Below are positions 1-38,968 of a stretch of DNA of 38,968 nt, piece after piece. The notes beneath the pieces are model-generated. The model saw only the letters and a program-made list of their open reading frames with translations. It made no database searches and had not been told where the DNA came from. Where the stretch lies: positions 1 through 38,968 of the forward strand of contig JAHZHV010000234.1 of NCBI GenBank assembly GCA_019420085.1. The letters are read 5' to 3'. Numbering within the stretch: position 1 is the first letter of the stretch; every line of letters starts with the position of its first letter. The translations under genes were made by a program, and so were the position numbers. This stretch comes from Christensenella sp. (GTDB lineage Bacteria; Bacillota; Clostridia; Christensenellales; Maliibacteriaceae).

Positions 1-99
1 CATACCCGTGCCGTTATAGTCGGTCATTTCACGGGCAGCACGCTCCAGAACAGGCAGCGGCAGCATCGATGGGCCAGGGGAAAAATTGTATACGCGCAT
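1..99 (-). CDS. serC: phosphoserine aminotransferase, N-terminal 33 codons only (gene runs off the left edge)
   Basis: The reverse complement of 1..99 reads [33 protein letters not shown]. This matches the conserved SerC N-terminus (NFxxGPxxLP ... NGxG). It is absent from the ORF track because it is truncated. Confidence 0.75.
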
Positions 100-333
100 A
101 ATTGCCTCCTGATTCGTTTCGGATGAAAATCCGTAATTTAATCTTTTGCAGCGGAATATTTTATCAAATCATTCGATATATTCCGAACTTTTATCAAAAG
201 ACTGTTTTTATTTGTTCGTGTCATTGTCGCGCTTTAGCGTGTGACAGTAACGATTATATGCCTGTTCTTCGTGTTTTGCAAGTACTATTTGATGAAATCT
301 ATCTCAAATCGTTCTGGTGCAACGGACAATTCA

Positions 334-363
334 TTGCTGCAAATCCATATCTCATGTTACAAT
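334..363 (+). promoter_or_regulatory. candidate sigma-A promoter for the GNAT gene
   Basis: TTGCTG at 334-339, an 18-nt spacer, and an extended -10 TGtTACAAT ending at 363. It lies about 30 nt upstream of the RBS AGGAGG (386-391). Confidence 0.35.
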
Positions 364-392
364 AAGCGCCATACAACCTACGATCAGGAGGA

Positions 393-878
393 ATGTCCAT
401 GCATCTACAATTCCGCATGGCGCAGCGGCAGGATTGCGGCACGATTTTGCACTTCATCCGCCTGCTGGCCGAATATGAAAAACTGGCCGATCAGGTGCAG
501 GCTGACGAACAGACGCTTGAAACATGGCTGTTTGACCGAAAATCCGCACAGGTTCTCTTTGCATTGGATGGAGAAACGGTAATCGGCTTTGCGCTGTTTT
601 TTTACAACTTCTCTACCTTCATGGGACGCGCAGGTGTTTACCTTGAAGATCTGTTCGTCTTGCCTGCATATCGCGGACAGGGCATCGGGCGCGCGTTGAT
701 GCGCCGTCTGGCGCGCATCGCCTGCGATGAGGGCTGCGGCCGGTTCGAGTGGCAGTGTCTGGACTGGAACGCACCGTCGATCGCCTTTTACCGCAGTCTC
801 GGCGCGCAGTCCATGGACGATTGGACGACATACCGCGTCAGCGGCGAAGCGCTTACCGCGCTTGCCGAAGACGCTTGA
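393..878 (+). CDS. GNAT-family N-acetyltransferase (diamine/spermidine acetyltransferase-like)
   Basis: Carries the acetyl-CoA-binding motif RGQGIGRALMRRL and an SSAT-like layout. The AGGAGG at 386-391 is better spaced for the second ATG at 399, so the true start is probably 399. Confidence 0.85.
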   Translation: MSMHLQFRMAQRQDCGTILHFIRLLAEYEKLADQVQADEQTLETWLFDRKSAQVLFALDGETVIGFALFFYNFSTFMGRAGVYLEDLFVLPAYRGQGIGRALMRRLARIACDEGCGRFEWQCLDWNAPSIAFYRSLGAQSMDDWTTYRVSGEALTALAEDA

Positions 879-930
879 CGGTATAGAGCGGCTGTATTTC
901 GGTACACGGCGCTTTTATACCCTTTCGGGC

Positions 931-969
931 AAAAAAAGGGGGGCATGACAGCGTCATGTCCCCCCCTTT
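931..969. terminator. bidirectional rho-independent terminator
   Basis: An A-run, then GGGGGGCATGAC, loop agc, GTCATGTCCCCCCC, then TTT. It lies directly after the GNAT stop codon. Confidence 0.7.
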
Positions 970-1156
970 GCCTGTGCGCGCTATGCATTTTTTCTTTGCG
1001 GCGCGCCGTTTGTTATCCTTCTGCTGCAACGGCGCGCCAACGCATGCGTCTATCCGGCGTCAGGCAGCCTGCTTTATCGTAAACCGCCGACTTTTCCCAT
1101 ACGTTCTTCCCACAAAAGCAGCCGATCTTTCTTCCCGATAATGTATCTGTATTGGC

Positions 1157-1185
1157 TTGACATATTAGTTTTAACTAACTATTAT
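1157..1185 (+). promoter_or_regulatory. near-consensus sigma-A promoter with an embedded 6-2-6 palindrome
   Basis: TTGACA (1157-1162), exactly 17 nt, then TATTAT (1180-1185). The spacer contains TTAGTT-tt-AACTAA (1165-1178). Confidence 0.55.
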
Positions 1186-1285
1186 GTTGGTATATTGGTA
1201 ATTGTAAATCCGCCTTCTTTTATCTCCGCCGGCACACGCGTCAAAGCAACAGGTACAATCCGGCACAATTGTGAGGTGTAAATGC

Positions 1286-2092
1286 ATGCAGAAATTCGGC
1301 ATTATCGAAGATACGCTATTCATCCCCATGCTGGGCAGAATCTATGCAAGTGAACGGTATCCGCATATTCTGTATGACGAGGCTGCGCTTGCGCTGAAAC
1401 AAAAGCTGCCGAAAGATGTGTTGGAATCGGGCAGGCACAGCCAGTATACGCTGCTTGCTTCAGCCGCGCGGGCAGCTAATATGGATCGATACATCAAAGA
1501 CTTTCTGACGCGTCGGCCCGACGGCATCATCGCACAGCTTGGCTGCGGACTGGAAACGGCTCATTTTCGCAATGAGAACGAAACCACCCGTTGGTATGCC
1601 ATAGATTTACCGAATGTCATCGCCTATCGGCGCTCCCTGCTGCCGCAGGCGCAGCGGGAACATTGCATTGCAGGAAACGCTTTTACTGGGGAATGGATAA
1701 AGCGGATTCGCGCCGATGCACCAAAAGCGCCGCTTCTGGTTACTGCGGGCGGCCTGTTTTACTATTTCCAGGAGGAACGCATTCTTGCGCTTTTGCGCAT
1801 GCTGCAAAAAACCGGAAACGTTGAACTGGTCTTTGACGCAGTTAACCGGCGCGGCATGACCATGCTGCGCCGAAAATACTTAAAGCAAATGGGGCATGCC
1901 CAGGCACAGATGTATTTTTATGTCGATTGCGCCGCAGCGCTGACTGCCAAATTGGATGAATCCGCCTGCGTACTGGCCGACGAACCCTATTACCGGCGCA
2001 TTCCCAAAACGGGACTGCAGCTTTCCACGCAGTGCGCAATGGCCATCTCCGACAAGTTCGGCATGCTCCGGATGATCCAGCTGCGTCTGTAA
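1286..2092 (+). CDS. class I SAM-dependent methyltransferase (TcmP / leucine carboxyl methyltransferase-like)
   Basis: Contains a SAM-binding GxGxD/E-type segment (IAQLGCGLET) and an 'AIDLPNVI' acidic loop. The ORF track starts at GTG 1271, but ATG 1286 has a GAGGTG RBS 7 nt upstream. Confidence 0.75.
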   Translation: MQKFGIIEDTLFIPMLGRIYASERYPHILYDEAALALKQKLPKDVLESGRHSQYTLLASAARAANMDRYIKDFLTRRPDGIIAQLGCGLETAHFRNENETTRWYAIDLPNVIAYRRSLLPQAQREHCIAGNAFTGEWIKRIRADAPKAPLLVTAGGLFYYFQEERILALLRMLQKTGNVELVFDAVNRRGMTMLRRKYLKQMGHAQAQMYFYVDCAAALTAKLDESACVLADEPYYRRIPKTGLQLSTQCAMAISDKFGMLRMIQLRL

Positions 2093-2278
2093 CTGCAATA
2101 GCGCCTCTTTCACACATAGACGGGTCGCTTTATTTCTGTACACATGGATTCCCATGTTTTTCATCCGGCTTTCAAATAAAACACAAAGCATGCCGCGCGG
2201 CAGGAGGACATTCATTTCCCACTGCCGCGCAGGCGCTGTGTACCCATGACCGGATTGGAGGAATCCCGTCAATATCGT

Positions 2279-6540
<4,262 letters not shown>

Positions 6541-6551
6541 TCGGATACCAC

Positions 6552-6591
6552 AAAGATGGGAACCTTTGAAAAAAGGTTCCCATCTTTTTTT
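6552..6591 (+). terminator. rho-independent terminator of nifJ
   Basis: A perfect 16-bp stem (AAAGATGGGAACCTTT / AAAGGTTCCCATCTTT) with loop gaaa, followed by a T-run. Confidence 0.9.
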
Positions 6592-6655
6592 ATGACCTTC
6601 GCATTTCATTGAAAAATATCTGCGTACCGCCGGATATGTCCTGCTTTTACGTACA

Positions 6656-6685
6656 TTGACATTGGCGCATATCACGACCTATAAT
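6656..6685 (+). promoter_or_regulatory. sigma-A promoter of the csoR operon
   Basis: TTGACA (6656-6661), 18 nt, then TATAAT (6680-6685). An ATACCCCT motif lies just downstream at 6695-6702. Confidence 0.55.
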
Positions 6686-6721
6686 CATCCCATGATACCC
6701 CTGAAAGTAGGAGGCTTTGTC

Positions 6722-6997
6722 ATGAAACAATGTATGGACGCTGATAACCTGCATCGCCGGCTGAAAAAAATCATCGGACAGGTGCAGGCCATCGATCGTA
6801 TGATTGATGAGGATATTCCCTGCGAAGATATTCTGATACAATTACATGCTGCAAAAGCTGCGCTCAATCGCGTCGGTCAGGTTGTACTGGAGGGTCATAT
6901 CCAGCACTGTGTCCGCGATGGAATTGAAAACGGCGATGCGGAAGAAACGATTCGACGTTTTACAACTGCCGTGGAACGCTTTGTCGGCATGCAATAG
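6722..6997 (+). CDS. csoR: CsoR/RcnR-family metal-sensing repressor with the CsoR-type C-H-C ligand pattern
   Basis: 91 aa. The Cys(DIPCED)...His(EGH)-x3-Cys(HC) spacing is 25/29 residues, as in Cu(I)-CsoR. The start ATG 6722 follows AGGAGG. The track ORF start at 6656 lies inside the promoter. Confidence 0.85.
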   Translation: MKQCMDADNLHRRLKKIIGQVQAIDRMIDEDIPCEDILIQLHAAKAALNRVGQVVLEGHIQHCVRDGIENGDAEETIRRFTTAVERFVGMQ

Positions 6998-7047
6998 CAA
7001 TAACGCAAACAAATTATACTGCACAAAAACACCCAGGAGAACGGAAA

Positions 7048-7464
7048 ATGAGTCGTCATACAAAACCGATATCTGTAGCAGGGACGCTAACAGGAATCAG
7101 TTTGCTGATTGCATTGGCCGCTTATCCCTGTCTGCCCGAACAAATCCCCATCCAATACAGCGGTGAAGCGGCGGTGCGCCTTGCCGCAAGACTTGTGATT
7201 TTTGCCTATCCGGTAATCTGTGTTGCGATCATCGCATTCCTTCGTCCGGTTCTTGGTGCATGGCTTGCACGGCATTTCCACGCATCCGATGCCATGGATC
7301 TTGCTGCCGCATATCTGTGCTTTGTTGTTCTTTCTTTTGAATTATTTTCAATCCTATTTGCTGTCGGTATCAAAGCAAGTATCGCAGTTGTACTTTTGCT
7401 CGACCTTGCAGTATTTTTCGTTCTTGTTCTTGTATATTACCGGACCCGATTCCATACATCTTAA
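7048..7464 (+). CDS. small integral membrane protein (4 predicted TM helices; DUF1648/SdpI-like N-terminal motif), co-transcribed with csoR
   Basis: Hydrophobic segments run throughout the protein. 'LPEQIPIQYSGEAA' resembles the DUF1648 signature. The RBS is AGGAGAA. Confidence 0.6.
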   Translation: MSRHTKPISVAGTLTGISLLIALAAYPCLPEQIPIQYSGEAAVRLAARLVIFAYPVICVAIIAFLRPVLGAWLARHFHASDAMDLAAAYLCFVVLSFELFSILFAVGIKASIAVVLLLDLAVFFVLVLVYYRTRFHTS

Positions 7465-7487
7465 AAATGATATATTATGAAAGAACT

Positions 7488-7518
7488 CCGCCTGGTTTTT
7501 TCCCTGCGGATCTTTTTT
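7488..7518 (+). terminator. probable terminator between convergent genes
   Basis: An imperfect stem (CCGCCTGG-TTTTTT-CCCTGCGG; 6 of 8 pairs) followed by atcTTTTTT. Confidence 0.45.
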
Positions 7519-7524
7519 ATGCAG

Positions 7525-8133
7525 TCACTTTATGACAATGCGATGCACACACATACCTGTTTTTCCGCATGCCGGACAGGTCAATCTGCGGCGTATGAAC
7601 GTGTGATATCCTTTGACATAAGCCCGCATCGTCGGTACAAACAGCGTCTTACAGTATGGACATTGGTAATATCCCGCACGTATTTCCAGCACTGCCGCAG
7701 CACCAATACCTGCCACAGCAGACGCTGCGGCCAAAATCAGCAGCGCGATACGTGCCAATGTCGGTATCGGCATAAACGACGCAATCATCACAAGCGAAAC
7801 AACTGCAACAACCGTGATCGTGCCGCAAATGATGGATAATACCATGTTTTTTCTGTTCTCTTCATTTTCCCGCATCAAATTCATCATGTTTTCCTCCGCC
7901 TTTTTTTGATACTCTGCCTGTGTGACCTGCATACCTGTCAAAAGATCATTTACCGTAATGTGCAGCGCACTGCAAAGCGGCAACATCAATGACACTTCCG
8001 GCAATCCCTTACCGCATTCCCATTTTGAAACAGTCTTATCGCTGATGGATAGCATATCTGCAAGTTGCCTTTGTGTCATGTCCTGTGTTCGCCGCATTTG
8101 TGCAATAAATCTTCCAATTTTGATCTGATCCAT
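7525..8133 (-). CDS. XRE-family HTH regulator fused to two TM helices and a C-terminal CxxC...CxxC zinc ribbon
   Basis: The N-terminus is an HTH_3 domain (MTQRQLADMLSISDKTVSKWECGKGLPE). It has two hydrophobic helices and a C-terminal CPYC...CPAC motif. The start ATG 8133 follows GGAGGAG. Confidence 0.8.
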   Translation of the reverse strand: MDQIKIGRFIAQMRRTQDMTQRQLADMLSISDKTVSKWECGKGLPEVSLMLPLCSALHITVNDLLTGMQVTQAEYQKKAEENMMNLMRENEENRKNMVLSIICGTITVVAVVSLVMIASFMPIPTLARIALLILAAASAVAGIGAAAVLEIRAGYYQCPYCKTLFVPTMRAYVKGYHTFIRRRLTCPACGKTGMCVHRIVIK

Positions 8134-8376
8134 TCTGTCTCCTCCCGTTTGATTGCTTTTTTGTTTTACCGCAATCCCCACAACATTCTCATCCATCCTG
8201 TGTAAAACACTGCAGCAATTGCCGTATCACCTGTTGCACCTTCAGCATACAAAAAAAGCTCCCGCATTTACACACACGAAACGTAGAGTTCAGCGTAGAT
8301 ACCGCAAAATTCCAATCACACACATGCTTTTTTATTGTGATACTTGACAAAATCATCACCGGGTGCATACTATACT

Positions 8377-8395
8377 TATACCCCCTATAGGTATA
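8377..8395. promoter_or_regulatory. candidate CsoR-type operator in the ATPase promoter
   Basis: A 6-7-6 inverted repeat, TATACC-ccctata-GGTATA. It overlaps a TATAAT hexamer (8392-8397) and lies downstream of TTGACA (8344-8349). It resembles the TACCC..GGGTA operators of Firmicute CsoR. Confidence 0.45.
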
Positions 8396-8428
8396 ATACA
8401 ATCATGCAGACGAACAAAGAGGTATGGT

Positions 8429-10339
8429 ATGCACGCAGTTATAAACGCACTGGAACGCGCGCTGGAATGGGGCGGTACCAAAAAAGATATTGTGCTGCTT
8501 ATTTTTTCCGGTGCTGCACTTGTTATCAGCATTTTCGATCTCATCCCGCTTCCGTTTGACGCAGCTTGGATTGCTATCCTTCTATGCGGAATACCAATTA
8601 TCATCGAAGCATGCATCGGGCTTATTACGGCGTTTGATATCAAAGCCGACGTTCTGGTATCCCTTGCACTGATCGCCGCTGTTGCAATCGGAGAAGATTT
8701 CGCTGCCGGAGAAGTTGCGTTTATCATGCAGCTTGGCGCATTGTTGGAAGATCTGACCGTCGCACGGGCACGCGCAGGGATCGAACGGCTTGTTCGGCTG
8801 ACGCCGCAGACTGCGCGCGTATTGCGCAACGACGATGCCGTTATCATTGAAGCCGAGCAGGTACACGTTGACGATATCCTGCAAGTGCTGCCGGGCGAAA
8901 CGATTCCCGTTGATGGCATCATTGTACAGGGACAAACTACCGTAAATCAGGCTGTTATGACCGGTGAATCATTGCCGGTAGATAAAACTGCCGGCGATAC
9001 GGTATACAGCGGCACTGTCAATCAGTTTGGCGCATTTCAAATGCGTGCAACAAAAGTTGGGCAGGACAGTTCCATTCAGCGTATGATCCGGCTTGTCCAA
9101 TCAGCAGATGCAGGAAAAGCGAAAATTGTCGGCATTGCAGATCGATGGGCAACCTGGATTGTGGTCATTGCACTTTCCGCCGCAGCACTGACATGGTTTT
9201 TCTCCGGTCAAATCATTCGTGCCGTCACAATACTGGTTGTCTTTTGTCCCTGTGCGCTTGTTCTTGCTACGCCGACAGCGATTATGGCAGCAATCGGCAA
9301 TGCAACAAAGCACGGCTTTCTCGTGCGCGTTGGCGATGCCCTGGAACGACTGGCCCAAATAAGCAATATCGCCTTTGATAAAACAGGTACGCTAACATAT
9401 GGCACGCCATCTGTAACGGCAATCCAAAACATGGGTGCTTTTTCACAGCAAACGGTATTTCGCTTTGCCGCCGCTGCCGAACAGCTTTCCGAACATCCTC
9501 TGGGAAAGGCTATTGTACGCTGCTATCAGCAGGACAATACCGACACACTGCCGCCGGCTGCAGACTTTCATATGACGCCCGGCATAGGGATACATGCAAC
9601 GGTTGAAGGACATTTCATCCAAGCCGGCAATGCAAAGATATTAAAACCAAATGAAAGCATACCGTCAATTGACGAAACCGACGGCACGGTGATCTATATT
9701 CGCGTGGATGACGTTTTGGCCGGATATCTTATTCTTTCCGATACAATACGCCCGCAAAGCGTTTCCACAATTGCCGCACTGAAGCGCCTGCATGTCACAC
9801 CGGTTCTTTTAACCGGCGATCATCAACACACCGCCGAAACCATTGCCGCAAAGCTTGGCATCGATCAGATATATGCAAATTGCCTGCCGGAAGAAAAATT
9901 ACAGCATATCGCCGACATGCAGCAATCCGGTCTTCACGTCGGTATGATCGGTGACGGTATCAACGACGCGCCGGCACTCAAACGCGCCGATGTCGGCATT
10001 GCCATGGGCGGTGTGGGCAGCGATATTGCCATTGATGCAGCCGATATCGCACTGGTTAAAGATGAAATCGATCAGCTGCCGCATCTTATGGCATTGTCAA
10101 AGCGCATGATGCGTACCATTCACCTGAATTTAATCTTTTCTATGGCTTTGAATTTCCTGGCAATCGTTTTGGCCATCACCGGATTGCTTGGTCCCGTCGT
10201 GGGCGCGCTTGTTCACAACGCAGGCTCCGTCGCTGTAATCGTAAGTTCCGCATTTCTGCTTCGATGGGAAAATCGAAATCCATTGCAGGCGAGCGCTTCT
10301 GTACAAAAAGTTGCAAGCACATCCAACACCAACGTATAA
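8429..10339 (+). CDS. heavy-metal-translocating P1B-type ATPase without an N-terminal metal-binding domain
   Basis: Contains TGES, the TM CPC motif (VVFCPCALVLATP), DKTGT and GDGINDAPAL. The start ATG 8429 follows AAAGAGG. There is no CxxC HMA domain. The last TM motif is HNAGS. Confidence 0.92.
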   Translation: MHAVINALERALEWGGTKKDIVLLIFSGAALVISIFDLIPLPFDAAWIAILLCGIPIIIEACIGLITAFDIKADVLVSLALIAAVAIGEDFAAGEVAFIMQLGALLEDLTVARARAGIERLVRLTPQTARVLRNDDAVIIEAEQVHVDDILQVLPGETIPVDGIIVQGQTTVNQAVMTGESLPVDKTAGDTVYSGTVNQFGAFQMRATKVGQDSSIQRMIRLVQSADAGKAKIVGIADRWATWIVVIALSAAALTWFFSGQIIRAVTILVVFCPCALVLATPTAIMAAIGNATKHGFLVRVGDALERLAQISNIAFDKTGTLTYGTPSVTAIQNMGAFSQQTVFRFAAAAEQLSEHPLGKAIVRCYQQDNTDTLPPAADFHMTPGIGIHATVEGHFIQAGNAKILKPNESIPSIDETDGTVIYIRVDDVLAGYLILSDTIRPQSVSTIAALKRLHVTPVLLTGDHQHTAETIAAKLGIDQIYANCLPEEKLQHIADMQQSGLHVGMIGDGINDAPALKRADVGIAMGGVGSDIAIDAADIALVKDEIDQLPHLMALSKRMMRTIHLNLIFSMALNFLAIVLAITGLLGPVVGALVHNAGSVAVIVSSAFLLRWENRNPLQASASVQKVASTSNTNV

Positions 10340-10345
10340 CCGATA

Positions 10346-10373
10346 ATACCCCTGCTTCACCCTGCAGGGGTAT
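10346..10373. other. 10-bp-arm palindrome after the ATPase stop (terminator-like hairpin lacking a U-tract)
   Basis: ATACCCCTGC-ttcaccct-GCAGGGGTAT. Its arms carry the same ATACCCC/GGGGTAT words as the putative CsoR boxes. Confidence 0.4.
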
Positions 10374-10482
10374 CACTGTGTAAACGCATCGCATGGAAAT
10401 CATCCCAATCATTGCCAAAGCATGGCCGGCATGATAGCATAGAAAGCGGAATGATGTCAAAAAAACAGAGGCGATTGGTATC

Positions 10483-11436
10483 ATGCGATTTATCTGGATT
10501 GTGTTTGCCTTCCTTGCAGCAGCATACATACTCATTGGCATTTTTGTCTTTCTGGTTGCATATGTGCGCCGGTTCCCCATTGCGACGCGCTTTCAAAGCA
10601 GCGAAGTGCGCAAATTGCGCCAAACCTATGCTCCACAGCTGACCCATGCACGGGACTATACGTCAAATCTTCCCCAGCAACAACTCTGTTTAACTGCGCG
10701 TGATGGCATTCGTCTGCATGCCGTTCACATTCCTGCCGGCGAAAACAGCCGCGGCGTTATACTGATGATTCATGGTTTTCGTGCCGAAAGCGGACCATAT
10801 GACATGTGCTGCGCAATGGAAGCGCTGCATGACGATCATTGGGACGTCGTTGTACCCGATCTGCGCGGGCATGGCAAAAGCGGCGGTGCATTCTTAGGCT
10901 TTGCGGCGGCAGATCGCTTCGATGTCTGCGACTGGTGTCATCTGATCGACGAAACATTGCATCCGAAAAACCTGTTCTTGGATGGCATTTCCATGGGCGC
11001 TGCAACGGTTTTGGGCACAAGTGAATTGCCGCTTCCCGATTGTATGCGCGGCATCATTGCCGACTGCGGTTTTACAGACGCACGTTCACAAATGAAACAG
11101 ATGATCCATGCGCGTCTGCATATCCCCGCACTGCCTGCGCTGCTTGTCACATCATTATTGGCACGCATTTTTACCGGTTACGGACTGTGGGCGCTGGATA
11201 CAACACGTGCATTGCAGCATAACTGTTATCCTGTTTTTTTTGCGCATGGTGAACGCGACGGTTTCGTATCCTGCGACATGACACGCCGCAATTATGCTGC
11301 CTGTACGGCAGAAAAAGAAGTCTTATACGTGCCAAATGCCGGACACGGAGCAAGTTTTCTGGTTGAACATGAGGAATATCTGCGCCGTCTGCGCGCTTTT
11401 CTTGCACGTTATGAAAAAAAGGAAACAACCATATGA
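10483..11436 (+). CDS. membrane-anchored alpha/beta hydrolase (S9/BAAT-like serine hydrolase)
   Basis: Has an N-terminal TM helix, an HGF oxyanion segment, the nucleophile elbow GISMG, and late D (ERDGFV) and H (AGHG) residues. Confidence 0.85.
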   Translation: MRFIWIVFAFLAAAYILIGIFVFLVAYVRRFPIATRFQSSEVRKLRQTYAPQLTHARDYTSNLPQQQLCLTARDGIRLHAVHIPAGENSRGVILMIHGFRAESGPYDMCCAMEALHDDHWDVVVPDLRGHGKSGGAFLGFAAADRFDVCDWCHLIDETLHPKNLFLDGISMGAATVLGTSELPLPDCMRGIIADCGFTDARSQMKQMIHARLHIPALPALLVTSLLARIFTGYGLWALDTTRALQHNCYPVFFAHGERDGFVSCDMTRRNYAACTAEKEVLYVPNAGHGASFLVEHEEYLRRLRAFLARYEKKETTI

Positions 11437-12056
11437 CGACTTACGCAAGCTATAAAGACGCATGGCGCACCGCCTGTAGCCGAGATGGTCTGGAGGCCTG
11501 CATACGCCGTTATTTGATCGTAAGCCGCCGTGCAAATTTCGTACCGGTTAAGGCACTGGCACTTGCTGCATACGAAGCGCGAAACGGTTTCCCGCTTCGC
11601 ATGACTCTGATACAGAATGTACACACGGTATGCGCGCTGGCACACAGCGATCCGCTGTCGCTGTTTGCACAGTCCCAATGGATAAACAACCCTTATAAAT
11701 GCAATGAAAACGACGGATGTAAACCCGAAGACGCCGCCTGGCTGACAGCAGATTTTGTCCATGAGTGCAACAGCTTTGGTACAGGCAATCCTCTGTTTTA
11801 CACGGCCTATCTCATAGGCACTTTTTGCCGCATTGCACCGTTTCAGACGGAAAACCTTCCATGTGCACTTGTACTTGCCACACACTATTTGCTCGCACAT
11901 GGTCTGGCCCCCATCCTCTTCTTTGACGATATGCAGTCCGCCTTTGAACATGCTTCCAAGATCTATATGGAATGCGAAGATGTGCATCCACTGCGCAAGA
12001 CACTTATGCAGGCTGCTGCGCGCAGTAAAGGACCATTATGTCTTGAAAGATTTTAA
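11433..12056 (+). CDS. hypothetical protein; possible degenerate Fic-fold protein
   Basis: The ATG overlaps the hydrolase stop (ATGA). The ORF ends just before a strong terminator. The segment IAPFQTENLPCALVLATHYLLAHGLAPILF aligns by eye to the Fic core IHPFxDGNGRxxRLL....G.PPI, with the catalytic residues replaced. Confidence 0.55.
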   Translation: MTTYASYKDAWRTACSRDGLEACIRRYLIVSRRANFVPVKALALAAYEARNGFPLRMTLIQNVHTVCALAHSDPLSLFAQSQWINNPYKCNENDGCKPEDAAWLTADFVHECNSFGTGNPLFYTAYLIGTFCRIAPFQTENLPCALVLATHYLLAHGLAPILFFDDMQSAFEHASKIYMECEDVHPLRKTLMQAAARSKGPLCLERF

Positions 12057-12060
12057 ACAC

Positions 12061-12103
12061 AAACGCGTCCGGTGTACAAAACACACCGGACGCGTTTCTT
12101 TTT
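12061..12103. terminator. bidirectional rho-independent terminator
   Basis: A perfect 15-bp stem (AAACGCGTCCGGTGT / ACACCGGACGCGTTT) followed by cTTTTT. It lies between convergent genes. Confidence 0.9.
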
Positions 12104-12112
12104 ATGGAATAA

Positions 12113-12577
12113 TCAGTTGCCCTCTATGCCGCGCATGGCATTTTCCGCATTGGAAAAGCCCATCAGCACCATCAAAATCGCATCTCCGTATTTTTCCATC
12201 ATCATTGCAGGAATAATAATACTATCCTTCACAACCGCCTGAGAAGGCAAGCAGTCATCGCAATCAACTGCCATACGGAAACGCACCTCTCCATCTGAGA
12301 AATCCATCTCAAAGCATCCAAAAATCAGTTGATAATTGATTCGTGTCAGCAGATTCGCCATTTCCTGGCGAGCCGATTCCTCAACGCGCAGATTCATCGT
12401 CGCAAAAACCAGATATTTATCGTCGCGCAGATCAATTAAAAGGCGGGTATTTTGCAGCTTGTTATTCAGTTTAACACCTGTACGAATCAATTCCTTATCA
12501 GCATCAAACGTATAATTCCAATCATCTGCATCAAGAAAGTCCGTAATCACTTTGTAAATCTTTCGGGAATAGGACAT
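12113..12577 (-). CDS. YbjN-domain protein (putative sensory-transduction / chaperone-like)
   Basis: 154 aa. It has the typical YbjN layout (FLDADDWNY...; LLTRINYQLIFGCFEMDFSDGEVRFR). The RBS is GGAGGT. Confidence 0.7.
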   Translation of the reverse strand: MSYSRKIYKVITDFLDADDWNYTFDADKELIRTGVKLNNKLQNTRLLIDLRDDKYLVFATMNLRVEESARQEMANLLTRINYQLIFGCFEMDFSDGEVRFRMAVDCDDCLPSQAVVKDSIIIPAMMMEKYGDAILMVLMGFSNAENAMRGIEGN

Positions 12578-12661
12578 GATACATACCTCCAGCCATTTGA
12601 TTTGAAATCCTCGCTATTGGATTCGATCTGCTTGGAACGATCCAGTTGATTTCATAGTCCT

Positions 12662-12689
12662 ATTATAGACGCTGTTCATTGTTTTTCAA
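12662..12689 (-). promoter_or_regulatory. sigma-A promoter of the ybjN-like gene
   Basis: On the minus strand: TTGAAA (12689-12684), 16 nt, then TATAAT (12667-12662). Confidence 0.5.
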
Positions 12690-12710
12690 GTAGATATCGT
12701 ACAACGATCA

Positions 12711-12745
12711 AAAAACAGACGTATCAAAAGATACGTCGGTTTTTC
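12711..12745. terminator. bidirectional terminator
   Basis: An A-run, then GACGTATC-aaaa-GATACGTC, then ggTTTTT. Confidence 0.65.
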
Positions 12746-12766
12746 CTGATCCATGCGTTCCCGGAT

Positions 12767-13099
12767 TTATTGCGCTTTCTTACGGGATACAAACACGCCC
12801 GCTGCGCCAATCCCTGTCAGGACAAACATCGCACATACCATAGGCAGGAATGTTGCTGCATCACCCGTAGCGGGTACCTGTACATCGGAACTTTTTACCG
12901 TAAACTGCGTACGCGCTGCCACGGAATCCGTATCCCGCACATCGCCGATCGGATACCAAAGATGCCCGGACAAATCAATATCCTGTGTCAGAACGACGGT
13001 ATATCCGGCAAAAGAGGTTCCCTGATTTACTTCGTGCGCAAACAGGGCAAGCTGCGCCGCGCCGGCAATTTCAATCCGCTTTGCAGCATCATCCCGCAA
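12767..13099 (-). pseudogene. remnant of a sortase-anchored (LPXTG-type) surface protein
   Basis: The C-terminus reads VPATG, then a hydrophobic helix, then SRKKAQ: a cell-wall sorting signal. The N-terminus begins mid-domain (AAQLALFAHEVNQGTSFAGYTVVLTQDIDLSGHLWYPIG). It has no signal peptide, no ATG (TTG only) and no RBS. Confidence 0.5.
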
Positions 13100-13154
13100 T
13101 GCATAGTCGGTTGCCCGAACACCATATAGTATATATTCTCAAACGCATTTTTTC

Positions 13155-13203
13155 AATTTGAAAAAACAATGGATGCGCGTATTTTAATACAATGCGCGCA
13201 TCC
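13155..13203 (-). terminator. rho-independent terminator of gyrA
   Basis: A 9-bp stem (GGATGCGCG...CGCGCATCC) followed on the minus strand by aTTGTTTTTTc. Confidence 0.6.
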
Positions 13204-13223
13204 ACAAACCAGTATCATACTTG

Positions 13224-15707
13224 TTATGCCTGGGTATCCTGCGCATCTTCCGATGCATCCGAATCATCTTCCTGTTCAGCAGGTACCGGGGCAATGGAAA
13301 CCACACGCGAATCCTCAGCAAGACGCATTAACCGCACACCCTGTGCGCTTCGGCTGTACAAAGAAATCTGTTGTGCCGGCATACGAATGATTGTACCATC
13401 ATCGTTAATCAGCATAACGTCCTCTTCATCCCGGATAAAACACATGCCTGCAATTTCACCGGTCTTGTCCGTGACATTCATCGCGCGAACGCCCTTTCCG
13501 CCGCGCCTATGCGCCGGAAATTCATCCGGTGCCGTTCGCTTTCCATAACCACGCTGCGATACAAGCAATACGCTTGCATCCTGTTCGACACGGGCAAAGG
13601 ATACAACCTCATCATCAGGCGCCAACGTTACCGCGCGAACGCCGGTAGCCGTTCTACCCATTGGCCGTACGTCATCTTCATGGAAGCGGACACACTGTCC
13701 CATGCGCGTAACAAGCAGCACCTCATGGGAACCATCCGTCAGCTGAACGCCGATCAATTCGTCATCCTCGCGCAGATTTACCGCGCGAATACCGCCTTTT
13801 CGAATATTACGGAATTCACTAATTGGCGTCTTTTTCACAAGTCCGCCGCGGGTCACCATCATCAGCGTCCAATGCTGTGCATCTTCCGGCTTTGGCGGAA
13901 GCGGGAAACAGGCGCTGATCTTCTCATCACCGTCGAGCATAAGCAAATTGACGATCGCAGTACCACGCGCAGTACGCCCTGCCTCCGGAATCTGATATCC
14001 TTTGAGGGTAAACATCTTACCGCGATTGGTAAAGAACAGGATCTCCTGATGCGTGGAGGTTGTAAAAATCGTCTCCACAAAATCTTCTTCACGCGTGGAT
14101 AATGCCGCTACGCCGCGTCCGCCGCGATTCTGCGTACGATATGTATCGCTTGCACAGCGCTTGACATAGCCAAAATGCGTCAGTGTTACGACAACATCTT
14201 TTTCCTCAATCAGATCCTCAAAATCGATCTCATCATCCAACGGCGTAATCTGCGTGCGGCGTTCATCAGCAAACGCGTCACGAATTTTGGTAATTTCTTC
14301 GCAGATGATATCCAATACCATCTGTTCATCGGAAAGCACGGCACGATAATATGCAATGCGCTGACAAAGCTCATCATATTCAGCCTGCAGACGCTCCCGT
14401 TCCATGCCGACAAGACGCTGCAGACGCATATCCAGAATTGCCTGTGCCTGACGCTCTGTCAAAGAGAAGTTTTCCATCAAACCGGCCTTTGCCTCTGCCG
14501 CCGTCTTGGAAGCGCGAATCAGCGCAACGACCTGATCAATGTAATCCAGCGCGATCATCAATCCTTCCAGGATATGTGCACGCGCTTCAGCCTTTTCAAG
14601 CTCATACTTCGTACGGCGTACGATGATCTGCTTTTGATATTCCAGATAGTGATACAGCATGCTCTTTAAATCAAGCACGCGCGGTTCACCATCGACAAGC
14701 GCAATCATAATCGCGCCGAAAGTATCCTGTAATTGGGTATGCTTAAACAACAGATTCAGCACGACCTGCGCATTGACATTTTGCTTGAGCTCAATAACAA
14801 TCCGCATACCGGAACGATCCGATTCATCACGCAGATCGGAAATCCCTTCCACGCGCTTGTCGTGCACAAGTTCTGCAATCTTCTCTACCAGACGTGCCTT
14901 GTTAACCTGATAGGGAATTTCCGTCACAACGATACGGGAGCGATTGTTTCCAAAAGTCTCAATCTCGGTCTTCGCACGCACAATGATGCGTCCGCGCCCC
15001 GTGTTGTATGCCTCCCGAATACCGGCCGTTCCCATAACGATACCGCCCGTTGGGAAATCCGGACCGGGAATAATCTGCATCAGCTGATCATTTGTAATAT
15101 CCGGATTTTTCGCAAGCGCCAAAACGCCATTGATCACTTCGCCAAGGTTATGCGGCGGAATATTCGTCGCCATGCCAACTGCAATACCACCCGCACCGTT
15201 GACAAGCAGATTCGGAAAACGCGACGGCAATACGGTAGGCTGCATCGCCGTATTATCAAAATTCGGCATGAAATCAACGGTATCTTTGTCAATATCTGCC
15301 AACATCTGCATCGCTAATTTGGAAAGACGCGCTTCCGTATACCGCATCGCCGCTGCGCCGTCACCGTCAACGGAACCAAAATTGCCATGCCCCTCTACAA
15401 GCATATAACGCATGGAAAAATCCTGCGCCATGCGTACCATTGCATCATAAACAGACAAATCGCCATGAGGATGGTATTTACCAAGCACATCACCGACAAT
15501 ACGCGCACTCTTTCGAAAGGGCTTGTCCGGCGTTACGCCCAATTCTCCCATGGAAAACAGGATACGCCTGTGCACAGGTTTCATGCCATCGCGCACGTCG
15601 GGCAGGGCGCGATTGATAATGACCGCCATCGCATATGCGATAAACGACTCCTTCATCTCGCGTTCGAGGTTGACCGGTATAATGCGGCCGCCCGGTGTGG
15701 TTTCCAT
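13224..15707 (-). CDS. gyrA: DNA gyrase subunit A
   Basis: 827 aa. Contains ...[16 protein letters not shown]..., the active-site AAMRYTE segment, and C-terminal beta-pinwheel repeats with an acidic tail. Confidence 0.98.
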
Positions 15708-15796
15708 TGAATCGCTCCTTTACATTGGACGCACGCAGAGCATGTGTGAACACGCGCTGCGTGCATGGTCTTATCTTTTTACTTTTCCATCACTGT

Positions 15797-16783
15797 TTAC
15801 GCGTCGGTTTTGGGCTGCTGCGCCTGCATTTGCTGCTGCATTTTACGCATACGGCGCTTCTTGGAACGACGGGAAGCGCCAATGCAGATCCATACAATCA
15901 CAAGTACAACGACCGCAAATGCTGCAAGCGGCAGCAGGATTCCGGCAAAGGCAATCAGCAGTTTGCCGCCGCCGTTAATCAGCGTACGAACGCTATCCTG
16001 CAGTGCATATTGCATACCGGTCCAAAACTCATTCCCCGTCATCAGGCGTTCATCGGAACCGCTTTGAATCAGATTGCGCTGCGGTTCCAGATCAATGGAA
16101 ATCGTATCGTAGCTGGTCAGTTCATTCAGACGGTTAAACTGTCCCTGCATTGATTCCACATCTGCCTGCACAGAACTGATCTGCGCACGCACGGACAGCA
16201 CTTCTTCCACATTCGTACAGGCGTCAAGCAATGCATTCAGCTGCGTGAGCTCTTCTTTGCCCTGTTGGATGCGCGTCTGCAAGTCGTAGTACTCATTTGT
16301 TACATCGTAGCTTTGGCTGTTATACGAGGAAAGATCGCCAAGCTGCTCCAGAAAAACCTTGAATTGCGCATCCTGTCCCACAGGCAGGCGAATCTGAATG
16401 CTGGCATAGCCGCTGTTATCCTCGTCATCGTAATTGTCATGCGACGACAGAAGATAACCGCCCATACTGCGCGCCTCGGATAAAACCTGCTCCAGTGCTT
16501 TGGACGGATTTTCACAGACGACATTGGCATAAATATCCTGAATCAGTTTTTGCGGCTGTTCCTGCTGCAGCGTTCCCGCACTGTCGGCAGAACCCATGTC
16601 CATTTCCGCAGCAGTGGATTCTTCCGTCACCATTAAGGCGCCATTTTCCTGCGGTACGGACTGCGCCACGGCACTGTCGGCAGTACCGGCAGTACCCTTT
16701 GCACCACAGCCGCACAGCGCCAACACAAGGCAAAGCAGAAAACAGAGATATACCGTAGATTGTCTTTTGTTTACACGTTGCAT
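15797..16783 (-). CDS. DUF4349-like lipoprotein with a C-terminal TM anchor
   Basis: Has a signal peptide with a lipobox (LALCGC), a coiled-coil-like central region, and a C-terminal TM helix followed by a basic/Q-rich tail. Confidence 0.65.
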   Translation of the reverse strand: MQRVNKRQSTVYLCFLLCLVLALCGCGAKGTAGTADSAVAQSVPQENGALMVTEESTAAEMDMGSADSAGTLQQEQPQKLIQDIYANVVCENPSKALEQVLSEARSMGGYLLSSHDNYDDEDNSGYASIQIRLPVGQDAQFKVFLEQLGDLSSYNSQSYDVTNEYYDLQTRIQQGKEELTQLNALLDACTNVEEVLSVRAQISSVQADVESMQGQFNRLNELTSYDTISIDLEPQRNLIQSGSDERLMTGNEFWTGMQYALQDSVRTLINGGGKLLIAFAGILLPLAAFAVVVLVIVWICIGASRRSKKRRMRKMQQQMQAQQPKTDA

Positions 16784-16802
16784 TTGTCAGTCCTCCTCAT
16801 TT

Positions 16803-19032
<2,230 letters not shown>

Positions 19033-19171
19033 ATCTACGCCCCCTTCGTTACCTTTTTCTTCTATATTATAGTACTCTTTTATTATACTACAAAACCGAC
19101 TGTTTTCCCAGAGTGCCTCTGTATTTTTTGCCTATGTTTCAAAGGTGTTTTCACAGCTTTGGCAAAGCATC

Positions 19172-20272
19172 TTACTGTCGATTCACCACTGCGTTTTCTA
19201 CGGCATACATTGCATCAATTCTTGTTTTATCAAGGGGCAGCGCTTCAATATTCGTGCACGTTATAATGGTCTGGCAATCACCAACCGCCGTCAAAAGCTG
19301 TGCACGGCGTGCGGCATCCAATTCACCAAATACATCATCCAATAAAAGAATCGGTCGGTTTCCCGTATGTGTACGCATAAAGAAGAGCTCTGCCATTTTG
19401 ATGGATAACGCTGCGGTGCGCTGCTGGCCTTGTGAAGCATATAAACGCGCCTGCATTCCATTGATGCAAAGTTCCATATCATCCCGATGTGGCCCCATAC
19501 TGGTTGTACGACGTTGTATATCCCGGGTTCTTTGCTTTTTGCAGCTTTCCACAATCGCATCGCGTTCCTGCCCCGGATCACATGCAACGCAGGGTGCATA
19601 ACGTATCGACAGTTCATCCTGTCCGGCCGAAATACGATGCTGAATCTCCGCCGCAAGCGGAGCTGCTTCCATGCAGAACTGTCGGCGTGCACGCATCACG
19701 GCTGCACCGCAGCTGGCAATCTGCTCATCAAAAACGTCAAGCATATCCAAAAAAGATGCATTTTGCTGTCCGTCTTTCAAGAGCGTATTGCGCATCAAAA
19801 GCGCACGATTGTAATCCATCAGCGCCCGCAAATAACTTTTATACACTTGCGACAGCGCAACATCCATATACGTGCGTCTTCTTGCCGGCGCATCTTTAAT
19901 CAGCATGATATTTTCCGGAGAAAACAAAACTGCCTGCATTTGTCCGACAAAATCAGCCGTGCGCCGCACTGCCGCTCCATCCAATAAAATGCGCTTTCTT
20001 CCGCCGCGCCGCAGCGTAATTGCAATATCATGCGCCACATCACCGCGTGTAAAATGTGCCTTCACAAAAGAAAACCGCGTATCCATGCGAATCATTTCTT
20101 CTTCTTTTGCACCACGGTGGCTTTTTCCAGCACAACACAAAAAAACACTCTCCAGCAGATTTGTTTTTCCTTGTGCATTTCTGCCGGAAATAACCGTAAT
20201 TCCCGCAGGAAAGGAAAGCTGCGCCTTCTCATAGCAACGATAATCCGTCAATTCCAAATGACACAATCGCAT
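19172..20272 (-). CDS. recF: DNA replication/repair protein RecF
   Basis: Walker A motif GRNAQGKTNLLES, an ABC signature region, and Walker B motif LLLDDVFGELD. The start was moved to ATG 20272 (MRLCHLELTDYRCY), which follows GGGAGAAGG. Confidence 0.93.
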   Translation of the reverse strand: MRLCHLELTDYRCYEKAQLSFPAGITVISGRNAQGKTNLLESVFLCCAGKSHRGAKEEEMIRMDTRFSFVKAHFTRGDVAHDIAITLRRGGRKRILLDGAAVRRTADFVGQMQAVLFSPENIMLIKDAPARRRTYMDVALSQVYKSYLRALMDYNRALLMRNTLLKDGQQNASFLDMLDVFDEQIASCGAAVMRARRQFCMEAAPLAAEIQHRISAGQDELSIRYAPCVACDPGQERDAIVESCKKQRTRDIQRRTTSMGPHRDDMELCINGMQARLYASQGQQRTAALSIKMAELFFMRTHTGNRPILLLDDVFGELDAARRAQLLTAVGDCQTIITCTNIEALPLDKTRIDAMYAVENAVVNRQ

Positions 20273-20434
20273 ATGCGCCTTCTCCCTTCCCACGTTTTCG
20301 GTGTATCAATCGTACACTCTATTATACCGTATTTTCTCACGCATTGCGACCTGTGTCATCCACAAAGACCCCTCCTCTGATTGCCGCAGCGCAATGAAAA
20401 ACCATTGCATCCTTCCTTTCTCTGAATTTAAACC

Positions 20435-20468
20435 AAAAAGACCTGCACCACTCGTACAGGTCTTTTTT
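20435..20468 (-). terminator. terminator of the LysO pair
   Basis: A GACCTG...CAGGTC stem flanked by A- and T-runs, immediately after the stop codon. Confidence 0.55.
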
Positions 20469-21070
20469 CACCCAAACAGCTTATAGATAACCGAAATCAA
20501 TACAGGCACAAACACCGAACAAATCGTCCCATTTAAAACCGACAATACAACACTTTCCTCATCGGTATATTTCATCATCATGGGTAATGTCGTATCTTCA
20601 CTTGTAGCGCCCGCCGCTGCAATACAGGCGGCAGGATTCATATACTTTGCAATAAGCGGAATGCAGAAAAAAGACAAAATTTCACGCATCAGGCTTCCTA
20701 AAAAGGCTACGCTTCCATACATTGCACCCGACAGCACTTCGATCGTCACACCACCAAGACTATACCATCCCATGCAACTTGCAATGGCCATGCCTTCGGC
20801 CAGCGGATATCGCGTTACAATTGCACAAAGCCACCCTCCCGCGATCGAACCAATCATGACACCAAGTGGAATAAGCAGCAATTTAACATGATATTGTCGT
20901 ATTTTTTGAAATATTCCCCGTTGCTGACCAATGCTGATACCCACTGTTATCATTAACAAGTTTAAGATTATATCACTATTTGCACTTAACCATGTAAAAA
21001 AAGCATTTTGTTCTATGAAGCAGCCGCATAATACTCCGCCAATCAATGCTACAAGAGCAAATACTACCAT
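20468..21070 (-). CDS. LysO/DUF340-family membrane protein, large subunit (putative lysine exporter)
   Basis: 200 aa and polytopic. It pairs with a roughly 90-aa membrane protein 2 nt upstream, as is typical for the split LysO family in Firmicutes. Confidence 0.6.
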   Translation of the reverse strand: MVVFALVALIGGVLCGCFIEQNAFFTWLSANSDIILNLLMITVGISIGQQRGIFQKIRQYHVKLLLIPLGVMIGSIAGGWLCAIVTRYPLAEGMAIASCMGWYSLGGVTIEVLSGAMYGSVAFLGSLMREILSFFCIPLIAKYMNPAACIAAAGATSEDTTLPMMMKYTDEESVVLSVLNGTICSVFVPVLISVIYKLFG

Positions 21071-21072
21071 TC

Positions 21073-21351
21073 TTACCGATCCCTTCTAATTTCCTTGGAA
21101 CCTTTTTTTGTTATTAGATAAACCAATCCCATAGAAGCCACCATCGGAAATAAGCAAAAAAGAAGACTTTCTAATCCAATTGATGGAAGATTACTTAGTA
21201 ATCCATCGTTTTTTCCAAGTGATAATCCCATACAAAAAATCAATAAAACAGTAAATACCGTTTGTATATGGCAAAGTGCTTTATTCCATTTTTTCGGAAA
21301 AATCCATCTTCCAATCGCAATTCCGACACACATTAGTAAAATTGTCTGCAT
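21073..21351 (-). CDS. LysO/DUF340-family membrane protein, small subunit
   Basis: 92 aa counted from ATG 21351 (MQTILLMCVGIAIGR...), with 3 TM segments. The longer track ORF extends into the leader. Confidence 0.55.
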   Translation of the reverse strand: MQTILLMCVGIAIGRWIFPKKWNKALCHIQTVFTVLLIFCMGLSLGKNDGLLSNLPSIGLESLLFCLFPMVASMGLVYLITKKGSKEIRRDR

Positions 21352-21441
21352 CTTCTGTGACCCTTTTCGCATTCTTTTGCAAAGTTGATTTGTATATCTT
21401 CTTTCTCCGTTTGAATGCACCCACACATGCAATGCACCGTT

Positions 21442-21525
21442 TGGAAAAAAGAATAAAGCGTACCGGATACGACGGTTTGCACGCGTATCCGCGTTAGTCT
21501 ATCAAATTTTTTGCGGCTAAGTCAA
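21442..21525 (-). promoter_or_regulatory. candidate promoter plus leader hairpin/U-tract upstream of the LysO pair
   Basis: On the minus strand: TTGACT (21525-21520), 18 nt, then TAGACT (21501-21496). This is followed by the stem CGGATACG...CGTATCCG (21491-21464) and a U-rich stretch (TTTATTCTTTTTT). Confidence 0.3.
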
Positions 21526-21570
21526 GTCACGCGCATTTTGCAAATGCGTTTTCATATACATTCTCCCTCC

Positions 21571-21612
21571 AAAAAAGGGGCGTGTCTGTTCAATACAGAC
21601 ACGCCCCTTTTT
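21571..21612. terminator. bidirectional rho-independent terminator ending the sugar operon
   Basis: AAAAAA, then GGGGCGTGTCTG-ttcaata-CAGACACGCCCC, then TTTTT: a perfect 12-bp stem. Confidence 0.9.
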
Positions 21613-21664
21613 GAAAACGCTCCTAAATATGTGATTGACCCCTTTTTATATATATAATCCTGTA

Positions 21665-23506
21665 TCAAAACACATGGGTCTGCAAAAAGCCATCCATTTC
21701 AATGACAATACAATCCTGCGTTGTCTGCACATACAACAGTTCTGCCTTCTGCAGACAATCCCTGATAAATTCCAATTCCTTCTGGTCATTTTGCCTTGTT
21801 TGATCAAATACATAACGGGCATACGTTACATCATACTCATAATACGACATCAAAGCATCATATTCTTCCTGCGTCAGCATCTGCGTTAATTTCTCTAATT
21901 GCTCTGATTCCAGTGCATAGACATAATAAGCATTATCTGTTTGAATAATTTGATATTCCTGTGGATTCTCTCCCAGTTTTTCCAGTGCATGTTCTACAGC
22001 AAATGTACCATACGGATTATATCCAACCTGTTCGGAAATTCTACCAACCACACAAATTGTCTGCGTCTGTTCGGTCATCTGCGAAGCAATACTCTGCAGC
22101 AGATATTGATAACTGTCACGACTATACATCGACCACATGTTTGCATAAAGGATTGTATTTCCCGTAACCAGCACAGCAAGCAGACCCAACGTCGCACGGC
22201 GAATACAGGGCAAGTGCTTTGAAGCGCAAAAGACTTTGTTCTGAATCCATCCTGCAATGATTTTAAGGCCGCATAACATATGATATACCACCAACGCAAT
22301 CAGAACGAACTGATAGTACGTCAAAATCGTATTTTCAGGCAGAATTAAAAACGGGTAGTAGCAAAGCGGATAGGCACAAAGGTGAATGAACACACTCAAA
22401 AACCGCTTTTGTCGCAGTAATGAAACCAAATACGTCACAATCAGCGCGGCACAAACCAAAAGCAATACCCATCCAAGCCACGGAATCATACAGCGAATCG
22501 TATAAAAATGATGCAGAGGCGTATACATACGCATACCCAATAAGGCGGCACATATCTTCTGCGCAGCCTGCGGCACAACACGTGCGGCAAACCACATTAA
22601 TTTTTGTATTAGCTGCAGTGGCGTAACAAACTGCGCACGCGCACTCTGTGAAGCGGTAATGCCATAGAATTGCTGTACCAAACGTGAAGCTATCAGATAA
22701 GCAACGGCAATCACACCGTACAATACCAAAAGCAGAAACGCCTTTTTAAACCGTTCTTTTTCCTTGGAGTTTTTCTCCATCTGTGCGACGAACAATACAA
22801 AAACCACAGGCGTTGCAATTTGATACATGCAAAATGCACTTAAAAGTAAAAAAGCAAACACCACATAATACAGGGGCTTTTTTTCATCATACGCATGCGC
22901 AAACATTGCATACGCCGCACAAGAACATAACGTTGCATAAATGACAATCGAAACCGACAAATATCCAATGCAATCTGCCGCAATAACGCTGCAGGTACAC
23001 AGCAATACAAAACAAACGGCAAATGCAGCACCTCTGCCGCTACACTGTATATAACAAAACAAAAAACCGGCTAAAACGGACAGGACGCATACATTTACCA
23101 TGCGTGCAATATTTAATTGTTCCAGCGAAAGACCGGAAAAGATACCCGACGTTACTTCCAGCGGGCGTTGCAACCCAACAGCAACCTCCGGCAGCATGCC
23201 CGACGGATTGTGATATGCCCAATAATCATCACCATAGCAAAATCCGTTAAGCAAAAATGGCAGCATGCCAAGCAATACCAGCCCCATCAATACCAGCATC
23301 ATACGCCTTTGCCGCTGCGACTGTTTCCACATGACATATGCACAGACGACAAGCGTCGTGCCCATCGCAATGGAATACCAAAGGCGAATCGCTGTTAAAT
23401 TTTGAAAGCGCAGTGACAGTACAAGAAAAAGAACTGCACAAACACCCAACCAACAAAGGAAAATCCATCTATTTTTTCGAAATACGCTATCCATATACTT
23501 ATGCAT
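21665..23506 (-). CDS. large polytopic membrane protein with a C-terminal soluble domain; candidate GT-C-type (GtrC/YfhO/GtlB-like) extracytoplasmic glycosyltransferase
   Basis: About 613 aa, with roughly 12 or more hydrophobic helices over the first 430 aa and then a 170-aa hydrophilic tail. It is the last gene of the operon. The start ATG 23506 overlaps the GT2 stop by 8 nt. Confidence 0.6.
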   Translation of the reverse strand: MHKYMDSVFRKNRWIFLCWLGVCAVLFLVLSLRFQNLTAIRLWYSIAMGTTLVVCAYVMWKQSQRQRRMMLVLMGLVLLGMLPFLLNGFCYGDDYWAYHNPSGMLPEVAVGLQRPLEVTSGIFSGLSLEQLNIARMVNVCVLSVLAGFLFCYIQCSGRGAAFAVCFVLLCTCSVIAADCIGYLSVSIVIYATLCSCAAYAMFAHAYDEKKPLYYVVFAFLLLSAFCMYQIATPVVFVLFVAQMEKNSKEKERFKKAFLLLVLYGVIAVAYLIASRLVQQFYGITASQSARAQFVTPLQLIQKLMWFAARVVPQAAQKICAALLGMRMYTPLHHFYTIRCMIPWLGWVLLLVCAALIVTYLVSLLRQKRFLSVFIHLCAYPLCYYPFLILPENTILTYYQFVLIALVVYHMLCGLKIIAGWIQNKVFCASKHLPCIRRATLGLLAVLVTGNTILYANMWSMYSRDSYQYLLQSIASQMTEQTQTICVVGRISEQVGYNPYGTFAVEHALEKLGENPQEYQIIQTDNAYYVYALESEQLEKLTQMLTQEEYDALMSYYEYDVTYARYVFDQTRQNDQKELEFIRDCLQKAELLYVQTTQDCIVIEMDGFLQTHVF

Positions 23507-24476
23507 GTCCTTTCTCATTTTTCTGCAGATTCGTCTGCCCGCAGTCAAAATTCAAACGTTCCTGTTCCACAACAAGCGGACGATGCATCAAGCGTGTATT
23601 GATTGCTGCAATGTATTCTCCCAAAAATCCCATAAATGCAAGCAATACAGAACACATCATCGAAAGGATGATAATCGTGGGAGCCTGTCCCGCCTGAAAC
23701 GTATCCCAATACAGCAGCTTTAAAACAAGGTACACAAGACCAATCAAAAAGCTGATGATCGCAAAGAAAATGCCGGCAAATACGGCAATACGCATACCAA
23801 TTTTCGTATAACTGGTAAAGGAAAGCATTGCTGCATCGTAAAGCGTGTACCAATTGTTGTGTGTTTTTCCTGCACGGCGCCGCGCCTGCGTATAAGGTAC
23901 TTCCTTGCGCTTGCCGCCTAATTCCGCCACAATTCCACGGATAAACGGCGTGGAATCATCCAGCCGACGCAATACATCCAGAAAACTTTTATCATACAGG
24001 CCAAAACCGGTAAAATGCTCAATCTGATCTACGCTGGAAAACTTCTTGATCGTTCGATAATACAATGACCGCAGCCAATACATGATTTTATTTTCCTGGC
24101 TTGCAGTCTTGATTCCACAGACAATCTGATATCCTTCCTCCCAATACTTTAAAAAAGTCGGAATCATATCTACCGGATCCTGAAAATCCGCACAAAGCAT
24201 AATCGCACAATCACCATCTGTTTGCGTCAAACCATAATACGGACTATTGAACTGACCAAAGTTTTTGCAGTTTAGAATTGCCTTTACTTTGTGATCGCAG
24301 CTGCAAATTGCGCGCAGAATATCACGCGTACCATCCTGACTCATATTGTCAATAAACAGAATATCGTACTGGTATCGGTCGCGCAGCTGTTCCATCTGAT
24401 CGCGAACTGCTTCATAAATCGCCTGTATATTTTCCCGTTCATTATATGTTGGAATCATGATGGAGACTTTCTTCAT
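23499..24476 (-). CDS. GT2 polyprenol-phosphate glycosyltransferase (GtrB/ArnC/DPM1-like) with two C-terminal TM helices
   Basis: Begins MIPTYNERENI..., with DNMSQDGT, a DxD-like CADFQDP segment, and two C-terminal TM helices. Confidence 0.85.
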   Translation of the reverse strand: MKKVSIMIPTYNERENIQAIYEAVRDQMEQLRDRYQYDILFIDNMSQDGTRDILRAICSCDHKVKAILNCKNFGQFNSPYYGLTQTDGDCAIMLCADFQDPVDMIPTFLKYWEEGYQIVCGIKTASQENKIMYWLRSLYYRTIKKFSSVDQIEHFTGFGLYDKSFLDVLRRLDDSTPFIRGIVAELGGKRKEVPYTQARRRAGKTHNNWYTLYDAAMLSFTSYTKIGMRIAVFAGIFFAIISFLIGLVYLVLKLLYWDTFQAGQAPTIIILSMMCSVLLAFMGFLGEYIAAINTRLMHRPLVVEQERLNFDCGQTNLQKNEKGHA

Positions 24477-25396
24477 GTCACAATAAACTCCTTATAAAAT
24501 GCAATGGTTTGCGCAATGCCTTTTTCAAAGTCAACAAGGGGAACAAAACCTGTATCCTTTGTCAAAGAAGTGATATCTCCCTGTAAATAGCAAGTCTGTC
24601 CTGCGCGAGCGGAAATTTCTCCAAAATCCTGGGATACATCCGTATGAAAAAAGGAAGCTATCTGCGAAACATATTCCTTCAGCGGTCGTCCCTGGCCGCT
24701 TGCAACGCAATATACCGCTTGATCGCGTCCCTTCTGCCCAATCAGATACATAGCACGTGCACAATCATCCCGATACAGATAATCCCAGATTTGCGTGCAG
24801 GATGAAAGCGGCATATGTTCTGCGCGTTGCAAGTGCTCAATCAAAGAACGAATCAGTGTTCCTTCATTATCAAACGGTCCATAAACGCTGAATATCCGTG
24901 CCCAGCAAAAAGAAAGCCCCAATCTTTGACACTCCAATTGGCACAGCTGTCGTGCAGCATTTTTTGCAATACCATAAGCAATCACAGGGTTCGCCGGAGT
25001 GTCCGGCAATGCCGGTGCATGCAGCGTTCCATATTCTGCCTGTGATCCGGCGCCGACAAAGCGTTTGCATCCGACTCGCGCCGCCAGCCGAACTGCATGT
25101 AATGCGCTTTCTATGTTTTTTTGCTGTGTCACCGGATCACGCCGCGCCTTTTGAGAAGTTCCCTCCCAGGCAAAGTGAAAAAACACATCATACACGTCAT
25201 CCGGCAAAGAAAGCGATGCCAACTCACATAAATCACACGGCACAATACGCAGGTTCTCATGTTTGGGCAACCGATCCATCCGTGTCGTTCCCCTGCGGAC
25301 AAGCGCCGTTACACGCATGTCATTTGCAAGACATGTCTGCACACATGCCGAGGCAATCATGCTTGTTGCACCGCTTATAATTGCCGAACGCATCAT
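24473..25396 (-). CDS. NAD(P)-dependent extended SDR (epimerase/reductase; YerF- or CDP-abequose/paratose-synthase-like)
   Basis: Has an N-terminal Rossmann motif (ISGATSMIAS) and a catalytic YGIAK (YxxxK). Its ATGA overlaps the upstream stop codon. Confidence 0.8.
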   Translation of the reverse strand: MMRSAIISGATSMIASACVQTCLANDMRVTALVRRGTTRMDRLPKHENLRIVPCDLCELASLSLPDDVYDVFFHFAWEGTSQKARRDPVTQQKNIESALHAVRLAARVGCKRFVGAGSQAEYGTLHAPALPDTPANPVIAYGIAKNAARQLCQLECQRLGLSFCWARIFSVYGPFDNEGTLIRSLIEHLQRAEHMPLSSCTQIWDYLYRDDCARAMYLIGQKGRDQAVYCVASGQGRPLKEYVSQIASFFHTDVSQDFGEISARAGQTCYLQGDITSLTKDTGFVPLVDFEKGIAQTIAFYKEFIVT

Positions 25397-27183
25397 TTTT
25401 CTTCCCTTTCAAACAAGCGATTTCGATGCACCTCTTCCCGATCAAGGAATGGGAACATATCATCATAATCATGTGCAACCAACGTTCCATCCGGCAGTTT
25501 TTCAGAGGAAATGCGCGGAATCAGAAGCTGCCACTGCGGCGTCATCACTTCGCAAACAACCGGTCCCTGTGCAGACAAAACCTCTTCAATTTTCTGGTCC
25601 ATTTGTTCAACGCTGTCAATTCGCACACCGGCAATTCCATACGCCTGCGCAATCTTCAGCGTATCAGGACACCACACGCCTGAATCAGGGCTTTCCCCAA
25701 CAAATCGATCCTGCATAAAATTACGTTGCGTATGACGGATCAGCAAATACCCATTGTTATTGAAAACAAAAACCTTAATGGGAAGTTTGTTATGCGCAAT
25801 CGTTGCAAATTCCTGCAAGTTCATCTGCAGGCTTCCATCCCCTGTAACGCAAATTGTCTGCCGGCAATCATTTGCGACGCATGCGCCAATACAGGCAGCC
25901 CAATATCCCATTGATGAAATTCCGCCTGTGGTAAGAAAATGCTGTCCTTTTTTGATCTTCCAGCTCTGGCAAACGACATGGAAACACGAGCCTGTATCCA
26001 CAACGATCATCGCATCATTCGGCGTATGCCTGCTCAGCGCGTCGGCAAACAAATAAGAATTTACAGGTTTTTCATCTTTATACGATTCCTGCACAACAGG
26101 ATACCGTTTCTTCCAATCATTGCATTGCGCCACCCATGCCGAAAAATCAGGACATGCCTTTTCCGCAATACACGCCTGGAGACTATGTAAAAATGCGCCT
26201 GCATCCCCCAAAACTTTATAATCAATATGGCAGTTTGGCTTATCCAGCTCCTCAACATCAATATCCACCGCCATAACAAACGCATTTTCCGCAAATTGCC
26301 GCGGATTATGTCCAACAAGGGACGAAGCAAGGCGGCATCCGATTGATAAAACAACATCCGCATTTTGAATGGCAATATTTGCTGCGCGTTCTCCGTAATT
26401 TCCGGGACGCCCAACATACAATTCATCGTCGGAGGGAATCAGATCAATTCCAAGGCGAGCGGTAATCACAGGAATCCGCATTTGATGCGCTACTTTTTCA
26501 AAGATCTCTCTTGCACCGGACAAGGCCACACCCTGTCCTACAAGAAGAACGGGACGTTTAGCATTGCAGATCTTCTCATATGCAGCTTTTGCAGCTTTCT
26601 GCACGTCCGACAGTGAATACAGGGATTCATGCTGTATGACAACCGGTTTTTGAACAGGAACCTGTGCCTTCTGTACATCCAGAGGCACTTCAATCCATAC
26701 CGGACCGGGACGTCCTTGCGTCGCCGTTTCATATGCCGTCTCCAAAACCTGCTGCAGCGTCTGCGGATCATCAATGGTTTTGAAATACTTCACGACATTT
26801 TTAACAATCGGTCCAATATTGATTCCCTGTACACCATATTGGCGAATGTTCGTTTTTTCCTGATACCGTACAAACGGCAAATTCGTATGTCCTGAAATTA
26901 CAATCATCGGTGAAGAATCCGTATATCCTCCGACAACGCCGGTAAGGGCATTACAAGCGCCCGGACCTGCTGTCACCAATGTAATCGCAGGTTTATTTCG
27001 GATTCTTCCATAGGCATCCGCAGCCATGGCGCATGCCTGTTCATGATGATGGCATATAATCTTGTACGCCGGATTTCTCCCAATCGCATCATTCAAAAAC
27101 ATTGCCTGGCCGCCGGTGACCATAAATGCCGTATCAACGCCTTTTTTACTGAAAAAATCAAAAATATATTCCGATACGTTCAT
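25393..27183 (-). CDS. thiamine-diphosphate enzyme of the acetolactate-synthase/YerE family
   Basis: 596 aa. Contains the N-terminal Pyr domain with catalytic Glu (HHEQA), a central domain, and the ThDP motif GDGSLQMN...NNNGY. The RBS is GGGAGGA. Confidence 0.88.
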   Translation of the reverse strand: MNVSEYIFDFFSKKGVDTAFMVTGGQAMFLNDAIGRNPAYKIICHHHEQACAMAADAYGRIRNKPAITLVTAGPGACNALTGVVGGYTDSSPMIVISGHTNLPFVRYQEKTNIRQYGVQGINIGPIVKNVVKYFKTIDDPQTLQQVLETAYETATQGRPGPVWIEVPLDVQKAQVPVQKPVVIQHESLYSLSDVQKAAKAAYEKICNAKRPVLLVGQGVALSGAREIFEKVAHQMRIPVITARLGIDLIPSDDELYVGRPGNYGERAANIAIQNADVVLSIGCRLASSLVGHNPRQFAENAFVMAVDIDVEELDKPNCHIDYKVLGDAGAFLHSLQACIAEKACPDFSAWVAQCNDWKKRYPVVQESYKDEKPVNSYLFADALSRHTPNDAMIVVDTGSCFHVVCQSWKIKKGQHFLTTGGISSMGYWAACIGACVANDCRQTICVTGDGSLQMNLQEFATIAHNKLPIKVFVFNNNGYLLIRHTQRNFMQDRFVGESPDSGVWCPDTLKIAQAYGIAGVRIDSVEQMDQKIEEVLSAQGPVVCEVMTPQWQLLIPRISSEKLPDGTLVAHDYDDMFPFLDREEVHRNRLFEREEK

Positions 27184-27206
27184 CGTGTGTCCTCCCAGAT
27201 TCTGTA

Positions 27207-28244
27207 TTATAAAAGAGAAGATAGATAATAGGATTCGTCGTTTTGTTTGCTGTCTGCATGCAGTTGTTCTGCAATCTGCAGCAGCATATCTTCCTGTCCG
27301 GCGACCACTTTGCGTTTTCCCGCTTCAAGCAGAATATCCCGCGCATCTACGCCAAACGTCTTTGCAGCTTCGATCGCGTGGTACTTAAACGCGCTGAATG
27401 TTCCTGCAATACCATTGATAATACTGATATCATCCACACCCATGGTGCATTGCGGATATTGACGAACCAGATTTTGACTGACGTCCATTAAATGGTACAA
27501 ATCCAGCTTGGTTCGAATTTTTTCCTTCATCAAAAGTGCTGCAATTGCCTCCAGCTGACAATTTCCTGCGCCGGCACCATAGCCACGCAGCGTAGCATCC
27601 ACAATACTTGCACCATGATTAATCGCAATATATGTATTGGAAACCGCCATTCCTAAATTATTATGCGCATGAAATCCAACCTTGATATGTAACTGATCAC
27701 ACAACGCATCGATTGCATCCGCTACCATCTGCGGCGTAGATGCACCGGCACTGTCCATGATGATAACGCCGTGCGCACCATATGACTGCATCTTCAGCGC
27801 TTCTTCCACCAGGCGATCCGTCCCAATCATATGATACATCATCAAAACGCCATATACGGGCAATCCGCGTGAAGCAACATATTCAATATGCTGCTTTGTC
27901 ACATCTGCCTCCGTACAATGACATCCGATCTTTACAAGATCTGCACCAAGTTCTATTGCCGGTTTCAGATTCTCTTCAATCGTTCCAAAACCGGGAATCA
28001 TATAGACACCTAATTTTGTACGGTGCAGATTTTCCCTTGCTGTGCGCAGCATTTCCTCATCGCTGATTTTAGACATTCCAATATGCAGGCTGGAAGCGCC
28101 AAGACCATTCCCATGGCCCACAATGATGCAATCCAATCCTGCATCATCCATTGCACTGCAATAATCGCGAATATCCTGTGCACAAAACTGATGCTTATTG
28201 GCATGACTGCCGTCACGCAAAGTCGCGTCAAAAAACTGAATCAC
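27207..28244 (-). CDS. 4-hydroxy-2-oxovalerate aldolase family protein (DmpG/MhpE-like)
   Basis: Begins with DATLRDGSH, has HMGL-like TIM barrel metal ligands (HAHNNLG), and carries a C-terminal DmpG communication-domain-like tail. Confidence 0.88.
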   Translation of the reverse strand: MIQFFDATLRDGSHANKHQFCAQDIRDYCSAMDDAGLDCIIVGHGNGLGASSLHIGMSKISDEEMLRTARENLHRTKLGVYMIPGFGTIEENLKPAIELGADLVKIGCHCTEADVTKQHIEYVASRGLPVYGVLMMYHMIGTDRLVEEALKMQSYGAHGVIIMDSAGASTPQMVADAIDALCDQLHIKVGFHAHNNLGMAVSNTYIAINHGASIVDATLRGYGAGAGNCQLEAIAALLMKEKIRTKLDLYHLMDVSQNLVRQYPQCTMGVDDISIINGIAGTFSAFKYHAIEAAKTFGVDARDILLEAGKRKVVAGQEDMLLQIAEQLHADSKQNDESYYLSSLL

Positions 28245-29158
28245 ACCTTAGCCTCCTCTGCACCTTTTTGTACGACGTACATCTCAGCCATATGTACTGC
28301 CGCACAGGTAATAATATCAAGATTTCCGGCATAGGAAGGCAAAAAGTCACCGCTTCCTGTTACGCCGATGGAAACGGCAAGACGGCCGTTTTCATAAACC
28401 GGCGGAAGAATCATATGATATCCCGACACATACCGGCGAATCTGCTCAACCATGGATGTAACGGCATCTTCAATCTTTTGCATGTCCGGATGATCCACCA
28501 GCGCGTAAAGTGTATTGCGCATCATGATCGGCGGATTTGCAGGATTTAACACAATGATGGCCTTCGCCTTTTCAATCCCCGTAAACAACCGCAGCGCATC
28601 GGACGTCGTCTGTGTAAATTCATCAATATTTGCCCGTGTGCCTGGACCTGCGGATTTCGATGCAATCGTCGCAATCATTTCAAAATACTTTACATTCGGC
28701 TGCACACGGGATATTGCAACGGCAATGGGTACCGTCGCCTGCCCGCCGCAGGTAATCATATTGATATTATCATGCTTTAAGACTGCATCGGCATTTAATG
28801 TCGGAATACAAAACGGACCGATATGCGCCGGTGTCAAATCGATGGTAAACTTCCCAAGTTTCTTTAAAATCGGCGCATGATACATATGGACATTTGCTGA
28901 TGTTGCATCAAAAACAATATCGCAGCACTGCGGATTGCGGACAAGATAGTCAATGGAATCATATGTCACCGGCACACCCATTTGTATCGCCTGCTGAATA
29001 TTTTTGGAATCCGGATTATGACCGGCAAAAATTCCGCATTCCAAAAAACTGCTTTTTCGCACTTTGAACAGCAGATCCATGCCAATATTTCCCGTTCCAA
29101 GAATTGCAACTTTCACTTTTTCCAATGCTCTATCTTCATCTCCCTTTCTCCGTTTCAC
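28241..29158 (-). CDS. acetaldehyde dehydrogenase (acetylating) family protein (DmpF/MhpF-like)
   Basis: Contains VAILGTGNIGMDL (Rossmann), the NMITCGGQATVP active-site Cys segment, and a semialdehyde-DH fold. ATGA overlaps occur at both ends. Confidence 0.88.
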   Translation of the reverse strand: MKRRKGDEDRALEKVKVAILGTGNIGMDLLFKVRKSSFLECGIFAGHNPDSKNIQQAIQMGVPVTYDSIDYLVRNPQCCDIVFDATSANVHMYHAPILKKLGKFTIDLTPAHIGPFCIPTLNADAVLKHDNINMITCGGQATVPIAVAISRVQPNVKYFEMIATIASKSAGPGTRANIDEFTQTTSDALRLFTGIEKAKAIIVLNPANPPIMMRNTLYALVDHPDMQKIEDAVTSMVEQIRRYVSGYHMILPPVYENGRLAVSIGVTGSGDFLPSYAGNLDIITCAAVHMAEMYVVQKGAEEAKV

Positions 29159-29637
29159 TTCTGTGACATCTTATCAGACCGGGAAAAAGCCCAGAATTTA
29201 TTAAGAATAAAGTTCAACGGAATTGTAACAATCAGCGTAAATAGACTGGCAAGCCAATATACAACATGTACCTTACCTAACCAGATTTTCAAAAGCGGCG
29301 CAAGTACAAGTCCTGTAATCGCATAGCAGATAAATGTACGCATGTATGCAATAAGATGCATTTTCAAAGTACGTTTATGTGCGCTTTGAAAAACATAGCG
29401 ACTGTTCCAGTAATAGGAATTGGTTACGCTGATCACAAATGCAATCGCTGTAACCACAATAACCTTCATGCCATAGTTCCATGCAATATCGCGAAAAAGT
29501 ACATAATAGCACAGCATTTCGATTGCATATGAAATGCATGTATTGGATAAACCAACGATACCGAATTTCACAAACTGCACTACCGGAGCCAATGCTCCTT
29601 CCTGCAATGTTTTGAAAAACGCATGTATCTTTTTCAT
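29155..29637 (-). CDS. gtrA: GtrA-family membrane protein (putative polyprenol-P-sugar flippase component)
   Basis: 160 aa with 4 TM helices, a VQFVKFGIVGLSNT N-terminal motif and an FxLNKFWAF C-terminal motif. Confidence 0.85.
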   Translation of the reverse strand: MKKIHAFFKTLQEGALAPVVQFVKFGIVGLSNTCISYAIEMLCYYVLFRDIAWNYGMKVIVVTAIAFVISVTNSYYWNSRYVFQSAHKRTLKMHLIAYMRTFICYAITGLVLAPLLKIWLGKVHVVYWLASLFTLIVTIPLNFILNKFWAFSRSDKMSQK

Positions 29638-30986
29638 TTTTTCTGTGCCTCAATCGCCTCTTGCACAGTCTGCGCCATGTAATCAATCATTTCATCCGTC
29701 ATGCCCGGATATACACCCAGCCAGAATGTATTGTTCATAATAAAATCTGTATTTTCAAGCGTCCCAACTACGCGATATGCGTCCGTATCCCGAATTGCAT
29801 CAAAACACGGATGCTTAATCAGATTACCACTGAACAACAATCTGGTCTGTACATTACGCGATTCTATAAAACGCGTCATCTCATTGCGGTCAAGACCACT
29901 TTGCGGCCGGACGGAAATCAAAAAGCCAAACCAGCTTGGCTCACTGGCAGGCGCCGGCTCCGGCAAAATCAGAAAATCAGACAGCGGTTCCAGTGCCGCA
30001 CGAAGACGCGCCCAATTGTGCTGACGCCGCTTAATAAAGGATGGAAATTTTTTTAACTGCTCACATCCGACAGCAGCCTGCATATCCGTTACCTTGAGAT
30101 TGTATCCAAAGTGACTGTATACATACTTATGATCATATCCCAAGGGAAGTTGTCCATACTGACGGTCAAAGCGATGACCACAGAAATTATCCTGTCCGGA
30201 AGGACAGATACAATCCCGTCCCCAATCACGGAAACTAAGAATCAGTCGATGCAAAAGCGAATCATTTGTATATACGCAGCCGCCTTCTCCCATCGTCATA
30301 TGATGCGGCGGATAAAAGCTGCTCGTTCCAATATCGCCCCATGTACCGGTATACCGCGTTTCATGATCGATTGTATAACGGGTACCCAAAGCATCGCAGT
30401 TATCCTCAACCAGCCAAAGATGATTTTCCTGACAAAAAGCTTTGACTGCCGAAAGATCAAATGGATTTCCAAGCGTATGCGCAATCATAACGGCCTTTGT
30501 CTTTTCTGAAAGCGCCGCCTGCAATTTGGTAACGTCAATATTATATTGCGGAACCGTCACATCTACAAAAACAGGAACCGCACCATATTGCAGCGCAGGC
30601 GTAACGGTCGTGGGAAAACCACAAGCCACCGTAATAATCTCATCACCTTTTTTAATGCGCCTTTCCCCCAGCTCCGGTGCTGTCAGCGCCATAAAAGCAA
30701 TTAAATTGGCAGAAGATCCGCTGTTAACAAGATGTGCATAACGTACACCGATCCATTTTGCAAATTCCGTCTCAAACTCATCCGCAAAACGTCCCGTCGT
30801 CAGCCAAAAATCAAGCGCGGCATCAACCAAAGCACACATTTCCGCATCATCAAAAACCCGCGCAGCATAAGTAATGCGATCCCCAGGCTCAAAATGTTTT
30901 TTCTGTTGTTTAAAATCCCGATAGTATTCCGATACAAGTGCGCGGATCTGTTCCCTAGCCTGCGCTTCATTCTGCCAATTACTCAT
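29634..30986 (-). CDS. rfbH: CDP-6-deoxy-L-threo-D-glycero-4-hexulose 3-dehydrase (E1), RfbH/DdhC type
   Basis: DegT/DnrJ/EryC1 fold in which the PLP lysine is replaced by His (SFYPPHHMTMGEGG). It also has the C-x-C-x7-C Fe-S motif (DCICPSGQDNFC). Confidence 0.9.
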   Translation of the reverse strand: MSNWQNEAQAREQIRALVSEYYRDFKQQKKHFEPGDRITYAARVFDDAEMCALVDAALDFWLTTGRFADEFETEFAKWIGVRYAHLVNSGSSANLIAFMALTAPELGERRIKKGDEIITVACGFPTTVTPALQYGAVPVFVDVTVPQYNIDVTKLQAALSEKTKAVMIAHTLGNPFDLSAVKAFCQENHLWLVEDNCDALGTRYTIDHETRYTGTWGDIGTSSFYPPHHMTMGEGGCVYTNDSLLHRLILSFRDWGRDCICPSGQDNFCGHRFDRQYGQLPLGYDHKYVYSHFGYNLKVTDMQAAVGCEQLKKFPSFIKRRQHNWARLRAALEPLSDFLILPEPAPASEPSWFGFLISVRPQSGLDRNEMTRFIESRNVQTRLLFSGNLIKHPCFDAIRDTDAYRVVGTLENTDFIMNNTFWLGVYPGMTDEMIDYMAQTVQEAIEAQKK

Positions 30987-32053
30987 GCGCCCTCTCCTTT
31001 TTCAAAGCATTCAATTTGTTCGTCCATGACATCGGAGATTTTTTCTCCTGCCAAATATGCTTTACTCCAAAGACATGTCATTTCAATTGCTTTTTCAATA
31101 TGCCAACGCGGTTTCCAACCAAAACATGCCTTGATTTTGCTGCAATCCAATTTCAAAAAATTTGCTTCATGCGGCGCATTTTGTTCCGCTTTATTCTGCC
31201 AGGAAGCACCGTCACCCCACTGATCACAAAACATCTGTACCAGCGTGCCGGTTGTAACGCAATCACATTCATCCGGTCCAACATTATACCATCCGGCATA
31301 CTTCTTATCCTGCGCTTGCATCGCTGCGATCATTAAATACGCAAAAAGGGGTTCCAGCACATGCTGATAAGGACGCGTGGAATACGGATTTCGAACGCCG
31401 ATGACTTCTTTATTCTGCATGGCCCGTACACAATCCGGGATAATACGGTCATTTGCAAAATCACCGCCGCCAATAACATTTCCCGCACGTGCAGTTGAAA
31501 TTGCCGGAGCATCTTCGTTGGAAAAAAAGCTGTTCTTATAACAATGCGTAACAAGTTCTGAGCAGCTTTTGGAATTGGAATACGGATCAAATCCATCCAG
31601 CATTTCTTCTTCCCGATAACCCCATACCCATTCGCGATTGTGATACACTTTATCCGTCGTCACATTTAAAACGCTTTGCACACCACCGCATAACCGAACG
31701 CATTCCAGAAGATTCACAGTCCCCATAACGTTCGTCTCATATGTATAACGCGGATTTCGATAACTATCCCGCACAATAGGCTGTGCTGCAAGATGCAGAA
31801 CAATCTGCGGCTTTGCCTGGCAAAAACTTGCATACAGCGTTTCAAAATCACGCACATCAGCAATGATGCTCGTCATATTTTCCTGTAAATCAGCCAATTC
31901 AAATAAATTGGGCTGTGTAGGCGGTTCAAGAGAATATCCCGTAACCTGTGCGCCTGCACGCAAAAGAATGCGGCATAGCCAACTTCCCTTAAACCCGGTA
32001 TGACCCGTGACAAAAACACGTTTTCCGCGATAGAATTCCAATATATCCATCAT
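30983..32053 (-). CDS. rfbG: CDP-glucose 4,6-dehydratase
   Basis: Contains VFVTGHTGFKGSWL and an extended SDR YxxSK motif (PYSNSK). The start ATG 32053 shares one base with the rfbF stop (TGATG). The longer track ORF has no RBS. Confidence 0.92.
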   Translation of the reverse strand: MMDILEFYRGKRVFVTGHTGFKGSWLCRILLRAGAQVTGYSLEPPTQPNLFELADLQENMTSIIADVRDFETLYASFCQAKPQIVLHLAAQPIVRDSYRNPRYTYETNVMGTVNLLECVRLCGGVQSVLNVTTDKVYHNREWVWGYREEEMLDGFDPYSNSKSCSELVTHCYKNSFFSNEDAPAISTARAGNVIGGGDFANDRIIPDCVRAMQNKEVIGVRNPYSTRPYQHVLEPLFAYLMIAAMQAQDKKYAGWYNVGPDECDCVTTGTLVQMFCDQWGDGASWQNKAEQNAPHEANFLKLDCSKIKACFGWKPRWHIEKAIEMTCLWSKAYLAGEKISDVMDEQIECFEKGEGA

Positions 32054-32832
32054 CAGTCCTGCCATACCTTCCAAGGCGCATTGCCGCTTGTCCAAAGTTT
32101 TTCAAGCATATCCATTTCCCGCTTGGTATCCATACATTGCCAATATCCGCGGTGCATATAACTCATCAACTCGCCTTCACGTGCCAGACGTTCCAGCGGT
32201 TCCCTTTCAAAAACGGTGTTGTCACCTTCAATGTAATCAAAAACTTCTGGCTCTAAAACCATATATCCTGCATTTATTGGCGCACTGTCATCCTGCCTTT
32301 TTTCGCGAAAAGATCGCACGGCATTATCACCGCCAATATCCAAAACACCCTTTTGCTGTTCCAGCATAACGGCAGTCAACGTCGCTTTATGTCCATGTGA
32401 ACGATGAAAATCCAACAGCTTCGTAATATCCACATCACAAACGCCATCACCGTACGTCATCATAAATGTCTCTTTTCCCACATACGGCGCAATGCGTTTG
32501 ATTCTGCCGCCTGTCATCGTATTTAAACCGGTATCCACAACCGTTACCTTCCATGGTTCTGCCTTGCGGTTGTGCACGATCATTTGATTTCCCTGTGTAA
32601 AATCAAATGTTATATCGCTCGTATGCAAAAAATAGTCAGCAAACCATTCTTTTATCACATGTTGTTTATATCCGGCACAAATAATAAACTCATGCAATCC
32701 ATAATGTGCATATTCTTTCATGATATGCCATAAAATCGGCATACCTCCAATTTCAATCATGGGTTTTGGTTTATACTGACTTTCTTCACTGATGCGTGTA
32801 CCGTATCCGCCTGCAAGAAGTACAACTTTCAT
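32053..32832 (-). CDS. rfbF: glucose-1-phosphate cytidylyltransferase
   Basis: Close motif-by-motif resemblance to Salmonella RfbF (LAGGYGTRISEE..KPKPM.EIGG.PILWHIMK...GYWQCMDT.R). The start ATG 32832 follows AAGGAG. Confidence 0.93.
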   Translation of the reverse strand: MKVVLLAGGYGTRISEESQYKPKPMIEIGGMPILWHIMKEYAHYGLHEFIICAGYKQHVIKEWFADYFLHTSDITFDFTQGNQMIVHNRKAEPWKVTVVDTGLNTMTGGRIKRIAPYVGKETFMMTYGDGVCDVDITKLLDFHRSHGHKATLTAVMLEQQKGVLDIGGDNAVRSFREKRQDDSAPINAGYMVLEPEVFDYIEGDNTVFEREPLERLAREGELMSYMHRGYWQCMDTKREMDMLEKLWTSGNAPWKVWQD

Positions 32833-32926
32833 TTTCTTCTCCTTATTCATTCCCTATCTGCACTGTATCTTTTGCCTTTGCAATAGGTCTTTTATTTGAA
32901 ATTGAAAACACCTTTCCTACTATATC

Positions 32927-32955
32927 ATCCTAATCATCTTTATATCGTTTGTCAA
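32927..32955 (-). promoter_or_regulatory. candidate sigma-A promoter of the sugar operon
   Basis: On the minus strand: TTGACA (32955-32950), 17 nt, then TAGGAT (32932-32927). This gives a 5' UTR of about 95 nt. Confidence 0.45.
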
Positions 32956-33107
32956 CATATAACTATTTCGGATAATCGGATAAGATGTGACTGAAAAAGC
33001 TCTCCTTTGTATCTTTTCATTCTCTACCCGTCTGCATCGTATCCGTATCATACTTTTTATTACGTCTATAAATAACTGTCATTTTAAATTCTCAAATACT
33101 TTTTTTA

Positions 33108-33142
33108 ATAAAAAAACAGTGTGGAAATCCACACTGTTTTTG
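33108..33142. terminator. bidirectional rho-independent terminator after the GGGtGRT gene
   Basis: AAAAAA, then ACAGTGTGGA-aa-TCCACACTGT, then TTTT. Confidence 0.8.
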
Positions 33143-33155
33143 ATCAAAATAGAGG

Positions 33156-34163
33156 TTACTTCTGCGCTTCTTCGACCGCAACAGCAACCGCAACGGATGC
33201 ACCGACCATGGGGTTGTTGCCCATGCCGATCAGACCCATCATTTCTACATGCGCGGGAACGGAAGAAGAGCCGGCGAACTGTGCATCACCATGCATACGA
33301 CCCATGGTATCCGTCATGCCATAGCTGGCAGGACCGGCTGCCATGTTGTCCGGATGCAGGGTACGACCCGTGCCGCCGCCGGAAGCAACGGAGAAATACT
33401 TCTTGCCGTTGTCATAGCACCATTTCTTGTAAGTGCCCGCAACAGGATGCTGGAAGCGCGTGGGGTTGGTGGAGTTACCGGTAATGGAAACGTCAACCTT
33501 CTCAAAGCGCATAATCGCTACGCCTTCGGAAACGTCGTCTGCACCATAGCAGCGAACCTGTGCATTAGGACCATCGGAATACGCCTTTTCTTCCACGATA
33601 TTCAGCGTACCGGTCGCATAATCATACTTGGTCTCTACAAACGTAAAGCCATTGATACGGCTGATGATCATTGCCGCATCTTTGCCAAGACCATTCAGGA
33701 TAACGCGAAGCGGCTGCTTGCGAACCTTATTTGCAGTCTTTGCAATGCCGATTGCACCTTCTGCAGCGGCAAAAGACTCATGACCTGCCAGGAAGCAGAA
33801 GCATTCCGTCTGCTCACGAAGCAGCATTGCGGCAAGATTTCCGTGACCCAAACCAACCTGACGCTGATCTGCAACGGAACCCGGGATGCAGAATGCCTGC
33901 AGGCCGATACCAATCGCAGCAGCGGCATCCGCAGCATTTTTGCAGCCCTTCTTCAGCGCAACAGCTGCGCCAAGGGTATACGCCCAGCAGGCGTTCTCAA
34001 AAGCAATGGGCTGAATGCCGCGCACAATCGCCGCAACATCAATACCCTTTTCTTTGCAGATTTTATCCGCATCCTCCAAAGAAGCGATGCCATATTCGGC
34101 CATGCAGGCTTCAATCTGCTTGATTCTGCGTTCATATCCTTCAAACTGTACCATGTTTTTCAC
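33156..34163 (-). CDS. GGGtGRT-family protein (function unknown)
   Basis: 335 aa carrying the family-defining ASGGGTGRTLHPDN motif. It has no TM or signal sequence. Confidence 0.8.
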   Translation of the reverse strand: MKNMVQFEGYERRIKQIEACMAEYGIASLEDADKICKEKGIDVAAIVRGIQPIAFENACWAYTLGAAVALKKGCKNAADAAAAIGIGLQAFCIPGSVADQRQVGLGHGNLAAMLLREQTECFCFLAGHESFAAAEGAIGIAKTANKVRKQPLRVILNGLGKDAAMIISRINGFTFVETKYDYATGTLNIVEEKAYSDGPNAQVRCYGADDVSEGVAIMRFEKVDVSITGNSTNPTRFQHPVAGTYKKWCYDNGKKYFSVASGGGTGRTLHPDNMAAGPASYGMTDTMGRMHGDAQFAGSSSVPAHVEMMGLIGMGNNPMVGASVAVAVAVEEAQK

Positions 34164-34175
34164 CTCTGCTGCGGA

Positions 34176-34868
34176 TTACTTTTTGCGGGGGTCGATGTAG
34201 GAGACAGCCTCGGCATAACGGCCATACGTGCCAATGTTCGCCTCATAAGCCTCTTTGGGATCCATACCCTTCTTGATGGCATCCATCATCTTGCCAAGAT
34301 GCACGAACTTATAACCGATCACTTCGCCGTCCTTGTCCAGCGCCATTTCAAGCACATAGCCTTCCGCCATTTCAAGATAACGGACGCCCTTTTCCTTCGT
34401 GCCATACATGGTACCGACCTGGCTGCGCAGACCCTTTCCAAGATCCTCCAAACCCGCGCCGATGGGCAGACCGTTTTCGGAGAAAGCCGTCTGCGTGCGG
34501 CCATAGACAATCTGCAGGAACAGCTCGCGCATAGCGGTGTTGATTGCATCGCAGACAAGGTCCGTATTCAACGCTTCCAGAATGGTTTTGCCCGTCAGCA
34601 CCTCGGCAGCCATTGCAGCAGAGTGCGTCATACCGGAGCAGCCAAGCGTTTCAACCAACGCTTCCTGAATCACGCCTTCCTTGACGTTGAGCGTCAGCTT
34701 GCAAGCGCCCTGCTGCGGTGCACACCAGCCAACACCGTGCGTCAAACCGGAAATGTCCTTAATCTCCTTGGCATGAACCCATGCGCCTTCTTCAGGAATG
34801 GGCGCCGGACCGTGATGGGGTCCTCTTTTTACACACACCATCTCGGCCACTTCTTTGGAATACTGCAT
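34176..34868 (-). CDS. NifU/IscU-N-like Fe-S scaffold-fold protein with a C-terminal extension
   Basis: Has IscU-like Cys-bearing segments (GWCAPQQGAC, ETLGCSGMTHSAAMA, LVCDAI). The start ATG 34868 follows AAGGAGGAAG. It lies 12 nt upstream of the GGGtGRT gene. Confidence 0.7.
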   Translation of the reverse strand: MQYSKEVAEMVCVKRGPHHGPAPIPEEGAWVHAKEIKDISGLTHGVGWCAPQQGACKLTLNVKEGVIQEALVETLGCSGMTHSAAMAAEVLTGKTILEALNTDLVCDAINTAMRELFLQIVYGRTQTAFSENGLPIGAGLEDLGKGLRSQVGTMYGTKEKGVRYLEMAEGYVLEMALDKDGEVIGYKFVHLGKMMDAIKKGMDPKEAYEANIGTYGRYAEAVSYIDPRKK

Positions 34869-34937
34869 GTGTCTTCCTCCTTGCATGAAGTCAAATTGCG
34901 TTCAAATAAGCCGCGTCATGTTTTCGCCGCTCTTTAG

Positions 34938-34975
34938 ATTATAGCACAGTTTGTCCTGCCGCGGTGCGCTTTTGA
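34938..34975 (-). promoter_or_regulatory. candidate extended -10 promoter of the NifU-like/GGGtGRT pair
   Basis: On the minus strand, TGcTATAAT (TATAAT = 34943-34938). The -35 is weak. Confidence 0.4.
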
Positions 34976-35010
34976 CATACTTTTGCCATATAAAACCGCG
35001 TTTTTTTGGT

Positions 35011-36120
35011 TTACACCTGAACAGGCAGTACCAGATACAAAAACTGTGCATCATCTGCAGGCTTCATCACACATGCGCCGACAGATGTCGTCATCTGCAG
35101 TACAGCTTCTTCGCACTCCAGTGCACGAAGCGTCTCTGACAAATAGCGAATATTAAATGCCATATCCAGTTCCTGCCCCTGCATGATACAGGAAACACGC
35201 TCGCGCACATTGCCTGCCTGAGAACGGGACGTCACAATTACAGCATCCGGTTCGAAATGCAGCATAACCAAATTTACCCTGTCATCCTGCGCAATCAGTT
35301 CCGCACGGGACACCGCTGCACGCAATGCTTCCACATCCACACGCGCCGTCGTTGTTGCATCGCGCGGAATAATTTGCTCATACCGGATAAAATCGCCTTC
35401 CAAAAGGCGCGTCATAACACGCGTTTCTCCCTTTTGAAGCATAAAGTTTTTTCCCTGTACATGCACAAGTACTTTTTCATCAGTATCACCGAGAATGCGC
35501 ATAATTTCAAGCAGCGCCCGTCCCGGCACAACACAGCGGCGCGCTTGGCACGGCGTCTGCAGTGTTACGGTGCGCATGGCGAATTTAAAACCATCCAGTG
35601 CAACCAGATTCATCTGTTGATCCTGCAATTCAATCAACTCACCGGTAAAGACAGGACGTGTATTATCCTGCGCAACGGCAAATACCGTTTGCCGAATGAT
35701 TGTCTTAAACTCTTTTTCTGAAATTTCTACGGCATTTTCATCAATGGATTCCGTCGCTTCGGGAAATTCAGAAGCATCAAGCGCCGTTAATGTCGTACGG
35801 GAATCCCGGCAGACAATTGTTACGGTATAGCTGCCCCCGTTTGCTTCTTCAATCGTAATGCATACATCATCTGCAGGAAGTCTGCGTACAACTTCCGAAA
35901 ACAGTTTTCCCGGCATTACGCAGGAAAATGCTTCCTCAAAATTTGCTGTAATACTGCTCTTAATAGAAAGTTTCAAATCAGTGCAGAATAATTCCAGGCG
36001 TCCGGCATCTCCTTTAAGACGAATGCCTTCAATCAGAGGAATCGATGTGCGGGTCGGCATTGCTTTGGTTACGATATTGATTGCCTCAAGAAGTTCACTC
36101 TGATTACAGATAAATTGCAT
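35011..36120 (-). CDS. dnaN: DNA polymerase III beta sliding clamp
   Basis: 369 aa. Begins MQFICNQSELLEAINIVTKA.P.R..IP and ends with the C-terminal LVLPVQV. Confidence 0.97.
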   Translation of the reverse strand: MQFICNQSELLEAINIVTKAMPTRTSIPLIEGIRLKGDAGRLELFCTDLKLSIKSSITANFEEAFSCVMPGKLFSEVVRRLPADDVCITIEEANGGSYTVTIVCRDSRTTLTALDASEFPEATESIDENAVEISEKEFKTIIRQTVFAVAQDNTRPVFTGELIELQDQQMNLVALDGFKFAMRTVTLQTPCQARRCVVPGRALLEIMRILGDTDEKVLVHVQGKNFMLQKGETRVMTRLLEGDFIRYEQIIPRDATTTARVDVEALRAAVSRAELIAQDDRVNLVMLHFEPDAVIVTSRSQAGNVRERVSCIMQGQELDMAFNIRYLSETLRALECEEAVLQMTTSVGACVMKPADDAQFLYLVLPVQV

Positions 36121-36505
36121 ATGCGTTCATCCTTTCCATATTCCGCTTCTTCTGTTCTTTGAAAATTGAATTTGTCTTTCGGTATCACAGCGAAGCCGTG
36201 TGGTTTTCTGTTTTCTTTTTTTATTGTCGTTCGTCGTAATAGGAGTAGGGATGTCCAAAATGTGGATAACTGCCACAAATCCCGCTGCACACTCGCTTTT
36301 TTCATCCACATTGCCGGTGGAAAGCTTTGGGATAAGCTGGTGGATTGTTCACGTTATCCACATTGTGCGTGTATGGTAAGATCATGTGTGAAAATCATAC
36401 ACAGGTTGTACACGTGGATTGTGTGTATGATGTGGATATCCCCTATGTTCCGATGCTGTCAGGCAGAAAGCTGCTTGATTCCATGGAACTGATATGGCAG
36501 AAGCA
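36121..36505. other. oriC, dnaA-dnaN part: DnaA boxes, candidate DnaA-trios and an AT-rich unwinding tract
   Basis: Perfect boxes are TGTGGATAA (36261-36269) and TTATCCACA (36354-36362). One-mismatch boxes are TCATCCACA (36302-36310) and TGTGGATAT (36431-36439). TAA-TAG-GAG-TAG lies at 36237-36248, next to a T-rich tract at 36204-36225. Confidence 0.75.
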
Positions 36506-37792
36506 TCAGGATTGCGTACCGCGGCGGATCATTTTCACGACATCTTCCAATGCAGATCGCATCTGCGGATCTGTACGCGTCAATTCGGTAATGCGCTCGT
36601 TGCCGTGCATGACGGTTGTATGATCGCGTCCGCCATAAAAGTGTCCGATTTCCTTTAATGATTTATCGGTATATTTGCGGCAAAGGTACATGGCAACCAT
36701 GCGGGCAAAGGCGATGTTCTGACTTTTTTTCTTGGAAAGAAGATCTTCTACACGTACGCCATAATACAGTGCAACCGAATCCGTAATTGATTCAATGGTA
36801 ATTTCCTGACTGACTTCTTTGGGCATAATGTCGTGCAAGGCAATTTCACACAACTTTACGGTAATGGGTTCTCCTGTCAGGCTGGAATAGCTCAGCACGC
36901 GCGTTAAATATCCTTCCAGTTCCCGGACGTTCGCATCACGGATGTTGGCAATAAAAAATATGGCGTCATCATCCATGGCAATGCGATCTGCCGCCAGTTT
37001 GCTTTTGAGAATGGCGACGCGTGTTTCAAGATTCGGCAATTGGATATCATAGGAAAGACCGGCAATAAAGCGCGATTTCAATCGTTCTTCCAAAGTGGAC
37101 ATATACTGCGGATGCAAATCACTGGTCAGAACGATCTGTTTGCTTGCTGCCTGCAATGCATTGAAGGTATGGAAAAATTCCTCCTGAGAAGCTGTTTTGC
37201 CGGCAATAAACTGGATATCGTCCACAAGAAGCACATCCACATGACGATAGCGATTGCGGAATTCCTCATTTTTCTTATTCTGAATGGCGAGAATCAGATC
37301 ATTGGTGAACTGTTCACATGTCACATACAGAATGCGGGCGCTGGGATTCTTCTCCTTGATTCGGTGGCCAATCGCATGCATCAAGTGCGTTTTACCTAAT
37401 CCGGGTCCGCCATAGATCAAAAACGGGTTGTATTTGGTTGGTTCCTCGGCAATCGCTTTTGCAGCTGCATAAGCAAGATTGTTATTGGAACCGACAACAA
37501 ACGTATCAAAGGTATATTTGGGATTTAAATTGGGCTCGTCAATTTCATTTTCAGCACCGAAGATGAAAACAGGACGATACATTTTTCCGCCGCTGACAGC
37601 ACGCAAGCCGTTGGAAAAAACGGAAACATACTGACTTTGCATAAAGTCCTGTGTGGAAGGGTTCGGTACGGTCATGACAAATTCATCGCCGTAAATTCCT
37701 TTGAACTTTAATTGGCGCACCCATGTGTCATAGCTGGAAAGCGACATATTGCTTCGCAGCCACAAAAGAAGGTCCTCCCATATCTGATCCAT
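36506..37792 (-). CDS. dnaA: chromosomal replication initiator DnaA
   Basis: Contains AAA+ Walker A (GGPGLGKTHLMHAIG), Walker B (LLVDDIQF) and a domain IV HTH (DHTTVMH). The start ATG 37792 (MDQIWEDLL) follows AAAGGAG. The track ORF start at 37930 lies inside the DnaA-box region. Confidence 0.96.
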   Translation of the reverse strand: MDQIWEDLLLWLRSNMSLSSYDTWVRQLKFKGIYGDEFVMTVPNPSTQDFMQSQYVSVFSNGLRAVSGGKMYRPVFIFGAENEIDEPNLNPKYTFDTFVVGSNNNLAYAAAKAIAEEPTKYNPFLIYGGPGLGKTHLMHAIGHRIKEKNPSARILYVTCEQFTNDLILAIQNKKNEEFRNRYRHVDVLLVDDIQFIAGKTASQEEFFHTFNALQAASKQIVLTSDLHPQYMSTLEERLKSRFIAGLSYDIQLPNLETRVAILKSKLAADRIAMDDDAIFFIANIRDANVRELEGYLTRVLSYSSLTGEPITVKLCEIALHDIMPKEVSQEITIESITDSVALYYGVRVEDLLSKKKSQNIAFARMVAMYLCRKYTDKSLKEIGHFYGGRDHTTVMHGNERITELTRTDPQMRSALEDVVKMIRRGTQS

Positions 37793-38015
37793 GATGCGCT
37801 CCTTTCCTGCATATGACGAAAATATCATTCCATGAATAATAGAAGAGAATTGTTGCCTGAATAAGTTATCCACATGGAAAAATGCGGAAGATACACACTT
37901 TGCGGTGTATATTTGATCGATCCAGAGCATACAATGTGGATAAGATGGGGGATATCCACAAAGTTATCCACATTTTCCACTGAAATTTGGGATAAAAGAG
38001 GATTGACAACGTCTT
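37793..38015. other. oriC, upstream part / dnaA promoter region with a DnaA-box cluster
   Basis: Perfect boxes are TTATCCACA (37866-37874), TGTGGATAA (37935-37943) and TTATCCACA (37964-37972). ATATCCACA (37952-37960) has one mismatch. Confidence 0.75.
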
Positions 38016-38915
38016 TTACTGTTGTTGCAGTGACGTTAATGCATCGTAAATACGTCCCAGATCATCCCGCGTAAAATACTGTAATGTAATGGTTCCCTTT
38101 TGCGAAGTGCCCTGTGCCTTGACTTTACAGCCAAGTGTATCGCGAAAAAGGTTTTCAACCAGAACTAAATCCGGATTAGTTGGACGCACACGTTTTTCTG
38201 CCGGCTTGTTCTCTGCGGCGCGACTGGCTGCAGCAAGTTCTTCTGCCTGACGTGCGTTTAGATTGCGCGTCATAATGATCTCAGCCAGTTCGAGCTGTTT
38301 TTCCGGTTCCAGTGCAATCAGAGGTCTGGCTTGTCCTTCGCTGAGTCTTCCGTCACGAACAAGCTGTTGAACGCGTGGAGCAAGACGCAACAGACGCAAT
38401 GTATTTGTCACCGCCGTGCGGCTCTTGCCAAGCCGTTCCGCAAGCTGAATTTGCGTTAAACCGTATTCCTGCATCAAGACATTCATGGAAGCAGCTGATT
38501 CAATCGCGTTAAGGTTTTCGCGCTGCAGGTTTTCTACGAGCGCAAGTTCAAGCAGCGTCTGATCTTCTACTTCACGAATAATGACAGGAACCGTAGACAT
38601 TTTTGCAAGCTTTGCTGCACGCCAGCGACGCTCACCGGAAATAATTGTGTAGCGTCCATTGCTTCCAGGGCGCACGACAATTGGCTGAATCATACCATAT
38701 AGCTTCAAAGAGGAGGCAAGCTCATTGAGCGCCTCCTCATCAAATTTTCGTCGAGGCTGATCGGGGTTGTTATCAATTTGAATAATCGGCAGTTCCAATG
38801 TTTCACGTGAAACAGGTGTTTGCGCCGTATCCATACGAATGGAAGCCTCAGAAGCGGTATTTTCACCAAAAAGAGCATCAAGACCGCGTCCCAGACCGCC
38901 ACGTTTTTGTGCCAT
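38016..38915 (-). CDS. parB: ParB/Spo0J chromosome-partitioning protein
   Basis: Contains LGRGLDALF and the ParB box GERRWRAAKLA, plus an HTH and a C-terminal dimerisation region. Confidence 0.95.
   Translation of the reverse strand: MAQKRGGLGRGLDALFGENTASEASIRMDTAQTPVSRETLELPIIQIDNNPDQPRRKFDEEALNELASSLKLYGMIQPIVVRPGSNGRYTIISGERRWRAAKLAKMSTVPVIIREVEDQTLLELALVENLQRENLNAIESAASMNVLMQEYGLTQIQLAERLGKSRTAVTNTLRLLRLAPRVQQLVRDGRLSEGQARPLIALEPEKQLELAEIIMTRNLNARQAEELAAASRAAENKPAEKRVRPTNPDLVLVENLFRDTLGCKVKAQGTSQKGTITLQYFTRDDLGRIYDALTSLQQQ
38799..38814. other. parS: parS centromere site
   Basis: TGTTTCACGTGAAACA is an exact match to the 16-bp parS consensus TGTTNCACGTGAAACA. It lies inside the 5' part of the parB coding sequence. 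Confidence 0.9.
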
Positions 38916-38916
38916 A

Positions 38917-38968
38917 TCAATTCTCCTTTACGCCGCGAATGTATTCGCGTGCCAGCTCCATATAGGCC
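38917..38968 (-). CDS. parA: ParA/Soj ATPase, C-terminal 16 codons (gene runs off the right edge)
   Basis: The reverse complement reads ...AYMELAREYIRGVKEN*, a typical Soj C-terminus (AY.ELA.E.I). The stop codon is 1 nt before the parB ATG. Confidence 0.6.
   Translation of the reverse strand, partial: AYMELAREYIRGVKEN

Follow-up and report, generated by a model that had tools for sequence, protein, structure and literature searches.

The window analysed (38,968 nt) contains ten co-directional, tightly coupled minus-strand ORFs that extend from 32850 to 21665; all window features described below lie on this strand. The order and strand of these genes agreed with the original prediction and every domain call for the ten genes was upheld by Pfam and NCBIfam. 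Of six junctions predicted to be ATGA overlaps, four were of this type (i.e. rfbG/rfbH, rfbH/gtrA, ThDP/SDR and SDR/GT2) but gtrA/dmpF and dmpF/dmpG are GTGA overlaps. The rfbF and rfbG genes share one base of a TGATG, as had been described, and the predicted 8-nt overlap between the GT2 and membrane-protein genes is present provided that the latter starts at the ATG at 23506. A 23-nt gap containing GGGAGG separates dmpG from the ThDP gene. The G+C content of the operon was 44.8% as compared to 50.2% and 48.3% for the flanks, and no match to any Rfam family was observed anywhere in the window.

The operon had also been described as bracketed by a promoter-like element and a strong terminator. 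The terminator (21571–21612) is real and strong: its 18-bp G+C-rich stem leads into a T-run (−37.6 kcal/mol, z = −7.9). The promoter-like site (32927–32955; TTGACA-17 nt-TAGGAT, 10/12 matches) precedes the rfbF start codon by ~75 nt, in the sole sizeable intergenic gap, and was the top match of the region, yet taken by itself is weak evidence of a promoter because such matches were not enriched across the region (18 found versus 28 expected). The upstream GGGtGRT gene has its own terminator (33108–33141; a 13-bp stem and T-run, −20.5 kcal/mol, z = −5.8), indicating that the operon is a separate transcription unit.

By family assignment, the first three genes constitute the CDP-3,6-dideoxyhexose core that had been proposed. 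The rfbF/ddhA product (32053–32850; 265 aa), a glucose-1-phosphate cytidylyltransferase, matched the equivalog TIGR02623 with 384 bits (cutoff 300) whilst rfbG/ddhB (30983–32053), encoding a CDP-glucose 4,6-dehydratase of 356 aa when counted from the ATG that overlaps the rfbF stop codon by one base, matched TIGR02622 with 449 bits (cutoff 278). The third gene, rfbH/ddhC (29634–30986; 450 aa), matched NF011936 with 721 bits (cutoff 423) and its product (E1) is by family a PMP- and [2Fe-2S]-dependent CDP-6-deoxy-L-threo-D-glycero-4-hexulose 3-dehydrase. RfbH aligned closely, over its full length, with the Yersinia E1 dehydrase (3bcx/3bb8; 506 bits) and retains the E1 hallmarks, i.e. His220 and the four [2Fe-2S] cysteines (Cys193/251/253/261). 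E1 also requires an E3 reductase (AscD/RfbI/DdhD) and hence RfbF, RfbG and RfbH, which had been credited with making CDP-4-keto-3,6-dideoxyglucose, are insufficient alone for this intermediate. No E3 candidate was found within the window, so that the 3-deoxygenation step would depend on another electron donor.

The ThDP-dependent carboligase (25393–27183; 596 aa, with three TPP domains) scored below every NCBIfam acetolactate synthase cutoff (e.g. TIGR00118, 358 versus 538). The best solved relative in the PDB was the YerE-like enzyme JanthE, with 386 bits (35% identity only) as compared to 232 bits for AHAS. These comparisons, in agreement with the original prediction, point to a YerE-like enzyme and not a housekeeping acetolactate synthase, and this enzyme is proposed to set the C-4 branch of the sugar. 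The adjacent gene encodes an extended SDR (24473–25396; 307 aa; PF01370, 113 bits), also as predicted, which carries the GATSMI(G/A) motif typical of its family as well as YGIAK (YxxxK) and is a candidate YerF/ErwF-type side-chain ketoreductase. An SDR gene likewise adjoins the ThDP gene in related loci (i.e. L005, L007, L009, L011, L016, L043, L076, L085, L088 and L089).

Upstream of the ThDP gene are genes for a DmpF/BphJ/ErwJ-like acylating acetaldehyde dehydrogenase (28241–29158; 305 aa; TIGR03215, 395 bits versus a cutoff of 282), containing TCGGQA, the DmpF active-site Cys motif, and a DmpG/BphI/ErwI-like class II pyruvate aldolase (27207–28244; 345 aa). The latter matched the 4-hydroxy-2-oxovalerate aldolase model TIGR03217 with 363 bits (cutoff 286) and DmpG itself (1nvm) with 245 bits. 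Metal and catalytic residues are conserved whilst, in DmpG numbering, Tyr291 is replaced by Phe and Leu88 by Tyr. Phe occupied the former position in all 27 sugar-cluster aldolases surveyed, including that of the window, and Tyr, Phe or His the latter in 26 of 27. Engineered BphI variants L87W/Y290F and L87N/Y290F cleave the 4R enantiomer alone (PMC3962088); the sugar-cluster aldolases share the Tyr-to-Phe change with these variants but differ at the Leu position (Tyr, Phe or His versus Asn or Trp). The window aldolase is proposed to make (4R)-4-hydroxy-2-oxopentanoate.

This DmpFG-like pair, which the original prediction left without a role, is the key to reading the operon's product. A role is supplied by the erwiniose cluster of the plant pathogen Pectobacterium atrosepticum (Steitz 2022; PMC9306805), which combines deoxy-keto-sugar genes with ErwE, ErwF, ErwI (BphI-like) and ErwJ (BphJ-like). 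The BphI/BphJ-like pair makes 4-hydroxy-2-oxopentanoate, the donor that ErwE ligates to CDP-4-keto-3,6-dideoxyglucose, and ErwE rejects pyruvate (PMC9306805). ErwE also rejects acetaldehyde and prefers the 4R donor. The gene set of this cluster equals the rfbF/G/H, BphJ/BphI-like pair, YerE-like ThDP and reductase genes of the window and, as ErwE rejects pyruvate, a C4 branch is the better prediction. Thus the 4-C-branched 3,6-dideoxyhexose originally predicted is retained but its model, yersiniose A with a pyruvate-derived C2 branch, is replaced, the product being most likely a branched dideoxy sugar resembling erwiniose. In line with this, JanthE takes C3–C6 2-oxo acids, 4-hydroxy-2-oxovalerate among them. 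That the window enzymes are orthologous to ErwE, YerE and ErwF, which have been tested biochemically, is inferred from gene context and from JanthE.

Genes for Wzx/Wzy, an initiating transferase or an ABC exporter were absent from the operon, as predicted, and also from the window, and the three delivery components originally named were all identified. A GtrA-family small membrane protein (29155–29637; 160 aa; PF04138, 68 bits) is a putative flippase for a polyprenyl-phosphate-linked sugar. The GtrB/ArnC-like GT2 (23499–24476; 325 aa) has hydrophobic, likely transmembrane, segments at its C-terminus and its best PDB match was GtrB sll0501 (1.8e-32), followed by ArnC; NCBIfam scores for PgfS (155 bits) and ArnC (113 bits) were both under cutoff. 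This protein is proposed to be a polyprenyl-phosphate glycosyltransferase that would use a CDP-sugar. In the literature covered, characterised GtrB-type enzymes take UDP- or GDP-sugars, and none is known to use a CDP-sugar. The polytopic protein (21665–23506; 613 aa with the ATG at 23506 as start, in an ORF that reaches 23548) matched PF14264 (GtrII) with 31.9 bits against a cutoff of 30, and contains invariant D93/R114/R290 residues and a DDYW motif. The AlphaFold2 model (pLDDT 91.6) is confidently of GT-C fold, with GT-C enzymes as 18/18 top Foldseek PDB matches at low TM-scores (0.32–0.38), suggesting a putative extracytoplasmic transferase. Overall, Gtr-type export is well supported.

The operon thus probably combines an erwiniose-type sugar unit with a three-component Gtr/Arn-like delivery system as one self-contained surface-glycan modification operon. 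RfbF and RfbG would produce CDP-4-keto-6-deoxyglucose, from which RfbH, aided by some reductant, would strip the 3-OH to give CDP-4-keto-3,6-dideoxy-D-glucose. In parallel, the DmpF-like enzyme is proposed to run from acetyl-CoA to acetaldehyde, which the aldolase would join to pyruvate. The ThDP enzyme would decarboxylate the resulting (4R)-4-hydroxy-2-oxopentanoate and attach its C4 acyl unit at position C-4 on the keto-sugar. Reduction of the side-chain ketone by the SDR would yield CDP-3,6-dideoxy-4-C-(1,3-dihydroxybutyl)hexose, to which no stereochemistry is assigned. The GT2 would then transfer this sugar to polyprenyl phosphate, GtrA would flip it across the membrane and, on the outside, the GT-C enzyme would link it to an acceptor, for example a wall polysaccharide, teichoic acid or protein. 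Of this model, family membership, the retained catalytic residues, the linkage of the genes and the GT-C fold are results of the analysis; all substrates, the direction in which the DmpFG pair runs, the use of a CDP-sugar by the GT2 and the acceptor are predictions.

To survey gene linkage, 185,579 species genomes were scanned; three further loci (L002–L004) came from a metagenome look-up. Linkage of dmpFG to the ThDP gene was conserved among relatives, as the original prediction implied, with dmpF-dmpG directly upstream at every scanned locus whose ThDP gene is at least 51% identical to that of the window (L005–L020; in Clostridia, Gammaproteobacteria, CPR bacteria and Brevinema) and in the same arrangement in L002–L004. 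In a neighbour-joining tree (no support values), the window enzyme fell in a clade whose members all have adjacent dmpFG. This strict conservation of the trio argues against a yersiniose-type product, 4-C-(1-hydroxyethyl)-3,6-dideoxyhexose, for which the ThDP enzyme would add a C2 unit from pyruvate or DmpF-derived acetaldehyde prior to reduction by the SDR, the aldolase being an accessory that might, for example, recycle or buffer acetaldehyde and pyruvate. YerE/YerF chemistry is established and JanthE, the closest solved relative, does take pyruvate. Moreover, sister loci L076, L085 and L086 lack dmpFG in an otherwise shared frame and would presumably form a shorter branch. The ThDP enzymes of these loci, however, derive from a different clade and are just 39–41% identical to the window enzyme although the flanking rfbF/G/H and GT2 are 58–82% identical, indicating that ThDP type changes together with dmpFG. 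With ErwE, from the same gene context, refusing both C2 donors and the stereo-determinant signature of the aldolase speaking for a dedicated biosynthetic role, the shorter branch is rather unlikely for the window. A housekeeping acetolactate synthase and a catabolic 4-hydroxy-2-oxovalerate pair placed among sugar genes by chance would match the top NCBIfam names (acetolactate synthase, 4-hydroxy-2-oxovalerate aldolase and acetaldehyde dehydrogenase) but is highly improbable: all AHAS models were far under their cutoffs, linkage to rfbH and the ThDP gene is kept across phyla, the Leu/Tyr pair found in catabolic enzymes is missing from the aldolase, start/stop codon overlaps bind these genes to the sugar genes, and the window contains neither an ilvN/ilvH small subunit gene nor one for a hydratase or meta-cleavage.

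The same sugar could be delivered differently if the GT2 were an ordinary Leloir transferase that adds this sugar, or a different one, straight onto a lipid-linked glycan, with GtrA and the polytopic protein active in unrelated glycosylation or acting as a membrane protein of the polymerase, ligase or O-acyltransferase-like type. The GT2 family is large and diverse, which, with the sub-cutoff PgfS and ArnC scores and the low TM-scores, leaves room for this explanation. In L002–L004, the sugar genes lie within a teichoic-acid-like cluster without a GtrB-like GT2, indicating that the sugar pathway is not obligatorily tied to Gtr-type delivery. Against the Leloir reading, the window GT2 aligned over its full length, C-terminal hydrophobic helices included, only with polyprenyl-phosphate GT2s (GtrB, ArnC and DPMS), the polytopic protein has exclusively GT-C enzymes as top structural matches and a conserved acidic loop motif past its early helices, and the genes are translationally coupled in a single operon. 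Close relatives also exhibit non-orthologous swaps that fit three-component delivery. In L088, a pair of small EamA/TPT-like (ArnE/F-like) proteins takes the place of GtrA. No homologue of the window GT-C protein is present in L089, where an oppositely oriented YfhO gene lies ~1.2 kb past the GT2. Another mode of delivery is accordingly considered improbable.

The original prediction was not aware of a described Firmicute system with this combination of genes. The sugar chemistry is already known and the sugar-building set was described in 2022 (PMC9306805); a 2024 study, as cited in PMC12247030, lists >200 YerE-like clusters. The original statement holds only for a Firmicute and for the coupling of this sugar to a three-component system, found here in Clostridia and with a GT2 link in many phyla, which appears undescribed in the literature searched. 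GT2 homologues with 43–61% identity occur close to YerE-like genes in many phyla, and the rfbH-gtrA adjacency is kept in L005, L076, L085 and L089. Homologues of the GT-C protein are few and were found behind the same GT2 in rfbH-gtrA-ThDP-SDR-GT2 loci (i.e. P0123 in L085 and L086).

Ten minus-strand ORFs running from 32850 to 21665 were recovered in the gene order originally predicted (i.e. rfbF, rfbG, rfbH, gtrA, dmpF, dmpG, a ThDP-dependent carboligase gene, an SDR gene, a GT2 gene and the gene for a polytopic protein), and ORF calling, profile searches and hairpin energy bore out the proposal of a terminated, translationally coupled operon. RfbF, RfbG and RfbH scored 384, 449 and 721 bits, respectively, all above the NCBIfam equivalog cutoffs, as did the DmpF-like (TIGR03215, 395 bits) and DmpG-like (TIGR03217, 363 bits) proteins, and GtrA matched PF04138 in Pfam with 68 bits versus a cutoff of 26. 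The ThDP gene was followed by those for an extended SDR, a GT2 and the polytopic protein, the last of which passed the PF14264 (GtrII) model marginally (31.9 versus a cutoff of 30). Junctions were tight and four were ATGA overlaps; the original prediction had counted six, but those of gtrA/dmpF and dmpF/dmpG were GTGA overlaps. The rfbF/rfbG junction was TGATG, the GT2 and membrane protein genes overlapped by 8 nt given the ATG at 23506 as a start, and dmpG was separated from the ThDP gene by a 23-nt gap that held a Shine-Dalgarno-like GGGAGG. A strong terminator was located at 21612-21571 (-37.6 kcal/mol, z = -7.9) and the gene preceding the operon had a terminator of its own. The promoter-like TTGACA-17-TAGGAT was the best match in the region and such matches were not enriched there. 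An upstream riboswitch or leader RNA was rejected since no Rfam family matched anywhere in the window.

The proposed CDP-3,6-dideoxyhexose core was present, as the cytidylyltransferase, 4,6-dehydratase and E1 dehydrase for CDP-4-keto-3,6-dideoxy-D-glucose were all found and passed equivalog cutoffs. RfbH exhibited a full-length match to the Yersinia E1 (506 bits) with conservation of His220 and of Cys193, Cys251, Cys253 and Cys261, and is on these sequence features assigned as a genuine E1. E1 requires an E3 reductase (i.e. AscD, RfbI or DdhD). This requirement had been overlooked previously and the RfbF/RfbG/RfbH set lacks an E3 partner in the window. Pfam detected no ferredoxin-NADP-reductase-like ORF in the window ORFs scanned, and a crude search for 2Fe-2S and RxYS motifs in the window and 84 loci produced nothing convincing. 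An E3 may be encoded elsewhere in the genome, and we conjecture that an unlinked reductase, ferredoxin or flavodoxin may fill this role.

The ThDP enzyme (596 aa, 25393-27183) contained three ThDP-enzyme domains. Its best relative in the PDB was JanthE (8rph; 386 bits, 2e-114), to which it is 35% identical, as compared to about 232 bits for plant and bacterial acetolactate synthases (AHAS) and 224 bits for PpYerE (5ahk), a solved YerE homologue. An identity as AHAS was rejected on a score of 358 bits versus a cutoff of 538 for TIGR00118, on scores below the cutoffs of all other acetolactate synthase models and on genomic context; no ilv genes and no ilvN/ilvH small subunit were found in the window. 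The suggested comparison with AHAS thus came out on the side of a YerE-like enzyme. JanthE is itself YerE-like, accepting ketones and utilizing C3-C6 donors, with long and hydroxylated 2-oxo acids such as 4-hydroxy-2-oxovalerate among them. JanthE (8rph, 8rpi and 8rpj; Janthinobacterium sp. HH01) carries an unusual CDG ThDP motif, as opposed to the canonical GDG of the window enzyme. The family is large, with >7,000 clusters below E = 1e-30, and the nearest relatives (~65-76% identical) were from Lachnospiraceae and Eubacteriales MAGs, with Lachnoclostridium MAGs also among the closest. An SDR with a YxxxK motif lies directly downstream of the ThDP gene in a conserved position and is a candidate for the NAD(P)H side-chain reductase (ErwF/YerF-like). 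In this SDR (24473-25396, minus strand) and its closest homologues, the usual GxxGxxG dinucleotide-binding motif is replaced by GATSM(I/L)G, the window copy reading SGATSMIA.

The erwiniose cluster of Pectobacterium atrosepticum SCRI1043 combines genes for CDP-4-keto-3,6-dideoxy-D-glucose with those for ErwE (a ThDP enzyme), ErwF (a reductase), ErwI (a BphI-like pyruvate aldolase) and ErwJ (a BphJ-like acetaldehyde dehydrogenase) (Steitz et al. 2022; PMC9306805). ErwJ converts acetyl-CoA to acetaldehyde, ErwI joins acetaldehyde and pyruvate into 4-hydroxy-2-oxopentanoate, and ErwE ligates this product to a ketone analogue of the sugar, refusing pyruvate and preferring the 4R enantiomer (PMC9306805). 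As the enzyme set of the window is that of the erwiniose cluster, with the SDR as a putative counterpart of ErwF, the predicted product is C4-branched (i.e. erwiniose-like) and not the C2-branched yersiniose A. The original prediction of a branched dideoxy sugar was right, but its C2 branch is corrected to a predicted C4 branch. The DmpFG pair, for which no explanation had been offered, is assigned the supply of 4-hydroxy-2-oxopentanoate by analogy with that cluster.

The features of the pair were examined for agreement with such a role. The BphI/BphJ-like genes adjoin the ThDP gene in a conserved adjacency, the DmpG communication domain is present, DmpF retains the TCGGQA motif, and the aldolase (27207-28244, minus strand) retains the metal-binding and catalytic residues of DmpG (i.e. 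Arg17, Asp18, His21, His200 and His202). Homologues of the window dmpG were compared for related loci L002-L020, L035-L038, L041, L043, L049, L056 and L066. Phe occupied the position of DmpG Tyr291 in all 27 sugar-cluster aldolases and Leu88 was replaced by Tyr, Phe or His in 26 of the 27, the window enzyme having Phe at the former position and Tyr at the latter. In BphI, Leu87 and Tyr290 flank C4 of the substrate; stereocontrol is lost in Y290F and only the 4R acid is cleaved by L87W/Y290F and L87N/Y290F (PMC3962088). Substitutions at these two positions make the natural sugar-cluster enzymes look like 4R-type aldolases, a putative specificity that fits the 4R preference of ErwE, and these aldolases may constitute a natural 4R-specific subfamily. 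The operon offers a natural, putatively 4R-type signature (Tyr, Phe or His at 88 and Phe at 291), of a kind for which biocatalysis groups had needed to resort to engineering. From the dmpFG linkage and this aldolase signature, the window ThDP enzyme is predicted to take 4-hydroxy-2-oxopentanoate and to refuse pyruvate.

Rival readings of the carboligase and its aldolase pair were weighed against these data and against related loci, which were obtained by a metagenome look-up (L002-L004) and by a scan of a single genome for each GTDB species, at least 80 loci being kept and then searched with all ten proteins of the operon. Culturable relatives among the scanned genomes were Clostridium gasigenes DSM 12272 (L011) and Hungatella hathewayi (L064), both with partial gene sets. 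A catabolic DmpFG/BphIJ pair of the meta-cleavage type is 4S-specific, with Leu87 and Tyr290; this reading was rejected on the Tyr and Phe at those positions and on context, no hydratase or meta-cleavage genes having been found near dmpFG among the window ORFs. The yersiniose A pathway of Yersinia pseudotuberculosis (YerE/YerF) resembles that of the window in its acceptor, CDP-4-keto-3,6-dideoxy-D-glucose, and in ThDP-dependent branching at C-4 followed by ketoreduction. YerE, however, uses pyruvate to set a C2 branch and can do without an aldolase pair, whereas the window ThDP type always travels with dmpFG among the loci listed. Wherever a listed locus had a ThDP gene of at least 51% identity to that of the window (L005-L020), dmpF and dmpG lay immediately upstream, and these loci span Clostridia, Gammaproteobacteria, CPR bacteria and Brevinema; the metagenomic L002-L004 have the same dmpF-dmpG-ThDP arrangement. 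A neighbour-joining tree placed the window enzyme in a clade with dmpFG in all members, and dmpFG was missing from a sister clade made up of enzymes from Lachnospiraceae and Oscillospiraceae (44-47% identical). A yersiniose A assignment is disfavoured by this strict linkage and by the other clade of ThDP enzyme carried by dmpFG-less sister loci. The gene-neighbourhood survey proposed originally accordingly found the dmpFG-ThDP linkage to be conserved across phyla among the loci listed. Pectobacterium was absent from the loci listed and from the best 120 matches to a profile of the gammaproteobacterial dmpFG-linked ThDP enzymes.

The products of the remaining genes point to a delivery system. 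The GT2 gave full-length matches only to polyprenyl-phosphate glycosyltransferases, i.e. GtrB sll0501 (1.8e-32), ArnC (1e-26) and DPMS, and its translation has two hydrophobic C-terminal segments. The polytopic protein (21665-23506, minus strand) was a near-orphan with two homologues in a word-based search, and an exhaustive HMMER search found 92 representatives of its family among 1.84 billion. Asp93, Arg114 and Arg290 were invariant in a 41-member alignment, in which a DDYW motif follows the early helices. An AlphaFold2 model (pLDDT 91.6, pTM 0.92) was used for structure searches, and all 18 of the top 18 PDB matches were GT-C enzymes, including AglB, STT3, PglB, AftA, Pmt4, DPY19 and ArnT, with probabilities of 0.77-1.0 but low TM-scores (0.22-0.38). 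The GT2, GtrA and predicted GT-C thus show all three features that define three-component extracytoplasmic glycosylation (PMC11127046; PMC7389260), as judged from sequence matches and a structural model. The full-length GT2 matches, PF04138 and the GT-C fold lend weight to the earlier suggestion of Gtr-type export, and the noted absence of Wzx/Wzy, an initiating transferase and an ABC exporter held among the window ORFs scanned. In the mechanism proposed, the GT2 would load the CDP-sugar onto polyprenyl phosphate, GtrA would flip the product and the GT-C would act outside the membrane. This mechanism, combined with synthesis of an erwiniose-like sugar, is considered probable. Several GT-C family members (P0126, P0129, P0131 and P0133) are ~800 aa long with a Pfam-less N-terminal extension of 200-260 aa.

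Related loci differed in how the sugar genes are combined with those for delivery. The order rfbF-rfbG-rfbH-gtrA-dmpF-dmpG-ThDP-SDR-GT2 was repeated in L005 (Lachnoclostridium) and L089. In the latter, a YfhO gene lies ~1.2 kb past the GT2 gene on the other strand, and no homologue of the window GT-C is present. Among the related loci whose polytopic proteins near the GT2 were compared, weak homologues of the window GT-C (E = 1.9e-5) were found only in L005, and these polytopic proteins had no useful Pfam match. The closest ThDP gene (about 76-77% identical) was in L088, a locus without gtrA. In L088, two small EamA/TPT-like membrane proteins reminiscent of ArnE/ArnF are encoded after the GT2 (13657-14383), followed by an RgpF-type gene. 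A GT-C homologue, P0123, occurs directly after the GT2 in L085 and L086, whose order is rfbH-gtrA-ThDP-SDR-(extra genes)-GT2-GT-C with dmpFG absent. The frame genes of L076, L085 and L086 are 58-82% identical to those of the window (74-82% for rfbH, 58-61% for GT2) and their ThDP enzymes are 39-41% identical and belong to the other clade. As the frame is conserved while the ThDP type switches and dmpFG is absent, dmpF-dmpG-ThDP (window 25393-29158) behaves as an exchangeable cassette.

Within 10 kb of a YerE-like gene, about 28 of the 83 distinct loci listed (e.g. L054 13045-13998, L073 13123-14067 and L068 15239-16231) encode a GtrB-like GT2 with 43-61% identity to that of the window (profile score of at least 440 bits). 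These loci include Acidobacteriota, Verrucomicrobiota, Planctomycetota, Anaerolineae, Deltaproteobacteria and CPR bacteria, and on this distribution, the delivery of C-branched sugars by a lipid carrier may well be widespread. In L002-L004 (Lachnospiraceae), rfbF, rfbH, dmpF, dmpG, the ThDP gene and rfbG lie beside CDP-glycerol glycerophosphotransferase-like, methyltransferase and GT1-type (Glyco_trans_1_2) genes, and no GtrB-like GT2 is present in these clusters. The coupling of sugar synthesis to this delivery is thus not obligatory, and the sugar of L002-L004 may enter a teichoic-acid-like polymer by another route.

The erwiniose cluster shares the enzyme set and logic of the window operon with all genes adjacent, a likeness judged from gene content. 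Its host is a Gram-negative with O-antigen and its sugar is proposed to reach LPS via a glycosyltransferase, whereas the window host is of the Clostridia type and has GtrA, a GtrB-like GT2 and a GT-C in one operon with the sugar genes. Gtr O-antigen glucosylation and the Gram-positive CsbB/GtcA/YfhO and GtlA/GtlB systems utilize the same logic of a GT2, a small flippase and a GT-C, with the GT-C most variable there too (PMC11127046; PMC7389260). Known three-component systems, however, use common UDP-sugars (Glc, GlcNAc or Gal) or PRPP-derived pentofuranoses made elsewhere, whereas the operon of the window also supplies the seven enzymes of a predicted route to a rare, CDP-activated branched sugar. 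The closest operon logic is that of arnBCADTEF (L-Ara4N on lipid A), one transcription unit in which the genes that make an unusual sugar are joined to those for an ArnC-type GT2, a flippase and a GT-C; the sugar, its carrier (UDP) and the acceptor (lipid A) differ, and only the GT2 and the overall GT-C fold are similar.

The core sugar chemistry is hence not new and the delivery logic is Gtr-type. The original claim of an undescribed gene combination stands for the Firmicute/Gtr coupling but overstated the novelty of the sugar-building set, which is known from the erwiniose cluster. No CDP-sugar-fed three-component (Gtr) system and no erwiniose-like or other branched sugar in Clostridia, including Eubacterium saburreum, were found in the literature searched. 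According to a citing review, a 2024 study lists >200 YerE-like clusters, and these may include Firmicute examples. A wider proposal is offered tentatively, with doubt slightly outweighing belief: that C-branched 3,6-dideoxy sugars are commonly installed via a lipid carrier in place of classical cytoplasmic transferases, that a dedicated GtrB-like GT2 clade encoded next to YerE-like genes (43-61% identical; Clostridia, Acidobacteriota, Verrucomicrobiota, Planctomycetota, Chloroflexota, CPR bacteria and others) would represent the first CDP-sugar polyprenyl-phosphate glycosyltransferases, that in gut-type Clostridia this clade would feed a rare, fast-evolving GT-C family placing an erwiniose-like sugar on wall polymers, and that the dmpF-dmpG-ThDP cassette is swapped for branch length. 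The operon yields a candidate clade of CDP-sugar:polyprenyl-phosphate transferases and a small, putative new GT-C family. As antigenic determinants, branched 3,6-dideoxy sugars are strong; in the literature searched, they are known from the envelopes of Gram-negatives and mycobacteria and from antibiotics of actinomycetes. From the operon and its many relatives, Clostridia, among them gut and rumen organisms of the Lachnospiraceae type, are predicted to carry an erwiniose-like sugar on their surface; if true, this would matter for phage receptors, immune recognition and strain typing.

The operon lies within an origin-proximal block (flanks 33156-38915 and 13224-21432) in the order parB, dnaA, dnaN, a NifU-like gene, a GGGtGRT-family gene, the operon, two LysO-type ORFs, recF, gyrB, DUF4349 and gyrA. 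Cumulative GC skew has a turning point near 36 kb. The G+C content of the operon is 44.8% versus 48-50% for the flanks (about 4-5 points lower), a difference that hints at insertion into an otherwise conserved neighbourhood; position, skew and low G+C together fit a putative insertion transcribed co-directionally with replication. The LysO-type ORFs (119 and 200 aa; 20468-21432, minus strand) adjoin each other and both match the lysine-exporter family; they represent either two genes or a single gene that is split. Long Pfam-less ORFs were also observed, at 2758-6675 (minus strand) antisense to pyruvate:ferredoxin oxidoreductase (2848-6540, plus strand) and at 33249-34937 (plus strand) antisense to the GGGtGRT and NifU-like genes; these most likely represent non-coding shadows where the DNA is richer in G+C.

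What the first reader, a model, noticed from the sequence alone, without database searches (positions are those of the whole stretch)
25393..29158. DmpF/DmpG (acetaldehyde dehydrogenase / 4-hydroxy-2-oxovalerate aldolase) pair embedded in a nucleotide-sugar operon, next to the ThDP enzyme
Seen in sequence: clear DmpF-like (VAILGTGNIG, NMITCGGQA) and DmpG-like (DATLRDGSH, HAHNNLG) proteins sit between gtrA and the ThDP enzyme. They overlap each other by ATGA.

Established knowledge: this channelled pair normally ends meta-cleavage aromatic catabolism (4-hydroxy-2-oxovalerate <-> pyruvate + acetaldehyde <-> acetyl-CoA). No other meta-cleavage gene is present in this window.

Inference, two non-exclusive roles:
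- (a) Run in the synthetic direction, the pair turns acetyl-CoA + pyruvate into a 4-hydroxy-2-oxoacid. The neighbouring ThDP enzyme would decarboxylate this and ligate it to the 4-keto sugar, giving a side chain longer than the C2 branch of yersiniose. Natural long-chain 4-C-branched 3,6-dideoxy sugars such as caryophyllose and erwiniose show that such chemistry exists.
- (b) The aldolase acts directly on a sugar-derived carbonyl.

Either role would be a new use of the DmpFG module.
Basis: partly seen in the sequence, partly recalled or inferred. Interest (0 to 1): 0.85.

Follow-up and report, generated by a model that had tools for sequence, protein, structure and literature searches.

The report
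Known branched-sugar pathway, new bacterial host
The DmpF/DmpG-like enzyme pair is real and most likely makes the keto-acid that the neighbouring thiamine enzyme grafts onto a dideoxy sugar, but this use of the pair was published in 2022 for Pectobacterium, so the window holds a new member (a gut-type Clostridia bacterium) of a known pathway.

Summary
A DmpF-like acylating acetaldehyde dehydrogenase (28241-29158, -) and a DmpG-like aldolase (27207-28244, -) lie between gtrA and a ThDP enzyme, inside a tightly packed 10-gene CDP-sugar operon. One detail is wrong: the overlap is GTGA, not ATGA.

Reading (a) is well supported but is not new. Steitz et al. 2022 (PMC9306805) described the same module (ErwE/F/I/J) for erwiniose in Pectobacterium atrosepticum. 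They showed that ErwE takes 4-hydroxy-2-oxopentanoate and rejects pyruvate, which argues against reading (b).

The linkage is not a chance insertion.
- 274 GTDB species carry this DmpG clade.
- In the 80 best loci, a YerE-like ThDP gene follows DmpG in 61 of 64 cases, and RfbH is nearby in 32 of 36.
- All 20 metagenomic ThDP relatives at 49% identity or more have DmpFG directly upstream. None of 6 relatives at 41% or less do.

What this work adds:
- The clade carries Tyr/Phe at the BphI Leu87 position and Phe at the Tyr290 position. This mirrors the engineered L87W/Y290F variant that inverts BphI to 4R, the enantiomer ErwE uses.
- The host is an anaerobic Clostridia bacterium.
- GtrA, a GtrB-like GT2 and a GtrII-like protein suggest delivery through a lipid carrier.
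- No E3 reductase gene is present.

Verdict: new member of a known kind.

The parts
32053..32850 (-). RfbF: glucose-1-phosphate cytidylyltransferase, first gene of the operon
   Evidence: TIGR02623 at 384 bits, cutoff 300
30983..32095 (-). RfbG: CDP-glucose 4,6-dehydratase. The ORF begins at TTG 32095; the true start is probably an ATG near 32053 that abuts the rfbF stop.
   Evidence: TIGR02622 at 448.8 bits, cutoff 278; translation
29634..30986 (-). RfbH/E1: CDP-6-deoxy-L-threo-D-glycero-4-hexulose 3-dehydrase. It has PHH in place of the aminotransferase Lys, and a C-x-C-x7-C motif.
   Evidence: NF011936 at 720.8 bits, cutoff 423; SFYPPHHMTMGEGG and CICPSGQDNFC in the translation
29155..29637 (-). 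GtrA-family membrane protein, the putative flippase for the lipid-linked sugar
   Evidence: PF04138 at 68.1 bits
28241..29158 (-). DmpF/BphJ-like CoA-acylating acetaldehyde dehydrogenase. Catalytic Cys137 lies in NMITCGGQA. The GTG start overlaps the gtrA stop.
   Evidence: TIGR03215 at 394.7 bits; PDB matches 7z3s, 4lrs_B, 1nvm_B
27207..28244 (-). DmpG/BphI-like class II pyruvate aldolase. R10, D11, H14, H192 and H194 are conserved. Y81 and F283 replace the catabolic Leu and Tyr. It overlaps dmpF by GTGA.
   Evidence: TIGR03217 at 363.5 bits; alignments to 1nvm, 8ih7, 4jn6, 4lrs; clade signature
25393..27183 (-). YerE-like ThDP-dependent carboligase (Glu48, GDG...NN motif), 23 nt after dmpG with a GGGAGG ribosome-binding site
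   Evidence: Three TPP_enzyme domains. Best PDB hit is JanthE 8rph at 386 bits, against 233 bits or less for acetolactate synthases
24473..25396 (-). Extended SDR (NAD-dependent epimerase/dehydratase family), the putative YerF/ErwF-like branch ketoreductase
   Evidence: PF01370 at 113 bits. A 36-46% identical homologue follows the ThDP gene in many related loci
23499..24476 (-). GT2 with a C-terminal membrane anchor (GtrB/ArnC/PgfS-like polyprenyl-phosphate glycosyltransferase)
   Evidence: PF00535 at 81.5 bits; NF047588 PgfS at 155 bits and NF007986 ArnC at 113 bits, both below cutoff
21665..23548 (-). Large polytopic membrane protein, GtrII-like (putative extracytoplasmic transferase). The start codon is uncertain.
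   Evidence: PF14264 at 31.9 bits, cutoff 30; hydrophobic translation
32927..32955 (-). Sigma-70-like promoter match (TTGACA-17-TAGGAT) upstream of rfbF. This is weak evidence only.
   Evidence: such matches are no more frequent here than in shuffled sequence

Best explanation
The window carries a self-contained operon for an erwiniose-type, long-branched 3,6-dideoxyhexose and for its export.

1. RfbF, RfbG and RfbH (E1) convert glucose-1-phosphate to CDP-3,6-dideoxy-4-keto-D-glucose. The reductase partner E3 is not encoded here and must be supplied in trans.
2. The DmpF-like enzyme reduces acetyl-CoA to acetaldehyde.
3. Its partner, the DmpG-like aldolase, condenses acetaldehyde with pyruvate to give 4-hydroxy-2-oxopentanoate. 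The Leu-to-Tyr and Tyr-to-Phe changes in its active site predict the 4R enantiomer.
4. The YerE-like ThDP enzyme decarboxylates this keto-acid and adds the resulting four-carbon acyl-anion equivalent to C-4 of the keto sugar.
5. The SDR reduces the branch ketone, giving a CDP-sugar with a 1,3-dihydroxybutyl branch.
6. The GtrB-like GT2 then transfers the sugar to a polyprenyl phosphate, GtrA flips it across the membrane, and the GtrII-like protein attaches it to a cell-envelope polymer.

Shown here: the gene identities, the conserved residues and the conserved synteny. Taken from the literature: the chemistry of the module (ErwE) and the stereochemistry mutants of BphI. Inferred: the direction of DmpFG, the 4R product, the exact sugar, the lipid-carrier route and the acceptor.
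For: Gene identities all score above the curated cutoffs, and the operon is tightly coupled, with 4-nt overlaps at most junctions.

Published precedent: the P. atrosepticum erwiniose cluster has ErwE (ThDP), ErwF (reductase), ErwJ (acetaldehyde dehydrogenase) and ErwI (BphI-like aldolase). ErwE accepts 4-hydroxy-2-oxopentanoate with a ketone acceptor, prefers the R enantiomer and rejects pyruvate (PMC9306805; review PMC12247030).

Synteny seen from the DmpG side:
- 274 GTDB species carry the clade.
- Among the best 80 loci, DmpF is directly upstream in 75 of 78.
- A YerE-like ThDP gene lies within 3 kb downstream in 61 of 64, and is directly adjacent in 50.
- Of 36 loci with full flanks, 32 have RfbH, 32 have RfbF and 31 have RfbG.

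Synteny seen from the ThDP side: 20 of 20 metagenomic relatives at 49% identity or more, with enough upstream DNA, have DmpF and DmpG directly upstream. None of 6 relatives at 37-41% identity do, although 3 of those sit next to RfbF/RfbH.

Active site: the metal and pyruvate ligands are conserved. Position 81 (BphI Leu87) is Phe in 41, Tyr in 40 and Leu in 1 of 82 clade members. Position 283 (BphI Tyr290) is Phe in all 82. Six catabolic enzymes all have Leu and Tyr there. BphI is 4S-specific, and the L87W/Y290F and L87N/Y290F variants become 4R-specific (PMC3962088).

The host is an anaerobe of the Clostridia: PFOR is in the window, and GyrB is 73-84% identical to Clostridia/Christensenellales. 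Oxygen-dependent meta-cleavage is therefore implausible.

The ThDP enzyme is closest to JanthE, a YerE-like enzyme that accepts 4-hydroxy-2-oxovalerate.
Against: - Nothing here is biochemical, and no glycan structure is known for this organism.
- I could not retrieve the ErwE/F/I/J sequences, so orthology to the characterised proteins is untested. The consecutive accession numbers in the paper suggest the Pectobacterium order is ThDP-SDR-DmpF-DmpG, which differs from DmpF-DmpG-ThDP-SDR here.
- No E3 (AscD/RfbI) reductase gene is in the window, and only 3 of 84 related loci have an FNR-type reductase. How 3-deoxygenation is completed is therefore unexplained.
- The 4R prediction is extrapolated from Trp and Asn mutants of BphI to natural Tyr/Phe.
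- GtrB-type GT2 enzymes are known with UDP-sugars. Use of a CDP-sugar is an assumption.
- The GtrII match is barely above the Pfam cutoff.
Confidence: 0.75

Rival explanations
1. One reading: the ThDP enzyme first installs an acetyl branch from pyruvate, as YerE does. The DmpG-like aldolase then extends that sugar-bound methyl ketone with acetaldehyde supplied by DmpF.
For: It would give the same carbon skeleton. The aldolase clade differs from the catabolic enzymes in its active site, which could in principle reflect a different nucleophile.
Against: Steitz et al. tested exactly this alternative. ErwE did not accept pyruvate but did accept the pre-formed hydroxy-keto-acid (PMC9306805). The window aldolase keeps Arg10, Asp11, His14, His192 and His194, which bind pyruvate and the metal. 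The two changed residues are those that, in BphI, sense the configuration at C4 rather than the pyruvyl part. A buried active site fed by a channel is a poor fit for a CDP-sugar (inference).
Confidence: 0.07
2. The pathway logic is the same but the donor or product differs. For example, propionyl-CoA could give 4-hydroxy-2-oxohexanoate and a C5 branch, or the sugar could be a stereoisomer of erwiniose or a sugar that keeps its 3-hydroxyl because no E3 is present.
For: ErwE also converts 4-hydroxy-2-oxohexanoate and 4-hydroxy-2-oxobutanoate. E3 is absent. Related loci show variation, including an extra HpcH-type aldolase and divergent or split ThDP enzymes.
Against: Position 83 (BphI Leu89, which limits aldehyde length) is a bulky Ile, which favours short aldehydes. 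RfbH/E1 is conserved in 32 of 36 loci, so 3-deoxygenation is evidently wanted. The window has no extra aldolase.
Confidence: 0.15
3. The pair is an ordinary catabolic DmpFG (4-hydroxy-2-oxovalerate to pyruvate plus acetyl-CoA) that landed in the sugar operon by chance.
For: NCBIfam would name both proteins as the catabolic enzymes.
Against: The window has no hydratase, dioxygenase or meta-cleavage hydrolase. The host is an anaerobe. The DmpF-DmpG-ThDP order is conserved in many phyla. The clade is only 35-42% identical to DmpG, against 54-75% within the clade. True catabolic copies sit in xyl or mhp operons.
Confidence: 0.02

Closest known systems
Erwiniose biosynthetic module ErwE/ErwF/ErwI/ErwJ of Pectobacterium atrosepticum SCRI1043 (Steitz et al. 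2022, PMC9306805)
   Same: Same four enzyme types: a YerE-like ThDP carboligase, an NAD(P)H reductase, a BphI-like aldolase and a BphJ-like acetaldehyde dehydrogenase. They sit next to the genes for CDP-3,6-dideoxy-4-keto-glucose. The proposed logic is the same: aldol first, then ThDP ligation, then reduction.
   Different: The host is a Gram-positive-type anaerobic Clostridia bacterium, not an enterobacterium with LPS. The gene order is DmpF-DmpG-ThDP-SDR. The cluster is wired to GtrA, a GtrB-like GT2 and a GtrII-like protein rather than to an O-antigen assembly cluster. No E3 gene is present. Sequence-level orthology could not be tested.
Yersiniose A pathway YerE/YerF (Yersinia pseudotuberculosis)
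   Same: A ThDP enzyme of the same subclass acts on the same CDP-keto sugar, followed by a ketoreductase.
   Different: YerE uses pyruvate to give a C2 branch and has no aldolase/dehydrogenase pair beside it. ThDP relatives of the window enzyme at 41% identity or less likewise lack DmpFG.
Catabolic DmpG-DmpF / BphI-BphJ / MhpE-MhpF / HsaF-HsaG aldolase-dehydrogenase complexes
   Same: Same two folds, same communication and dimerisation domains, same catalytic Cys, same metal and pyruvate ligands, and overlapping genes.
   Different: About 40% identity. The proposed direction is reversed. The stereo-determining Leu87/Tyr290 pair is replaced by Tyr (or Phe) and Phe. There is no meta-cleavage context.
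Caryophyllose (M. marinum MMAR_2331/2332) and gastriose clusters
   Same: Same unifying scheme: an aldolase-made hydroxy-keto-acid donor, a YerE-like enzyme and a reductase.
   Different: Those clusters use an HpcH/citrate-lyase-type aldolase and longer donors. The window uses the DmpFG type only. About 19 related loci carry both aldolase types.
Three-component Gtr-type glycosylation (GtrA/GtrB/GtrC; CsbB-GtcA-YfhO; PgfS system)
   Same: A GtrA-family protein, a membrane-anchored GT2 and a large polytopic membrane protein are encoded together.
   Different: Known systems use UDP-sugars. Here the donor would be a CDP-linked branched dideoxy sugar, and the acceptor is unknown.

Membership tests
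DmpG/BphI-type 4-hydroxy-2-oxovalerate aldolase (TIGR03217) | HMGL-like TIM barrel plus C-terminal DmpG communication domain, scoring above the curated cutoff | tested here: met
   PF00682 at 146.8 bits, PF07836 at 79.6 bits, TIGR03217 at 363.5 bits against a cutoff of 286
DmpG/BphI-type 4-hydroxy-2-oxovalerate aldolase (TIGR03217) | Metal ligands Asp18/His200/His202 and catalytic Arg17/His21 (DmpG numbering) | tested here: met
   D11, H192, H194, R10 and H14 align to them. They are invariant in 82 clade members
DmpG/BphI-type 4-hydroxy-2-oxovalerate aldolase (TIGR03217) | 4S-determining pair Leu87/Tyr290 (BphI numbering) | tested here: not met
   The window has Y81 and F283. In the clade, position 81 is F in 41, Y in 40 and L in 1, and position 283 is F in all 82. 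Six catabolic enzymes have Leu and Tyr
DmpG/BphI-type 4-hydroxy-2-oxovalerate aldolase (TIGR03217) | Located in a meta-cleavage or steroid catabolic operon (hydratase, dioxygenase, hydrolase nearby) | tested here: not met
   No such gene in the window. Compare the xyl and mhp contexts
DmpF/BphJ acylating acetaldehyde dehydrogenase (TIGR03215) | Rossmann domain plus AcetDehyd-dimer domain, catalytic Cys in the NxxTCGGQA motif, gene adjacent to the aldolase gene | tested here: met
   394.7 bits against a cutoff of 282; Cys137 in NMITCGGQA; 4-nt overlap with dmpG
YerE-like ThDP carboligases (decarboxylase superfamily) | Three TPP_enzyme domains, a cofactor-activating Glu and a GDG...NN motif, and closer to a YerE-like structure than to acetolactate synthases | tested here: met
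   Pfam N/M/C domains; Glu48 and GDGS...NNNGY; JanthE 8rph at 386 bits over residues 2-587 against 233 bits or less for AHAS
YerE-like ThDP carboligases (decarboxylase superfamily) | Accepts a ketone (CDP-4-keto sugar) as acceptor | not testable with these tools
   Needs an enzyme assay. Supported only by the neighbouring RfbF/G/H genes
Erwiniose-type module (ErwE/F/I/J) | Co-located ThDP enzyme, reductase, BphI-like aldolase and BphJ-like dehydrogenase beside the CDP-3,6-dideoxy-4-keto-glucose genes | tested here: met
   All are present in one operon. The arrangement is conserved in related loci
Erwiniose-type module (ErwE/F/I/J) | Sequence orthology to ErwE, ErwF, ErwI and ErwJ | not testable with these tools
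   The sequences (WP_011093010-13) could not be retrieved. The paper holds no supplement as text, and Pectobacterium was not among the 80 loci returned
Erwiniose-type module (ErwE/F/I/J) | ThDP enzyme uses (R)-4-hydroxy-2-oxopentanoate and rejects pyruvate | not testable with these tools
   Indirect only: the ThDP subclade at 49% identity or more always has DmpFG, and relatives at 41% or less never do
CDP-3,6-dideoxyhexose pathway (RfbF/RfbG/RfbH/RfbI) | Cytidylyltransferase, 4,6-dehydratase and E1 dehydrase | tested here: met
   TIGR02623 at 384 bits, TIGR02622 at 448.8 bits, NF011936 at 720.8 bits, all above cutoff
CDP-3,6-dideoxyhexose pathway (RfbF/RfbG/RfbH/RfbI) | E3 reductase (AscD/RfbI; 2Fe-2S plus FNR-like) | tested here: not met
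   No ORF in the window has such domains. The FNR-like gene of the Sphaerochaeta locus has homologues in only 3 of 84 loci and none in the window
Gtr-type three-component glycosylation | GtrA-family protein, membrane-anchored GT2 and a polytopic GT-C-like transferase | tested here: inconclusive
   GtrA at 68.1 bits and GT2 at 81.5 bits are clear. GtrII scores only 31.9 bits against a cutoff of 30. Donor and acceptor are unknown

The most novel reading that the evidence does not exclude
The sugar-linked DmpG clade is a natural, stereo-inverted (4R-selective) 4-hydroxy-2-oxoacid aldolase. It would have arisen by moving the aromatic side chain from the Tyr290 position to the Leu87 position. It feeds a C4-branched dideoxy sugar that anaerobic gut Clostridia, and many other anaerobe phyla including CPR bacteria, load from a CDP-sugar onto a polyprenyl phosphate and attach to their cell envelope outside the membrane. 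The sugar would be made without a dedicated E3 reductase.
Probability: 0.35. Interest if true: 0.5.

Novelty: new member of a known kind. Interest (0 to 1): 0.32.

Why it matters
- It shows that automated names ('4-hydroxy-2-oxovalerate aldolase', 'acetaldehyde dehydrogenase') wrongly suggest aromatic catabolism for hundreds of anaerobe genomes. These genes belong to surface-glycan synthesis.
- It extends the published branched-sugar scheme from LPS of proteobacteria and mycobacterial lipooligosaccharides to gut and rumen Clostridia, spirochaetes, CPR bacteria and others. It therefore predicts unusual long-branched dideoxy sugars on their surfaces, which could act as antigens or phage receptors.
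- The Tyr/Phe81 plus Phe283 signature gives a simple sequence marker for the biosynthetic clade. It also gives a testable route to natural 4R-selective pyruvate aldolases for biocatalysis.

Tried and rejected
- Fetching ErwE/F/I/J for a direct comparison failed. The paper's supplement is not held. Pectobacterium was not among the 80 loci kept from the genome scan. The plasmid collection holds only catabolic or NRPS-linked DmpG at 51% identity or less. E. coli genomes match only mhpF.
- Krug et al. 2024, the in silico survey of more than 200 YerE-like clusters, is not held. I cannot say whether clusters like this one are already listed there.
Taxonomy was obtained from GyrB homologues instead.
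- I searched for an E3-type reductase using the only in-cluster FNR-like gene available, from the Sphaerochaeta locus. It was found in 3 of 84 loci. A canonical AscD query was not available.
- I did not run structure prediction, because the tool returns no coordinates, so the geometry of residues 81 and 283 could not be measured.
- I considered the GGGtGRT/NifU-like pair upstream as a possible redox partner. I rejected it as part of the operon because a relative has the pair without the sugar genes.

Full report
**1. Observation**

The minus strand of the window carries a compact operon from 32850 down to 21665. In order, its genes are:
- rfbF (glucose-1-phosphate cytidylyltransferase)
- rfbG (CDP-glucose 4,6-dehydratase)
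- rfbH (the E1 3-dehydrase)
- gtrA
- a DmpF-like gene (28241-29158)
- a DmpG-like gene (27207-28244)
- a ThDP enzyme (25393-27183)
- an SDR
- a membrane-anchored GT2
- a large GtrII-like membrane protein

Most junctions overlap by 4 nt. The two genes of interest score above NCBIfam's equivalog cutoffs: TIGR03215 at 394.7 bits against 282, and TIGR03217 at 363.5 bits against 286. They have the expected Pfam domains, including the DmpG communication domain and the dehydrogenase dimerisation domain. The only factual error is the overlap, which reads AAG GTG TGA, so it is GTGA with a GTG start, not ATGA. No dioxygenase, hydratase or meta-cleavage hydrolase turned up in the Pfam scans of the window's other long ORFs.

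**2. Host and setting**

The window is the replication-origin region of a bacterium: parB, dnaA, dnaN ... recF, remA-like, gyrB, DUF4349, gyrA. It also carries a pyruvate:ferredoxin oxidoreductase. GyrB is 84% identical to a 'Clostridia bacterium' MAG, 76% to a 'Christensenellales bacterium' and 73% to Maliibacterium massiliense (Bacillota, Clostridia). The host is therefore an anaerobe, for which oxygen-dependent meta-cleavage is not expected.

The sugar operon lies between dnaN and recF. A relative with 84% GyrB identity has recF directly after dnaN. Another relative with 87% identity, from a Hadza gut metagenome, has different genes at that site. The operon's G+C content (0.42-0.49) is below that of the flanks. 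The operon therefore looks like a horizontally acquired cassette in a variable site.

**3. What is already known**

Steitz et al. 2022 (PMC9306805) proposed and partly demonstrated a 'unifying scheme' for long-branched sugars. In Pectobacterium atrosepticum, the ThDP enzyme ErwE and the reductase ErwF lie next to ErwI (BphI-like pyruvate aldolase) and ErwJ (BphJ-like acetaldehyde dehydrogenase), beside the genes for CDP-3,6-dideoxy-4-keto-glucose. ErwE coupled 4-hydroxy-2-oxopentanoate to a ketone that mimics the sugar, preferred the R enantiomer, and did not accept pyruvate. The authors explicitly used that last result to exclude the order 'branch first, aldol second'.

**4. Is the linkage general?**

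*From the aldolase side.* The window aldolase has thousands of relatives; the best 120 are all 59% identical or more. Three contexts checked directly all show DmpF-DmpG-ThDP-SDR beside rfbF/G/H: the window's own contig, a Sphaerochaeta genome and Butyrivibrio sp. WCD3002.

A scan of one genome per GTDB species, using a clade-specific motif ([IV][IV]VGHGNGL; catabolic enzymes read VAHGDGL), found 274 species. The 80 best loci span:
- Bacillota
- Spirochaetota
- Pseudomonadota
- Elusimicrobia
- Omnitrophota
- several CPR/Patescibacteria lineages
- Fibrobacterota
- Lentisphaerota
- Gastranaerophilales
- one Altiarchaeota MAG

In these loci:

| Feature | Count |
|---|---|
| DmpF directly upstream of DmpG | 75 of 78 |
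| YerE-like ThDP gene within 3 kb downstream, same strand | 61 of 64 (50 directly adjacent) |
| RfbH present, among loci with full 10-kb flanks | 32 of 36 |
| RfbF present, same set | 32 of 36 |
| RfbG present, same set | 31 of 36 |

*From the ThDP side.* Among metagenomic relatives of the window ThDP enzyme, all 20 with 49% identity or more and enough upstream sequence have DmpF and DmpG directly upstream. None of 6 relatives at 37-41% identity do, even though three of those sit beside RfbF/RfbH.

The ThDP subclade and the DmpFG pair therefore travel together. That is what one expects if the pair makes this subclade's donor substrate.

**5. The enzymes themselves**

*Aldolase.* It keeps the metal ligands and catalytic residues of DmpG (window D11, H192, H194, R10, H14). 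It differs at the two positions that flank C4 of the substrate in BphI.
- BphI Leu87 corresponds to window Tyr81.
- BphI Tyr290 corresponds to window Phe283.

Across 82 clade members, position 81 is Phe in 41, Tyr in 40 and Leu in 1. Position 283 is Phe in all 82. DmpG, 8ih7, HsaF, 4lrs, XylK and MhpE all have Leu and Tyr there.

According to the review by Baker and Seah (PMC3962088), BphI makes and cleaves only the 4S enantiomer. Its Y290F variant loses stereocontrol, and the L87W/Y290F and L87N/Y290F variants use only 4R. The natural clade therefore resembles the engineered 4R enzyme, and 4R is the enantiomer ErwE uses. This is an inference, but it removes an apparent mismatch: a catabolic-type 4S aldolase would feed ErwE the wrong enantiomer. 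I found no mention of this signature in the papers I could read.

Position 83 (BphI Leu89, which limits aldehyde length) is a bulky Ile, consistent with acetaldehyde or propionaldehyde as substrate. The clade is 54-75% identical to the window protein but only 35-42% identical to DmpG.

*Dehydrogenase.* It has the catalytic Cys (Cys137, NMITCGGQA).

*ThDP enzyme.* It has Glu48 and a canonical GDG...NN motif. It matches JanthE (8rph) over its full length at 386 bits, against 233 bits or less for acetolactate synthases. JanthE is a YerE-like enzyme that also accepts 4-hydroxy-2-oxovalerate.

**6. Downstream steps**

GtrA, a GtrB/ArnC/PgfS-like GT2 and a GtrII-like polytopic protein end the operon. 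Homologues of the GT2 (46-64% identity) and of GtrA recur in many of the Bacillota loci. This suggests transfer of the finished sugar to a polyprenyl phosphate, flipping across the membrane, and attachment outside the membrane. The donor type (CDP-sugar) and the acceptor are assumptions.

**7. Open problem**

RfbH is a bona fide E1, scoring 720.8 bits, with PHH in place of the aminotransferase Lys and a C-x-C-x7-C motif. By established knowledge of the 3,6-dideoxyhexose pathway, E1 needs the reductase E3. No E3-like gene is in the window. The only in-cluster FNR-like reductase I found, in the Sphaerochaeta locus, has homologues in just 3 of 84 loci. In these anaerobes a general ferredoxin or flavodoxin may substitute, but this is untested.

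**8. Verdict**

- The mechanism proposed as role (a) is most likely right (confidence about 0.75) but is already published.
- Role (b) is unlikely.
- The window is a new member of a known kind of pathway.

Modest new points are the host and its envelope type, the Gtr-type wiring, the missing E3, the breadth of distribution, and the aromatic-81/Phe-283 signature that predicts 4R stereochemistry.

I could not compare the window proteins directly with ErwE/F/I/J because those sequences were not retrievable. The gene order implied by their accession numbers differs from the order here. Whether the Pectobacterium pair belongs to the same clade remains open.

Noticed in passing
window 19172-36120; L088, L089: The dnaN-recF interval is a variable island in this lineage. 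The window has a GGGtGRT/NifU-like pair, the sugar operon and LysO genes there. One relative has recF directly after dnaN. Another has the GGGtGRT pair plus HTH/antitoxin genes instead.
   Followed up: partly
L013, L015-L017, L020, L022, L041, L055, L059, L067, L070, L072-L074, L098, L107, L109, L110: About 19 related loci carry an extra HpcH/HpaI-family aldolase. In most it lies directly after DmpG and is followed by a divergent ThDP enzyme (36-42% identity to the window's). In L098, L107, L109 and L110 it lies after a window-like ThDP enzyme (52-64% identity). Two aldolases in series suggest a longer branch, and many of these loci are Treponema or Spirochaetaceae.
   Followed up: partly
L046 11008-12797; L053 7280-9112: In two loci DmpFG sits beside a split E1alpha/E1beta-type ThDP enzyme instead of a YerE-like one. 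The DmpFG donor module therefore seems to pair with a second class of sugar-branching ThDP enzymes.
   Followed up: no
L061 6005-12190; L085 (Streptomyces parvulus pSPA1) 7126-10871: DmpFG also occurs outside sugar clusters. In L061 it sits next to an aminotransferase and two adenylation enzymes. In L085 it lies inside an NRPS cluster with a methyltransferase and a fumarylacetoacetate-hydrolase-family protein. The Streptomyces aldolase has Leu81 and Phe283.
   Followed up: no
window 29634-30986 and whole window: RfbH/E1 is present, but no E3 (AscD/RfbI-type) reductase gene is in the window or in most related loci.
   Followed up: partly
window 2758-6675 (-) versus 2848-6540 (+): A 1305-aa ORF with no Pfam hit lies antisense to the real pyruvate:ferredoxin oxidoreductase gene (1230 aa, + strand). 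It is an artefact of the higher G+C there. A 562-aa antisense ORF (33249-34937, +) likewise overlaps the GGGtGRT genes.
   Followed up: yes
window 33156-34886 (-): A GGGtGRT protein (PF14057, 657 bits) and a 236-aa partner with a weak NifU_N match sit directly upstream of the sugar operon. A relative has this pair without the operon, so it is probably unrelated.
   Followed up: partly
L048 (Candidatus Altiarchaeota MAG); L030, L042, L060, L063, L073, L079, L084 (CPR/Patescibacteria): The DmpFG sugar-type pair occurs in an archaeal MAG and in several CPR bacteria with very small genomes. Contamination or horizontal transfer was not assessed.
   Followed up: no

What the first reader, a model, noticed from the sequence alone, without database searches (positions are those of the whole stretch)
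33156..34975. Stand-alone two-gene unit: NifU/IscU-like protein + 'GGGtGRT' protein of unknown function
Seen in sequence:
- The two genes are 12 nt apart and have their own extended -10 promoter and a strong terminator.
- The first protein has IscU-like cysteine segments (GWCAPQQGAC, LGCSGMTHSAAMA) plus a C-terminal extension of about 100 aa.
- The second carries the eponymous SGGGTGRT motif and has no recognisable catalytic domain.

Established knowledge: GGGtGRT is a conserved family of uncharacterised proteins found in anaerobes.

Inference:
- The fixed pairing with an Fe-S scaffold-like protein suggests a two-subunit Fe-S-dependent enzyme or maturation factor.
- Its position directly next to dnaN implies high gene dosage and expression in fast growth.
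Basis: partly seen in the sequence, partly recalled or inferred. Interest (0 to 1): 0.62.

Follow-up and report, generated by a model that had tools for sequence, protein, structure and literature searches.

The report
Conserved iron-sulfur gene pair, candidate enolase substitute
This is a real two-gene operon for an IscU-like four-cysteine protein and a 'GGGtGRT' protein, a pair kept almost unchanged in anaerobes from many phyla and still without a known function; my genome comparisons make it a testable candidate for the glycolytic enolase step that many gut and rumen bacteria lack.

Summary
Two same-strand genes encode a 230-aa divergent IscU/NifU_N-like protein (34868-34176) and a 332-aa full-length PF14057 GGGtGRT protein (34154-33156). 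They have their own extended -10 promoter and a strong terminator.

- **Pairing:** the partner gene lies directly upstream in 80 of 80 species loci from many phyla. No third gene is conserved, and dnaN adjacency occurs in none of them.
- **Conservation:** both proteins are about 75-85% identical across phyla. GGGtGRT has no relative among solved structures.
- **Not the housekeeping scaffold:** this genome has a separate canonical NifU. In B. thetaiotaomicron the pair falls 11-13-fold under iron deficiency.
- **Enolase link:** in the window's order, 21 of 41 genomes lack enolase and all 21 carry the pair, while the 5 non-carriers all have enolase. 40 of 41 keep phosphoglycerate mutase.
- **Wider samples:** across the phylum, enolase-less genomes are enriched for carriers (p = 7e-5). 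Of 50 carrier species, 44% lack enolase, against 2.5% of non-carriers.
- **Other support:** a divergent paralogue sits in an operon with apgM, and enolase-less Prevotella brevis expresses the pair abundantly.

The best reading is an oxygen-sensitive Fe-S 2-phosphoglycerate dehydratase (about 40%). The enolase status of the window's own genome is undetermined because of an assembly gap.

The parts
34938..34946 (-). Extended -10 promoter element TGcTATAAT (TATAAT at 34943-34938), with no convincing -35. It would give a leader of about 60 nt.
   Evidence: Read directly from the minus strand. The consensus scanner did not list it because there is no -35 match. No Rfam family, including the fluoride riboswitch, matches the leader.
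34876..34880 (-). Ribosome-binding site GGAGG for the NifU-like gene
   Evidence: Sequence read. It lies 7 nt upstream of the ATG at 34868.
34176..34868 (-). Gene 1: a 230-aa divergent IscU/NifU_N-like protein. It has invariant C49, C56, C77, C106 and H44, plus a conserved C-terminal extension of about 110 aa.
   Evidence: PF01592 scores 23.1 bits against a cut-off of 22. Curated scaffold models score far below their cut-offs. PDB IscU sequences match at E 1e-3. A low-confidence model gives Foldseek hits to IscU (1wfz E 7.9e-4, TMt 0.49). Invariant residues come from 75 orthologues and are kept in the 51%-identical paralogue.
33156..34154 (-). Gene 2: a 332-aa GGGtGRT protein (PF14057) with SGGGTGRT at residues 258-265. 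It has no invariant cysteine. Invariant residues include H104, H125, H267, H288, H302, R98, R145, K158, R166, R264 and R286.
   Evidence: PF14057 scores 656.9 bits over the full length. Alignment A1 has 64 sequences, including the divergent subfamily. The AF2 model has pLDDT 81.8 and pTM 0.83, with the most conserved stretch (260-299) disordered. No PDB relative was found.
33111..33140 (-). Intrinsic terminator: stem CAGTGTGG, loop ATTT, stem CCACACTG, then a T-run. It can act in both directions.
   Evidence: The fold gives -20.5 kcal/mol, z = -5.82, and 0 of 200 shuffles fold as well.
33249..34937 (+). 562-aa antisense shadow ORF across both genes. It is not a gene.
   Evidence: No Pfam hit. 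The same shadow ORF appears in 34 of 80 loci, as expected when the sense strand is extremely conserved.

Best explanation
The two genes encode the subunits of one abundant, iron-dependent enzyme. They are not an Fe-S assembly scaffold.

**Proposed architecture (inferred)**
- The IscU-fold subunit permanently holds an Fe-S cluster through its four invariant cysteines.
- The GGGtGRT subunit has a Rossmann-like core plus glycine-, serine- and histidine-rich loops. It supplies the pocket for a small, negatively charged substrate carrying phosphate and carboxylate groups, using its invariant Arg, Lys and His residues.

**Proposed reaction**
- The most likely reaction is dehydration of 2-phosphoglycerate to phosphoenolpyruvate. 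That would make the pair an oxygen-labile, non-homologous counterpart of enolase.
- The chemistry would resemble the Fe-S dehydratases IlvD/Edd, aconitase and class I fumarase: an Fe of the cluster activates the C3 hydroxyl and a base removes the C2 proton.
- The pair would work beside Mg-enolase in many anaerobes and replace it where enolase has been lost.

**What is shown and what is inferred**
- Shown here: the operon anatomy, the obligate pairing, the extreme conservation, the separate canonical scaffold, the link with enolase loss, the retention of phosphoglycerate mutase and pyruvate kinase, and the apgM context of the paralogue.
- Inferred: that the proteins form a complex, that a cluster is bound, and which substrate and product are involved.
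For: **Pairing and conservation**
- 80 of 80 loci are paired and no third gene is conserved.
- The proteins are about 75-85% identical across Clostridia, Bacteroidota, Verrucomicrobiota, Elusimicrobia, Planctomycetes, Desulfobacterota and Spirochaetes, with a Methanobacteriaceae entry also listed.
- At 50% identity clustering the family collapses to one cluster plus one divergent subfamily.

**Residues**
- The partner has four invariant cysteines. GGGtGRT has no invariant cysteine but six invariant basic residues and five invariant histidines.

**Not a scaffold**
- The window's genome has a canonical NifU at C62 scoring 207 bits, and 37 of 41 relatives have one too.
- BT0173-74 falls 11-12.8-fold under iron deficiency, while the group that includes eno is listed as up.
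- C. pasteurianum GGGtGRT is higher when iron is supplied.

**Enolase link, tested here**
- In the window's order, 21 of 41 genomes lack Enolase_C. All 21 carry PF14057, the 5 non-carriers all have enolase, and no genome lacks both (Fisher p = 0.02).
- In the phylum sample, 6 of 13 enolase-less genomes are carriers, against 15 of 288 enolase-positive genomes (p = 7e-5). Both 100%-complete enolase-less genomes are carriers.
- Of 50 carrier species, 22 lack enolase, against 7 of 280 non-carriers (p = 7e-15).
- iPGM is kept in 40 of 41 genomes, including every enolase-less one. Pyruvate kinase is kept equally often in both groups (14/21 against 15/20).

**Gene context**
- The divergent paralogue lies in an operon with apgM and a His_Phos_1 protein.
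- 5 of 80 loci have iPGM, PK or eno within 4 kb, including an eno-NifU-like-GGGtGRT tandem in L071.

**Literature**
- Enolase-less P. brevis GA33 ferments glucose and expresses the pair at 104-152 spectra, above TPI at 47 (PMC10542786).
- B. thetaiotaomicron Tn insertions in BT0173-4 came out of the same glucose-signalling screen as pfkA (bioRxiv 10.64898/2026.04.10.717545).
- The missing enolase is a recognised open gap (PMC11187502, PMC7523725).
Against: - There is no biochemical evidence for any activity, cluster or complex.
- B. proteoclasticus B316 lacks eno, and its extracts showed only very low enolase activity in a PK/LDH-coupled assay (PMC2914790). The paper does not say whether air was excluded, and I could not check whether B316 carries the pair.
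- Most carriers outside Clostridia also have enolase: 28 of 50, and B. thetaiotaomicron. The pair is therefore not simply a replacement.
- Within the window's order the pair is so common (36 of 41) that the association is only p = 0.02.
- Shared ancestry was not corrected for, and the completeness of the 50 MAGs is unknown.
- Seven enolase-less genomes in the phylum sample have no pair. All are 85-97% complete, so assembly gaps could explain them, but this is unproven.
- The window's own genome cannot be scored. Its enolase would lie at a contig end, and two of three congeners have enolase.
- The AF2 read-through 'fusion' model gave no confident interface (pLDDT 64.5, pTM 0.60).
- The fluoride-riboswitch link reported in earlier notes was not seen in the window, in 32 loci, or next to the pair in 36 carrier relatives.
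Confidence: 0.4

Rival explanations
1. The pair is a two-subunit Fe-S enzyme that catalyses a different reaction on a phosphorylated three-carbon or related intermediate. Examples would be a 2-PG or 3-PG lyase or oxidoreductase that feeds a route round enolase, or a ferredoxin-linked step. Enolase would become dispensable only indirectly.
For: All the evidence for an abundant iron-dependent enzyme applies here too. The glycolytic contexts and the pfkA-like phenotype point to central carbon metabolism but do not fix the reaction. Coexistence with enolase in most phyla is easier to explain if the reaction differs.
Against: Universal retention of iPGM in enolase-less carriers points to 2-PG as the metabolite that must be consumed. 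Retention of pyruvate kinase points to PEP as the product. No other orphan reaction is suggested by any conserved neighbour.
Confidence: 0.3
2. The pair is a specialised Fe-S cluster assembly, repair, carrier or iron/sulfur storage module. The IscU-like protein would be a scaffold and GGGtGRT its accessory.
For: The partner has an IscU-type fold and cysteines. Databases name it 'iron-sulfur cluster assembly scaffold protein'. High abundance and iron-dependent expression would also suit an iron or Fe-S store.
Against: The partner scores 21-26 bits against cut-offs of 188-192 for the curated scaffold models. Read from the sequence and alignment, the first scaffold cysteine context (CGD) and the LPPVK chaperone motif are missing. 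A canonical NifU is present separately in the same genome and in 37 of 41 relatives. No desulfurase or chaperone is conserved nearby. The pair is repressed under iron limitation, when assembly systems are usually induced. Only 7% of genomes in the phylum have it. This reading does not explain the link with enolase loss.
Confidence: 0.12
3. The pair is a non-catalytic sensor or stress protein, for example for oxygen, nitric oxide, iron or redox state. Its link with enolase loss would then only reflect shared ecology and ancestry, since both are found in host-associated strict anaerobes.
For: It is co-regulated with hcp and other iron proteins in B. thetaiotaomicron. Its distribution is patchy and looks shaped by horizontal transfer among gut anaerobes. 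The association statistics are not corrected for phylogeny.
Against: Its abundance is on the scale of glycolytic enzymes. 155 of 332 residues are invariant across the 71 closest orthologues from several phyla, including many polar and charged residues typical of an active site. It sits in an operon with apgM. Enolase-less genomes from at least five different families in the phylum sample carry it.
Confidence: 0.1

Closest known systems
Pfam PF14057 'GGGtGRT protein' with its adjacent 'NifU' gene, e.g. Bacteroides thetaiotaomicron BT0173-BT0174, Prevotella brevis T433DRAFT_01350-01351 and Clostridium pasteurianum F502_05012
   Same: The two-gene architecture and protein lengths are the same. 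Identity is about 75-85%, and the motifs and four partner cysteines match. The window's pair is an ordinary orthologue.
   Different: Nothing of substance differs. Here the pair lies next to dnaN, which no other locus shares. None of these orthologues has an assigned function in the papers I could search.
IscU / NifU N-terminal domain Fe-S scaffolds (PF01592, TIGR01999, TIGR03419)
   Same: The N-terminal half has the IscU fold (Foldseek 1wfz E 7.9e-4). The GCSG cysteine and the later cysteine align with IscU Cys63 and Cys106.
   Different: It scores far below the equivalog cut-offs. The first cysteine context is changed, and there are four invariant cysteines instead of three Cys plus Asp/His. 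It has no LPPVK motif, an extra 110-aa C-terminal domain and no desulfurase partner. A true NifU is encoded elsewhere in the genome. It is repressed by iron limitation.
Enolase (phosphopyruvate hydratase, PF00113/PF03952)
   Same: The proposed reaction and metabolic position are the same. The phyletic pattern is partly complementary, and abundance and conservation are similarly high.
   Different: There is no sequence or fold relationship. Enolase is a Mg-dependent TIM-barrel enzyme of a single polypeptide, whereas the pair would be a two-subunit, iron-dependent and probably oxygen-sensitive enzyme. Any similarity would be in function only, and it is unproven.
Fe-S (de)hydratases: IlvD/Edd, aconitase, class I fumarase, L-serine dehydratase
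   Same: They are the mechanistic precedent. A cluster Fe acts as a Lewis acid for a beta-hydroxyl of a 2-substituted carboxylate. They are oxygen-labile, and there are precedents for iron-regulated isozyme pairs such as FumA and FumC (established knowledge).
   Different: No homology was detected by Pfam, NCBIfam, PDB profile or Foldseek searches. In those enzymes the cluster ligands are in the catalytic chain, not on a separate IscU-fold subunit.
Phosphofructokinase / NAD-kinase type 'GGDG' Rossmann-like fold
   Same: The best Foldseek hits to the central alpha/beta domain are T. brucei PFK chains (E 7.8e-3). As in these kinases, a glycine-rich loop follows a beta-strand.
   Different: The TM-score is only 0.24 over about 147 columns with 14% identity, so this is no more than generic Rossmann-like similarity. 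It is not evidence of membership.

Membership tests
PF14057 GGGtGRT protein | Full-length match to the family HMM above the gathering score | tested here: met
   656.9 bits against a cut-off of 27, covering model positions 1-327 of 327.
PF14057 GGGtGRT protein | Name-giving SGGGTGRT motif | tested here: met
   Residues 258-265. The motif is invariant in 64 sequences, including the divergent subfamily.
PF14057 GGGtGRT protein | NifU-like partner gene immediately upstream on the same strand (an empirical rule) | tested here: met
   The gap in the window is 21 nt. 80 of 80 other loci show the same arrangement.
IscU/NifU_N Fe-S assembly scaffold | Score above the curated family cut-offs | tested here: not met
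   Pfam NifU_N only just passes (23.1 against 22). TIGR03419 scores 26 against 187.9, TIGR01999 21.7 against 192.4, and SufU 20.7 against 92.5. The paralogue's partner fails even Pfam (18.5).
IscU/NifU_N Fe-S assembly scaffold | IscU alpha+beta fold | tested here: met
   Foldseek hits to IscU and ISCU chains (E 7.9e-4 to 1e-2, TMt 0.41-0.54). The model is of low confidence.
IscU/NifU_N Fe-S assembly scaffold | Three scaffold cysteines in their canonical contexts (C-G-D, G-C-G, H-C-S) and the LPPVK chaperone-binding motif | tested here: not met
   The second and third cysteines align (GCSG; VCD in place of HCS). The first position aligns to Q/G, with other cysteines (GWC, GAC) nearby. No Asp equivalent and no LPPVK are present (alignment and the sequence itself).
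IscU/NifU_N Fe-S assembly scaffold | Genomic association with a cysteine desulfurase or chaperones, and being the genome's scaffold | tested here: not met
   No third neighbour is conserved. A separate canonical NifU lies at G000:C62:4073-4435, scoring 207 bits.
Enolase superfamily (PF00113/PF03952) | Sequence or fold homology to enolase | tested here: not met
   Neither protein has any Pfam enolase hit, and no enolase appears among the Foldseek hits. Only a 'works like' claim is made.
Enolase (functional class EC 4.2.1.11) | Catalyses 2-phosphoglycerate to phosphoenolpyruvate | not testable with these tools
   Only indirect evidence is available: complementarity with enolase loss and retention of iPGM and PK.
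Fe-S dehydratases (IlvD/Edd, aconitase, FumA, SdaA) | Homology to one of these families | tested here: not met
   No Pfam, NCBIfam, PDB profile or Foldseek match.
Fe-S dehydratases (IlvD/Edd, aconitase, FumA, SdaA) | Bound Fe-S cluster with a substrate-accessible Fe | not testable with these tools
   This is inferred only from four invariant cysteines on the partner and none on GGGtGRT.

The most novel reading that the evidence does not exclude
The NifU-like/GGGtGRT pair would be a previously unrecognised class of glycolytic enzyme. It would be an oxygen-labile, iron-sulfur-dependent 2-phosphoglycerate dehydratase built from an IscU-fold cluster subunit and a catalytic subunit of a new fold. 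It would explain how Butyrivibrio, Pseudobutyrivibrio, Prevotella brevis and about half of the window's own order run glycolysis without enolase. In bacteria that have both, it would serve as the iron-replete isozyme beside Mg-enolase.
Probability: 0.4. Interest if true: 0.9.

Novelty: new member of a known kind. Interest (0 to 1): 0.7.

Why it matters
Enolase is treated as a universal core enzyme of glycolysis. Yet rumen and gut bacteria that clearly ferment sugars lack it. [quoted passage not shown]

The pair in this window belongs to one of the most conserved and most abundant protein families of gut anaerobes that still has no function. If it carries out or bypasses the enolase step, three things would follow:
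- A hole in metabolic models of major gut and rumen taxa would be closed.
- A new enzyme class and a new use of the IscU fold would be added.
- Central carbon flux in these bacteria would be linked to iron supply and oxygen exposure.

Even if the specific reaction is wrong, the case for a widespread, abundant, iron-regulated enzyme rather than an assembly scaffold corrects the current database name 'iron-sulfur cluster assembly scaffold protein'.

The window itself adds only one more ordinary member. The value lies in the family.

Tried and rejected
1. **Read-through 'fusion' for AF2.** The two genes are in the same frame, so I read TAA as Gly and used 22 in-frame loci as a paired alignment. 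The model was poor (pLDDT 64.5, pTM 0.60) and says nothing about the interface.
2. **PFK-like fold.** Only generic Rossmann-like similarity (TM 0.24). Not used as evidence.
3. **Tubulin/FtsZ GGGTG[ST]G loop resemblance.** This was my own idea. The fold search gave it no support, so I dropped it.
4. **Natural fusion proteins.** The long 'homologues' (P0001, P0241, P0121, P0253 and others) are metagenome mis-assemblies or chimeras, not fusions.
5. **Fluoride riboswitch control (a lead from earlier notes).** None was found in the window or in 32 loci. None of the 10 riboswitches in 41 relatives lies next to the pair. This is not confirmed here, and the loci where it was reported were not re-examined.
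6. **Enolase pseudogenes in carriers.** The 'stops inside' flags are natural C-terminal stops in 5 of 6 cases. Rejected as a pattern.
7. **Absence of enolase in the window's own genome.** No trace was found. However, the site where congeners carry eno falls at the end of a 2.2-kb contig, so this is not usable.
8. **Plasmid carriage.** The 10 PLSDB hits are chromosome-sized or mislabelled records, and none is mobilisable.
9. **Codon-usage PCA.** The axes were not clearly linked to expression. Only Nc is reported: 39 against a median of 45.8, which is the 10th percentile.
11. **The antisense 562-aa ORF.** It has no family match and is a shadow ORF.
Full report
**1. What is in the window**

On the minus strand, between dnaN (stop at 35011) and a sugar operon, lie two genes pointing the same way.

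- **Gene 1 (34868-34176, 230 aa).** It starts at the ATG preceded by GGAGG. The upstream ATG at 34886 overlaps that ribosome-binding site, and all homologues begin MQYS.
- **Gene 2 (34154-33156, 332 aa).** It starts MVQFEGYERR after GAGGTG.
- **Promoter.** An extended -10 element (TGcTATAAT, 34946-34938) without a -35 precedes the pair.
- **Terminator.** A hairpin with a T-run follows it (33140-33111; -20.5 kcal/mol, z = -5.8).
- **Family matches.** Gene 2 matches PF14057 over the full length (656.9 bits). Gene 1 only just passes NifU_N (23.1 bits against 22) and fails every curated scaffold model.
- **Leader.** No Rfam family matches it.

**2. The pair is obligate and extraordinarily conserved**

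- A scan of one genome per species returned at least 589 relatives. In the best 80 loci the NifU-like gene lies directly upstream on the same strand, 7-97 nt away, in all 80. These loci come from Clostridia, Bacteroidaceae, Akkermansia and Verrucomicrobiales, Elusimicrobia, Planctomycetes, Desulfoarculaceae, Polyangiaceae, Spirochaetes, Victivallis and Alphaproteobacteria.
- Clustering the flanking ORFs found no third conserved gene. The commonest neighbour occurs in 6 loci.
- dnaN is next to the pair in none of them.
- Each protein has more than 8000 clusters at 90% identity, and the listed hits are about 85% identical to the query.
- In a library clustered at 50% identity, the full-length family is essentially one cluster plus one divergent subfamily (P0272, 52% identity). 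The other 'representatives' are fragments, frameshifted sequences and assembly chimeras.
- Yet only 21 of 301 genomes sampled across the phylum carry it. Patchy occurrence combined with about 80% identity across phyla implies very strong constraint and much horizontal transfer.

**3. Anatomy of the proteins**

*The partner*
- In 75 orthologues it has invariant C49, C56, C77, C106 and H44. All are kept in the 51%-identical paralogue.
- C77 (GCSG) and C106 align with IscU Cys63 and Cys106. The first scaffold cysteine context (CGD) is replaced and there is no LPPVK motif.
- Even a low-confidence model of its N-terminal half retrieves IscU and ISCU structures (E 7.9e-4, TMt about 0.5).

*GGGtGRT*
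- It has no invariant cysteine once the divergent subfamily is included.
- It keeps H104, H125, H267, H288, H302, R98, R145, K158, R166, R264 and R286, together with several acidic and Ser/Thr-rich loops.
- AF2 gives a confident core (pLDDT 81.8, pTM 0.83). The most conserved stretch, residues 260-299, which contains GGGTGRT, is modelled as disordered.
- The partner's invariant segment 121-170 behaves the same way in the read-through model. This is what one would expect of loops that become ordered only in a complex or around a cofactor or substrate, but that remains an inference.
- Foldseek against the PDB finds nothing below E 1e-3. The best hit is T. brucei PFK with TM 0.24.
- Sequence and profile searches of the PDB also find nothing.

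**4. It is not the Fe-S assembly scaffold**

- The window's genome encodes a canonical clostridial NifU elsewhere (C62:4073-4435, 207 bits against a cut-off of 187.9). So do 37 of 41 relatives, whether or not they carry the pair.
- In B. thetaiotaomicron the orthologues BT0173-74 fall 11-12.8-fold under iron deficiency (PMC10434189). That is the behaviour of an iron-consuming protein, not of an assembly system.
- C. pasteurianum GGGtGRT rises when iron is supplied (PMC5395762).
- The proteins are among the highly expressed proteins of gut anaerobes (PMC11204068, PMC7035244).
- In this genome both genes show stronger codon bias than about 90% of long ORFs (Nc 39 against a median of 45.8).

**5. 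The lead towards lower glycolysis**

Before reading earlier notes, I found that the divergent subfamily sits in a conserved operon: apgM (archaeal-type cofactor-independent phosphoglycerate mutase, NF003104, 517 bits), the NifU-like gene, GGGtGRT, a 317-aa membrane protein, and a His_Phos_1 phosphatase/mutase. That genome also has a canonical pair.

Earlier AI notes of this scan propose that the pair is the 'missing enolase'. I treated this as a lead and tested it.

**6. Tests of the enolase lead**

(a) *The window's order (41 genomes, 38 genera).*
- 21 genomes lack Enolase_C. Many of these are 95-100% complete.
- All 21 carry PF14057. The 5 genomes without the pair all have enolase. No genome lacks both (Fisher p = 0.02).

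(b) *The flanking steps are kept.*
- iPGM_N is present in 40 of 41 genomes, including every enolase-less one.
- Pyruvate kinase is present in 14 of 21 enolase-less and 15 of 20 enolase-positive genomes.
- So 2-phosphoglycerate is still made and PEP is still consumed.

(c) *Phylum sample (301 genomes).*
- 13 genomes lack enolase. 6 of them carry the pair, against 15 of 288 enolase-positive genomes (odds ratio 15.6, p = 7e-5).
- The two 100%-complete enolase-less genomes are both carriers. The seven enolase-less non-carriers are 85-97% complete.

(d) *Fifty carrier species.* 22 lack enolase (44%), against 7 of 280 non-carriers (2.5%). The completeness of these genomes is unknown. The losses are concentrated in Clostridia, and carriers from the other phyla mostly keep enolase.

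(e) *Gene neighbourhood.* 5 of 80 loci have iPGM, PK or eno within 4 kb, including an eno-NifU-like-GGGtGRT tandem in L071. By my rough estimate, about one such locus would be expected by chance.

(f) *Literature.*
- Prevotella brevis GA33 lacks enolase in both genome and proteome yet ferments glucose (PMC10542786). Its proteome tables list the adjacent pair T433DRAFT_01350/01351 at 104-152 spectra with 79-100% coverage, above triosephosphate isomerase at 47.
- In B. thetaiotaomicron, transposon hits in BT0173-4 came out of the same glucose-signalling screen as pfkA. The effect was a modest two-fold one with no growth defect, as expected if enolase is also present (bioRxiv 10.64898/2026.04.10.717545).
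- Under iron deficiency the gene group containing eno is listed as up 2.0-7.7-fold (group p = 0.144, weak), while the pair goes down.
- The gap itself is acknowledged as open (PMC2914790, PMC7523725, PMC11187502).

**7. What weakens it**

- No activity, cluster or complex has ever been shown.
- B316 extracts had only very low enolase activity in 2010. Whether air was excluded is not stated.
- The statistics are not corrected for phylogeny, and within the order the pair is nearly ubiquitous.
- Most carriers outside Clostridia keep enolase, so the pair must have a role beside enolase as well.
- The fluoride-riboswitch link in the earlier notes was not seen in any of my samples.
- For the window's own genome, no enolase trace exists. 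However, the assembly is 82% complete, two of three congeners have eno, and the syntenic site lies at the end of the 2187-nt contig C156. Its status is undetermined.

**8. Mechanism proposed**

The chemistry follows established Fe-S dehydratase precedents (IlvD/Edd, aconitase, class I fumarase). Its application here is inference.

- The IscU-fold subunit holds a permanent cluster through its invariant cysteines at the interface with GGGtGRT.
- GGGtGRT binds the phosphate and carboxylate of 2-phosphoglycerate with its invariant Arg, Lys and His residues and its glycine-rich loop.
- One cluster Fe activates the C3 hydroxyl and a base removes the C2 proton, giving PEP.
- Such an enzyme would be oxygen-labile and costly in iron. 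That fits its restriction to anaerobes and its repression under iron limitation.

I put this at about 0.4. A different reaction by the same kind of enzyme gets about 0.3, an assembly or storage role about 0.12, and a sensor or stress role about 0.1.

**9. Novelty and verdict**

The window's pair is an ordinary member of a catalogued but uncharacterised family. The same pair has been flagged in hundreds of genomes of this scan, so I class it as a new member of a known kind. The interest lies in the family. With the tests above, it is a concrete and cheaply testable candidate for a long-standing gap in anaerobic glycolysis.

Noticed in passing
window 33249-34937 (+): A 562-aa open frame runs antisense across both genes. 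It has no Pfam match, and the same shadow frame turns up in 34 of 80 related loci. It is most likely a by-product of the extreme conservation and codon bias of the sense strand.
   Followed up: yes
L082:2997-7606 and L086:1581-7589: A divergent paralogue operon reads apgM, NifU-like (222 aa), GGGtGRT (about 52-56% identical to the canonical protein), a 317-326-aa membrane protein of unknown function, and a His_Phos_1 protein. It lies beside HTH regulators and a transposase. One 3.6-Mb genome holds two identical copies plus a canonical pair.
   Followed up: partly
G000 contig C156 (2187 nt), compared with L092 and L093: In two congeners enolase lies just beyond the region that matches the end of the window genome's contig C156. 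The apparent lack of enolase in this 82%-complete assembly may therefore be an assembly gap.
   Followed up: yes
relatives G302-G341 (the window's order): About half of the genomes in this order (17 of 35 high-quality ones) have no Enolase_C match, yet all 35 keep iPGM. That rate of enolase loss is far above the roughly 2% seen across the phylum.
   Followed up: yes
G308:C3:201737-203151 (L100): This relative's enolase has an in-frame TAG at a conserved position (MAH*AGYT). A fluoride riboswitch (41.3 bits) sits directly upstream of it. This could be a pseudogene, a sequencing error or recoding.
   Followed up: partly
PMC10542786, supplementary file 2: In the pathway table for Prevotella ruminicola 23, the enolase gene PRU_1102 is listed for the genome but shows NA in all proteome columns. 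The other glycolytic enzymes were detected. The stored file is cut, so I could not see whether the P. ruminicola GGGtGRT pair was detected.
   Followed up: no
P0001, P0241, P0121, P0253, P0270, P0321: Many over-long 'homologues' in the metagenome protein collections are internal duplications or chimeras with unrelated N-termini. This is typical of mis-assembly of a very conserved, high-coverage gene shared by many strains.
   Followed up: yes
PLSDB records NZ_CP046066.1, NZ_CP046163.1, NZ_CP045356.1: Three marine Vibrio strains, which are facultative anaerobes, carry a GGGtGRT gene (69% identity) on a 1.85-Mb replicon. The family is therefore not strictly limited to obligate anaerobes.
   Followed up: no
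window 34990-35010 (-): Only a weak AAAAC-GCG-GTTTT hairpin follows the dnaN stop codon. Some read-through from dnaN into the pair is possible, in addition to the pair's own extended -10 promoter.
   Followed up: no
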